64,000 bases of DNA from Phoronis australis. Taxonomy: Eukaryota > Animalia > Phoronida. This document shows positions 1 through 64,000 of the stretch, in pieces (positions within the stretch are counted from its first letter, which is position 1; every line of letters begins with the position of its first letter). The notes beneath the pieces are model-generated. The model was given only the letters and a program-made list of their open reading frames with translations, was not told where the DNA came from and did not search any database. The stretch is from NCBI GenBank assembly GCA_002633005.1, contig NMRA01000149.1:574487-638486 (forward strand). Direction: 5' to 3'. The translations under genes and the position numbers were made by a program.

Positions 1-32
1 AGGACGCACGTGCTTTACCACTACACCACCAC
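1..32 (-). mobile_element. tRNA-like / SINE 5' fragment at the window edge
   Basis: Minus strand GGTGGTGTAGTGGTAAAGCACG is A-box-like; truncated by the window. Confidence 0.3.
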
Positions 33-682
33 AACTTCACTAATAAACTTTAACTAAGAGACCTACTTGTTTATGGTCCACAACGTTTGCGCGCGAAACC
101 TACTTCTTTTTGTAATGCTTATTACACGTTTTTTATTTTGTGCAATCGGTTGTTAACAAATTTGTTGTATTTAAAAATAGTCTTCAAATGCCCAAAAGAC
201 CAAATCCATTTTTCGTGTTGGCAATAATGACGGGATTGCTTTGGAAATCGTCTTAAGTTAAGGTTTGACAAAGAGAAAATTAATAAGTTTCTGAGTGATT
301 CACTAAGGCTTCGATTAAAATTCACGTCTTACCAGCAGCTTCTGTTTTTTCATCGTCACTCAGGTTCCATTTTCTTTAAAAAATGAAGTAAATTTTCTCC
401 ATTGCACAGTGGAGCAGACGACGGAAACGGAGTCGTAGTGGGCAGCGCCACTGCCGGTCGCCTGGGATATCGCGGGAGAGCTTATACTTAGCCATAGTTC
501 CGTTACGAATGCGCCGTGTTCCGAATTTGACACTTGAAATTGGATCTGACCCCTCCCCCCCCAACACTAAAACTGCACACATTTAAATCTTTTTTGATCC
601 GGATAATTTTGATTACCGGGGCAAATTAACAAACTCAACATTTCCCTACGCTCTTGCTGTTTTATTTTTTTTACACCAGCCA

Positions 683-729
683 AGGGGGGGGGCCCGGGCC
701 CCCTGGCCCCCCCCCTAAATCCGCCTATG
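683..729 (-). mobile_element. G-rich hAT-like MITE terminus
   Basis: Minus strand CATAGGCGGATTTAGGGGGGGGCCAGGGGGCCCGGGCCCCCCC; no clear partner end. Confidence 0.35.
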
Positions 730-1214
730 CTTTGGTAGAAATGTTCATACTTTAAGATCTTTGTAGGCCTCATTATGGCCTATGCATCTTCGTAAGTACT
801 TTAAGGTCATTGTAGGCTCCCATTATGACCTATACATTTTCCATTTATGCTCCTTTGCCTCTTGTTTCTAGAATATGGTCGGGCTTACCAGATAAAAATG
901 TACTGCTTTCCTATTATATGCTCCAGGACTTACTCTCAGAAATGCCTTGTAACACATAAAGTGAACCCTTCCATTGTGTACAAGCTATGATCTTTTAGTT
1001 GGGAATTGTGAAAAATCACACATTCTCAGCACCGCTGCACGTTCCAGTTTGTCACCTATGAAAAAACCATGTGGCAGTTCTGCCGCCCAGTTATGCTTCA
1101 TGAAGTGTAATAAATACTTCAGACCTATTACAAGGATATGTTTTTTGTCTGGGATAATTTTTATGTAGTGTATTTACTCTTTGAATTGAAATAGCTTCCG
1201 TTCTTGGTCTAATT

Positions 1215-2850
1215 TTTCACATCTTTTGTGCACGGACATATTTATATATGGGCGCATCATGCCATCATCTGTGTCCGTCTGTCCGGCTTCTGCTGCTGTA
1301 TCTCCAAAACCCCTTGATGTTCATGAAATTTTGCAGGTATGTTCCTTTCATGGATGGGGCGGCATGAGTGAGTTTTCAAACAGATCCGACTACCAGTGTG
1401 CCCCTTACTACTTAGCAGTTTTAGTTTTTTATGTTTGTCTAAATGCATCTTTGAAGTTCCTTAACTGATTTTCATGAAATTTGGCAAAAAGGTATTTATT
1501 AGAAAATTGATTCCTCCTTTACATTTGCAAATGGATTAGACATATTTTGCTTCACCTAGTGGCCATTTTTACTGTTTTCGAGTCTTGTTGTCTACACCGC
1601 TATAGGCATCCTTGACTGTATCTCCTAAACCCTCTGGAAGATATTTTTTAAATTTTGCAAGTGTATTTATATGAAAGTTACAACAGATGACTGTGACTTT
1701 GAGACAGATCCAACAACCACTGTGCCTCATAGTGGAAATACAATTCTTTCCATTTTCTTCTGTATCTTTGGAGATCCTGGCTGGATATTTAGGAAATATG
1801 GCATATAGATTTCTATTAAAGAGGCGATGACATCTTTCTGTTTTATAGATTTGACGAAGTCCATGCCACTTAAACGTCGTTTTTGATACTTTTTGGTCTG
1901 TTTTTGGCGTCCGCCTCTCTGTCTGTCTGCCAAATCACTCTCAGGATGATTATGAAAATTGCCATATATATGTTCTTACTAGGAAGAGAACTTCTGACGA
2001 TGATTTTTGGATGGCATTGACTACTGTGGCTCATCCTAGTAGCAATTTTGTGTTCTTTGCGGCCGTGGCTATATCACCTAAACCCTATGCACTATCTTTG
2101 TTAACTTTGGTGAATGTATAATTTGTATGTAGGGGACAACAGATGACGTTCAGACAGATTCGACTACTGCTATGTGGCCTCCAGTGACAATTTAATTTTT
2201 TTCTGTTTTCCCCTGTTTCTGAGTTTTATGATGTACTTTTATGAATTTTGGCAAATAGGCTTATTAATGAGGTGATGACACCTTCCGTTTTCAGATGTAT
2301 TTGACATAGTGTACGCATCCTAGTGGTTAGTTTGTATTGTTTGAGTCTGCTTTTGTCATCTATCTTTCTATCAGCCAAACCACTGAGAATTTTTCTGTAA
2401 ATTGTTATATGTATTTCTTCTGGGAAGAGCATGGCTCACTATGATTTGTGGACAGTTTTGCCTACTGTGGTACCCCTGGTGTCAGTTTGCTTATTCCGCA
2501 TCCAGAGCTACTTGTCCCTACAGGATTTTTGTGTAATTTGACAAGTGTATTTATATGAACGTGACAACAGATGATGACCTTTAGACCAATGTGCCCCCAG
2601 TGCCAGTTTTAATTTTTTACTGTCTTGTCAGGTGTTTTCCAATTATTGGGGGTGTTGCTGAGTTGCAATGCATCGGTGAAGGCTATTTTAAGTCAAATAG
2701 CATTGCTCCATGTTCAAAATAGTAATCATCCCATGCATCTGCGCTTTATGCGATGCACATGCTGGGCATCACCTTACTCTTTTTAAAATTTTGATGCACG
2801 TGGCTTGCCGTGCTGTTATTTCCACGAGGCAACCTCTCTGTCTGTACTAG
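1215..2850. mobile_element. Old HINE-like element built of degenerate tandem subrepeats
   Basis: GTCCGTCTGTCCG microsatellite seed and recurring GATTTTCATGAAATTTGGCA / CAGATCCGACTAC / CCTAGTGGCCATTTT units. Confidence 0.4.
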
Positions 2851-3372
2851 TCCTGTGCATGTGACACATTACCTTTATCAAAAACAAGTATTTAGGCAAC
2901 TAAGACCTTCCTAGACTGCTGGTGTGCCCAGCTCCTCAATAATAATTTGCACCCTCTGTTTATCTGTTTAAATGAGGTGCATAGCATATATTTTGACTGC
3001 CGGAAACAATTCACACAATTTTGTGCAAACTGAAAAGTGTATTCGATGGACATTTCCTGAACAGAAAAACACAGGGTAAGGTTTTTTGTGGTGGCTGAGG
3101 AGTGTACAAAGATATAACGTGGGAAATCCCTGTGATTCGCTATTTCCTTGCCAAACCTTGCCAAACCATTGCTAAGATGAAGTAATACACTCAAGGGACA
3201 TCTAGTGGCCATGTTTCTTTTGTGATGTCTAATTGCAAACTATCATATAAGTTCATTTCTTTACGTCTGCTTTTGTTAACAGTACTCATTTGACGTAATA
3301 CATCAATTTTTATATTGTTTTGATATTCAAATTTGTTTAGCATGTTAGTTGTCATGAAAGTTCTATTTTTAG

Positions 3373-6300
3373 GCATTCAGTGCATCAGAAAATACACCAG
3401 AAAATGTCATCCAAAGTGAGTCATCTGAAGAAAAGTTGGTCGCGAGTGACAGTCCTCATGAGTCATCGAACATCAAGTGTGATGTTGCTGCTGATAACAA
3501 AACATTGGATAATATTCCAAAAAAGTAAGTTTTGCAGTTCCTCTAGTTTCAAAATTGTTTTCATTATTGTAATATAATACATCCTATTATTAGGTCCTAC
3601 GAGACCCATATATTTCATTGAAAATTTTATTTAGCTTTGCTGTGTGTCAATGAGGTAGACATTCAGCTTGTTGTCGAAGTTGCTGTCTGTTTACGCTTAA
3701 AGTAACAATAAAGTGGCATTAGGTTACAGAATATTGTGAGTTTAAGCCTAGTCATTAATTAAGTACACACAAACTCTTCCCACCTTTTTTGAAATGGAAA
3801 GTACATTTTGCATTTGTACATGTCTTCAGATTGCTTCATTAATATCTTTCAAATAATGGATAACACATGACATCTTTACAACCAAGGCTGTGTATGCCAC
3901 TAGTCTTAAAAGTTTTCTTCTGCTGGGTTTTTAATGCCCATCTGTAACAGCCATTTTGCTTTTTGCTCAATATAAGTCATTCTTGGCTTCAAAAATGCAT
4001 GTTGCGATTTTCACTTAGTCACAGAAAACCAATTTCTTGACTGTCACAGGTTGGAAACGATTCCAGTTATAGTGTCCTAAACCCCAGTCATGGACCAGCA
4101 AACAGCAAATCCGTGGTACAAATTCTAGATTTATGCCCCTATACTCTGCATGTATGCTGAAAGTGCTCCATAACCGTTGATCAAATTACATAACTCAGAG
4201 TCCAGGTGAGGAATCTGATCTCCGAGTATCGTGTTGGGTAACTGGCTATGGAGCATTACCACTGTGCTTCTGGATTAAGGGACATGGGTCTTGGATGTAT
4301 ACCATGGTTTTGGTGTTTGCTTGTCCGGGACTGATGTTTTGGGTATGGTAGCTGTGATAAATTGCAATATTGAAAGATTAAGTGGTTCTCTAACACTGAA
4401 ACAGAATTCAACCTGCTCACCAGGTATTTTTACATATTTTTCGTAAATACTTTTAATTTCTGTTGATATCAAAGCATTTTCTTTTAGTTTCAAATTTCCA
4501 AAAATCGATCTGTCGATTGCTCACCACTTTGTTGATTTTTCGCCCACAAGGCATAGCACATTTTCCTTATAAGGAAAACGTGACATTTTACCTCTAACGA
4601 CTTCAAGCATCTGACTGTCATAGGTGGGAGGGACATTAGAAATTCTGTGGTAACCACAGTTTTTTCTTCGCTCGTACTTCAAAGATCATGAATTGTATGA
4701 TTTTTTCTAGAAATTTCCTCATAGGAGAAAGTTGGTTACTCCGTACTAGACGTTGCGAGGTGGTACTTTCGTCAAGAATTGTTTAAAAGATAAAAAAATA
4801 TATTTTGATGGCCTTTCGCGTTCCATGCCTCTTTAAGTAGTTAGATTTTCACTTCTTTTCTGCAGTTTTTGTTGATTATTTGTTTCCATTTCATTTTAGA
4901 CACATAACTGAAACCAAGGAATTGAGTGATTCTGATGAACTCAACCTGAACTCACCAGAGCCAAGGGAGCAAAGTAACCTAGGAGACGAGGCCATCAAAG
5001 AAGTTTCACCTGCAGATAAACCAGCTGTTGCAGAGTCCAACGACTCACTGCTCGATGATTCTTGCTTGGATGAAGAAGACGATGAGAATTTAAAGGAAGG
5101 AGACAATACTAATGAGGTGGATCACTCAACAGAGGGCTCTAGTGACCAGACACTTTCTGATATTCCTGGTGAAAAAACAGATGAACAAACCAAGATGAAG
5201 CAGGCAGCTGAAGATCATACTGAGCAGATGTCTGATACTGAAGCCGTCAATGAGCAGACAATATTTGGCCAACAGAAGGATGAGGGGTATCAAGATATAG
5301 GTGACGAGAAAGAACCAATTAACAAAGCAGATATGTCAGAAATGGAACATAAGGTGACGACCCAAAAGCCAACTTGCTTTAGCATTGGACAAATGGCCAA
5401 TGATGATGGCAAAAGCCAAGATGTGGATTTAAAGGAAGCTCAATCCTCTGATGACATAACAAGTAGATTGGAAGAGAACATTGTCTCTGCCAACAAGCCA
5501 CCAGCCTTTAGTTCTGAGCAGGGAAGAGCAGACGAAAATATGGATTCAACCGAAAATTGCGGAAGTGCGGCTGAAGGAGGAGATAGTGACTCAACTTCAG
5601 GACAGACTACGGGTATCTTTGGAGGAAAGGCCATGGATGTGCAGGAGGAGGAAGAAGCTATGGAAGTTGGTGATGAACGAGAAACAATTGACACATTTAA
5701 GGTTGTGGATACGAGTGAACAGTGTGACCCTAAAGATACAGAGTTAAAAGTGTCAGGAGATGAATCTGGCAAGACTGTCAAGCAACCAGCTTCTGACACT
5801 GCAGGGATGGAAGCAATCTCAAGGGTAAATGAAACAGCTAATGACGAATGTGATAAGAGCAAAATCACTGATATCACCACTGGTGTCTGCGATGGTGATG
5901 GTGCTGTTGAGAGCATAAAATTAAATGAAACTGCAATAGTAGATAACAAGGATTCAAACAAATCTGGTGTGGTTGTGGGTGAAGACACTGAAATGACACA
6001 TGTGGACACGCAAGGCTCAAAAGGACACAGTGAAGAGGCAAGCAAGAGCTCTGGGAAGGACAAGAAAGAACCTGAAAGTTCTGATAGCAAAGGTAAATTG
6101 GAAAATTAAATGATAAATAATAAAAAGGAAATTTATTGTTACGTGTTCTTGTGTTATTTAAATTGTTGGTAGTATGCTTTCTATGGGCAGTAACAATATT
6201 CATCAATTTGACTCAAACAGTCTGAAGAAGATCATAAAATCGTGTGAAAATAGGACATTTTAATAGGGCTAAATCCTGTGAATGTTTCAGAGCTCTTGGG

Positions 6301-9300
6301 TATTGATGTCCATACTGGAATATTTTCTTCAGATGAATCAAAAGAGCTCAAGGACACTGTTGATAATGAGACTAACGCTGGAGATGTTGAAATGACGAGC
6401 CTCGCTGAGGGTGATAATGCATGCCAACAAACGGGGCAGCAAGACATGGATGCCGATGACGATTTCTTGGAAACTCCCATCAGCTGCACTGTTTCTGAGA
6501 AAGATGCTACCAATGCTAAAGAGGCGGAAAGTGCAGATGACATCATCGCTGCTATTGATAATTTGGATGGGACGACAAAGGATAGTGGAGCTTCTGCCAA
6601 GAATGGTGAGTTCCTGTAACTTGGTATGCCTATGTTTTTAAAGGGACAGTCAGCCTGAACTAGAACGCCATGAAGTAAGCTAATATATTCTACAAACTTT
6701 TTCAGAATTGTCCGTTCCTTCATGGCAATTGGTTTCTACCATGAAAGGAACGAAGTGGCCCAATTTTGGAAGGGATTGCCAGTGCTCTCCATCACATTTT
6801 GCAATTCGGTCTTATTTTCCTGAATTTTTGTTCTCGATTTTCACCCATCCATGTTTGGAAATATCCTTTGTGCAACCCTTCCTACATTTTCAAGGAGATT
6901 TCTACCAAATTTTCAAAAAAGGATGCTTACAAAGCGCCATGCGATTTGTCTGTGTCATTTTCTGATTACCACCATATTTTCCGGAATTTTAGCTTACTGT
7001 TGATTTCCATGCGTCCTTGTTGGGAAATGCTCTTCTGTGTGCAACTCTTACTGCGTTTTAATGTGGATTTTGACCAAGGTTTCAAAACAGTATGCCTATG
7101 AAGTGCCTTAGCGCATATTGTCGGTATTTTGCTCCGTGTTGGAAAATGCTCATCTGAGTGCAGCCCCTTACAAGATATTCAGCAGAGGATATTGCTGTCT
7201 GTGACTCCCTCATACTGCTGCAATTGGTAACACAAGTTGATCAGTATAGCAGCTGTGAACTGAAAATGTGACACTTAGTTGTTTTATTAATGTTGTTAAT
7301 ATGCTGTGTGAAGGTATTTTCAAAAACAAAGTCTTCTTTTTGAATACAACAGTTTTTGAATTTTGTCTTCAGTTAGTTGTAATCTCCAACTTATTAACAG
7401 ATGTAGCTGTGGATTCTGGGTCCACATCGACTGCTGGGCTAAATACCTCATCCAACATCCTAAATAAAGATAAGGAGGTAAGTTGAACATTTATGTATGG
7501 CTGTTCATATGTTTGGTTTCATCTTTTTCGTTAGCAGTTCTCTTTGCATGAGCGTGATACATCTGCACCTTATTATTATTACTTGCAATGTGAGTGCTTA
7601 CATGTTGAATTCGTAAATATTTCCAGCTTTTTCTCTGATTGAAACCAAGAGTCACTGGTTGAACATGGTACACTCAGCATTAAAGGAGAATGCCACCCAA
7701 AAAACAACCTATTTTGTATCAATTTAGATCGAGTAGTTCCACGCGATAACAGCAAGTTCAGTTGTTTTACCTGACACCTAACGGCAGAGGGAGTGTTAAC
7801 CAATGACGTAATCGGTTCGAATGCAGTCTGTTCAGCCATTCACAACATGCTTACTGGTTTCAACTTATTGCTTGAATTCATCGTTTTTCACTAATAAATC
7901 AACAAAATTTGATGTAAACCCCTTTCATCGAGTTCTTGAACAAACATGTTTTATTTTACTGTTATGGATTTATAGGTGTTTGAACGTACCGTAGCCCACA
8001 GAGTTCGGTAGGTCAATTTACCATGGTCGATCGCAGGAGTTTAGGTATGTTTGGTGATAAATTCGAATCATTCTTCCGTGAAATATAGACGGGGGAACAG
8101 CTGTGTGTTGCACTTTGAAACTTGCGATTTTATCAGTTCTTAACACACAAAAAGCTTGTTACTCCCCACCAGTGGCTCGGAACCCGATCAGACCTGTCGC
8201 GGCTGCCGGGACTGGACATCACGAACATAAACCAGCTTAAGTTGGAAACTAAACCTCCAGTCATGATAAGACTATAATAGTGAGCCAAAGAAATAATGTG
8301 CACGTAATTGTTTAGGTGAATTGGCCACAAAATTGAAAATCTACTTACTTGTCGTGGGCTGCGAAGTCAGGTTTCCCTTCCACAGAACCGTCAGGGCAAA
8401 GGTTGTACAGTAACAACGATTTGAATAATGTATTTGTATATCTTAGTAAAGATTCCCCTAAGATGTGACCATAGCATATAAAATCGAGTTATTGTTTCAC
8501 AACAGCTTTCTGTCAGCAAACACTGAATTAGCATGCGCTCAAACGGCCTCGGTACCCGGTCAATTACCTTTATTGCATCTAAATCCGGTAACGCAGTGAT
8601 TTATTCATTTCTGGCTTCTCAAAACATTTGCAAAGGCATTACAAATTGTATCTAATGAGACAGACTTTGTTCTAGTTTTATATAAGCATTGGTTACGCAG
8701 AATAATAAACGTCTACATGGCAACTTGCCCGGCACCTATCCCAACTTAGTCGAGAGCTCATCCGACAAAGACTTCACGGGTGGGATCGTTAGGTTTCACA
8801 GGCTATGAGTTCAAACTGGAATACACTGATCAAGAAATACTAGAGGGGCGCCGTGAACATACACAGGCAACGGAACATATGGATAGTTCTTTGGTAAGCC
8901 GGAATTTGTCAGAGAAATCACTGTCGATGAAATGGCGGCCAAAGACATGGAGATGTTGCATGGCATCTTATTTGCTATTAACAGCGTACTTTTCATTCTT
9001 CACTGCCACGAGCCACTTCCTAAGCATTTCGGGCTCTCGAGGAAGTCGAAAAAACCCACTTTCTTAGCAGCTTCATAGTTCGGACAAGCGGGAATGATGT
9101 ACCGCAATATAGCGGCATTCACTCTGCAGATGAACCACTGAATTCGCTGCGTTGTTTCTCACCTTCCTCACAGGTAAACGTAACACCTCTCGGCAAGGTG
9201 AGGTCGGTCATATAAGGGGCGATGTGGACATAGACCGATTAAGACGGTAAAAAACACTAATTAAATCTGGTGGCATTCTCCTTTAATTGATGTTTGGTCT

Positions 9301-12300
9301 ATGATAACCTGATTTTGCTTAAGGGTAGATTTTCAGCTGCCACTTCACGTCATTGATGGCCAATCTGTGCATGGTGTATTTCAGAAGCAGCAGCCCTCCA
9401 CCCAACTGCCTGTTCAGAAAATTAAACAGGAGCCTAAGGATACAAGTGAGAGTATGCAGGTAAAACTATCTGTTCAAGGGCTGCTCTGAGGTCCTACGTG
9501 AAAAGTGATCGTACAAAACAAAACGGAATTATTCATCATGTTTGCTGAAAGGGACCGAAATATACTATTCTAGTAGCTGTCGGTCACGATTGGGAACTTT
9601 TTATTGGGAACATGCTTGATACTATTTTTATTGGGAACATGCTTGATACTATTTTTATTGGGAACATGCTTGATACTATTTTTATTGGGAACATGCTTGA
9701 TACTATTTTTATTGGGAACATGCTTGATACTATTTTTATTGGGAACATGCTTGATACTATTTTTAGCGAAATGATGAGTCGGCTAAAGGAGTGAGCCGTC
9801 ATGACGACCAAACGTAATTTAGTCTGATTACTGATTTCTAACTAGTTGATGGGTGGTCTTGATTTTTGGGGTTTGCTAAGATTGTACCTTTTTTGGACAA
9901 ATTTTTCCTAAAAAGGCATGATCATGTGACCCAGTTATGGGCAGATGGGTATAAAGTCATAAATTAAATTCTACAGTACAGACTTTCTACTTTCCGAAAA
10001 TGTATACTTTTCTGAATGCACAGACTCGTCCACAGGTCCTATGTGACCATAATATTTTCCATGTTCTTCTATGGATCTTCATGAAATTTATTCTTTGTGT
10101 TCCTGTTGAGGAGAGCCTGCACAGCTGATGTTGGTTTTCGTATGGATCTGACTACAGTGGAAGTGTTTGGAGAAATGAGCACTATTTATCACTTTACTGT
10201 AAAAGTTTGTGATGCACACGGTGGGTGCATATCTACATTCTGGGTTGGTTTTGTGCTTTTTTTATACCAATGTTTGTATAGTGAACACTCTGACAAGTAT
10301 GTTTGCCATTTTGGGTATGTGTAGCCATTCATTAAGCATCTGAAAAAAGCAAATTATAGCAATGACACTGTTGCCAAATTTTTTGTTGTTAAATAGAATG
10401 AAATTGTAATGCTTGCACCTTTAGTAATTACTGACATTGCCAAGTCAAGTGGATCCTGTCAACAGCCTTTCATTCATTGTTAGATCGTTCATCTGTTCAT
10501 GTTCATGTGGGAACTGCCAACAATCATTGGTTGTCAGAGCACTTATCTATCCATTTTCATGTGGGTGTTGCAATCATTCGCTCATTTTTAGGGCGTTCAT
10601 CATTTTTATACTTTCCAAACAATGTAGGGAGTTGCTGCAGACGTGGTCAACGAGTACCTTGGCATTATGGGAATGGACAAGCTGGAAACGGAAGAACAGA
10701 ATAAGTTACAAGTCGCACCAAAATTCACAGGTAGTTGCCATCACTTTTTGCTGTTGTTATGAGTGCTGGTCTAGCTTTCTGGGGACAGAATTTTCAGTGG
10801 CCGAGAACTTGACTTCTTTTTAATACTTAAACCAAGTTGGGATGATGCAGCACACACTCCAGTGTCTCCATCTGACTGACACTACTACTTGGTCAGAAAT
10901 GTCCTCGCCTAAGTTGGGCATATTGAATGAATTTTCCTGATCAGTTAAGTATTGTCAGTATGTTCATGCATCTGCAGTAGCATGTAAGTACCAAGTAATC
11001 TTGGAACAAGCTGGTGTTGAACATTAAAAAATGTGAATGTGAACTTTCACACTGCTCGTGTGTATAGAATTTGAATTCATACTTATGTCAGGACTTGAAT
11101 TCTCTAAAGGTTTTGTGCAGTTTTGGTTGATGGTGGCATTTTAGAGACCCTCGTGGTTTTTAAACTTTGAATTTGTAACATTTAGTAGTGTATTTTGCCA
11201 CTGCTATCCCAATGAAAATTTTCTGGTGGATGCCTTGTGTTGCAGAGTTTGGTGTGTGAATAGACTGGTGAAGGTGGCTGGATTCTTTGTTGCAGAGTTT
11301 GGTGTGTGAATAGACTGGTGAAGGTGGCTGGATTCTTTGTTGCAGAGTTTGGTTGAATAGACNNNNNNNNNNNNNNNNNNNNNNNNNNNNNNNNNNNNNN
11401 NNNNNNNNNNNNNNNNNNNNNNNNNNNNNNNNNNNNNNNNNNNNNNNNNNNNNNNNNNNNNNNNNNNNNNNNNNNNNNNNNNNNNNNNNNNNNNNNNNNN
11501 NNNNNNNNNNNNNNNNNNNNNNNNNNNNNNNNNNNNNNNNNNTGAATAGACTGGTGAGGGTGGCTGGATTCTTTGTTGCAGAGTTTGGTGTGTGAATAGA
11601 CTGGTGAGGGTGGCTGGATTCTTTGTTGCAGAGTTTGGTGTGTGAATAGACTGGTGAGGGTGGCTGGATTCTTTGTTGCAGAGTTTGGTGTGTGAATAGA
11701 CTGGTGAAGGTGGCTGGATTCTTTGTTGCAGAGTTTGGTGTGTGAATAGACTGGTGAAGGTGGCTGGATTCTTTGTTGCAGAGTTTGGTGTGTGAATAGA
11801 CTGGTGAAGGTGGCTGGATTCTTTGTTGCTTTTTATTTTAGGAGCCATGAAAAAAGAGGTAACCAGCTCAGGAAAAGAGAAAGAGAAACCGAAAGGAGGG
11901 GAATCGCCACAGAAGAAGCAGCAGAAGTGTATTGTGTGTCAGAAGGTAGGCAAGGCTTTGCTTTTTTGTTGTTCTCTAGAAAAATGGGTGGAGGAATTCA
12001 AGTAACGTTCCTAAACCAATTGTCAATCTTTGTACATTTCTTTTTAAATGTATTTTCTTCACTCACTGTCTGATACCCTTAACATTTCTTTAAACACACT
12101 TTTGTACGGTCTAATTTGGGAGTTGTTTGGGACTTCAAATTCATAGCAAAGCTTCATCTTCCTTTTGATTCTCGACACTTTTGGCAGTTTTGACAGCAGA
12201 TTTCTCTCCAGTGCTTTGGTCATTTCGCTCACCTGTTTAAAAGTTTATGGCGGAAAGGATGGCATCCTGGATTTTGTAGTTATTTTTTAAAACGTGGAAT

Positions 12301-15300
12301 AAAATGGTCATCAAAAATGAAGGTAGAAGACATTTTAAAATGGTACTTTAATGGGTATTCCTAACCTCTGTTGCAGGTCCAAAAGTGCAAGTACAACATT
12401 GTACGTAACGGTGACATCAAGCACCTGTGCGATGACGTCTGCTTCAAGAAGTTTCGCATCAACCCTGTTGAGTACCTCAAGGACTTGTCCAAAACTGCTG
12501 CTCCTCCATTATCTTCTGCCGTAACTAAGCCCACCACATCCTTGAAAACGAGCAAAGATACTTCTGTTGCGACCAAAGGGGTGGAGTGTTGTGAGTGCAA
12601 GAAAAAGTCTGACTTGAAAATAACATGGCACGGCCTTGATTTTTGCAGCGAATCGTGTCTTTACCAGCGTGAGTTGTCGCTGGGTAAAACATGCGCATTT
12701 TGCATGCAGATGATCGCGACGAGCTCGTTAAGCAAGTATTGTACAAACTCTGGTTCAGGCATCAAACAGTTCTGTCGGTCTGCCTGCCTGGAAGAGTTTA
12801 AGAAGCGTGTTAAACTCTGTAGTTCTTGCAACCGTGACCTGTCCACGTTGGACCATGACAGCTTCATGGCACCTGTCAGTAAGACGGGAGAGTTCCGCGA
12901 CTTCTGCACAGAGGTCTGCATGACGAAATATTTGGACAATAGCAAGTATGTTCTCTCATATTGAGTTTAAGGACATTGTTCATTGGTACTATACACGCTG
13001 CAGTTACGTTGCAGGTTCTATTGCATGTCTTGTCCTCAAAACTCTGGGTGAGGTTCTGTCAGGAATGTTTCCATGTAGAGAATTGTCTGTGTTTTCATGG
13101 GATTGAAGTACTCAAAGTCTTAGCCATTGATCAAAATTTCTTTTGCTTTTCTTGTGTAGAATTTGTTAAAATTCATAATGTGCTTTGTTTTTCTTACCAA
13201 GACTGGTTGGAAGCTATAAACAATATAATTAGTTAATTAGTACTATGAATAATATTGGTGAAGTTAAAAGACTAGGTCCTGCATTGTAACTTGATGGTAT
13301 CAATTTCTGTATAAATAAGATGCGCATAACTTACTAATTTGAAAGTATTCTAATTATTGCTTTGTTTTATTAACAGGAACACTTCTGAGACCACTGTGGA
13401 TATTGCTTCGCCGGGTCGTCGCACACGTTTGCAGGCAACCGTTGCAAGCTGCGCCAGTTGTGGACGCGCTGTTCCCACAATCCATCAGGTCCTTGTCAAT
13501 GGCAGTGTACACAAGATCTGCAGTCAGGGCTGTCTGAACAAGTTCAAGGTTGACCACAGCCTGTCGGAGTTGAAACCTTGTGAGAGTTGCGGGGTGCTGC
13601 ACGCTGCTACCCACTGCCACAACACGTTGAACTTCCAGGGTGCATCACATTACTTCTGTACGCCCACTTGTCTTAATGTCTACAAGGGCAATCACACTAA
13701 GGTAATCTATTTGTGGTGTATTTTCTTGACTTGAATGTTTTACAGACCTGTGTACCATACGCGAAACATGCGTAGTCAAGCTGAAATTCAAGTTGCGATG
13801 TGGAAGGACACATTGACTACAGGAAACATGCAAGTAAAAGCAACTTGGGTGACCCGTTTCTGTAACTAATGCCTTATTCAAATCCTTTTAATGAGTGTAT
13901 AGTTGTAATGTAAGAATATTTGGTTTTGATTTCAAATTCAAAAATTTCTCTTGCTTCATAAAGGTCATATTAAAATTAACTCAGGTTGGCGCAGTGGCAG
14001 ACTTCAGGTTATTCGCTGTGTTAGTGAATGACGAGGCCAATTCTGTCGATATTCATGACTTAAAGTGTTAGAACTAAACTCTGTCATTTGCTGATTGCTC
14101 ATTTCATCCAACTTCAGCTATCTGCAGTAAATATCATAGTGTTGCTGTCAAAATAGCTATAAAGTGTGAGATTTAGGTTTCAAAGAAAAATTAGTTGTTG
14201 GAGTTGTGCGCTGGTGTCTGTGCCACCTGCTTACATGTTCACTGGCGTCTGTACCACCTGCTTACATGTTCGCTGGCGTCTGTACCGCATACTTACATGT
14301 TCGCTGGCGTCTGTACCACCTACTTACATGTTCGCTGGTGTCTGTACCACGTACTTACATGTTCGCTGGTGTCTGTGTCACCTATTTACATGTTCGCTGG
14401 TGTCTGTGCCACCTACTTACATGTTTGGTGGTGTCTGTAACCCGTACTTTCAGCATTTCTTCGTCATCGACGGAAATGCACATCAAACTCCCAAATGCTT
14501 AAGATACAGGGCAACCATTGATTGCTGGGTTTTGCAATGAGTTGGACTTACTGCTCAGTCTCCGTGTAGTAATAGTGGAAGTGGAAGCATACATAAGTTA
14601 CGTCTGCAAATGCACTGACACGTCTGCTAACCAGTCAGTGTCAATTGTATTCGTATCATGTCGTGGTGTTGAGCACTATGTAAATAGTTGCCCTCGGTCT
14701 TTTCTTAATTACAACATTTACTAAGTTGTTTAAAAGGTAAGAAACTTAATACTGTGTCAGGGCTGTTCCAGCAAAATCTGTATGGGAGGGGGGGGAAGGC
14801 ACTTTTATTTCGTACCCACCGCCTATATTTTTCATTTATTTCTCCAACCCATGACCCATAATTTTTTAGTTATTTTTAATAGGTTAAAATATAAAATCCA
14901 ACACTTGCAAACAAATTGCCTCCAGGAGGACCTGTTAAGAACTTAGATGATTGACAGACAAGAACTAGTTGTCTTGTCCAATATTGTCAAAAACTTATTT
15001 AAGTAACCTGTGAGCAATACTTTTGGCAGCCACCAGGTGTCTCTGTTCACCATGTGTCTATAATTTCAATGAACATTTTTTCAATTATAAGGATCTATGA
15101 ATCTCAAACTGACTCCACGAAATCTTTTATACTTCTATGTCAAGTGAATATTGGAATTGTTTATCTTACTCCTCATACTTTTTATTTAAAAATCATCAAT
15201 TTTCTTATATGTGTTAACACCAGTTTAGTGTTGCAAAACTTCAATTCAATGGAACTGCAGACAAACAAGTGGCTTAAATCAAGTTGCCCATGACTTGATT

Positions 15301-18300
15301 AATGGCTTAGCTAACATATTGCACTCTGTTCACTGGCAATACCGGCTGAAGTAACCAACCTGTCAACATTAACAGGTCAAAAAATACCACCCATTTTTAA
15401 TGCATCACTTCTTAAAGGAACGACCACCCATAATTTGAGTTTTTTTCTGAACACCACCACCCATGAATTTTTATTTCTACTGCCGTCCCCCCCCTCCCAC
15501 CCGGATTTTACTGGAACAGCCCTCAGCATGCTTTCTCAGGAAGAAGCTGCTTTTAAATATTTCCATAAAAATGTGAAAATTTTCTGAAAAATCTGCATGT
15601 CTGTTAAGCAGAATACTTCGAAGCAGTTTTGGTGGTACACGGGTTTGTTTTGATGAAAGACATGCTACATTAACAAAAATACACCATAGAAAGAAAAACA
15701 AGGTGTCTGGTAATGTTAAGGTAAACATTGGACGGTACTCAAAATATTGTGATGTTTTACTCCTTTATTAGGTGCCTGTAATAAGTATGCTTTATTTTGT
15801 TCACTAAGGTGGTGACCTGCTTATGGTGCAAGATGAAGAAAGTAAACTTTGATATGGTGCAACAGATGGGCCCCAACAACAGTCTTCAGTATTTCTGCAC
15901 TCTCAAGTGCCTGTCGATGCAGCGTGTGAAGACGCAGGCTACCTCTAACCAACCCATTAGTTGCGACCACTGCCACAAGGTGACGCCACCGCAGTACCAC
16001 CTGACTATGAGTGATGCGTCAGTGCGTAACTTCTGCTGCTACTCGTGTGTTATGACCTTCCAAAGCCAGTTCCAGACAGGCCCCAGGAAGACATCCCTGC
16101 CCCCACCCCCACCGTATAAACCTCCGATGACGCGTCCAACACACACCCCTGCCCCTGCCCCTGCCCCTGCCCAGGTGCACCCATACCGAACCATGCCAAC
16201 ACTTCAGAGAATGCCCCAGCAAGCTTCTCAACCAGGTAAGATTGATAGTTTACCCAACATTCCTATCATTTTTAATGTGAAATTTGCACGCTTCAAGTGT
16301 GTGCAGTTTTTGAAGAAACTGCACAATGGTTGTATTTTATCATATTCTATGCTACCAATCAACAAAATGTTATTTTTGCCTTAATTACATTTGTCGAGAA
16401 AACATAGACACTTCATCATACAGTGTTTTATTCCCAAGCACTACATCACAGTACCGACTCAACACGAGTAGGGGATTTGCAAGGATTCACCACTTAAATC
16501 ATTCTGAAAACATTGAGGAAACTAAGCACTGCTTCAAGTTGGTTTTTAATGACGGAACTAATCACAACAGTATGTGGTTAGCGTGTAAATGGATATTTAA
16601 GTTAACTAAGGAAATGATACCTTTTGTCTCTCTTTATTCTTCTGTCTGATCCTTGACTTTCCAGATTGATCATAAACAAATAATTGCAGGCGGTCTGACA
16701 CATCTTGTATCAGACTTGTGCAGGCCGTGCATGTGGGCCCATTGCATTGATCACCTGGAACTATTTTTGCGCTTTATTAATAGTCAAAGTCGAGCTGAGG
16801 AGCTAGAAATCTGACTCAAGGGTCTAGCAGTGTGGCCCTGCAAGACTCGAACCCATGACTTCTAGTGAAAAAAGCGGTCACACTAGGCTACACTAGGCCA
16901 CACTTGCCACACTAGGCCACACTTACCACACTAGGCCACACTAGGCCACACTTGCTACACTAGGCCACATTTACCACACTTGCCACACCACACTAGGCCA
17001 CATTGCCTCCTCTGGGAACTGATCAGTTCTCCCAACACTTCATGTTTGCATTTTTAATTTTTCCTCAAATTCCTTTTTTCCACAAATTTGTAGGTTTTCC
17101 TAATGTTTTGTCAAGGTTTGTTGATGAGTAAATTTTTTTTAGTCTAACGAATAAACATCTAATTATCAGAACTGAAATGAAATGCAATAATCATACTAAC
17201 TGTTGGTATCAGTTAGATTTTTCAGACTGTTGAGCTGTACTGTAACAATGACTCCTCTTGACACCAGAAACAGTGGTATTCTAAGACAGGCTGCCTAATA
17301 TAAGGGTGTAAAAGCTGGTCATGTGTTCATTGTTCTGTTGCTAAAGTAGTGGACAAGACGGGGATTGTCTGGAATCATTTGGCTAAGTTTTGGTTTGCAC
17401 TCTCCGTTTTGTGAATAAATTCAGTTGAATTTTCATTCTTTCAGTTCTTCTTTTTTATATTTGTAGTGCATTTGTTTTCCAGATTATAATGTTGGGCATA
17501 ATCCAGCTGATGTTTGTGTGCATTACAATGTCACAATATCAACTGTAAATATGAAATGGTCGCTCTAAGTGCTCTACCTTTTCTTACTTTATTCCTACTC
17601 TTTTGTGAAAAGTTGTTGGGAGACCTGAATTAATGAGACAGAAAGTGTTCTTTGACTCACATTCTCAAGTTTTTGTCTCAATGCAGTTTTTCCACAGCTG
17701 TTGACTCAATTCCAAACCTCCATCTGCCTCTCTATGGCATTGTTACAACACTCTGACTGGTGTACATTTACATATAATGGCAACTCAATTTGAACACAAT
17801 TCCTGTGTATATCTTGTTCAATTTCATTTTTATGTGCCTATATATGTTGGTGCATATTGCAGTCGTCTCTGACTGGGCATCTGGTGTACACTGTTGTTTC
17901 TTCTAAACCCCTTACTTGATTTTCATGAAGTTTTTTTTTGCTGTTAAGCTGATGAAGGATGACTTTCAAATAGATTCCGGTTAGTGCTGTGCCACATAAT
18001 GTACTTACTACTAAGCCAGTTGCTGGATTTTTTCACATTTGACTGATTTGTTCCTAGTGTCAAGGAGACAATACTACCCATGATTTTTGAGCCGAGCCAA
18101 CTTATATCATGAATCTGGATGCTGCTTTTAGGTTTTTGGGCCTGTCTCATCTACTGCGTTTGATCAGGACTCTGTTTCATGAAAGTTTATTTCTCTAAGT
18201 TTGATTGTTACCATGACATAACAATGTTTAACTAGCGCAACGTGATGTGATGGAATGACAGCATTGTTATTTTGGTCTGAGTAAAGACTAGACTAGTTTA

Positions 18301-21300
18301 ATGAAACCGAGCCCAACAGTTGTTGAATTCATGACTTCACAGTTTCATTCGCCATCTTGAATATTGAATTTGGTAGAGTAAACAAACCAATAGACGTATG
18401 TTTTCCATGTGAGTTATGAGTGAGTAAGGCCTGTCAAAACCAATATTTTTTGAAAGATATAGACTGCATTATCAAAAGTTTGCTTTTATGCCATTCGCAA
18501 CACATTATTTGAGATTTGTTAAAATCTCCCATTTTTCTTCCTGAGAACATCTTGTGATCAATTTTGGAGCACATTGTAAGACGTCAATGTTGTCGATAAA
18601 ATTCCGATGCTTGCAAAATCGGCCACATTTTCACCCCAGAATCACTTTTCATACTGATAGTCATCAATGCAAGGAACATCCAAGTCTTTCCAATATTTCA
18701 GTCACTAAAGCTGCGTTTTGCCCTGTTTACCTGGCTAGAAAAGAAAGTCAACTTTTACCCTCTTAAAAACGATGTCGGTATTGGTTACCGGGATAGGATT
18801 CTATTTCTGTCACCAGCAAGAATATGCTTCAGAGTTTATTGTTGTTAGCCAACCCTATAATTGCTTTGAAAATGCGCATGTACATATGCCTGGTATTGTC
18901 TATGACTTTCGGTTTTTATTGGAAGTTAAGTCATGACAAGGAATATTATGAGACCAGTATAATTTGATTTTGATTTTGATTTTAGCCTCTTAAACAGGGT
19001 GAATGCAGCTTTTTTAAAGTCTTAATGTCATTACAAGTTATTGCCCAATGAAATTTTCTGTGTCCATGCAACCCTGCAGTATTCATTGATGGGATAAACG
19101 CAGGTGCTGGTTTCATCATTATTACTATTTTAAAAGAAATCTGCATCGTATTGTCGGGTCTCCACAGAGTACAATGTAAAAATCAGCTTGTTTACTCTGC
19201 CTAGTTCTTTACCACACTACTTATGCCCAACTCATAACCAGAGGCTCGTGTATAGACCTGACTACTCCAGTGCCTTCTGGTGGTAATTTCACTTTTCTTT
19301 GAATATCTTTCTACCAGGATTGTATTTACCAATTCTCGGATGACTAGCACTTTGCACTAATGGAGTTGTTTTGAAATTTCAGAAATGTCTCGGTCTAGTG
19401 ATTGAAAATGTTCGAAAAATGAGCTCTCGTGATATCTTTGCCATTTGCATTGCACACCATATGCACATATCAACATGTGAATTCAGTTTTTGTTGTTCAT
19501 ATTTTTTTCATTGCCTTGGACCTTTCATTCCAATGCCAGAGAAGTGTTTCTGAGATAAAGCCCCATCTACACACAACTGAAAACATGCCTTGGAACACAG
19601 TACTATAATAGTGATATAGTACGAAGAGTATGGTACAACGTGTATGCAAATTTCACTGACTGTGTGAAAATTTTGTCTTGTGCCTGGTTGCATGAATAGT
19701 CCTTTTGCGAGTTTATAACAATAACGCGAGATTGTGTGAGACTCAACACTGACGTCACGGGAAGTGGGGCAATAGCTTGTCGTTTGGCCATTTGCCCAAT
19801 ACGGTAGCAGAGTGTATTCTGTTACTTTCTTCGAGTTTTTAGCCGTTTAGTTCGAAAAATGCCAAACAAGCTTTGCTGTTATGGCTAATGAAATTCAGAT
19901 TTGCACTACAATACGTTCTATCGTGTTTTGTGCTAATTTCGTCCCATGTTTTTTAAACGGGAGGTAGGCGAAATCCGCTCACTGATAAGTTTTCACCTCA
20001 TCAAAAATACATTCTACACCAAAAATTATCACCTAAAACTGCGCTTACTTCTTTCAGTGATCTTTTCTGCTTCTAAACAAATCTTCGATGAAGCATAGCT
20101 ACGGGAATTCAGTTGACTTTGGCGAAGAATTCCAACTCTGCTTTGTGGGTAGCCTACTGTTAACTTTGACCGCGCGCGCGATAACCACAAAGTATTTCAA
20201 CTGAGTCAGGGGAGTATGAGGCAAAGGCTAACGCGAGACTGAGCGAAGCGCGAGACCTGGCGCGTGACACTTGCAAAATAGCATGAGAAAATATCAAGTG
20301 AAATTTGTAAGATTTGTTTCCCTTGGACTTTTTTCGTCAACAGGCGTGATTTCACGTAACTTCCTCAAAATTGCGCCCCATGAGTGAAACTCGAGCGAAC
20401 TGCGAGGTTTTCATGGATATGTTCAAGTTATTTGTAGACTAAATTGTATCCAGAGTCAGAGTATGTGTTAATTATAACTCCATGTGCACATATGCATGTT
20501 TCATTTGATTTTATTTGCTGTATTTTGAAGTGTGTAACTTTTTATGGGGATACACTATCGCCCCTGTATGCCTGCGGCATTCAGGCCTAAACCGGGTTGA
20601 GTTCCAATTTCAGTCCGTTCACACCTTCGCACAACATAACAAGTTCACATTTTCTTCGTCCATTCACAGTTATTCCACGATCCATCTACCATCTCTAAAG
20701 TTGTGTTAACGTTTTAAGCGTAAAATTCACCACAAGAACTCCAGTAAGATTTAGCGTGTGTAGCAAAGACTCGGGGCAAAACAAGAGCAATATAGTGGGT
20801 TTTGCCCCTCTTCCGGTGACGTCACATTGACTAACGAGAAACTCGCAAGTCAGCTATTGTGGGATGTCAAGTTGACATCATGTTTTTGCACGTCATGTTG
20901 CCATTGGTGATTAATATTGTTTGTGCCAGCAGCAGTCACATTTGGCCAATGAATAAATACTGGTGTAATCCAGCTCAGGTTATCAACTGTGAACAAACAA
21001 GGCTTATGGTATAATTTGTTTATAGTATGATTAATGATACAGAATCTGTAACTTTTAACACAAAAAACAGATTTGCACCGTAAGATATGAAATATTCACT
21101 GACATGTCATGAAGTCGGCGACCGATTAGAGAAGTCAAAGAATTTTTTGACAGAGTGTTCAGAGTGTGGAAAAATCTCTGTATGTGATGCTGTTACTGCT
21201 GGTCATTTGACCTTTTGTTTTGTTGAGGTCAATACTTGGAAAAACAATTCAGCCTTGAGCACTTTGATTTAGGCCCTGTGGTGCACTTGGATGAATCAGA

Positions 21301-24300
21301 TGATGATAGCTCAGGAGTGAGTGACAATGAGCAGGGCATACAGGCTGTGCCAAGATCACGCTTTGCAACTGTTGACAACAACAGGCTACAACAGATCTTA
21401 GACGGAGTTCACTCAGACAGCACAAAGAAATTAACTATGAGCTGTGTTAACATTTTCCGTGAATATCTACGAGAAAAAGGTTTTAATGAACATTTCGAGT
21501 CCATGACTGCTCATGAGTTGGATCAGATTTTACAAAAATTCTACTTGGAAGTGCGCAATCAGCAAGGAGAGCTGTACAAAAAGTCATCAATGCTTGCAAT
21601 CAAACATGCACTCAACCGCTATCTTCAGAGCTTAAAAAGTAATATGGACATCATTAGAGGAATGGATTTCAAGGAATCCAATAAAATGGCCAAAGCTATG
21701 TCTAAAGAACTTAAGAAGGCTGGCAAAGCTGGCACCGAACACGTAGTCCCAATTCTGGAAAGTGACTTGGTGGAAATGTACGACTACTTCAGCCTTGGTG
21801 ACCCAGTTACACTCCAGCAAAAAGTATTTGTTGATTTAGTTCTGCACTTGGTTCGTCGCGGTCGAAAAGATCTTCGACAACTTCTTGTCACCGATTTTGA
21901 AGTCCAGGTAGATGCAGATGGAAAGCAATACATCCACTTGAAAAATCACAGAGAAGATGATGCTGAGAATTTAAGACGATTATATGAAATCAGAGGTAAT
22001 GATTTTGATATGAACATGATTCCAAACCAAAAGTTGTATTAATTTTTCTTTATTTTACTAAGTGTGGTACTTTTGTGGTTTCACTGATAATTGTATTATT
22101 TCTTGGATTGCATTGTTTTCACATTATAGTGCAAAATCCTCTTGCGTGAGTAACTTCAACTTCATATTTCAATTTAAAGAGTACGTGCTATTTATTTTAA
22201 TTTTTACGATCCATTGTTTTTATATTGATGCACTTGGTATTTGTATTAAATTTAAATTACAACTATAGCCACGGCAACACCGTCAAGTGTCACTGTCTGC
22301 ATATCTGGCATGGGGCTGAGAAGAATTAACTTGGACTAATCTTCTTTTTTCAGGGAGTCGAATATGTCCTGTTGTGTCCTTCCAGCTGTATCTTTCCAAA
22401 TTAAACCCCAAGTGTGAGTTCCTCTTCCAGAAGCCAAATATGGTGACTGGCCCTGCAGTATGGTACTGTAACTCACCACTAGGCCATAACACACTGGGCA
22501 GGATACTAAGTGTTATAAGTAAAGATGCCAAGCTGTCCATGGTCTACACCAACCAAAGTCTCAAGGCCACTGCATCAATACATCTACCAAACCACGCGCA
22601 ATTTGCTGGCAGGCATATCATGACTGTTCCTGGACTTAGAAATGAGCAAGTAATGAGAACTTGTGCAGTTCCCACAGGTGACCAAATGAAGGACAGAACA
22701 TCAACTGTTGTTAATGAAAAATATGGGTTGCCGCCTTGTAATTCAGGTGAATTTTCCCTTGGCTGTTGCTGTGCATGTAACTTATCATCCTCTAGTGGCA
22801 AATCCAGAGGAAGCTCTTTGATGATATCTTGTCTGGAAATAAGGATCTGATCAACAGGTTAACTGATACAGAACTTGACTGAATTCCAGACGCCTTGGTC
22901 ACAATCAGGGTGCAGTGTATCTGTGTGAATATTTGTTTGTTTCGTTTTCTTTCTTTCATTGTATTTATTGGTTTGTTTTGTTTACAGACTGGACATAGAA
23001 TATATTTATATGAATGTTGTAACATTGAGAAATAAGGGGCTCGTTCCAAGAAACTAGCTTAAGGTCATCATCGGTCTTAAGAATCTAAGATTTGTCTTTG
23101 TCAAAGATTTTTTTGTGATTAAATAAAGTATCTTAACTAAATTCGACTTCATGTTTCTGTCGTAACTTCAAGTAAATTCTCACTTTGTCTCAAGTCGATC
23201 TAAAGTTGTCAAGATGCCAATCATTTGAATTTATCGAGGAAATTTAATCAAACAAATTTAAGAGGTTATTGCAACCTCCAAACTGGAATGCTTCAGTCAT
23301 GTAAATTTCTTTTTTCTTCTCAAAACCCCTGACAAACGGTTGTTCATTTTGTCGTTGTTTAATTTAACCTCTAAACGTGGAGAGCTTCACTTCCATTTTG
23401 TTATGCGACTACTGTGCTTTAGCCTTACAAACCAGGGGTAACTGTTTCGAAAATGGCATTTTGTGGAAATCAGATGTCAAATCCAAAAGTTTTAGTGCCC
23501 AATCATCTAAAGCTGATTTCTTTAATAAAATTTCTGAACATGTCTGCAGAAGAATTTGGAAAGGGGGTCTTGAGACAAATCTCCAGTTGGAAACTTTAGA
23601 GGAACTTTCGATCACTTTCTTGGATCTGATTTAAGATGGCCTTTAGTTTTAACTTAACTAAGTTAGTTTTCTTGGAAGGGGCACCTAAGAAGTACATACA
23701 GAGCAATGTGGATAGCAAGAAGACATTGCATGTGTTTGTCAGGTTGTAATAAAAACATAATTTAACTGTCAATGGAAACTTGTTTATTTGTTCACAGAAA
23801 TAATGACCACCAGTAACACAATAAAGCATTAAACATGTGAGCTGACTTCACACTTTCATCTTAAAAATCTTCACTTCTTTGATGGCAAAAATGAGACGCT
23901 GTTTCATACATCAAGTTAATTTATCAAATTTTATCTAACTGCCTTGTGGACGAAGTCCAGTTTGTTGATTTCTTCTGCTCTAGTTTCTCTGTGGGCTTTT
24001 TGTGTGTGGTCTTGACTATATTACTCTATGTTCAGGTAAATGGAGAGAGCAGGTATTGCATGAAGAGAACAATCTACTAAACAGTAGGTCACATGCAATA
24101 CTACTACACCATCAATCAACAAAACTGTGTCTGTTGTCTAGGATAGCTGAGATTGGATGTTGATATGGGCACATTACCATAGCTGCTATACAAACCTGCA
24201 GTTTGCCAAAGAAAAGAAATTTTGATTATTAGCTCGTACTTCTAATAATCTGGTTTCAACTTTGTCGTTACTCAAATACTATCTTTGGAAGGAGCTGTTG

Positions 24301-27300
24301 GTTTGGTATTGCCTGATACCAAGACGAGCTCTTAAAGTGGCCCGCTGTTTAAGCCAACTTATTGGGTCAGGTCTCTAGAAATAAAGATTTCTAAGAACAG
24401 CAAGCTATCGGTTCTTTCCAAGCCCTCAAATCACCTCTAATCTGAAAAAGTAACAATGAAGTCAAGACCAGATTAATATGACAAGTTTCCTTAATAGTGA
24501 TTTAGATTTCTGGCAGAGGAGGCTTTAAAACATTAGAATGTTATTTAGTAATTCTCAATTATGTTTCTTGTGTTATTTCAAATACTGTGAAGAAATTTGA
24601 AAGGCACAGGATGCAAAACTTGTTCATCTAGAACAAAACATTTATTATCAATCGACAAGAGTTATAACTATATTTTTTTAATAATAAAATTGGTCAACAA
24701 ACCACAGTTATTGTGTGTAATTCATACTTTCATTTCTCATATCTTGCACATGAGTGAGAGTGACTAGGTTTATCATAGTTTGAGAATCACTAGATTTTTG
24801 TTGGCATTGACAAACAAACAACCTGAATGTGACCAAGGTGAGAGAAATGTTTTTGCGCAAACCTTATCAAACCATTTGCAGGAATTACCTTCATCAACTG
24901 GCAGCTTCATTTGAAACTTGACTTGTGCCAGTGTGACCATGTATTATTGGAACAGTTGTTGAACATAACAGTTCTTCACTGTAACATTACTTGTGTATTT
25001 GTCTCTTCCTGTTGTTGGTGTGTTGTATCGCTCTGAGGTTTAGATTTCATTGTTGTAGACTTACTACTCTTGTAGTGTTGAAATATTTAATATTCTGTTG
25101 ATATAGGCGTTCTTCAAATTTGTCTCAAGTCTATGATAGCAAAGATTAATCGTGTAATAAAGCATCTATTGACTTCCTATCTGAATATTCATTACTTTTC
25201 TCCGATTGTCCTCGACAGTGGTTCCAGTCCAACCTCCCCAAGCATCACTTCCTCAGATTGCCAATGTCATGTCACTAGCCCCAGCACCAAGTCAAACAGC
25301 CAGGCAGAAATCTACGGAGACAACTAAGTCATCACCAAAGACCCCTAAGGTGAGGTGTACGTCTAACCTGTTATTACCCTGTTCAGCTCTGTTATGACTA
25401 TTCAAAAAGGTACCAAACGTTTTACTCTGTTTAAACCTATGTGTAAATTTGCACCTATGTCTGGAATTTGGCGCCTGTGGCTAAACTATTTATAGGCAAA
25501 ATCAAGGAGCAAATTTATAAAGTAATAGGTGAGAGAATCGCATGTGTTGATATGCATTCAATTTAACGGACAAGTCAAGTTTCACTCGTCTATTATTTTA
25601 TAAATTTGAATGGAATGATTTTAAATTATTGAAAAAAAAAACATTCCAAGAAAGGGTGGATGTGCCTAAATATTCACTTATACTGTGTATGCTGTGTGAT
25701 TGGTGTGATTTGGTCTCGCAACAGAACACTTGGCATAACTTCCAACTTCCATGTCTTTGGGCTATAATTACTCTGCGCGTGCAAGTGCAGAGTACTGTAG
25801 TTGTTCCTGAGTTTTCTTCAATTTTATTCTTATTACTCTGCGGGTACAAACGCAGAGTTTTACTGTTCTACATATTTTATCTTCTTATTACTCTGTGCGT
25901 TCAAGCGCAGAGTTTTACTGTTCTACATATTTTATCTTCTTCTTATTATTATTATTATTGCTCTGCGCATGCAAGCGCAGAGTACTGTTGTTCCTGGGTT
26001 TTCTTCAGTTTTATTACTATGTGCGTGCGAGCAGATTTTGACCTAGACACTTCAAATTCACAAGTCTTGACTGGTACGTCTAAGTCAATTCGAAATACAA
26101 AGTTTCAGGTCATTTAGTGCAACCATGGGGTCATTAGGTGCATTTTTCTTCAGAAAATTTGTCCTTTTCATTCATCAAGTATTCTGTTGTGTCAACCGTT
26201 AGACTACTGTGATTCTCAGCATTAAGCAAACTTTTCACGGGCTTTGCAAAAATTCTCCTAAAGACGCTTATAATGCACCGGATAGGGTCAATTAGTGCAA
26301 AGGTCATCTAACGTTCAAAATGTTATATCTAGTACATTTTTCAACGAATTCTTTTGAAGTTCAGCACACTAGTGTAAGTCACAATGCCAACTGAACGCCC
26401 TACTTTACTACGCAATAGGCCTAACCAATCAGAAAAATAGGTCGAATATCACTGAGTGCAAACTAAAATTTTAAGCTAGAGATTTCAAAATTACATATCT
26501 GTTTAGTAAATGTGATTGAGTTTGAATTCTAAATTATCAGATCATTTGGTGCGCCCATGGGGTCATTGGATTCATTTTTCTTCTGAAAGTTTGACCAATT
26601 CACTCATGTTGTATTCTGAAGTGCTTAAAGTAAAACATCTGTGATTCTTAGCATTAACCACACTTTAAATCGAGTTTACATTTATTCCCTCATCCGGGCT
26701 CAAAATGCACCGAAAGAGGTCAATTAGTGGAAAGTTTATCAAAATAGTAACATGTTATTTTTCCTACAATTTTAAAGAATTCTTTTTCAAATTGGTTAAT
26801 GGGTTGCTGTCAGTAACTTCCCATAACAATTCGTTTAATGCACACGCGTAGAGTCCATTATTGTCACGCCGTGACAACGATCTTTTTAGTTCCACCTGCG
26901 AAATCTCTGAGTCTAGGGCCTGTTCCAAGAAAACTGACTAAGACAAGTCAATTTTAAGATAAAACTCAAGTCTTACGTCAATTCCAAGAATTTGATCTGA
27001 AAGATGTGTTTGCATGCTCCTAACTATGCTAATGTATAGCAGGAACGAAACGACAGTGCTATTTGAACATCATCTACGCTACACTTGTAAATGTGAAAAT
27101 AAAAAATTCTGCAAATAGGTGACCTTTGCACTAATGATGTACTTTGGGGGCTCACATAACCGGCATCATGCTGTGTTGTTCCTCAACACCACATCATGAT
27201 ATTTAGTGGACACGATAGAGTGATTTACGGTGGATCATTTTCGACACAAAACTTGTTCTTAAAAACATTTGACAATTTTCAACCTACTTCATGTTCACAT

Positions 27301-30300
27301 GGTAGCTATGTGTAGTGTTTCTAACGAATTTGACGAGGAGTCACAGAATAAGGAATTAGCGTGTAAGTTCCAATTTGAGTTTTTGCTTAAGTTTTGTCAT
27401 AAATTTGACGTAACTTACTGGATGTGGAAGTTTCAAAGTTTGGAGGTTTGGACAAATTTCAAGTCAAAAGTGAACTTTTAATTGGTTACTTGGATTTGGC
27501 CCCTGGTCTGTTGTCCCTCTTGTTGTCTATGTAACATTCTTGGGTGCTTACTGCATGCTCTAATTGGCCCCTGGTCTGTTGCCCCTCTTGTTGTCTATGT
27601 AACATTCTTGGGTGCTTACTGGATGCTCTAATTGGCCCCTGGTCTGTTGCCGCTCTTGTTGTCTATGTAACATTCTTGGGTGCTTACTGCATGCTCTAAT
27701 TGATCATATAAATGGTTTTAATTGGTTTTTTAATTGTTGTTTTTGCTCCTTGTGGCAAAGCCTTACCTGTGTACAAAAAATGAAACCATGAAATTTAGGT
27801 ATTTTTGCCTACTGTGAGAACAAAGTTGTAATGGGAAGGTTTTGTTTTCTGTGAAGGTTTCGATGCCCCAAACCATCGTGCAAAAGGAAGTCATCATTCA
27901 GTACCCGCCTCCCAAACACGTGAAAAACAAGTCCCTTCTGTGCAAGCCTTATAGTCAGACCAAGGCTACGAGTTGCCGGCCTCACTCTCAAGCAAAGGAA
28001 ACTCAGACAGGTGAGTGGTTCAAATGCATTTTGCGACAATGGTTCAGTTTTACTGTGGTAGGCTCACAAAATTGTTGAAGCAGTTCTTGATAACTTCTTG
28101 ATCTTGTGAGAATGTTTAACCTCAGTGAATGTAGAAAGCTTCTATTTTGTAACTGTTCTCGTGTGTGTTCAAATTTGTTTATAATGAGTGTCTGCATTTG
28201 TTGTTTCTCAAATAGGAATTATCAACTTAATATTGAGATATCACAAGAAATGGTGTGAATTGCTTGTGATTGTATGGAATGTGTTTGGATTTGGATGTTT
28301 TCATATTTGATTGGTTCGAGTTTTTTTGGTTATGCATTTGAGTTTCGAAGAAATTTTAATCACTGATAGTGAAACAGACCTCAGTGGATTTACTGTGAAG
28401 TTGTGATGGTCAGAAAAATGACATATTTGAAGGTATGTGACTGGAGAACTAGTGAAGCTCAACCGGTGATCCCAGAATGACTATTAATGCTCATTGAGAA
28501 GAGAACAGTTAGTTATTCATGATCCTTCCTCTTCTGCCTCGGGTGTTGTGTGGATGATAAAAAAGACTTCCGAAAACCCCAATCATGAAAAAGCCTTCAT
28601 GGTAGCACTTTGGGAAATAGGGTTTAATATATCCTCCGTGTCACACTTTGAGGATTGTTTTGCATGTCTGGCAAATGTGGAAAAATGTGTTCAATACTTT
28701 CTCAGTTTTTGGTCTTTAAAGGGAATGTTGTATTTCACGTTGACCAGTTGTCTGTAGAAGCATCATTGGACTTCTCTCATAGTGGCCAACCTCCCATCAA
28801 AGTGAAAACTTCCTCTTATAACATACTTTAAAGCAGTACGCAGCGCCACCTTTGAAAATCTTGTTTTGTTTTTAGTATTCCTTATTTCAGGTGATTGAAC
28901 CACTTAGCAGATGGAGTTAATGATTTCTTCAACATAAAGATTCACTGCACCTGTAACTTGATCTATTTTAGTTTGTAGTTTGTGATTTCAGCTTGATTGA
29001 ATTAGTGTCGTGTGGATCTTTAAAAGCTTTGGCTGCATGAGGATGTTTGGAGCAGCAGTACATGTTTCTGAATACCCTCCAGAAGTCTTTTTGAACACAT
29101 GGAGTACTGCTGAAATAATCCATGTACTCTAACGTACTTGCCCACATGCCTTATTTTGTGTAGGAATATAACTGTACAATACTTTCTTACTTCGCTTGTA
29201 TCAGTGTACCCATGATCGATAGTGTACCCATGATCGATAGTGTACCATGATCGATAGTGTACCCACGATCGATAGGGTACCCACGATCGATAGGTTACCC
29301 ACGATCGATAGTGTAACCACGATCGATAGTGTACCCACGATCGATAGTGTACCCACGATCGATAGTGTGCCCACGATCGATAGTGTACCCATGATTGATA
29401 GTGTACCCATGATCGATAGTGTACCCATGATCGATAGTGTACCCACAATCAAAACCCTCGCAATTTTTGTTGAATAAACGAGTATTTAATGGTCTTATGC
29501 ATTACAGCGAATTTCGTTCAATCAAGTCTCAGACGCAAACAGCTTGTACTGCGTGCATGACATGTTGTTAACTGAATCACCCGTGTGCAAAATCTTTTTT
29601 TAATGCGTGTAGTAACAAGTTTCAAGTAGCAGAGGAAGCAGATGATAGGCAAGTTTCCATTTTTGAAAAAAATGCAAATTTGAAACAGAAATGTAGATTG
29701 AATTGTACTGAAAACTCCTACATTTATTTTAATCGAATTACTACTTGTCAGGAAATCACTACGACTTCTAGAGACGCGTTTTCAGAAACTTCAAGTTGTG
29801 GGGTGTTGATCATTTTTTGTGGGTTAAGTGAGTTGTCTTCTATCTCTTGTAAAATTTTAGTCACTTGACTGATTTTTCTCTTCGGGACACCATTGCGAAC
29901 CCCAGAAAAATATGTTTTATTGCAATGAGTGAGCTGTTCCAAAAATAGCACAGAATGTACTTGGAAGGACTAAATAAGTTAAAAATGTTTTGAAAATGGG
30001 TACACTGTTTCTACACATGAGTCCTGATTTATTTACCAAAATCTACCTTTCTTGTAAATGTCCACCCTAGGCTTCTCAAAACTTTTTCTTTTTAATTGCT
30101 CATGATATAAATGCCACATTCAATTCAATATTTTCTTTACAGATGGTGAGCCAGAGAAGATGCCTGTAGTAATCCCTGTGCCAGTCCCCATCTACATCCC
30201 TGTACCCATGGCCATGTACTCACTGCCCACACCCTTCCCATTTCCTGTTCCTATTCCTGTCCCCATTCCATGTTTTATACCAACTACGAAAAAGTCAACT

Positions 30301-33300
30301 ACGTCCATTTTGAAACACATCAAGGTAGGTTTCAGTGTGTTCTGCTGCTTAACTTAACTGAGTTATGTTTATGTGCTACAATACTAGAGGAGAATTACTG
30401 TGTTGATGCCAAATGGCAACTGTGTAGTTGTATTTGTGAATGGTGTCTTACATCTTGGAACTGAAACAGATTTCCATTCAGTTTGTGAGATCTCCATGTA
30501 AAGTGAATAAAGTGGGTTCTTTAACATGCATGATTTTGTCTGATTTAACATTGATGACGTTTTCTTACACTTTAGGAAATCCAGGAACGCCTTCCATCAG
30601 ATCCTCTGGAGGCAGAGCTACTAATGATGGCTGAGGCTGTGGCATGCTCCGAGAAAGTGACGGCTGAGTCAAGCGACGAGAGTGACAAAGAAGATGGACC
30701 TGGTGAGACCGTAGTCAAGTTGAACTATCCATTTACTAACTGTAAACATTCGGTTTAGTGGTTAGGGCAGTTGAATTGGTAAACGGAAAAGTTCGGGGGT
30801 GGGTAATTACCAGACATGGGTGCTTAAATGGAAAATTTTTTGAGAAATCAGTGGTGGGTGCTTGCTCGAACATGGGTGCTTAACTCTTGAGTCGAAGAGT
30901 CGCCCTGGCCTGCCATGACTTTTGAAATTGAAAACTCAAATGATTTGTCAGATTTTGATGGAACTTGTCACAAAGGTATTTTTTGCACAGGCACCAGATG
31001 ATTTTCGGGTTTGTACTACTTTAGCGCTACCTGTTGGCCATTTTAGTTTTTGACAAGGCATTGCTCTTCTTTTGATTACTGCCGAAATAGAAATTTTTGG
31101 TGAAACTTGACACAAGGATTAATGGCTGGGATGTGCTGGAACCTGTTGATTATTGGACAGATTGGTTTGCTATTGGCAAATGACATTTTATTTTTTGTTC
31201 AAATATTGCTTGTCTGTTGATTGTGATCAAAATGGCTTGACATATTTTTGGATGAACCTTGACAATGGGATGTTTGGTTGTAATGTGCCAGCACCAGTCA
31301 ATAAAAATGGCTGACCTGATTTATGTAATTATATTAAACGAAACTAATAAATACCCTAGAAGGGTGTGTGTTGCAGTGGTGGGTGCATTTCAACGATTTT
31401 CGTTGTTGTTCAAGTCAATGCCACGCAGTCCTGTGCATTTTGAGTAATCTTGATCAGCCTTAACTCATTGTGTGCTAGAAACGCTGTCTCTTTTTGTATA
31501 AAACATTACGTTTTACTGAGGAGAGAGATTAATGTGTTACTGTTGTTTCAGAGAGTGGGTTAGACTCCTACCAAGAAACACCCACAGCACTGAACACAGA
31601 CTCTAACACGTTCGGTGAAGACATTATGCAGATGGCACTTCAGATGGCTGAGATGACAGAGCCTGTTATGGACTTAGAGGACTCGCTGGCTCCTGTCCCT
31701 GTCAATCAAAGTAAGTAGCTGATGGTGACACTTATCTGTTAATGTTTTGTTGCATATTTTGGTGACTGAGGGAGCTTTTACGAGTGTGTTCCTTCATTCG
31801 TAGTGGTAACAATTTCGCTTTATTCCCCCTGTCTAAGTAGAGAATAGTTTGATGCCTTAGAACTAGCATTAGTTGATAGAATTTTTGCGAGATGTTGTTC
31901 CTTTCATTTTTGTGTTTATTTTTCATAGCTCAAGGGGACTTTTCCACCATTGACTCGGAGAGTGGCATTTTCACAACTGGTGCGGCAAAACGTGGACGAA
32001 AACGTCAGTCAAGATCGTCCAAGCGTAACGTTGGAAAGCGACCGCGTACTGCTTCTCCCACTCCTGTCGCACCCCCAGTACAGGTGGCGCCCTCTCCAGA
32101 TGCAGACATGCACTTGAAGTATATGTACGGGGTGAATGCCTGGAAACACTGGGTGGCCCAGAAAAACCAACAGCTGGCGGAGAACTCTGATGGACGTGGC
32201 CGTACAAAGAAGTTCAAAACAGATATCTTGGCTTGCACAGCAGATGAATTAAATTATTCACTGTGTTTGTTTGTTCAAGAAGTCCGGAAACCCAATGGAT
32301 CTGAATACGCTGCTGACAGCATTTATTACCTCTGTTTAGGTATTTACTTATTTTGTCTTCCACAAATTCAAATGCTCTGTGGTCTAATACCATTACATTG
32401 ACATTTTGTGGTTGTGATTTCAATTTCAAATACTTACAGTATACATCTTCTGTGCTGACACTGCTTTTGTTTACGTACTGTTTTGAGGTCAAAATACCTC
32501 ATCTCTTAGAAACCTGGATGGTACTTTGCATCTGGCCAATAGATGAATACAAGAACCACTAGCACCAACTGCCCACATTATCCCAAACACTGATGTGTTT
32601 CTTTTTCATGAAGCAGAGCAGTTATTGTCTCAGCTACGGCCAGTCCACCCTGGGTATCAAAATCTGTGGTGCTGGTCAAAAAACTTCCAGGAATGTCTTA
32701 AGTGACTGTAAACCTGCCTTTCATGACAAAAAATGAGTTAGACCTGTCATCGTTTTGAAATTGGTCTGAAATTGTTTCTTAGTCAAATTTAGTATGATTT
32801 CTGGGCTTGGAAGGAACTGATAGTTGGTGATTGGTTGAGTTGAGTTGTAACAGTTTGTCAGTGTATTCCCTCACCATGGTTGAGTTGAGTTGTCACAGTT
32901 TGTCAGTGTATTCCCTGAGCATGGTTGAGTTGAGTTGTCACAGTTTGCCAGTTGGTGATTGGTTGAGTTGAGTTGTCACAGTTTGTCAGTTTATTCCCCG
33001 AGCATGGTTTCTAGCTATATCAAAATGTTACTTCTTTGCAAGACCAAAAATAACTGTCTGAGTAAGGAACTAGCTGAGACTTATTGTATTCCATAAGGTT
33101 CTAAATCAAAATTTAGTTTCTTCAATGTAAAGCAGGTTTATTGGTTTCTGCATTTGAAAACCACTGTCAGCTGGAATACTCACTAAACATGATGTGGTGT
33201 GCTTATTATTTTTTCAAGTGTTCAAACGATGAGATTCGTATTGGTAAGGCTGGGTAAATATTAACTACCAGCATTATAAACATCTTCCATTAGCTGTTAC

Positions 33301-34771
33301 AGTCTGTTGTCATTTTTCATCTTTGTCCTGTAATATACCACTTTTCTTGTATTTGTTGTCTTTCAGGTATCCAACAATATCTATTTGAAAATGGTCGCAT
33401 CGACAACATCTTCACTGATTTCTACTATGAGAAGTTTACTGGATGTCTCAACAAAGTGATTGGTCTATATGAAGCGCGTCTTAACGGTGAAGGTAAATTT
33501 ACCTCGCAGATGTTTTTTACTGTAAATTTAACAGACACAACTGGTGATTCTCAAGATGCATTTTCCAGCACTGTTGTTACCTTCTGATGTTTCCATGTAT
33601 ACACAATGGTGGCTGATTCATGATGATTTATATGTTAGTAACATAAAAAATTCATGAATAACTGTGTGACATATTGAAGGATTTGGTATTTTAGTCAATA
33701 GTGGACTGTTTGCCACATGTTAGAACCCTTGTCATGAGAACAGGACCCTTATCTCTCTCTACAAACCACAATTATAACTCTTACTACACATAAAACACCC
33801 CTGCCAGCCAGTTCTTTTCTCTTGTGTTAAGGATTCATCCTTTAGGTATCACTTGCTACATTTACTGGTAATTATAACAGAAGAAGAGGGGCACTCAAGA
33901 GTCCCCAGGCCTCCCGTCCAAACAACCAGAAAAACCTGTGCGATATTAGGGGTGAAGGAAACTCTTCCTGTCAATTGTGGTTGGTCTCCACAGTGATTAC
34001 TATAATCATTATTATCCTGTGACAGGTATTCTAGTTTGTCGTATTGAAGAGGAGCACCTGTGGGAGAGCAAGCAACTTGGTGCCCACTCACCCCATGTCC
34101 TACTCAACACCCTGGTCTACTTCAACACACGATATTTCTTCTTGCGCTCGCCAGAGGCTCACCTCAAGTTATCCTTCTCACACATTATGAAGCAGTGGAA
34201 GAAGACGGCTGTAACGAGCTCTAAGAATCAGAGCCGTAGTGTGTACTTGCGCTACTATAATCCGGCGATGACAGGTGAGAGGCAGGGGAGGGAGTGTTGT
34301 GGGTTCCAAGTGCTCTCTAATGGAGCTGTTTGTACTGTGAGTTGGGGACTATTATTTATTCTTCATAAAATTTTGTTCTTGCATGTAGATTTACTTGTGT
34401 CTGATTTGACTTTAAATTCTCTTTTATACCTATTTCATTAAATACCTGACAGTTAAGATTGTGTACCAACTTCAGTTAATTTTTTCGGGGTCTGTGAAAA
34501 GTCTTGCATTCTCTGATGACATACCTTAATCTACTCAAGTTGATAAATAATTGCTGTGTTTACTGAACTTCACATGATACGACAAAACTTTTCTGAAAAT
34601 GGTCTGGGTATGTGGGCCCGCCATGCTACGACATCAAATTTTTATGGTTGTCCACTCAGTGATAAGTCCACCTGTGTGGCACCCACCCACCCACCCACCC
34701 ACCCACCCACATACACACACACACACACCCACATACACNTAAAAATATAGGTACATATCACAAACATGTAT

Positions 34772-34803
<32 letters not shown>

Positions 34804-35910
34804 CAACAACCATGCGATTTAGGGGATAGATAAAATTTCATTGCCAGCTGTTGAGACACACAAATCACATTCTACTGAAATTTGAAACTATATCTATGTT
34901 TTGTTATGGTTTCTAGGGATTGAAGTGAGAACAACTGTGTTGGCTGTTCTCCCTGTGGATTTTATTTGAAATCAGATGTGATGTAATGTACATGAGATCT
35001 GTTGACTATTCTGAGAATCAGTGGTTTTATACTGTACGTTGTGTCTATTCAGATCTGAAGAAGAGTCGAGGTCGTCGAGAGCCAGATGAGTCCAATGGTC
35101 TGGAGCAATGCGAGAATCTTGAGAACCCTCTTAGATGTCCTGTGAAACTGTACGAGTTCTACCTGTCAAAATGGTAAGGCAAGCAGGGGTGATTAGCTGG
35201 GTGTTTTATTGCACAAAGTCTGTATTGAGTAACTGAAAGCTTAACGTTGGTATTTCATTTCAGACCTCTCGCTTCTTTTGCTTTGTATGCACATCAGTTG
35301 CAAAACTTTATCATCCTTTGTTGCCCTTGTGCCTCCATTCTTTGTTACATATAAACTACAGCACTGAAAAAGTGGGGGGCTATAGCTTCTCAATCCCCCT
35401 GTGGTGTACCGCCCATAAACCATGGGTGGCTCAGCACTGAAAAAAGTGGGGGCCTATAGCCCCCCAAGCCCCCTATGGTGCGCCGCCCATGAACTATGTG
35501 TGAATTTTCATCTTTTTTGGTTTCCAGTTTCCTCTTTTTCTTTTTTATCATTATTTTGACTTTATTCATGCACAAATGTTTATTTCAATTAAATTTTACA
35601 ACACAAAATATTTCTATCATACAAGCCTATTTGAAGAACAATACATCACTAGGAAAATTTTCCTCTTTTTCGTCATTGGTCATTCCAAGCCCTGAGAGAT
35701 CAATATTGTTTCTGTTGCAGCCCAGAGAGCATCAAGAACCGTAGTGATGTGTTCTACCTCATACCGGAGCGGTCGTGTGTGCCTGACAGTCCGGTTTGGT
35801 ATTCCACACAAGCGCTCGGGTTAGAGGCTACAACCAAAATGATGAACCGTGTGCGGACCGTACGAGAAATACAAGAGTCGTTCCTACTCCACCCCAGTCC
35901 AACTGACTAA
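3373..35910 (+). CDS. ZMYM4: Zinc finger MYM-type protein (ZMYM2/3/4 / woc family), multi-exon, 5' end not found
   Basis: Phase-consistent GT-AG exons: 3373-3524, 4900-6092, 6333-6605, 7401-7477, 9385-9459, 10628-10730, 11842-11945, 12377-12945, 13377-13701, 15809-16235, 25219-25349, 27857-28010, 30143-30324, 30576-30702, 31552-31710, 31929-32339, 33367-33492, 34026-34274, 35053-35173, 35721-35910 (TAA). The sum is 5148 nt, a multiple of 3. Family motifs: CxxC...FCxxxC fingers, [90 protein letters not shown]. The symbol denotes the family; it is probably co-orthologous to ZMYM2/3/4. Confidence 0.93.
4900..6092 (+). CDS. Gene 1 large acidic, low-complexity exon
   Basis: Core of the 409-aa ORF 4880-6109, D/E/S/T-rich. 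Acceptor ttttag|A at 4900, donor G|gtaaat after 6092; phases fit both neighbouring exons. Confidence 0.85.
7684..9282. mobile_element. Non-autonomous Kolobok-like DNA transposon (~1.6 kb)
   Basis: Perfect 14-bp TIR AGGAGAATGCCACC / GGTGGCATTCTCCT with TTAA on both sides (7680-7683, 9283-9286). Purine-purine termini with a TTAA TSD fit Kolobok. Confidence 0.8.
9589..9763. repeat. 27-bp minisatellite, ~6 perfect copies
   Basis: Unit ATTGGGAACATGCTTGATACTATTTTT. Confidence 0.95.
11238..11829. repeat. 50-bp minisatellite spanning an assembly gap (N 11363-11542)
   Basis: Unit GAATAGACTGGTGARGGTGGCTGGATTCTTTGTTGCAGAGTTTGGTGTGT at 50-bp spacing. Confidence 0.95.
14208..14440. repeat. 31-bp minisatellite, ~7 copies
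   Basis: Unit CGCTGGTGTCTGTACCACCTACTTACATGTT. Confidence 0.93.
14760..15522. mobile_element. MITE with GGGCTGTTCCAG termini and a 3-bp TSD (PIF/Harbinger- or Zator-like)
   Basis: GGGCTGTTCCAGCAAAATC...GGGAGGGGGGG versus CCCCCCCTCCC...GATTTTACTGGAACAGCCC, with TCA flanking both ends. Confidence 0.8.
16830..17003 (-). mobile_element. tRNA-derived SINE head with an amplified A-box region
   Basis: Minus strand: tandem GTGGCCTAGTGT / GTGGCAAGTGT units followed by a B-box GGGTTCGAGTC. Confidence 0.5.
18166..18314. mobile_element. Small MITE remnant
   Basis: GGACTCTGTTTCATGAAAGT / AATGAAACCGAGCCC imperfect inverted ends; a similar left end recurs at ~49643. Confidence 0.4.
19696..20858. mobile_element. 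Degenerate TIR element with CRE/ETS-like subterminal motifs
   Basis: The left end AATAG..TTGCGAGTTT...TGACGTCACGGGAAGTGGGGCAA is the inverted counterpart of the right end TTGCCCCTCTTCCGGTGACGTCA...AAACTCGCAA..CTATT. Confidence 0.55.
21273..22850 (+). CDS. Intronic two-exon Crypton/KCTD1-like DUF3504 tyrosine-recombinase-like module, probably catalytically dead (alternative exons of gene 1, or a nested gene)
   Basis: Exon A 21273-21995 (tttag|GC ... G|gtaat). Exon B runs from 22354 (tttcag|GG) to a donor at 22746 (G|gtgaat) or to the stop at 22850. Motifs: [122 protein letters not shown]. Confidence 0.85.
23036..23685. mobile_element. PIF/Harbinger-like MITE
   Basis: Imperfect TIR GGGGCTCGTTCCAAGAAA / TTTCTTGGAAGGGGCACC with TAA on both flanks. 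Confidence 0.65.
25765..26890 (+). mobile_element. Helentron-associated (HINE/DINE-1-like) non-autonomous element with a tandemly repeated 5' end
   Basis: Repeated TTACTCTGCGC.TGCAAGCGCAGAGT hairpin units (25765-25990) and two ~430-bp internal degenerate repeats (near 26105 and 26538). The 3' end has CGCGTAGAGT, the stem-loop GTCACGCCGTGAC and TAGTT. Confidence 0.55.
26916..27503. mobile_element. Degenerate Harbinger-like MITE related to the 23036 element
   Basis: Left end GGGCCTGTTCCAAGAAAACT, right end CTTGGATTTGGCCCC; TSD not clean. Confidence 0.4.
27496..27701. repeat. 68-bp tandem repeat x3
   Basis: TTGGCCCCTGGTCTGTTG...GCTTACTGCATGCTCTAA recurring at 68-bp spacing. Confidence 0.92.
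29203..29447. repeat. 18-bp minisatellite, ~13 copies
   Basis: Unit AGTGTACCCAYGATCGAT. Confidence 0.95.
32822..33008. repeat. Imperfect tandem repeat (~37-46 bp) x4
   Basis: Recurring TGGTTGAGTTGAGTTGTCACAGTTTGTCAGT. Confidence 0.85.
34681..34802. repeat. (CCCA)n/(CA)n microsatellites
   Basis: Seen directly in the sequence. Confidence 0.9.
35360..35492 (-). mobile_element. Duplicated hAT-like MITE terminus fragments
   Basis: Two copies of CAGCACTGAAAA(A)AGTGGGGG..TATAGC...CCCCT.TGGTG..CCGCCCAT. Confidence 0.4.
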
Positions 35911-37645
35911 CCAAGACCATTGGTCGCAGCTTATATCAGCAGTTTAGAATGCAAGATTCCATGAAGTGATACTATAGTGACTGGGTTGTAAAATAGTAGT
36001 GTCTTCAACTGCCCTTTGATTGCATACTTAGGAAGAAACCTCACTTCGCCACTGCCTCACTTTTTACATGACGAGATGTACTTTTTGTGATGAAAAGGCA
36101 TATATAGTTTGTGTGTTACACAAAACTGGGTTTGCTGCATTTTTCACTTGATGGCAGGAGGAGTTGCTGATCTCATTTGATTCCTGTTCATGTAATTTTT
36201 ATGACTGAATGTGTGACCCAGGGTCATATTGAGGTTATTCTGTCAGAAACTTGGTTTGACTCGAGAAAAACACCATGGTTGTCGAGACTTTACGTGCATG
36301 AGTAAATTTAGTCACTTGAAAAGATTTGACTAGAAGACATTTTGGAATTGAATCATCTCAGCTCATGATGGTTGCATGTCTTTTATTAGATGCGTGCAAT
36401 AAGAGGTTGTGCAGTATTTTTTTGAAGTCTTTGAATTTTTGTTAAAATTCATCTAGCTTTCTCAAGGTTATGCCAAGAAGAGACTAGGCATGGTGCTGGA
36501 TCATTTGAAAGATTAGTCACACAGTTTTGCTTTGAATTTTGTCAGAGAAAAAATTACATCAATCTTCTTTGTAAGACTAATTTGCCTTTGAATGCATTAT
36601 CATCTTTATTTATTGGTAAGATTAAGTGTCTGCTGATTGGATGTATATCGGTAGTAGCTGAACTTAACTGTTATAGTTAAACCTCATTACTAAGTGTTAT
36701 CGATACTGAGATCTTGCTTTGCCTGTAAAATTATTCTTTATTTCATGATAGTCTATATTACTATTTAGATGTCTCCACCTTGGTGTTAAGTTGGCAGGAA
36801 GTAGTTGAATTTAGCGCTAAAGTAGTCCAGACCGTAAATGTTGACTCAAACTGACCCAGACTGAGGGTGCTTGAATGGTGAATGGTGAAACGCTTCCACC
36901 CTTGACCAGACATTGGTTTGTCTTATCTGTGGACAATAGCCAGGGTTTTTGGATTTTGAGAACCAGTTTCATCCACTGAATAATGGGCATCTAACTGGTT
37001 CTGAAAATTCTGGACCCCTGCAAGTGACTAGCGACACACATGTGAGCACATTCTGGCTGTTTTGAGGTCTTCCTCACACAGTCTAATTTCTACCCATGGA
37101 AAATGTCAATCTTTATCTGGTCACAATGGTTCCATATACCTCTAGGCTCACCTTGAGTTTAATTCCATTACATCTTTGGAGATATCCTTCTCTGTTATTG
37201 AGATGGAAAAATCTGCTGGTCAGAGCAGTATGTTTTCATGGGAATATTTTAAAAGTTACTGGATGGAGAAAGATGGAGAATTTTGTCTGGTGTTGGTATT
37301 TCTGTTGTCCTCTGTAAACATAACACAGTAAAAATTTTGGCTGTCATAGTAGTTTAGTAACTTTAGTTTAGTACGGCCAGACACAGAATGCAAAAACCTG
37401 GGATGGTTTTACTTCCATGAATATAGCATTAAGTTTGTATTATTTGTAAATTTTTGGTTATATTTGAATTAAATATAATTAAGTCATTATTTGTCCACTG
37501 AGTTCACAAGAACCATGTACTCATCGAATGCTTGAATGTTTGCTTTCAGATTTTTACTTTCTTTCTAGTTGCTTCATTTTTGTGCCACCAACAACAACAC
37601 TGCAATTGTAATTGATGTAATTGTATAATGAGATTTATATTGTAG

Positions 37646-37656
37646 AATAAAATAAA
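37646..37656 (+). terminator. Candidate polyadenylation signals of gene 1 (~1.7-kb 3'UTR)
   Basis: Overlapping AATAAAATAAA after a T-rich, ORF-poor stretch downstream of the stop at 35910. Confidence 0.35.
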
Positions 37657-39221
37657 TGGGATAAGAGTTTGTTGAAGACAGTATTTTCCCTGGGCATCTA
37701 CAAACAAAAAGGGAAATACTAAAATAACATCTGTGTCCATTACATGCATTAGTAGAAAATAGTTCTGGGCTATGCTTTTTATGTGTCCCAAAATTAAGTT
37801 GAAACAATCATTGGAGGTATTTGATAGCAAGGGAATACTTGGCAGAACTAGTGGGATATTTCAAATGTAGGTCACGATTATAGAAACACAGTGGATTGGA
37901 GACAACAAAACGAAAGAATTTCACGTTTCCTGAAATTTTCACTAAGCTAAATTCGTAGTTTTGTTTTCCATCAAGATCACTAAAATTTGTGTTTTGATGG
38001 TTTAGGTTTTAGTTGGTGAACAAATTATCCAAGTTGACTTACCCACAAATTGTGACATCTGGGCTAAGGTTGGCCCATAATGCGACCCAAATTGGCGCAA
38101 ATCGGAAACTTTGTCATAACAGACCTGTAGTTGCACCATTCTCCAGTTGTCATTTTATGAGAAAATGGTGGTTCTCGAAGCCCTAGTAGATCTCCAGCAC
38201 GGGTTAACAGCGGTTCACTATCAGTAGAGCTCTATGATTTGAACAAAACGAAAGCTACAGATACCGCTAACTATCTATAGTCATATGTTTTTAATTTTCT
38301 CGATGTCTAGATATTTCCATACACATAATCCAGTATATAGTAAACCTCATTGTAACACGTTTTGCATCTCAAAACCAAGTAGTGTTGCCCTGCTTTAAAT
38401 TCATTTGACAAAATAAGCGTGACAAAATAATTAGAGAGTTAGCCTAATTTAGACTTTTCCTCTGATGGTGGTCTGTAAAATGGTTCACATTTCGTCTTAT
38501 AACAAGTCTCTAAATTTGCTGTGTTTAAAAGAAAATTGTAGCCCTTGGAAAAATGTTCCGATTCAAAACCTCTTGTTGAGGGAAAGTAACTGTTTGCACT
38601 TCGGTTCTGCTATTAATAATAACTGCTCAGACTCATTGAGCAACTAATTCCTTTTGGGAAGCCAGTTTTCTCTATTGTTGCAGATGAGGAGACGATTTTA
38701 TCTATGAAACTTATTGGTTCGATCCGCAATTTTAGTTGAAAAAAGTCTGTTTTTATCGTACAATAGGGGCATTGCTTATATCTATGATTTTCTCGATGGT
38801 ACTGGTCACTGATCTAAAGTCATCAATGTTTTTGTGCGACGCCAGCTTCTCTTCACCGACGTACCGCGGTACTATGCACCTTCTTGGTTTCGAAATGCAA
38901 TTCGACAGATAATTCTAAGTTTATTTTTTGTTTTCCACTTTCAACTTTAATTTCGAGCCAAAAATCAACAAGATAATCTGCACAAGCTTAGTTATAACGA
39001 CTGAGATAATTGACGACTTTTTTTTAATTGGCCCCGATCAGAATGCTCCGCCGTAGGCCTACTATAAATATTCAGTCAGACATTTACTGGAAAACTACTG
39101 AAGCATGTTTTCTCGGGGTGAAAACGCCTCGACAGATATAATTCACTGAAAAAAAAACTTCATAGATAAAAATGATTTATTTATTTCAATAATCGAATTA
39201 TACTTTCACAACGGTTCTAGA

Positions 39222-39243
39222 GACGTCATTCCGGAAGTGACGT
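39222..39243 (+). promoter_or_regulatory. ETS-CRE composite promoter motif upstream of the THAP exon
   Basis: GACGTCATTCCGGAAGTGACGT is near-palindromic, contains CCGGAAGTGACGT, and lies ~140 bp before ATG 39384 in locally CpG-richer DNA. Confidence 0.65.
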
Positions 39244-39383
39244 ACCTGGCCTAAGCTTGTTCCAGCCAGCCATCTAGAGTCTTCGTACGTACTTTAAGGA
39301 CTGATATCCTTGAGTCAGAGTATTTGCTTATTCTTTAACAGCAGGTTTTGTCATCTATTCGCCCCATTTAGTCGCTGTATACG

Positions 39384-39815
39384 ATGCCAAAAGGTTGCTG
39401 TGTACCGGGATGCACCCACTATGACCTCGCTCGAAGCTTAGGTTTTGCCTTTCACCGGTTTCCGTCCGATGACGAAGTTCGCCGTAAATGGATCATTCGT
39501 ATTACGGATTTCCCGTTAGCGGCAAACGCTTCCAAGCAAGAGGTGCAAAAATTAAATTATCGAGTATGCGGGAAACATTTCCTTCCCTCGGACTACGAGA
39601 GTGAAATATACTCGGAAATTATGAAGCTTCCTCCAAAACATCGCCTGAAAAGCGACGCCGTGCCGTCGATATTTCCATCAGATTCAAAACCTTTGAGCAA
39701 CTTTACAGCTGTGCAGACAAGTGATAGCAACTGCAAGCCAAGTTCATCTGTTAAGTCTGAATCCAGTGAAGAGGTCAGAGAACCAGACTTTGACAAGTTT
39801 GACAGCAAGGCCAAG
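39384..39815 (+). CDS. THAP (C2CH) zinc-finger DNA-binding domain exon
   Basis: MPKGCCVPGC...FHRFPSDDEVRRKW...RVCGKHF...LKSDAVPSIF has the complete C2CH ligands, the conserved P/W/F/P residues and an AVPTIF-like box at the extreme N-terminus. Phase-0 donor AAG|gtattt after 39815. Confidence 0.93.
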
Positions 39816-42800
39816 GTATTTTTTCACTATGCCTGGGTATAAATGCAGGTTGTTCAAGTTCAGTGAACTATAGGTTCAGTTGGATGAGGTTCAGAATAGA
39901 AATAGGTCAACTTTCATCTTTGGCGCATTTAGCCGAGTTGAAAGACTTGTGGAGGTGAGCGCATAGCCAAACAGCATTTGATAAAATTTTGAATCAAATG
40001 ATAACCCGGAGAAATATCAGTTGTCATCTGCCAATTTTCTAATACAGTACCCTATATTGTAAGTGGGCCTCCTTGTGACAATTAATTTTCTGCATCCACT
40101 ATCTCTTTCTCAATTCTGTCAAAGCATGACTTAAATTATTCTTTGTGGCCCAACAAGTATTAATGTATATTTTGGGGCAGTTCTATTTGTGACGGACGTA
40201 CAATTATAGAGAACATGTTTATCATTTGCGAAAAAAATGTTTATCCTAGGAAAATGATTAATATATCAATTGATAGATATGATCAATAGCATTCAAAGCG
40301 TGTATCGACTTTTCTTCTGGTGCCTTTTATCTGACTGAGAAAATTTCCTGTAAAGGGGTGTGACGAACGTAGGCAGCGAATTCGAATTTTAGGAAAAAAA
40401 ATCAAAATTAATTTTTGTGAGTTGCACTTAGTTACACTTTTTTGTTTTATATGATATCTTCTAAGAAATTTTTGTCAGACAGCTCGTTGTAAGTCGAGTG
40501 TGTCTGACATACGTGACGGACGCACGCTCTGAAATTTTTAGTATTAAATTGAATTCAGAATAATTCAAACTTTTGCAGTATTTAAGTTACTTTGGTTGTT
40601 TACTACTGATTCAGTGTTATTAATCAAAATACACTGATTGACATTTTGCACAAAATCATTACAGGTAGACAAATGTTGGGAATATACACTAGTTTTTTAA
40701 CTTTTCAATGCATTTCATTAAACATATAAAATGAAAGTGCTCAGAGGAGTGACACAACAGTCTTCTTCAATAGAAGGTAAACCAACAACAGTGTAGCAAA
40801 ATCAGTCAACAAAGGAACAGGGTTATCACAGAATCTCAGATAATTCAAAAAGTAGACTTTCTGGCAAAAAATGAAAAACATATTTTCTGAAAGCCTGTTC
40901 AAAACTATCAAACACTATAGTTGTTAAACTAACGTGCCTTTTCAAAAGTTTTCAAATTTTGCATTTTTTTTCAAATTGAAACTCGAATAACTCAAAAACG
41001 GTAAGTCTGGGAAAAAATAATTCAAGTCATTTGAAAGAATATTCATCAGAGAATCAACATGCAAAAATTCATGTCATTTCCTCTTCCCGTTTTACATGGC
41101 ACTGCTGCACGATTGAAAATGGGCAAAAATTCGCCAGATACGCCATCTTGAAAGCAACTTCCGGTTATGCAGCTCTTGATAATAGGTAGTCACAGGAAAC
41201 TAACATGAGGAAAATTGGTCCTACAATGCGCCCTCTACAGGTGCGCGTGTGTAATTGCCGATATTTTCGCCATCTTTGATCGGAAGTTCATGCTTTCGGG
41301 TGTATTATTAGCACTTGTCTACTTCTGTGCCAATTTTCAGCCATGTACGTCAAAAAATGCGGCCTCTATGAGTATGGTATTTGAAGCTGAAATTGGAAAC
41401 AAAATAGCCACAACATCCGCTATTTTGGATCCGATCATGACGATAAACAATAGGCTTCCAGTACTCTTGGAGTTACACGTTGTGTGTAAATTTCATGGTG
41501 ATCAGACGAGAGGCATTGAATGATATCATATCATGGTGTACAAGATGGCATTTTTTCTAGTTTTGGAGAATATTCCGGCAGAGATTTATTCATCTTACAG
41601 TTTCATATTCTTCTTCCCGTAGTCTCCATCAATTTCCTCTTTCGTTTCTAAACGATAATTTAATATCCTCGACGCTCAGCAGAAAAAAATTAGTCTAATT
41701 CTTAAAACGATTGCGACATCAAGGTTCTTGTTTTGACAAAAATATGAGGTGAGACAATGTAATCATTTGCTATGAAACCAGTTCATACAAGCCACCCAAG
41801 ACACTGAAAAACTATTGTCAGTGAAGGTGTGAATGCTAATAAAGTAGGTGACAGGTTGCTTCTTAAAACCCCCAGTATTGGCGTTTTCTACACCAAACTT
41901 AGCAGGTCAGAGCAGAAATAACATGTTGACTCCAGCGCAACAGCAATTTCACATGTATTCTTTTAGGTCTCTTATTATTTATACTCCAGAGCATCTTAGG
42001 AATTCTTAATATTTGAATATTTTTCCGTCTTGAATTTTCCAGAAGCTAATCACTTCTTTACAAACACGGGGCAAGAGCAGAAAAACATTTGAGTTCATTA
42101 AATTCACATTTTGTTTTATTTATAATGTGGTCCAGTACTTTTGAAAGTGAAGAAGTCCGATGCTTCTAGTTCAAATCTGTAGCAAATTCTTAACGTGATT
42201 TTAAAGTTGAAATATTTAATCCTTTTAAGGTTCTTAGGTGTGATATAAATTTTATCTTCTGTGACCTGCAAAAATGGGTCCGCTTAGGCAAAAATGAAAG
42301 TTATAGGACAGTCAAATATAAGTTTTGAAACTAAAGAGACCGGGCTTTCCGATGAAACCAGAAATGTTAGTGTAGTCACAATTTTAATTTTTTGTCTCTT
42401 GGTTGACCTTTTTGCAGAATTGCCCTTTGATTTCTCAGTCTTTTAATGTTCAACAGATTAGAAACTTTTTTAATTTTAGTTCTGTTTAACAAAACGCGTT
42501 CACAAAAACCTGATGTGCAGACGTATTAAAATGATGAACGTATCAATGAATTAGTAATAAAACATGCAGATGTTGAATGCTAGATACTGTTTACAGGGCG
42601 CTAAAAGATGTACTGTCACTTCAAATTACTTACGGACAAGATTGCTGGTGTAAATTCATGAAAACAGTGATAGAAATCAAGTATTTAAAGCAAAAAACGT
42701 TGTTGATTTACTTGATAAGAAGCTCAATTTTCTTTGCACTGCCTTGACATGAGTTCATGGTAGCATTGTGTGATAAAATTTTTGTTTTTCAAAACTGAGC

Positions 42801-45800
42801 TGTTTGTTTGCCATTCCTGTGCCCATAGAACACGTGATGACTCATGCACTTTCCTTTACTGCAAGGCATAGCCATATCATATATGGTAGACTCAGGCGCA
42901 GAGTCTGATCCACAGAAATTGGATTTGACCTTTGCATTGTACTGACTGCAGCATAGAGTCTGACTGCAGGGTTTCCAAAAATGTACTCGTATGGACGAGG
43001 GCATTGTGAAGGAACCTCCGACACCTCGTCAAGGAACATTTACTTAATTGGTGTTCAAATATTGAAACCCCAAAAATTGTTAAACTGATGAACTTCTGAA
43101 ACGCAGTCAGTGTTTTGATGCTGTAAAACATGACTTGACATATATCACGTGACCAAATGTTTTGTTATTCACATCTCTTGTGGTCACAAAAGATCTCTAG
43201 ACTATATTCTCATGTTGCAATAGAGCACAGGAATATTCGCAGTGTTAAGCACTGTTTTTGATTATACTGCTGCTAAAAGGTACAAGTATGTCTTCGTGTC
43301 AGCTTAATTCTATGTGTCATGTGCAAAAAGTGTGAAATGTGTTAAGAATAGCAGAATCTAGGGGAATGATTCCCTCCTTCATGTTCGTGGCATAAACCAA
43401 ATTTTAATGCTTTTGCTTTTGTGTATTTCCAACTGTAGGAAGTCATTGCTGACATTGGCATTATGGGAACGGAGAAGCTGGATCAGGAAAAGCAGAGTGG
43501 GTCGGAGATCATGCCTGTTAAACCAGGTAGGTTGTAAACCAACTCAGCTCAACATAATGGCTAAGGTAAACATGGTCTGCTGAAGGCGGTGCTGCTGTAG
43601 GAGGTTGATGAACAGTTTAGCTGATGACCATCTTGTTACTTCGCCACATTTGCAACGTTAGTTTTTCTATCCGCAGCATTTATCTTGAATAAATTAAAAG
43701 ATACTGATTTTTAATGAAATTCTCGCAGACAAATTGAACCCTCAATGATCGTAACAGCATTGACTTAATTCCTGTTGTAATCAAAGTCACTTGTCGTGTA
43801 GTTTTAAGAGCATAATGTTAAGTCCCTGTAGTGGGCCTTGTCCAATGGTTGATATGTTATGAATTGGTGGTTTTCATTGTGTTTTTGGTCTACTCTAGCA
43901 GTAACGAGTCAAGTCAGTTCGAAAAATGGAAAAGGGAAGACTAGTGGAAGTGGTCATAAAAGGCGATTCAAGTGCAGCGTGTGTCTCACGGTGGGCAATG
44001 TTTTATTAGTTTAGCACGATTGTTCCTGAAGAAGGTTACAGTGACATCCCCAGACTGTTGCAATCTTAGCTGCATTCTATACTTGCAAACCTGGGATTTT
44101 TACTGATAAGACAGTTCAATAGCTGGAGAGACGAACTGTGTCATTTTTGTCTTTATCATAATTATACTTATGGCAGCATTTTGCTGTAATATTTCTATCT
44201 GCAAGAAAAGAATCCTACATTGACACTCTCACTGGTTGAGATCAGGCAACTCAACTGGTTTGCGTATCTTATTGGAATCTGCTAGTGTTGATCAAAGGGA
44301 CCATGCTGTTGTAGTTAATTACATCACCTCAGGCTACTGATGTTATTGTTCTCTAGATAATCAGGCCCATTAAAAACACAAGGGGGATGGGGGTGGGGGT
44401 GGTCAATAGTATTTTTTTATATTTTCATTTAGAAAGTTTTTGATAGCATATAACATTTGAATAGTTCGGGAAAAGTACACATGGTTACTGTTTTTGAATT
44501 TTTTTAATTGAACAAGAAATGTGACTTGTACTACCTAAAACTTTTGTATAATGTTGTCATATTATGCTCCTCCTGTTAACTCTGCTGGGTGTGCAACATA
44601 ATAGGGCCAATTACCAAACCAGCCTGCAGTATTTGGAATTTAAGGTAAGCCAAGTGTCATACACAATTCTTGGGATGTGATCTCCTGTTTTTTGCTCTGT
44701 CTACCAACTAAATGCTGATGGGTCACAAACCTGTTTATGGCATGAAAAGGAAGGATACCCCCAAGGCCGAGCAATTCTCTTGCAAAACAGGCATTCCTCC
44801 TTAGAGCTGTTGTGTTTTCATGTGTGACTCTTGAATGTTTATTTTGAAAAACAGCTTCAGAGGTGATTTGCTGTGTAGTTTTCAAGTAGTTATGTGTTGA
44901 GTTTAGCCAAAGCTTATGTTTGCCCATATAATGCTTTTTTGCTCCTCTAAAGGAAGAATTTAGACTGTAAAAGTAGTTGTTTTCTCTTAATGAATTTCCT
45001 TTGTGTTTCAGGTTGACTTTTGCAAGTACAAAACTAAGCATTTTGGACAAACCAAACGTCTGTGCAATGACACTTGTTACAAAATGTTTCGTGCCCACCC
45101 TGGCAAGTACATTCGAAGTCTGCTTAAAGGTCATGCTGCTTGTCCTCCATTTCCTGCTGTGGTCACACCCCCCTCTGGTGGGACAAGAGAGTGCTGGGGG
45201 TGCTTGAAAGAGACTGACCTGAGAATTACTTACCATGGCCTTGACCTTTGCAGCGAAGCGTGTCTGTACCACTATGAGTTGTCGTTGGACACGACTTGCT
45301 CAAATTGCTTGCAGAAGATCGCGCTATTCTGTATCAGCAAGTACAGCAGTAGCTTTGGTCAAGGCTTCAAGCAGTTCTGTTGCGCCACCTGCCTGGAAGA
45401 ATACAAGACACGTGTGAAGCTGTGTAGTTCCTGCAATTGCGACCTGTCAAACTCCATGCATGATGGCTTTATGGCACCTGTCGGCACGATGGGAGTTTTT
45501 CGCGACTTCTGCACAGAGACATGCATGAAGAAATATTTGGACAGTTACAGGTAACATTTATTGGATATTACTACTTGATCATTGATACGTCTGTTCTCTG
45601 ATTGGCCATGCTGTACAACAATAACTTCCCATTAACCATGAAACTTCTGTCCTGTGATTGTCAAAACATGGTACTGTAACTTTCGATTTGCTGCGTTGTT
45701 ATACGATTTCTGACACTTCTGTCCTGTAAGTGGTTGAAATGCAGTACGATAACTTACGATATAGCATAATATTGACCAATCTGGCCGTGGAATATCACTA

Positions 45801-48800
45801 TGTTTATGCCGCCTGAACTTCAGATATCGCTATTAGCAATATGACCAATTAAATGCTGTAGAAATCATAAACCCTGACCACGAAGAAAGCAGACAATGCC
45901 AGTACATCAAAGCAGGTAAGAACAAGCTGATCTAATTACAGGCTAATAGTCAGAGGAAAGAAGCATCAGTGGATGTGTAATGAAACACATTAGATAGATC
46001 TGTTGGGCATATTGGGTCATATTGGGTCATATGGACCTAGTGAGAGCAATGTTGCTCTTGGCTGGCTCTCCCTTGGTCCATATAACCTGGTATCACCCTC
46101 AGGATCGATACATTTTCATTGGTCTAGTAGTTCCGCATGTGACTCATATCTAACTACGAAGCCAGAAATAAGAGATCTGGTGTAGCACATGCTTTTGTAT
46201 TACGTAGACAATAGAAGTTCGGTTAACTTGTTACGAATGACGTCTACCAATTTCAAGATAATTTTGTTAAGGTTTGCGGCAGTTAGTATTTTGCACTTTA
46301 CATGAAAGTTCCAGTTGTGTTCCGTTATTTGACAAGGCACATCTCAATTTTGCACTTTACATGAAAGTTCCAGTTGTGTTCCGTTATTTGACAAGGCACA
46401 TCTCAATTTTGCACTTTACATGAAAGTTCCAGTTGTGTTCCGTTATTTGACAAGGCACATCTCAATTTTTGTCTGGTGGCACCGGATACTATAATTGTAT
46501 TTTCATTGCTTTTTTCTTTTGAAAGGTTCGAAAACCTGTCACAATAAAACATTTGCGTTTGACATTAGTCTATAAAAGTGCGTCACACCAGATTTATTTG
46601 CTTGTTTTGATTGTTGAAGCACCCTCTGGTGGCTGCAGTGGTTACAGTTGCCATACTTGCTGTTTCCTCATTTTTCAATTACTTCCAACATTGTTGTGAG
46701 TAACTAGAAATGTTCACTTTTTTGTATTTTAAAATATTATTTACTGCATGAACTTGGTTGAGCGCTAATTTGGTGCCTAATATTTTTTACGGAAAAAGTC
46801 AGAAAATAAATTTTAGCTGTCTGCTGTATTTTGTCCTAATAAATCTAATTCAGTCCTCCAGCCTCTTGACGAGAGCTTGTTGGAATATGAGAAATTGTTC
46901 CAACATGGGTATCAATGCTTGAAGCTTTAGATTAAATGAGTTTGGTTCTTGCGAACATTTTGTCCCATCAGCACCCTTGGTTATTGTTGTGTATCTGTTT
47001 TCAAATGGTATACAGCCCTATGCGAGTTCAAGCATCCGTCAGCAACTGCTCTGGTTGTGGTCGGGCCACGTCTACAAGCCGCTGTGTCTTCTTCAACAAC
47101 TGTTTGCACAAGATCTGCAGTACAGCATGTATGGGAAAGTGTACAATGGAATATGGCCTGTCGAACCTGAAAGAATGCGACAACTGCTGTGTGTTGTATG
47201 AGGCTGTCAACTGCCATGTGTTAAACTTCGAGGGAAAAAGACATCTTTTCTGTACGATCACCTGTTTGAATGTGTACAAGGACCTTCATACAGAGGTAGT
47301 TCAGTTATTGTATGTTTATATTATCTGGCCTTGGACCTGATGAAATTGGTGTGTGTAATGAATTTAGACAATTTTAAGGCTACCCAGAACTCTGCCAGTG
47401 ACTATGTGTTTTTGCATAAAATTTTTGAGGTTTGTGGTTAACTCTTGAATATCGTGCATTATCTCTAAGGTTGTGGGTTTGAAAGCCTGTGATGGCTACG
47501 TAATGTTTGTGAATCAAGTGCTAATAATATTTTTTATGTGTTTCAATTCAATGTACTTTGGATTGTTTGTCACCGTAGCGTTCCATCAAATTCAAATATC
47601 ACTTCACTCTGTATTATCCATCCCCGTGCTGGCCATCTTCTTCATACATCATCATCACCAGTTTCATCATTTTTTGAGCTATGGTTCAGTTTTGCTCCCT
47701 AGAATGTTTTCATTAACATATTTATCTGGTACAGTAAAAATTATTTACTTTCAGACAAAATAGTTCTTGAAATCATACCTTTTCTTCTATTTTTCAAAGG
47801 ATTACTGCATTTCTTTTAAGTGCTCAATGTTTTTCCAAACATTGTTTACAACAATGCCACTCAATAACTGCTCAACAGAAAAGTTTTTATATTTATTTTT
47901 TTCAGAGTTTTGACAACTTAAAAATTAAACTATTCCATGTTGTGTCCCAAACTGATTTTTACCAAAGATATTTTATGTTATTGTAGCGGGTTGGGAGTGT
48001 TCTTCCATCAGCATTCCATTTCTTTGTTTACATCCATTGTTTTGGCTAGAGATTTTCACCTCTTCATTTATTAGGGAGTTTTGGCAAAGTTGTGTGTACA
48101 TATATGGACCTGGAATCTCCCTGTTTCTGTTCCTAACTATGTCTTCAAAAGATGATCCTATCAATGTAAAGAACAAGGAAAGCCTTTTTACCTTTGACCT
48201 ATAGTTAAGTCTGAAGAGATCTCTGTTCTGACCAGAGCTTGAACCTGGGATTTTCCACTAACCATGCAGATGCTCTAGTTAACTGAGCTATCAAGACCAT
48301 CGATTAATAATTCTTGCGTAGATCATATCAATGGTCTGATTTACAATTATTGACCTTAAGGCATTACCCCGGAGCTGTTCAGATGTTGCACACAATGTCT
48401 ATTTCCGCCTTCTCTAAGATGATGAACTGCATTTGGTGCAACATGAGGAAGGACAACTTTGACATGGTGCAGCAGACAATCTCCAAGGTTTCTCATCAGT
48501 TCTGCTCCTTCAAGTGCTTGTCAATGCACCAAGCCAAGATGAAGAGTCGTTTCCAGATGAAACCCTACCAAATAATGCCTGGTGGCCTACAGGGAATGTC
48601 CCAGCAAGCAGTACTCCAATCAGGTATGAATAGCAACAAAAATGAATAGTTTGTTACGATTTCTTGCCATGTTCACAACAGCTATTATGTACATGACATT
48701 TTAGCACCTCTGTATATGCCTAAGTTAGAATGCAAACAGTCACAATCACACAAACTGTTTGTGCAGATCTCCAAACCACAGACTGTCATAATCTATTGTT

Positions 48801-51800
48801 GCCACAACTTGTGTTTTTGTGGCTTGCACAAACTGTCCGTAACCATGATGTTGCGGCAGTTTTTACAGACATTTGAAGCACAAATTGTCACATTATAACC
48901 AAAGTTCAATTAGCTGCAGTGACAGTCTGTTCAAGTCTTCAGTCTTCAGAGTCTTGAGGAATCGTTGGTTTTACCTGCATCCATAAAATGGGCAATGGCC
49001 GAGGAGAGTAGAGAATCCCAAGGCAACTTGAGGAACAAGTTCCCTTTTCCCTTCGTGTCGGGAGACTTAAGAGAATGCTACAGTTATCGATGAAACGGTG
49101 AAGAGGAAAACTGTGAAGGTGTGTCGGGGGTTGACAGAATGAAGAGGTTGGTGGAAACTGCGATATTGGCAGAGATGAATATTCGGTATAAAGACATGGA
49201 AGTGACATGAGGCATAAAAGCAAGTGGACATTGACACTGTAGACTAGATATATAGGATGTTAACTATTGTCATGATGTTAATTGTCTGATATGGCATATA
49301 TTCATGCATCTTAAAATCATCGTGTTTGGTTGTTTTCCTGTGAATTTTTGTAAAAGGAACTTAACTGCCTCCACAAATTCAGACACATGATGACTTCACA
49401 TTTCTAAGTGGTTGGTGAAACTACTACAGATTGTTGAAAAGGGAAGTTATGAAAATTTATGCTTTGAAAGTGTCTACAGACCAAAGCCCACATTACTTGA
49501 GCATTTTGTTAGGTTTCAACTCCAGACGAAAGCAGTTTTAAATCGAGGCTAAATCCAGATATCGATCCAGTCCATGGTTAAACATCCTCCCATTCTTTTG
49601 TCCAGTATGACTAGGTCCAAATAGTTACTAAAACAGTCACCAGGGGTCTGTTTCATGAAAGTAACTTAAGATTTTTAATATACAGAAATTTGGTCTGATG
49701 CTCTCACTTCACAGTTGTTGAAAAAAAGGTTTAGTCAAGTAATTACTCTACAATTTAGAAAAGACAGGCAGTTATTGTGTATATTCCCATGACTGTACTT
49801 TTGCAGTTTTGTGGTGTGCAAGACCATTAATGCCTGACCTTAGATAATTCAGCATTATTTATATGCAGTATTATTAATGACAGTGGCTCATGTACAAATC
49901 TATTGTTGAAATATAAGGTATCGTTGACACAGACCGTTTCTAATTATCTGAAGGGTAAGGTGCTTGTGCCTTCTGAGACGGTATTTTTGGGGCGAGAGGA
50001 ACCCCCTATTTTTCAGCCCCAAAACTGAGGCTTTGATATCCTTGTGAATTACTGTCGCAATTTTGAGGATTATGACAGTCTGCAAACCACAAATTGTCAG
50101 AGTGAAAAGTTAGGACTGTTTGTGCTTCCTAGGTGACAGTTTTAAACAGTTACAACAGTTTCTGGTTTAACACATCTGTTGTTAGTTTTTTTAAACCAGT
50201 TTGTAGAACTCGTTACTGCAACATCTTAATGCAAAACATTGAATTCCTCTCAATTCTAGGATAACCAGGATCCTCCAAGCTTTGCAAATGGTTCCATTTT
50301 CTGGGTTATTTTAATGTTTTCATTGTCCCTGCTTATGTATTTTAATCTTTGTTATCCAACTGTCTTCCGTAGCGGTCCCTGTCCAGCCCAGTCAGTCATC
50401 GCTTCCACAGATTGCAGAGATCATATCCTTAGCACCTGGAAGCACTACTGGCCAGATGGTGGCTAATACAATAGAATCAACAATGAGAACTTCTACAGTG
50501 AGCTTGTTGATCAGTAATTTATTCTGGTGGCAGATATTTAATAAATGTCATGACCAATGCAACCATGATTTAGCCATGATTTTACCATGGTCAGAAACAT
50601 GGAAAAACATGGTGACCATGGTTTAACCCAGACACATACTGACCTAGTCGTCTGTGAATACAGATATATGGAATCTTAGTGGAACACAGTTCAGCCTAAG
50701 GTTTTTTGCAAATCAAAGCTTTAGCCTTTGGCAGTTCCAATACCCAATGAAGCAAATGATAAAAAATGTATTTTTTCACCACGAAATGGAATTGACTTGC
50801 ATACTAGAATTCTGTATATCTGACAATACACATGTCCATGACTTTGTCCACCATGTTGAATATTTAATTTGGGTAAAGTAAACAAATCAATTCCCATGTA
50901 AGTGGATAAGATAGTATGGTCTGTTCAAACCAATGTTTTTCAAATGACTTTGAATTGTAAAAGGTTGCAATTGTGCCATTCACACTATACTTAGGATTGT
51001 TACAAACTCATTTTTGCTCAATTTTGCTCAATTTTGGAGAGCATTGTAAGATGCTGATGTCAGTAAAAATACTGTCTGTTAATTAGCTGTCGATACAAAA
51101 ATAATGCAAGGTTTTTGATTATTTCAGTTAAAGACTTACCGTAATATTATTACAACTGCCATCTATTGCCATCACCTATCACCCCTGGTGTAGGTTGACT
51201 GAGTGAAGCCAAGATGTAAGGGATGAAAGCTAATATAGCAAATAATGTGAAGGTTTCTGATACAAACAATCCTGCTGCAATCACATACAGACGGCGAGCA
51301 TGTTTTATCAAGCACTGTTTTCGCCATTTGCTTGTTATTTTATGAGAAATCGGCATTTTGTTTTCTAATCTCAACCTGTTGAACACAATGTAAAAATTAC
51401 TGCATACATAGCACGCATGCCCATTTCAAAGCCATAGACCACTGTGTTACTCCTGGTCAGGAGGCTCCATTTTCATTCTGGGGATACTGCAAATTTACCT
51501 TTGAGAAACGACTGGGACAGCTGAATGGAAAAAATGAGGACAAGGGGCATAGATAAAGACATTTCACAGAGGATTGCCTGCTGTGGAATTTTAAGTGATG
51601 TTATTTAATGGCACATTTCTATAAGGAACCGCGGATATTTGTGAAGATCACATTGAATAGAACAGACTCGAGGGTATAAAACAGTTATGTTTTGTAACAA
51701 CTATGAAGGTAGAATCATCCTGAAAAGTTGTAATATTCATTGAATTTGGTTGAGATTTGCAGACATTTCATCGACTGGTAAACCAGGAATATTCATTCTG

Positions 51801-54800
51801 AAGCATTGATCATGATTACAGCGCTTAATTGTGAATGTAAATGCTACACTATGAAAATTTTTGTTGAATGTCATACAGTTTTGTCAGAATTGTTGAAAGC
51901 TGTCAGTGCTGACCATCTTCGAATAATTTTTTTTGTTTGCTCTGAAGGCATCGATGCCCCAAACCATCGTCCTGAAGGAAGTCATCATTCAGCACCCGCC
52001 CCCCAAGCACGTGAAAAACAAGTCCCTCCAATGTAAACCTTACAGTGAGACTAAGGCTACAAGCTTTCATTGTTGCAGTGAAGACAAGGAAATACAGACA
52101 GGTGGGTGTCACAAAACTCACTTAAAACGAAAATGCAAAAACTCAATTGTGATATGTGGATGACAGTAGCTGCGTCTGGCTACAGGGATGAATTGAAGAG
52201 TATAACTAAAGAGGCTGTTTGTATAACACACTTTATTCAGTGCAGCATTGGCAAGCGACAGAGTTACAGGCGAGGAAAAGGGTCTGAACTAGCGTTGAAA
52301 GAGATACCAAAGAAGCGTTGAAAAATAGATACGGAAGAAGCGTCGAAAAAGTGAAACCGAAGAAGCAGTTATCTGCAAGAAATAAAAAGCACAGTCTGAG
52401 TATTCAGCAAGCTAACATAATTAATTAACAAACAGTAATCAGAGCGTTAGAAAGACCCGTGACAATGACTCTATATTACAGGCCTAACAAATACTACCTC
52501 ACTAACAATACACAATTAACTGGAACCCGTGCTATCTATTCTACAACTGGGAACCATTATCGTACACAAACAACTGCCTAACTGCAACCTGTAACTATTT
52601 GTCCTATGAACTGGGTACCACGCAACATATACGCCAAACAAGCAGCTGAATGAAACTATACGTTAAACAACAACTATACACGCTCTAAACTCAGCTAGTA
52701 GATACACACGAGTACAACATGCTATGCCATAATACTCAGTACTTACAACAGTTTGGCCGACAGTCTGTGCTCAGTCTTAAAATTCCAGCATCCGAGGAAA
52801 ACACATGATTCGCGTTACATATCTTGTCAACGAATGCCGTTAAATTCATGAGACACTAGTCACCAAAAACCTGCCCACATAATATAAGCTACTATTCATC
52901 TTCGCAAATGCTATTGTAATCACTGGAATGAACCACCTTACTAAAAAAAAAACCAGTCACAGCGGCGAAAGATGTACTGCCACCTACAAAGAAAATAAAC
53001 AGGGTGATAAGTAAATGAAACGCAAGAACCAAATTGAGAATTATGATGCACAGCATCAACAATGACCATTCACTTGATGTTACAAGGAAATGTTTTTGAA
53101 CTGTTTTACTTTTGCATGAGGTGCTATCAAATTAGGGCTTCTGTGGTTGTCTTGAAAAAACTCAAAAGTTATAAAACGAAAACGAAATGATAATTTGAAA
53201 AAACGAAGCGGTGTTTTTGAGATTTCATGTTGAACTTTTTCATCAAATGAAATTTGGTCATGTTTGTGATACCGTCGTTTTGCTATTAATATACTTTTTG
53301 GTCACATGACCTAATTAATTACAGTCTGGTTAAAAGTCTAAAAGGCAATTCCGTGAAACGGTCAACATAGAGACAAAACGTAAAAATTGTGACTAGAATA
53401 TTTCTGGTCTCATCTGAAAGCCCAGTATCTCAAGTTTCAGGATTCGTATTGGAATTTTCCAATAACTTTCAATTTTTTACTAAATGGACCCATTCTTGGA
53501 GGTCACTTGACCCTAAAAACTTACCCCAATTTTTTATGTGTGATGCTTATTATTGTCATAAATAAGCTAATTATGAATATTTCGCTATATTATCAAATTT
53601 GTACAATCACATAAAGCCTAAACTTTATAAAAAATATCATTTTACCCATAGCACATCATCGACCTCTTGGGGTCAAAGACCAATTCCTGGATATCTTGAT
53701 GCCTTACGTCCGTCACAAAAAAGTGCTAAAAAGTTTACTAGTTACTTCTGACAAAAGGTTTCAATCAAAATTAAAATGATTTCAGATTCTCTTTTAACTT
53801 GTTTCTCAATACTATTGACCAAAATTTTAGATCACAGGAATAATATGTTAAGTCAGTAATGGCGTGACAGACATACATCATATTTGTACGTCCGTCACAC
53901 CCATAAAATTACGAATTTTAGCCAATAAAATAACCTTAGATCTTATTTGTACTTTCCAAACTTGCAGAAGCTGAATTAAAGCAATTTTGAAAATATTACA
54001 AGAAAACCAAGTAAAGGATTTAAACTAGATGCATTGATCTTCAATTTCAAAAGTTTGCTGAACAGTTGTACATTACAGTCTGTGTCATGTAGATATTCTT
54101 AGTAGAATTTAACTTGTTAAAGTTAGACATAAATTGTAAATAAAACAAAATTTTAATTTAATGAACTTAATTGTGTTTGTTGCTTCCCTGTGTTTGTAAA
54201 ATGTCCTTAATTTTTAGAAAATTGTAGCCGCAAAAAGCATTCATATAAAAAACTTCCTGAGGTGCTCTGGAGTTTAAATAACAGGAAACCTAAAGGAATA
54301 CATGTCAAGTTGCTGTTCTGCTGGAATCAATCTGTTATTTCCACTCTGACCAGCTATACTATCTTTGTGTTGAAAAAGCTGATGGTGGACATTTTTAAAT
54401 GGTAGCAACCTATGACCTACTTTACGAAGCATTTTTGCCATACTTTCACCGACAGTGGTCACTCTTGTGGTTTTTCAGTGTCTTGGATGGCTTGTATGAA
54501 ATGATTTCATAGCAAATGGTTACATCCTCTCATTTTACATATTTTTGGCAAAACAAGATTCATGGTCTCACTATCTTTTTAAGAAAGATTATTTTTTTCT
54601 GCTGAGCTTTGAGAAGATTAAACCAGCGTTTATAAACGAAAAAGGGAATTATTGGAGACCAGGGCAAGAACAGGTGTGACTGGGAAAAGAACAGATATCT
54701 GCTGGAATGTTCTCTAAAACTCAAAAAAATGTCATCGTGGATCAAGAAATTTGATCATAATTATATCCGCATGAACCATGATGGGATTTTATGTAACGCC

Positions 54801-57800
54801 TCTCTTTGAAATTGAAAAGAAGACACGAATTAAAATGCTAAATGAACAGCTAATCAAGCTATTATCGCTAACAAGGACCAGGATCTGATAAATTTTATTA
54901 CTAATTCCACATTTTCCTATTTCATAAGCCTAAATTTAATTTAAAATTAATGTAATTTTTGAAATGTCTGCCTTCACATTTGAAATGTCTGCCTTCACAT
55001 TGCAAGACAGTACCGCTGTTTTGATTCAAAATATGAATACCATAAGCCGATGCTGTCAACTGAACCATGCTGAACCAATTGTCTGCTTCACACTTCGTTA
55101 TAAGAAGATACTGAAGTCCTGTTACTAATACTTTTTAAATATCCATATTATCATTAACATGGCCATGCATCACAACTGGCCAGACAATAAGTTTGTACAA
55201 GCTTAGGGCACGTTGTATTTTAAAAAAGTAAGTAACTAAAACAATTTTTTATAACTATCATGATTAACAATGATTTAAACTTTATTTCACATTTTATATT
55301 TTGGATAGTCACGTTAACTTACAAATTTTGAATTTTTGTTTTACTTAACTCATAAAAATAGTTTTCTTGATTACCAACTTGTGTCAAACAAAATAATTAT
55401 CACTCTTATTCCCATCCAAGTTGTTTACTGTCTTTGAAGAGAAGTGAGGATTTTAGAGGTTGTTTATATCTTTAATCAAATGTCAATCGGTGCGTTTTGA
55501 TTAAAAAACATTGAATCAGTAGCGGAAGACCATAGCTTAAAAGCTGAAGTTTCAAGTATGCTGAATTAATATCTTGGCCTCAACAAACAATTTATTACTA
55601 GAAATTCATAGCATATGTCCGTCACGTTCGTCCATCACACTCACTCACCATACATCGAGTTGTCTGACGAAAATTTCCAAGAAGATATTATCACAAAATT
55701 AGTTTGCTGTACTTCACAAACATCCATTAATTCATCACACATAAAACAAAAAAACTTCATGCAGCTCTGACACAGAAATTTAATGTTAAGGTTTTTTTTT
55801 CAGGCAGATTCTCTGCATATGTCCGTCACATCCCTTTCAAGGCAAATTTGTTTATATTTGGAAAGCTATCAGTGAGACCTGACAACGTATTAATAATTTT
55901 CCAATAAGGAATATTTTGTGCATAATTGATTGAAAGGTTCTCGGACTATACATCCGTCACTAGTGGAATTGCCCTAAAATCAAATTATATAAAATTTCTA
56001 GTTTCTCAAAATATGTACTTTGACCTAGTTAAATTCTACAATTTTGTAGATACTTTGTTGAATACTCACCCTTGTTGATAAGGTCCTACAAAGCTTAAAA
56101 ACAATTGTGTTTTTCCAATATCGGTCCTAATTTCTCCATCTCATGAATGCATGGTTTTGCATCAAAACTTTACCACTTTTACTTTCACAGAACATTGTTA
56201 TTATCATGTCGTTATCATGTTGTTAATATCATGTCGTTATTATCATGTCGTTATTATCATGTTATTATCATAGGTGAAGAGGAGGAGAAATGCTCTAGTA
56301 TTAGCACTGACGATCGCATTTTCGAAACTGTCTCGGAGAGGCAAGGGGAAAAGCATCTGTCAAGATTGATGAAGTTTGGAGGTCAGAAGCAACAACATGC
56401 TGCCCTTACCACTCCAGCCATATCCACAGCACAAGGGGCACCCTCTCAGGAAGCAGACATGCACCTAAAATGCATGTACGGTGTGAATGCCTGGAAGCAC
56501 TGGGTGACACAAAAAAACCTGCAGCTGGTGGAGATTTGTGGTAAACGTCACATGAAACAGTTCAAAACAGACTTGTTGACGTGTACGTCAGATGAGTTGA
56601 ACCACTTGTTGTGTCTCTTTGTTCAAGAAGTGCGGACGCCTGATGGACCTGAATATGCACCCGACACCATCTACTACTTTTGTCTAGGTATGAAGTTTTG
56701 GTCATAAATATGGACAGGTGTAATTGGCAGTGTGTTCAGTAGAATTGGTAAAGATCAAAGTTGTCGGATCAATTCCTTTCTCACCACTTCCTTTGTCAGT
56801 ATTCTTTCCAAGTTCTTTGTATCCCTTCAAGAACTGCCAGATTTCTGAAATACTTTTGTCTTGCTTTTTCCTGTAATTTTATTTATACATGGTTTGTTGT
56901 GATTTAGTCAAAAATTTGTGTTCTCATTGCTTTGTCTTGTCTTTTAAAATTCTCCTCCAGGTATCCAACTGTATCTGTCTGAAAATGGTCGCATCGACAA
57001 CATCTTCATGGATTATAACTATGAGAAGTTCATAGAAACTCTCAATAAAGTAACCGGCCTTTATCAGGCATGTCTCAATGATCAAGGTAAATTTAAAAAT
57101 GTCTCTAGCGTATGACTATTTCCAGATTCATAACTTAGGGCATGTTTCATTACACAAGACCCTTGTGAAACAATTGCTCCAAAAATGTTGGTTTATTATA
57201 CACCAGGCAGGTAAAAAATCACTCAATGGATCATACCCCTTGTGTTAAGTGTAGTGTTTTTTTCAACTCATTACTCACTAATGTAAGTTGTGTCAGGTGA
57301 ATTGTTATATATTTCTACTACTGATTCTTATTCCTGTTTCTACCACCACTACTGCTACTGGTGTACATCAACAGGGGGCAGCAGTGCTTATTCTCATGTT
57401 GGCTCATTATCATTAATACCTGGCAGGTATATTAGTGTGTTGTGTCCAGGAGGAGCACCTGTGGGAGAGCAAGCAACTTGGTGCCCACTCACCCCATGTC
57501 CTACTCAACACCCTGGTTTACTTCAACACACGATATTTCTTCTTGCGCTTGCCAGAGGCTCACCTCAAGTTATCCTTCTCACACATCAGAAAGCAGTGGA
57601 AGAACATGGCCGTAATTGGCTCCAAGGATCAAAGTTGCGGTGAGTACATAATTGCCTTTCAACAATACAAATGGTTTTGTACAGTCCTAAGTTAATGGAA
57701 GAGTACTGAGGGAGTGAGTGTGGTGATCATAAATAGACTATGCTAACATTGATTTGGAATTCGCTGTTGTTGGGGTTATGGTGACACTAATTAAATCCTG

Positions 57801-59539
57801 TGGCAATATCTGGTCTGTTTAGACTGGAGCGTGTCTGACATTACTTAGTTGTGCCCACCAATCTGTTATTTCATTTGGTTGTTGTTCAGATGAGTGACGG
57901 CAAAGATATTGATATTTAATTTGAGATTGAATAGATCTGATCATAAGGAGCTTTGCTGCCATCACATACTGTCAGTAATATCTTAGACAACTAGAAATCA
58001 GGGACAGTTAAATTCATCATTAATTGATGGCCAGTCGTACACTGCTGTTTATGAACTGATATGACACTGGTAGGGCTGTTCCGGATTACACTGTGAGACT
58101 CAAGTATGGCTGTATTTACCCTCAAAACTGCAATGTCCATCATAGTCTTTTTTTCCTTGTTTTTGCTCCATTGGTTTGCCACATGTTATTTATTGTCGTA
58201 TTCTTCACATTAAGTTTTTATCAGCTGCATTACTCTATTCGTCCTTCCAATGCCAACGAGTATATTACTGCAGTGCTGTGGGCTGCAACTCTGACGGGAG
58301 AAAGTTGGATTAACTTGACATGTCTGTGGATGCGTGATGTTAAGTTGGAATTCCGACGTGACTCTTGAAAATTTACCTGATCAGACATTCTAAAACGAGG
58401 CCAATGAAAAAACAATGTGCTTTTTTATCTTCTTAACAGAGGAGAGTTCTATTGGTGTGCTGGCCATATTAAGTCTTGCTTAGTCTACACATAAACAATG
58501 GCTCAGGTAAACAGCTATAGGCATTCCTGCTTAAGTCATTTGATGTTTTGTTAGTCCTGTGTATGTGAGTACAAAAGTGGAATCTATTACTTTAATTTTG
58601 TTCTACTGTGCTTCTGGCATCACTTTCATGTGGAATTTAATCGTTTACAAGAAAGAAAATGTTATGGAGACATACCATTTTTTCCTTGCAGGAGATTGTG
58701 TGGTGTTATTTATTTTTGATTTGTTTTTAACCAGACATGAAAGAGAGACAAGCTTGCTTAGATCGAGATGATGCCAGTAATGTGGAGCAGTGTGAGAATC
58801 AGAGATGTCCAGAGAAGTTGTTTGAGTTCTACCTGTCAAAATGGTGAGTCATGCGTGCCTATCAAGCTCAATTAATGTGTATAATGCTGGTACATGTCAG
58901 TACAAAATAAGTTTTGGAGATTTTATTCATTAATTTTTATGAAGTTTTAACTTCCAGAGGACATGAACTTGTCTGTTCATTGACATACTGCCATGTCATT
59001 TTTATGTTCATCATCTCTCAGGAAATTAAATATTGGAAGTGGCACTGAACTTAACACTTTTTGAATTTGCATATTGTCAAATGTTTCGCACCACATTTTT
59101 GTTTTTGTGAATGTTCTGGTACTTTTCAAAACATTGAAAGAGTTTTGAAATTACTGGAAACGATACATGAAAATGGTCTTGTACTTTTATTGTTTCTCTC
59201 TGTGGTGATGTATTAAAAATTTGATGTCTATAATCCCATAAGTTGCGATGTGTTTTTTGTGTGACGGCCACTTGCGTTTATCTACTGCTACATGGTGTAA
59301 TAACTTCCAGATAATTTATTTTCCTGATTGCCCTCCTATTTTTCAGCCCAGAGGGCATCGAGAACGATTGCAACACATTCTATCTTTTACCGGAGCAATC
59401 ATGTGCACCCGACAGTCCAGTCTGGTACCGGACACAACCGCTTGGACTACAAGCTATGACTAGTATGATAAACCGTGTGAAGACTGTCCGCGAAATACAG
59501 GAAGCGTTCCAGCTCAACCCCACCAGCGCTACTGTCTGA
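39384..59539 (+). CDS. Chimeric THAP-domain / MYM-type zinc finger / DUF3504 protein (tandem paralog of gene 1)
   Basis: Exons 39384(ATG)-39815, 43439-43526, 43899-43990, 45012-45550, 47016-47295, 48419-48623, 50373-50497, 51948-52101, 56274-56687, 56961-57086, 57427-57639, 58735-58843, 59347-59539 (TGA). The sum is 2970 nt = 989 aa + stop. All junctions are GT-AG, in phase, with no internal stop. Exons 2-13 align in order to gene 1 exons. Confidence 0.82.
40175..42425 (+). mobile_element. Non-autonomous DNA transposon, GGGCAATTC-terminus family, copy A (orientation arbitrary)
   Basis: Ends GGGCAGTTCT / AGAATTGCCC, repeated GTGACGGACG subterminal motifs, and internal homology to 53343-55974 in inverted orientation. 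Confidence 0.7.
41040..41540. mobile_element. HINE-like fragment nested in copy A
   Basis: GCCATCTTGAA, TGCCAATTTTCAG, GCTATTTTGGATCCGATC and GTAAATTTCATGGTGATC motifs; no counterpart seen in copy B. Confidence 0.35.
46289..46469. repeat. 58-bp perfect tandem repeat x3
   Basis: TTTTGCACTTTACATGAAAGTTCCAGTTGTGTTCCGTTATTTGACAAGGCACATCTCAA repeated. Confidence 0.93.
48232..48292 (-). mobile_element. tRNA-derived SINE head fragment
   Basis: Minus strand GATAGCTCAGTTAACTAGAGCA...CCCAGGTTCAAGCTCTGG has A- and B-box-like motifs but no complete cloverleaf. Confidence 0.45.
53343..55974 (-). mobile_element. Non-autonomous DNA transposon, GGGCAATTC-terminus family, copy B
   Basis: Ends AGGCAATTCC / GGAATTGCCC and multiple (C)GTCCGTCAC motifs. 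The reverse complement of ~54290-54420 matches ~41860-41970. Confidence 0.7.
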
Positions 59540-59843
59540 GTCACGAGGCTGTGTATGCTAATAGCCCACAGTTGTTTTTTGTCTCTGAAGATCAATTTTC
59601 CACGTCTACATAACGGGCTACAGCAATAAACATTAGGGTTTTTCAGTGCAGAAAGGATTTGAGTGCCTTCAGTAGCTGCATCTAACTGACTACGACTCAT
59701 TGTGGCATGTTCTTCCTTGTGATATGTTTGACTGTTTAAAGTTTAGGAATCCTCCTAAACTGTGGCTGTAATTCCAGAATAATTTAATACTTTTTTAACT
59801 TATTTTATTGTCACATTTTTGTATTCAGCCCCTATTGGTTGCA

Positions 59844-59849
59844 AATAAA
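59844..59849 (+). terminator. Candidate polyadenylation signal of gene 2
   Basis: AATAAA ~300 nt after the stop, followed by T/GT-rich sequence; another AATAAA lies at 59625. Confidence 0.35.
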
Positions 59850-61369
59850 AATGATAAATCACAGATTTTGATTAATGTTCTTTCTGCATGTTCTAGTGCA
59901 CAAGATGCATGGAGAGTTTTCATGGCAATGTGCTCACATACATAAAATTGTCATGTATTCAGTTGTGCAAAATTTGAAGAGTACTGCTGCAGCAGAATTT
60001 CATGTTCATCTTGATTTGTTGGTCATAAATTGCCATGATTGAGGTAGCGTCTGTTGCCGAGTCCAGTTTTTTGTAAAGACGATGCCAGTCCTACTAGGTG
60101 CAAGTTTCTTAGCTCTGCGGGCATGTGTGTAACGTATGAATATGGTCACCAACACGCAAGTTTCTTGTACAAACTTGTTCTACATCCATGGTTCTCTGTG
60201 TACCTGAGGGAAAGTGAAGAGTCATAGCGTGCTTAAATACTGAATTGTCACAACCACAACAAATGCAATGTCACCCCATTCCTTATTGTATCATGGGAAA
60301 ATTGAGCTGCAACATTAGGTGACTTTTCACACTAAACAATGAAGGATAACTGTCCCGTTTCTACACAGTATGTATTGACCAATAAATGCTCGTAACTTGG
60401 GGTCAGCTAATTCACATATTGTGTAGAGTTTGTGGATGTTCTAATTTGACAGCTGATTGACTGGTGATATGAAGTTGGTGGTTATAAGCACTTCAAAGTA
60501 GAGTGCTGGATAACAACCTATAACAATGAAATCACTGTTGGACAATGCTTTTTATGTTCTCACCCACTGAATGGAAATGAATTTTGCAATCCTACTGGGT
60601 AAGGAAATTTTACAAAATGTATTCTTTCTTATGTAGAAAGCCTATGATTTCACTAGAGATAAAAGAAAGCGGTTGACTAAATTGTTTGTAGACTCGGACT
60701 AAAATTTGAATTGCTTGATGTTTTGGTTTGGTCACTACATTGTACAGGGTGTGCAGAAAGGGCACAGAGGTAAATTCCAAAAATAACAAAAGTGCACTCT
60801 CCTTACCTAAGGTCATCATCCTGGCTGATCTCTTAATTCTTATTTTGATTAATGAATACCAATGGGAATTATTGTTTGCCATCATGACGGTGGACACTAT
60901 TGCAAATAAACATCTTATTAAATCTCTCGTGTTAAAAATGATTGCACTTGCAAATAAGTCACTTAGTGTGGACAAGTGTTATATTAATGTCAAATTTAAC
61001 TTTGTACAAGTGTTAACTGCACAGTGTACTGTACACTGCTATGTTCATGAATAATAAGACATTTCCCAACACTCGATGCAGAAATTAATAATGATGTATA
61101 ATATATGCGTATTGATGGTATATTAAAGATAACCAAAACAAAACTGATTATTCTCAATTCTTTCGTTTTATTTCTTACAAATTATCAAAGATTCCCTCCA
61201 AGGCGACGCTTCTGTTTTTTCACTTAGTTGCATCAAATTATGCAACATGCATCCTCGAACGAACACTGTGATAAGACTGTCCATGCACGACCATGCTTTT
61301 ATGGGCCCCAATACTAGTGGAATGACAATATCAATTTATTCATACGCATTTTTTATTTCTGCTCGAGAC

Positions 61370-62200
61370 TAACATTTGAAACATTCAATATACCTAGGAC
61401 GTCATATACAATATTCTGCCTTAAGAGCAGGATAATACATATACAAATTTTTTATTTCAGCCATAAGATCACAGGAACAAACTTCATCTGTACGATGCCA
61501 AATAACCTTGTAAATGTCTACCACACAACCAGCAGAACATTCAATAACTGTAACACAGGATATTCTTTATTTCTACATTAAGACCAGTGGAATATTTAAC
61601 ATGAGGAACAGTAAACAACACGTCAATTACAAAAAGACTAGTGGAACATTCAGTATCTATGGGTCTGTAAATGTCATTGTTTATATCTACCGTAGGACTA
61701 GTGGAACATTCAGTATCTATGGGACCGTACATATTGGTTATATCTACCGTAGGACTAGTGGAACATTCAATACCTCTTAGACTATTAATACATGGTATTC
61801 TTTATTTTTGTCTTAAGACTAGTGGAACGCTTAATATCTGTAGGACTTTTCATGCATGGTATTCCGTAATTCTACCAGAAGACCAATGGAACGTAAAATA
61901 CCTGTAGATAGTTCATATGCAATGTTGTCTTACCTGCCCTGACACAAATAAACAATCAATATGCACTGAACTCTTCATGGAAAACGCCCCTTATTTCTGC
62001 CTTAAGGTCAGTGGCCAATTCAATTTCTGCACGACTGTTCATGTGCAGTAGTTTGGGACCAGTAGAACTATTCCAATTGTTATGACTGTTAGTTCCAGAT
62101 ATTGTTTGATTCTGCTTAAACATCAACTTGTTAGACTATCTGTTCACAACGGTACCAATTGTCCATCTTGCCAATGATCAGTATCTGTTAGACTGTCCAT
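61370..62200. repeat. Degenerate satellite-like array (~60-bp period)
   Basis: Recurring AAGACYAGTGGAACATTCAATATCT...TATTCTTTATTTCT units. Confidence 0.65.
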
Positions 62201-62456
62201 ACACTGTGTTATTAGTTCCTTGAGATCCTCCATTAGATGAGAACGGCATGGTCTGAGGGTTTCCTGCATTGGTTAGATGGTGATGTTTCTGAAAGAAATG
62301 TCATAATGAAGTGCCATGCTCACATTTTTTTAAAGTGACAATGTATGTCTCATTGTAGGCCAACAGAATCGCTAATACAATCACTTGTAATACACAATGG
62401 GTATGTTATCTCCCCTGTGATATTTACCAGCACTGTTGTATCCTGTGGGGTTCATT

Positions 62457-62648
62457 GCTTCTCTCTTGTGTTTTTTGTAATGCAACAATCCTTGTCGTGT
62501 TTACTTTTTATCACGCAACTGTTATTGACCAAAATATATGATTGTTGTTTCTTTGCTTCTCTCTTGTGTTTTTTGTAATGCAACAATCCTTGTCGTGTTT
62601 ACTTTTTATCACGCAACTGTTATTGACCAAAATATATGATTGTTGTTT
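62457..62648. repeat. 98-bp direct duplication
   Basis: GCTTCTCTCTTGTG...AATATATGATTGTTGTTTC present twice. Confidence 0.9.
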
Positions 62649-64000
62649 CAACAGCACTCACTCAACAACAACCAACTGGTTTCCTAAAGACTGCCCAGTC
62701 ATTCAACAGCAACCAACTGGTTTCCTAAAGACTCACTCAAGACCTGTGCATTCATAGGGAGAGCAAGTAAAACAGCTACACAAAAATACGTAATCTTTTA
62801 AGAAATTTTGCCACCTTTAATAATTCATCGATTAGCTCATTTTTTGAGTGACTTAAAAATCTGGTTTATAGTGAACTTTTGTTGAACTCTTTTCTGCTAC
62901 ATAAAGCTGGTTCTGACTGTTGTACAGTTGAAATTTTGCACTAACAGATACAAAACATCAGCTGCAATTAAAAGCTTACAACATATTTTGCAATTTTATT
63001 TACTTAAACTTTGAAACTTGATCATTAACACGATGGACATCTTCACACAGTATGCAATCTCGCAAAATGTAACAGATTTGACATGTTGTTTGGCTTCTCT
63101 TGCTAGGATCTGGCGTCAAGCGGATATCAGCCGCAACCCCATCTAGTGGTTGGTGTGTGTCCACAACTGAATATACAGCCTTTATCATGGTTAGCAACTG
63201 TCAAGTGTTGTTTATAAATAATTCCAATACTGATATATGCCAAGTTATCTCACCTAGTTTTCCATACTTGCACAGTTATTAGTTTTTGATGAACATACAT
63301 AACACTTGCAGGGATATTCCTGGACTGTGCCTTTGCACCATTAGCGCATAACAAAATAAAAAGGCACATTCGAGTACATTGCAGCTGTGCACCCCCCAGG
63401 CGCATCTTTTAAAAGGTAACACTCTTCCAAAAAAGTAAAATTCTAGTAAGCCAGACTGTTCTTATTCTCCTACAGCTGGACAGTCTATTTGAAGTCTTAG
63501 TCAGATTGCCTTTTTGTATGGAATTTTTAAATAAAACTGCAACTTTTACATGAACATCACTATGTTCTTAATTCGACTGTGCTTTTTGTTTTTGTTTCAT
63601 ATGCTACCACTTTAATCAAAAACAAAGTTTGCTGGGTACACCTTCTTGAAAAAAGGCACACTTTTTATCATCAGGTGCACCCAAAGGGCACAGGTTCAAA
63701 CCTGGTCAGAAATATCCCTACATAAGGTTTGACTAGAAGCATAAACCACAGCTTTATCTTCCTTACTTATAATGTTAATAGGATTCTCTGAACTTGTTCC
63801 AATGCAAAAATAAAAAACATACACCATATTTTTAATAATGGGGCTATTCGGAAAATCTGCAATAACTAGAGGGCGTGAGTGTACTAGTGGTGATAGATTA
63901 ACAGCCTCGATTTCGCGAGCCCTTTAAATACATGGTGAAATGGCTTGCAGCCGTGCCAACTGAATCTGAGATTGCGTAAAAAGGGTGCTTCTATGAGAGG

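What the first reader, a model, noticed from the sequence alone, without database searches (positions are those of the whole stretch)
21273..22850. A second, catalytically dead Crypton recombinase module sits splice-ready inside the ZMYM gene, giving a possible swappable or double DUF3504 domain
Seen: two same-strand exons with an unbroken frame lie in the intron directly after the last MYM-finger exon. The host donor at 16235 is phase 1 and the acceptor at 21273 is phase 1. Exon A is 723 nt; exon B to the donor at 22746 is 393 nt. Both are multiples of 3, and the next host exon (25219) is phase 1. Known: the ZMYM2/3/4/woc C-terminal DUF3504 derives from an ancient Crypton tyrosine-recombinase transposon. 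This module resembles the KCTD1/Crypton-like type (RRGR..LR, YTNxSLxAT) rather than a copy of the host domain. Inference: a second, independent Crypton capture by the same finger array. Possible products are (i) skipping = normal ZMYM, (ii) fingers + new domain ending at stop 22850, or (iii) a protein with two recombinase-derived domains. This would replay the event that created the ZMYM family.
Basis: partly seen in the sequence, partly recalled or inferred. Interest (0 to 1): 0.88.

Follow-up and report, generated by a model that had tools for sequence, protein, structure and literature searches.

The report
Second dead transposon domain inside ZMYM
An invertebrate's ZMYM chromatin-regulator gene, whose tail already comes from an ancient Crypton transposon, carries a second, separately acquired and catalytically dead Crypton recombinase in an intron; it is weakly transcribed and is likely spliced in as a minor variant that would give the protein two such domains, but its link to the zinc-finger exons was not seen.

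Summary
Two same-strand exons (21273-21995, 22354-22746 or to stop 22850) encode a CryptonA tyrosine recombinase, in phase with an intact ZMYM/woc gene. It is no copy of the host domain (24% over 80 aa, against 42% to a free Crypton). Four of six catalytic residues are lost but only 5 of 36 other conserved sites, and the frame is open, which neutral decay rarely gives: likely domesticated. In three RNA runs (about 18% of each read) the skip junction 16235>25219 is seen (6 reads); no module junction reaches the listing threshold. Depth arithmetic implies about 3 reads end at donor 22746 and leave the region. Four reads cross the 5' acceptor unspliced, none spliced. No module in the tandem paralogue or 41 distant ZMYM loci. 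The idea has precedent: KIAA1958, KCTD1b and ATF7IP in print, and predicted abalone, scallop and arachnid ZMYM-like proteins with a second Crypton domain. Verdict: a real, probably functional, lineage-specific capture; fusion to the fingers likely but unproven.

The parts
15810..16235 (+). Last MYM-finger exon of the host ZMYM/woc gene; phase-1 donor
   Evidence: zf-FCS E 5e-9; donor joined to 25219 in 1+5+0 reads
19695..20858 (.). Multi-copy repeat with imperfect inverted ends (MITE-like), upstream of the module; not part of it
   Evidence: High depth on both strands, 90-95% alike reads, loose ends at 19695 and 20858; inverted arms 19750-19772 / 20802-20824
21228..21272 (+). In-frame 5' extension of exon A; likely true splice acceptor at 21228 (inferred)
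   Evidence: Score 8.4, top 1.2% of 491 AGs; stop codon at 21224-21226 just before; product open; no read spliced here
21273..21995 (+). Exon A: acidic linker, Crypton core-binding helices and first half of the catalytic domain (Arg at 21857 and Lys at 21941 kept); first in-frame ATG only at 21437
   Evidence: model pLDDT 89, Cre-like fold
21996..22353 (+). Intron inside the module, likely inherited from the element
   Evidence: Donor and acceptor in the top 2.5%; zero depth in 3 of 3 raw-read runs; 16 of 30 short relative ORFs break off at the same motif, by my reading
22354..22746 (+). Exon B: second half of the catalytic domain, with His->Gln (22554), Arg->Lys (22563), His->Leu (22635), Tyr->Cys (22662); strong phase-1 donor at 22746
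   Evidence: donor in the top 0.4% of 564 GTs; about 3 reads inferred to end here
22747..22850 (+). Read-through tail to the stop codon (terminal form)
   Evidence: one X2 read inferred to cross the donor unspliced, three more at about 22860-23045
22988..22998 (+). Strong acceptor that would add three residues and a stop after exon B (candidate terminal exon, untested)
   Evidence: Score 12.1, top 0.2%; no read spliced to it
25219..25349 (+). Next host exon, phase-1 acceptor
31929..35910 (+). Host's own Crypton-derived QRICH1/DUF3504 domain, five exons, intact
   Evidence: Pfam hits for all five exons, E 4e-9 to 3e-30; model

Best explanation
A CryptonA transposon recombinase sits in the intron after the last finger exon of ZMYM, has lost four of its six catalytic residues and its own start codon, and is likely kept by selection as a pair of cassette exons that would be spliced into a minority of ZMYM transcripts. 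Shown: position, phase, open frame, catalytic loss, Cre-like fold, sense transcription at low level, and the skip form as the only listed splice form. Inferred: entry from donor 16235 through the acceptor at 21228 (rather than 21273), removal of the inherited intron, exit by donor 22746 to host exon 25219. The minor product would be fingers + dead recombinase + proline-rich linker + host DUF3504; a terminal form (stop 22850 or exon 22988) may coexist. The added domain would grip DNA or a partner without cutting, as proposed for other DUF3504 domains.
For: Catalytic sites lost 4 of 6 against 5 of 36 other sites conserved in >=90% of 30 intact Cryptons, Fisher p 0.013. At the matching 14% neutral change a 371-codon frame stays free of stops in 3.8% of 2000 simulations, about 2e-4 with an assumed indel rate. 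The 27 conserved residues before the first ATG are as close to the family consensus as in relatives (0.44 vs median 0.48, quartiles 0.41-0.56), and 70 stop-free codons occur in 49 of 6588 flanking windows: the part before the ATG seems translated, so it needs an upstream exon. 72 of 78 relatives with the RF motif have a Met within 30 residues before it; the module has none. Donor 22746 top 0.4%, acceptor 21228 top 1.2%. X2 depth on the module 2.1 against intron background 0.55 (p about 0.002, rough fragment count). Bin 22713-22784 holds 68 letters in X1 (2 x 34) and 106 in X2 (72 + 34), 34 being the distance to 22746, and these runs have exactly 2 and 1 non-repeat reads that run on unlike the stretch; a shared 3' clip point fits only at 22746.
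Against: No module junction was listed in either lay (threshold 3 reads per run). At the 5' end 4 reads (2-3 fragments, X2 and X3) cross both acceptors unspliced and none is spliced. X1 is not clearly above background (0.82 vs 0.40, p 0.2) and X3 is below it. The X1 clip also fits a shared 5' point at 22638-22642 beside a weak AG, and the destination of the clipped reads is not shown. No read bridges 21995>22354. No orthologue: none in 41 loci, none above 49% identity. The selection argument assumes that the parent element had the consensus residues and uses an assumed indel rate.
Confidence: 0.55

Rival explanations
1. The module is an alternative first exon. A promoter in the intron (near 21170 or in the repeat at 19695-20858) starts a finger-less transcript, read from the ATG at 21437 or a hidden small exon, that joins the host's 3' exons: two recombinase-derived domains without MYM fingers, like the arachnid proteins in layout and KCTD1b in origin.
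For: All reads at the acceptors are unspliced, and the X2 and X3 fragments both begin at about 21176-21178 by depth arithmetic. The 3' donor appears used. P0090 and P0093 begin with the recombinase near the same point.
Against: The conserved RF and T motifs and 70 open codons lie before the first ATG. X1 has intronic reads further upstream, 20985-21122. The tool listed no place where many molecules begin. The CRE/ETS-like motif at about 20810 (motif names recalled) is part of the repeat's inverted end.
Confidence: 0.2
2. A decaying Crypton insertion with no function: the reads are nascent host RNA with occasional mis-splicing, and the phase match is chance plus splice sites inherited from the element.
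For: Depth is near background in 2 of 3 runs; no listed junction; absent from the paralogue and from 10 of 10 loci that span the intron; the inner intron seems ancestral to the element; many relatives in the search are also degenerate.
Against: Selective loss of catalytic sites with an open frame and in-frame deletions; a top-ranked in-phase donor at the end of the domain; reads ending at it.
Confidence: 0.17
3. Swappable tail only: the module is an alternative terminal exon that replaces the host DUF3504 (stop 22850, or exon 22988), as in KIAA1958 and the abalone gene model; no double-domain protein is made.
For: One read past the donor and three at about 22860-23045 in X2; the strongest acceptor of the intron at 22988; precedent P0176 vs P0175.
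Against: The clipped reads do not land at 22988 (zero depth there in X1), so they leave the region; read-through reads may be unspliced RNA.
Confidence: 0.08

Closest known systems
KIAA1958 isoforms a and b (Kojima and Jurka 2011, PMC3212892)
   Same: One gene with two different Crypton-derived DUF3504 domains, 26% identical to each other, on separate exons; splicing not confirmed by experiment in that paper.
   Different: There they are alternative isoform-specific tails without introns; here the second domain is an internal two-exon cassette, in phase at both ends, in a MYM-finger gene.
Crypton recombinase in an intron of ATF7IP (PMC3212892; Frith 2022, PMC9004415)
   Same: Intronic, same-strand Crypton with a predicted fusion by alternative splicing.
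   Different: Ancient (jawed vertebrates), nearly intact catalytic site in some birds, host has no earlier Crypton domain.
KCTD1 isoform b (PMC3212892)
   Same: CryptonA recombinase close to free elements, added as an extra variant of an existing gene.
   Different: N-terminal, single exon, fused to BTB; conserved across jawed vertebrates.
Haliotis ZMYM3-like isoform X1 (XP_048236651.1, XP_071112637.1) and Mizuhopecten ZMYM2-like X1-X3, X5 (database gene models)
   Same: ZMYM with a second Crypton-derived module as a predicted splice variant.
   Different: A different intron (just before the host domain), a terminal swap, and for Haliotis a different Crypton clade (AU test rejects one clade with the module). 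Predictions; I found no paper on them.
Arachnid proteins XP_054707023.1 and XP_067141093.1
   Same: MYM finger(s) with two recombinase-derived parts in one chain, catalytic site dead.
   Different: Recombinase first, second domain only a half; separate clade (AU p 0.04).
Host-transposase fusion by alternative splicing (bioRxiv 10.1101/2020.05.07.082677)
   Same: Insertion in a host intron, element-borne splice sites, fusion beside the parental transcript.
   Different: That survey covers tetrapod genes; no dN/dS test was possible here.
Zincore, SEPHS1:QRICH1 bound to ZFP91 on DNA (PDB 9HJT)
   Same: A domesticated DUF3504 solved on DNA with zinc fingers; exon A's model matches it weakly (E 9e-4, TM 0.36).
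   Different: Belongs to the host-type clade; no binding was tested for the module; the primary paper was not read.

Membership tests
CryptonA transposon (active element) | Tyrosine-recombinase domain that groups with CryptonA | tested here: met
   42% over 340 aa to P0007; in a 98* set with intact-tetrad Cryptons; Cre-like fold, E 2e-4
CryptonA transposon (active element) | Catalytic R-K-H-R-H-Y intact | tested here: not met
   R and K kept; H, R, H, Y replaced by Q, K, L, C
CryptonA transposon (active element) | Free-standing ORF with its own start codon before the RF motif | tested here: not met
   First in-frame ATG at codon 55, after the motif; 72 of 78 relatives have a Met within 30 residues before it
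CryptonA transposon (active element) | Many dispersed copies | not testable with these tools
   No genome held; one copy in the window; 30 of 32 non-repeat RNA reads at >=99% and 2 at 95-99%, which says nothing on silent copies
Domesticated DUF3504 gene (Kojima and Jurka 2011) | Catalytic Tyr and second Arg lost | tested here: met
   criterion
Domesticated DUF3504 gene (Kojima and Jurka 2011) | PF12012 above the curated cut-off | tested here: inconclusive
   Exon B alone 19.2 bits vs 29.7; the domain is split by the intron and the joined protein was not scanned
Domesticated DUF3504 gene (Kojima and Jurka 2011) | Expressed as part of a host transcript | tested here: inconclusive
   Sense reads present; 3' donor use inferred; no listed junction
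Domesticated DUF3504 gene (Kojima and Jurka 2011) | Conserved at the orthologous place in distant species | tested here: not met
   0 of 41 loci, 10 of which span the intron; their finger exons are only 50-76% identical, so close relatives were not sampled
Duplicate of the ZMYM/woc/QRICH1 DUF3504 | Closer to the host domain than to free Cryptons, inside the host clade | tested here: not met
   24% over 80 aa to the host domain; host clade 100* excludes it. A sister position of the long host branch is not rejected (AU p 0.13)
Host-transposase fusion by alternative splicing | Parental and fusion transcripts coexist | tested here: inconclusive
   Parental shown (6 reads); fusion inferred only
Host-transposase fusion by alternative splicing | dN/dS below 1 between species | not testable with these tools
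   No orthologue found; only an indirect test

The most novel reading that the evidence does not exclude
ZMYM/woc is a repeated landing place for Crypton recombinases: after the founding capture in the bilaterian ancestor, unrelated Cryptons were added again in this animal, in abalones, in a scallop and in arachnids. Here the new domain is a cassette that lets one gene switch between one and two dead recombinase domains behind the same finger array, giving a single-chain pseudo-dimer that clamps DNA or partner fingers differently.
Probability: 0.35. Interest if true: 0.72.

Novelty: new variant of a known kind. Interest (0 to 1): 0.5.

Why it matters
The DUF3504 domain of ZMYM2/3/4 and QRICH1 is disease-linked and poorly understood, and its capture predates bilaterians, too old to trace. 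A young second capture in the same gene, still beside the parental splice form and near free Cryptons in sequence, would let one compare steps of domestication: which residues go, which stay, how the exon is admitted. With the mollusc and arachnid models it suggests that MYM fingers repeatedly gain from a dead recombinase, which is testable. The general route is known, so it extends a pattern and does not overturn one.

Tried and rejected
Whole-genome copy count: no genome is held. Run search: no RNA holder listed; three raw-read runs and one contig set of the same species label were added; the contig set X4 gave 0 records on the module, no evidence either way. Promoter reading of the motif at about 20810: rejected, it lies in the inverted end of a repeat. 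Copy of the host domain: rejected. Orthologue searches: exon A 'longer' 1 hit of 1249 candidates at 35%, 'near' 1 of 353 at 42%; these word-based searches missed relatives that one search found, so they are weak. PDB sequence search with exon B: 0 hits. Terminal repeats around the module: none convincing among the 20 of 39 direct families and 25 of 49 inverted pairs shown. One search failed on my own off-by-one exon ends, corrected. Earlier-findings look-ups by five words, by sequence and by place were empty. No complex was predicted.
Full report
Observation. The host is an intact ZMYM/woc gene: finger exons, proline-rich linker and a five-exon QRICH1/DUF3504 domain. Counted from the last finger exon, the skip, terminal and double products are open for 757, 547 and 1129 residues. 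The best named relatives of the finger exon are molluscs at 55-66%, so the animal is probably a spiralian without a close annotated relative; this is inference.

What the module is. Exon A has 3166 relatives at E<=0.001 in 1.84 billion proteins, of which the best 150 were listed, none above 49% identity. The joined module is 42% identical over 340 aa to an intact scallop Crypton, P0007, and 24% over 80 aa to the host domain. In a tree of 75 rows (8 near-duplicate rows left out) it lies in a 98* set with free CryptonA proteins, apart from the host clade (100*), the abalone module and the arachnid domains. On 28 of these rows the AU test rejects a clade with the abalone module (p 4e-95) and marginally with the arachnids (p 0.04), but does not reject a sister position of the long host branch (p 0.13). 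A model of exon A from 78 sequences (pLDDT 89) matches Cre and Tre recombinases (best E 2e-4) and, weakly, QRICH1 in Zincore. The inner intron is likely the element's own: 16 of 30 short relative ORFs break off just after the same motif, by my reading.

Dead, but kept. Against 30 relatives with an intact tetrad (of 72 aligned), the first Arg and the Lys are kept; His, Arg, His and Tyr are replaced. That is 4 of 6 catalytic sites against 5 of 36 other sites conserved in 90% (p 0.013). Neutral change of 14% leaves the frame without a stop in 3.8% of 2000 runs, about 2e-4 when indels are assumed at a tenth of substitutions, and hits 4 of 6 given sites in 0.5%. The first in-frame ATG is at codon 55, yet the segment before it is as conserved as in relatives and follows 70 open codons, seen in 49 of 6588 flanking windows. 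I infer selection on a protein that is entered from an upstream exon. No orthologue exists to test this by dN/dS.

Splice sites. A matrix from 10 donors and 11 acceptors of the host ranks donor 22746 in the top 0.4% of 564 GTs, donor 21995 and acceptor 22354 in the top 2.5%, but acceptor 21273 at the median of 491 AGs. The in-frame acceptor 21228 (a GAG, which is uncommon; recalled) is in the top 1.2%, and the frame opens exactly there. Acceptor 22988 is in the top 0.2% and would end the protein three residues after exon B. The matrix is small and crude.

RNA. Three raw-read runs, 18-19% of each read, and one contig set were laid twice. Host exon reads have their first mate on minus, and so do all module reads: same sense. 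The skip joint has 1, 5 and 0 reads. No module joint reached the threshold of 3 reads in a run. On 20985-23144, 9 of 43, 21 of 32 and 2 of 15 laid reads are from this locus; the rest are a repeat at 23035-23068. Module depth against repeat-free intron is 0.82/0.40, 2.14/0.55 and 0.06/0.28; host exons reach about 5 in X1 and X2 and 0 in X3. The inner intron has no read in any run, where about 1.5 fragments were expected by background, so this alone is weak. The bin that holds donor 22746 contains 68 letters in X1 and 106 in X2, that is 2 x 34 and 72 + 34, and these runs have 2 and 1 non-repeat reads that run on unlike the stretch. For X1 a shared 3' clip fits only at 22746; a shared 5' clip at 22638-22642 also fits, beside a weak AG. 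So about 3 reads (2 fragments) likely use the donor and leave the region, most simply to 25219; this is arithmetic on binned depth, not a listed joint. With about 2 fragments expected, seeing none does not refute, but it does not support.

Distribution. The tandem paralogue at 44-60 kb lacks the module. None of 41 ZMYM loci from metagenome contigs holds one; 10 span the matching intron, and some of them appear to be the same species. All are distant. The capture is lineage-specific at this resolution.

What is known. Kojima and Jurka 2011 (PMC3212892; abstract, results parts 2-3 of 3 and section 16 read; supplements not opened, and its Additional file 5 on invertebrate WOC fragments may bear on this) describe four domestications, KIAA1958 with two DUF3504 isoforms, KCTD1b and the ATF7IP intronic recombinase, and propose DNA or protein binding. 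Passages only were seen of PMC13465315 (12 of 42 places), PMC9004415, bioRxiv 2020.05.07.082677 (12) and PMC13538652 (6; it only cites Zincore). Database models show a second Crypton module in ZMYM of two abalones and a scallop, as a terminal swap at another intron, and recombinase-finger-half-recombinase proteins in a spider and two scorpions. Six searches (listings only, 20 of 127 and 20 of 82 shown in two of them) gave no paper on a second capture by ZMYM; subscription journals are not covered.

Verdict. A real, independent, dead CryptonA domain in a ZMYM intron, probably under selection and weakly expressed. It works most likely as a minor cassette (0.55); an own promoter (0.2), decay (0.17) and a terminal-only form (0.08) remain. 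It is not an active Crypton and not a copy of the host domain. It resembles known Crypton captures; the internal cassette in a gene that already has such a domain, and its recurrence, are what is new.

Noticed in passing
window 44994-59536: A second, diverged tandem ZMYM paralogue (exons 66-86% identical in DNA). It lacks the module; no match was found for the acidic N-terminus or for the host exons 30143-31710.
   Followed up: partly
window 39384-39815: An exon with a THAP domain (E 2e-16), an ATG and a donor, 5 kb before the paralogue's first finger exon: possibly a THAP-ZMYM fusion, a further transposon-type domain. Not tested by reads.
   Followed up: no
window 40451-42428 and 53340-55691: Long inverted pair of diverged repeats (70-78% identical) that brackets part of the paralogue; the second lies where the missing exons would be expected.
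   Followed up: no
P0176/P0220 (Haliotis), P0181/P0223-P0225 (Mizuhopecten): Predicted ZMYM isoforms that swap the host DUF3504 for another Crypton-derived tail at the same junction; the abalone one keeps His, Arg, His and Tyr but not the first Arg.
   Followed up: partly
P0090, P0093, P0152-P0155: An arachnid family: dead recombinase, MYM finger(s), ZMYM-like linker motif and a second half recombinase.
   Followed up: partly
P0072, P0098, P0128, P0003: Other host fusions of Crypton domains in the hit list: a limpet protein with an fn3_4 domain, a snail C2H2 array, a BTB protein, and a lancelet protein with two DUF3504 domains.
   Followed up: no
window 19695-20858: An abundant MITE-like repeat with imperfect inverted ends, transcribed on both strands from many copies.
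   Followed up: partly
window 21176-21178: Fragments in two different runs appear to begin within 2 bases of each other, by depth arithmetic; a start site or chance.
   Followed up: partly
window 11207-11829: A 50-base tandem array interrupted by the window's run of 181 N.
   Followed up: no
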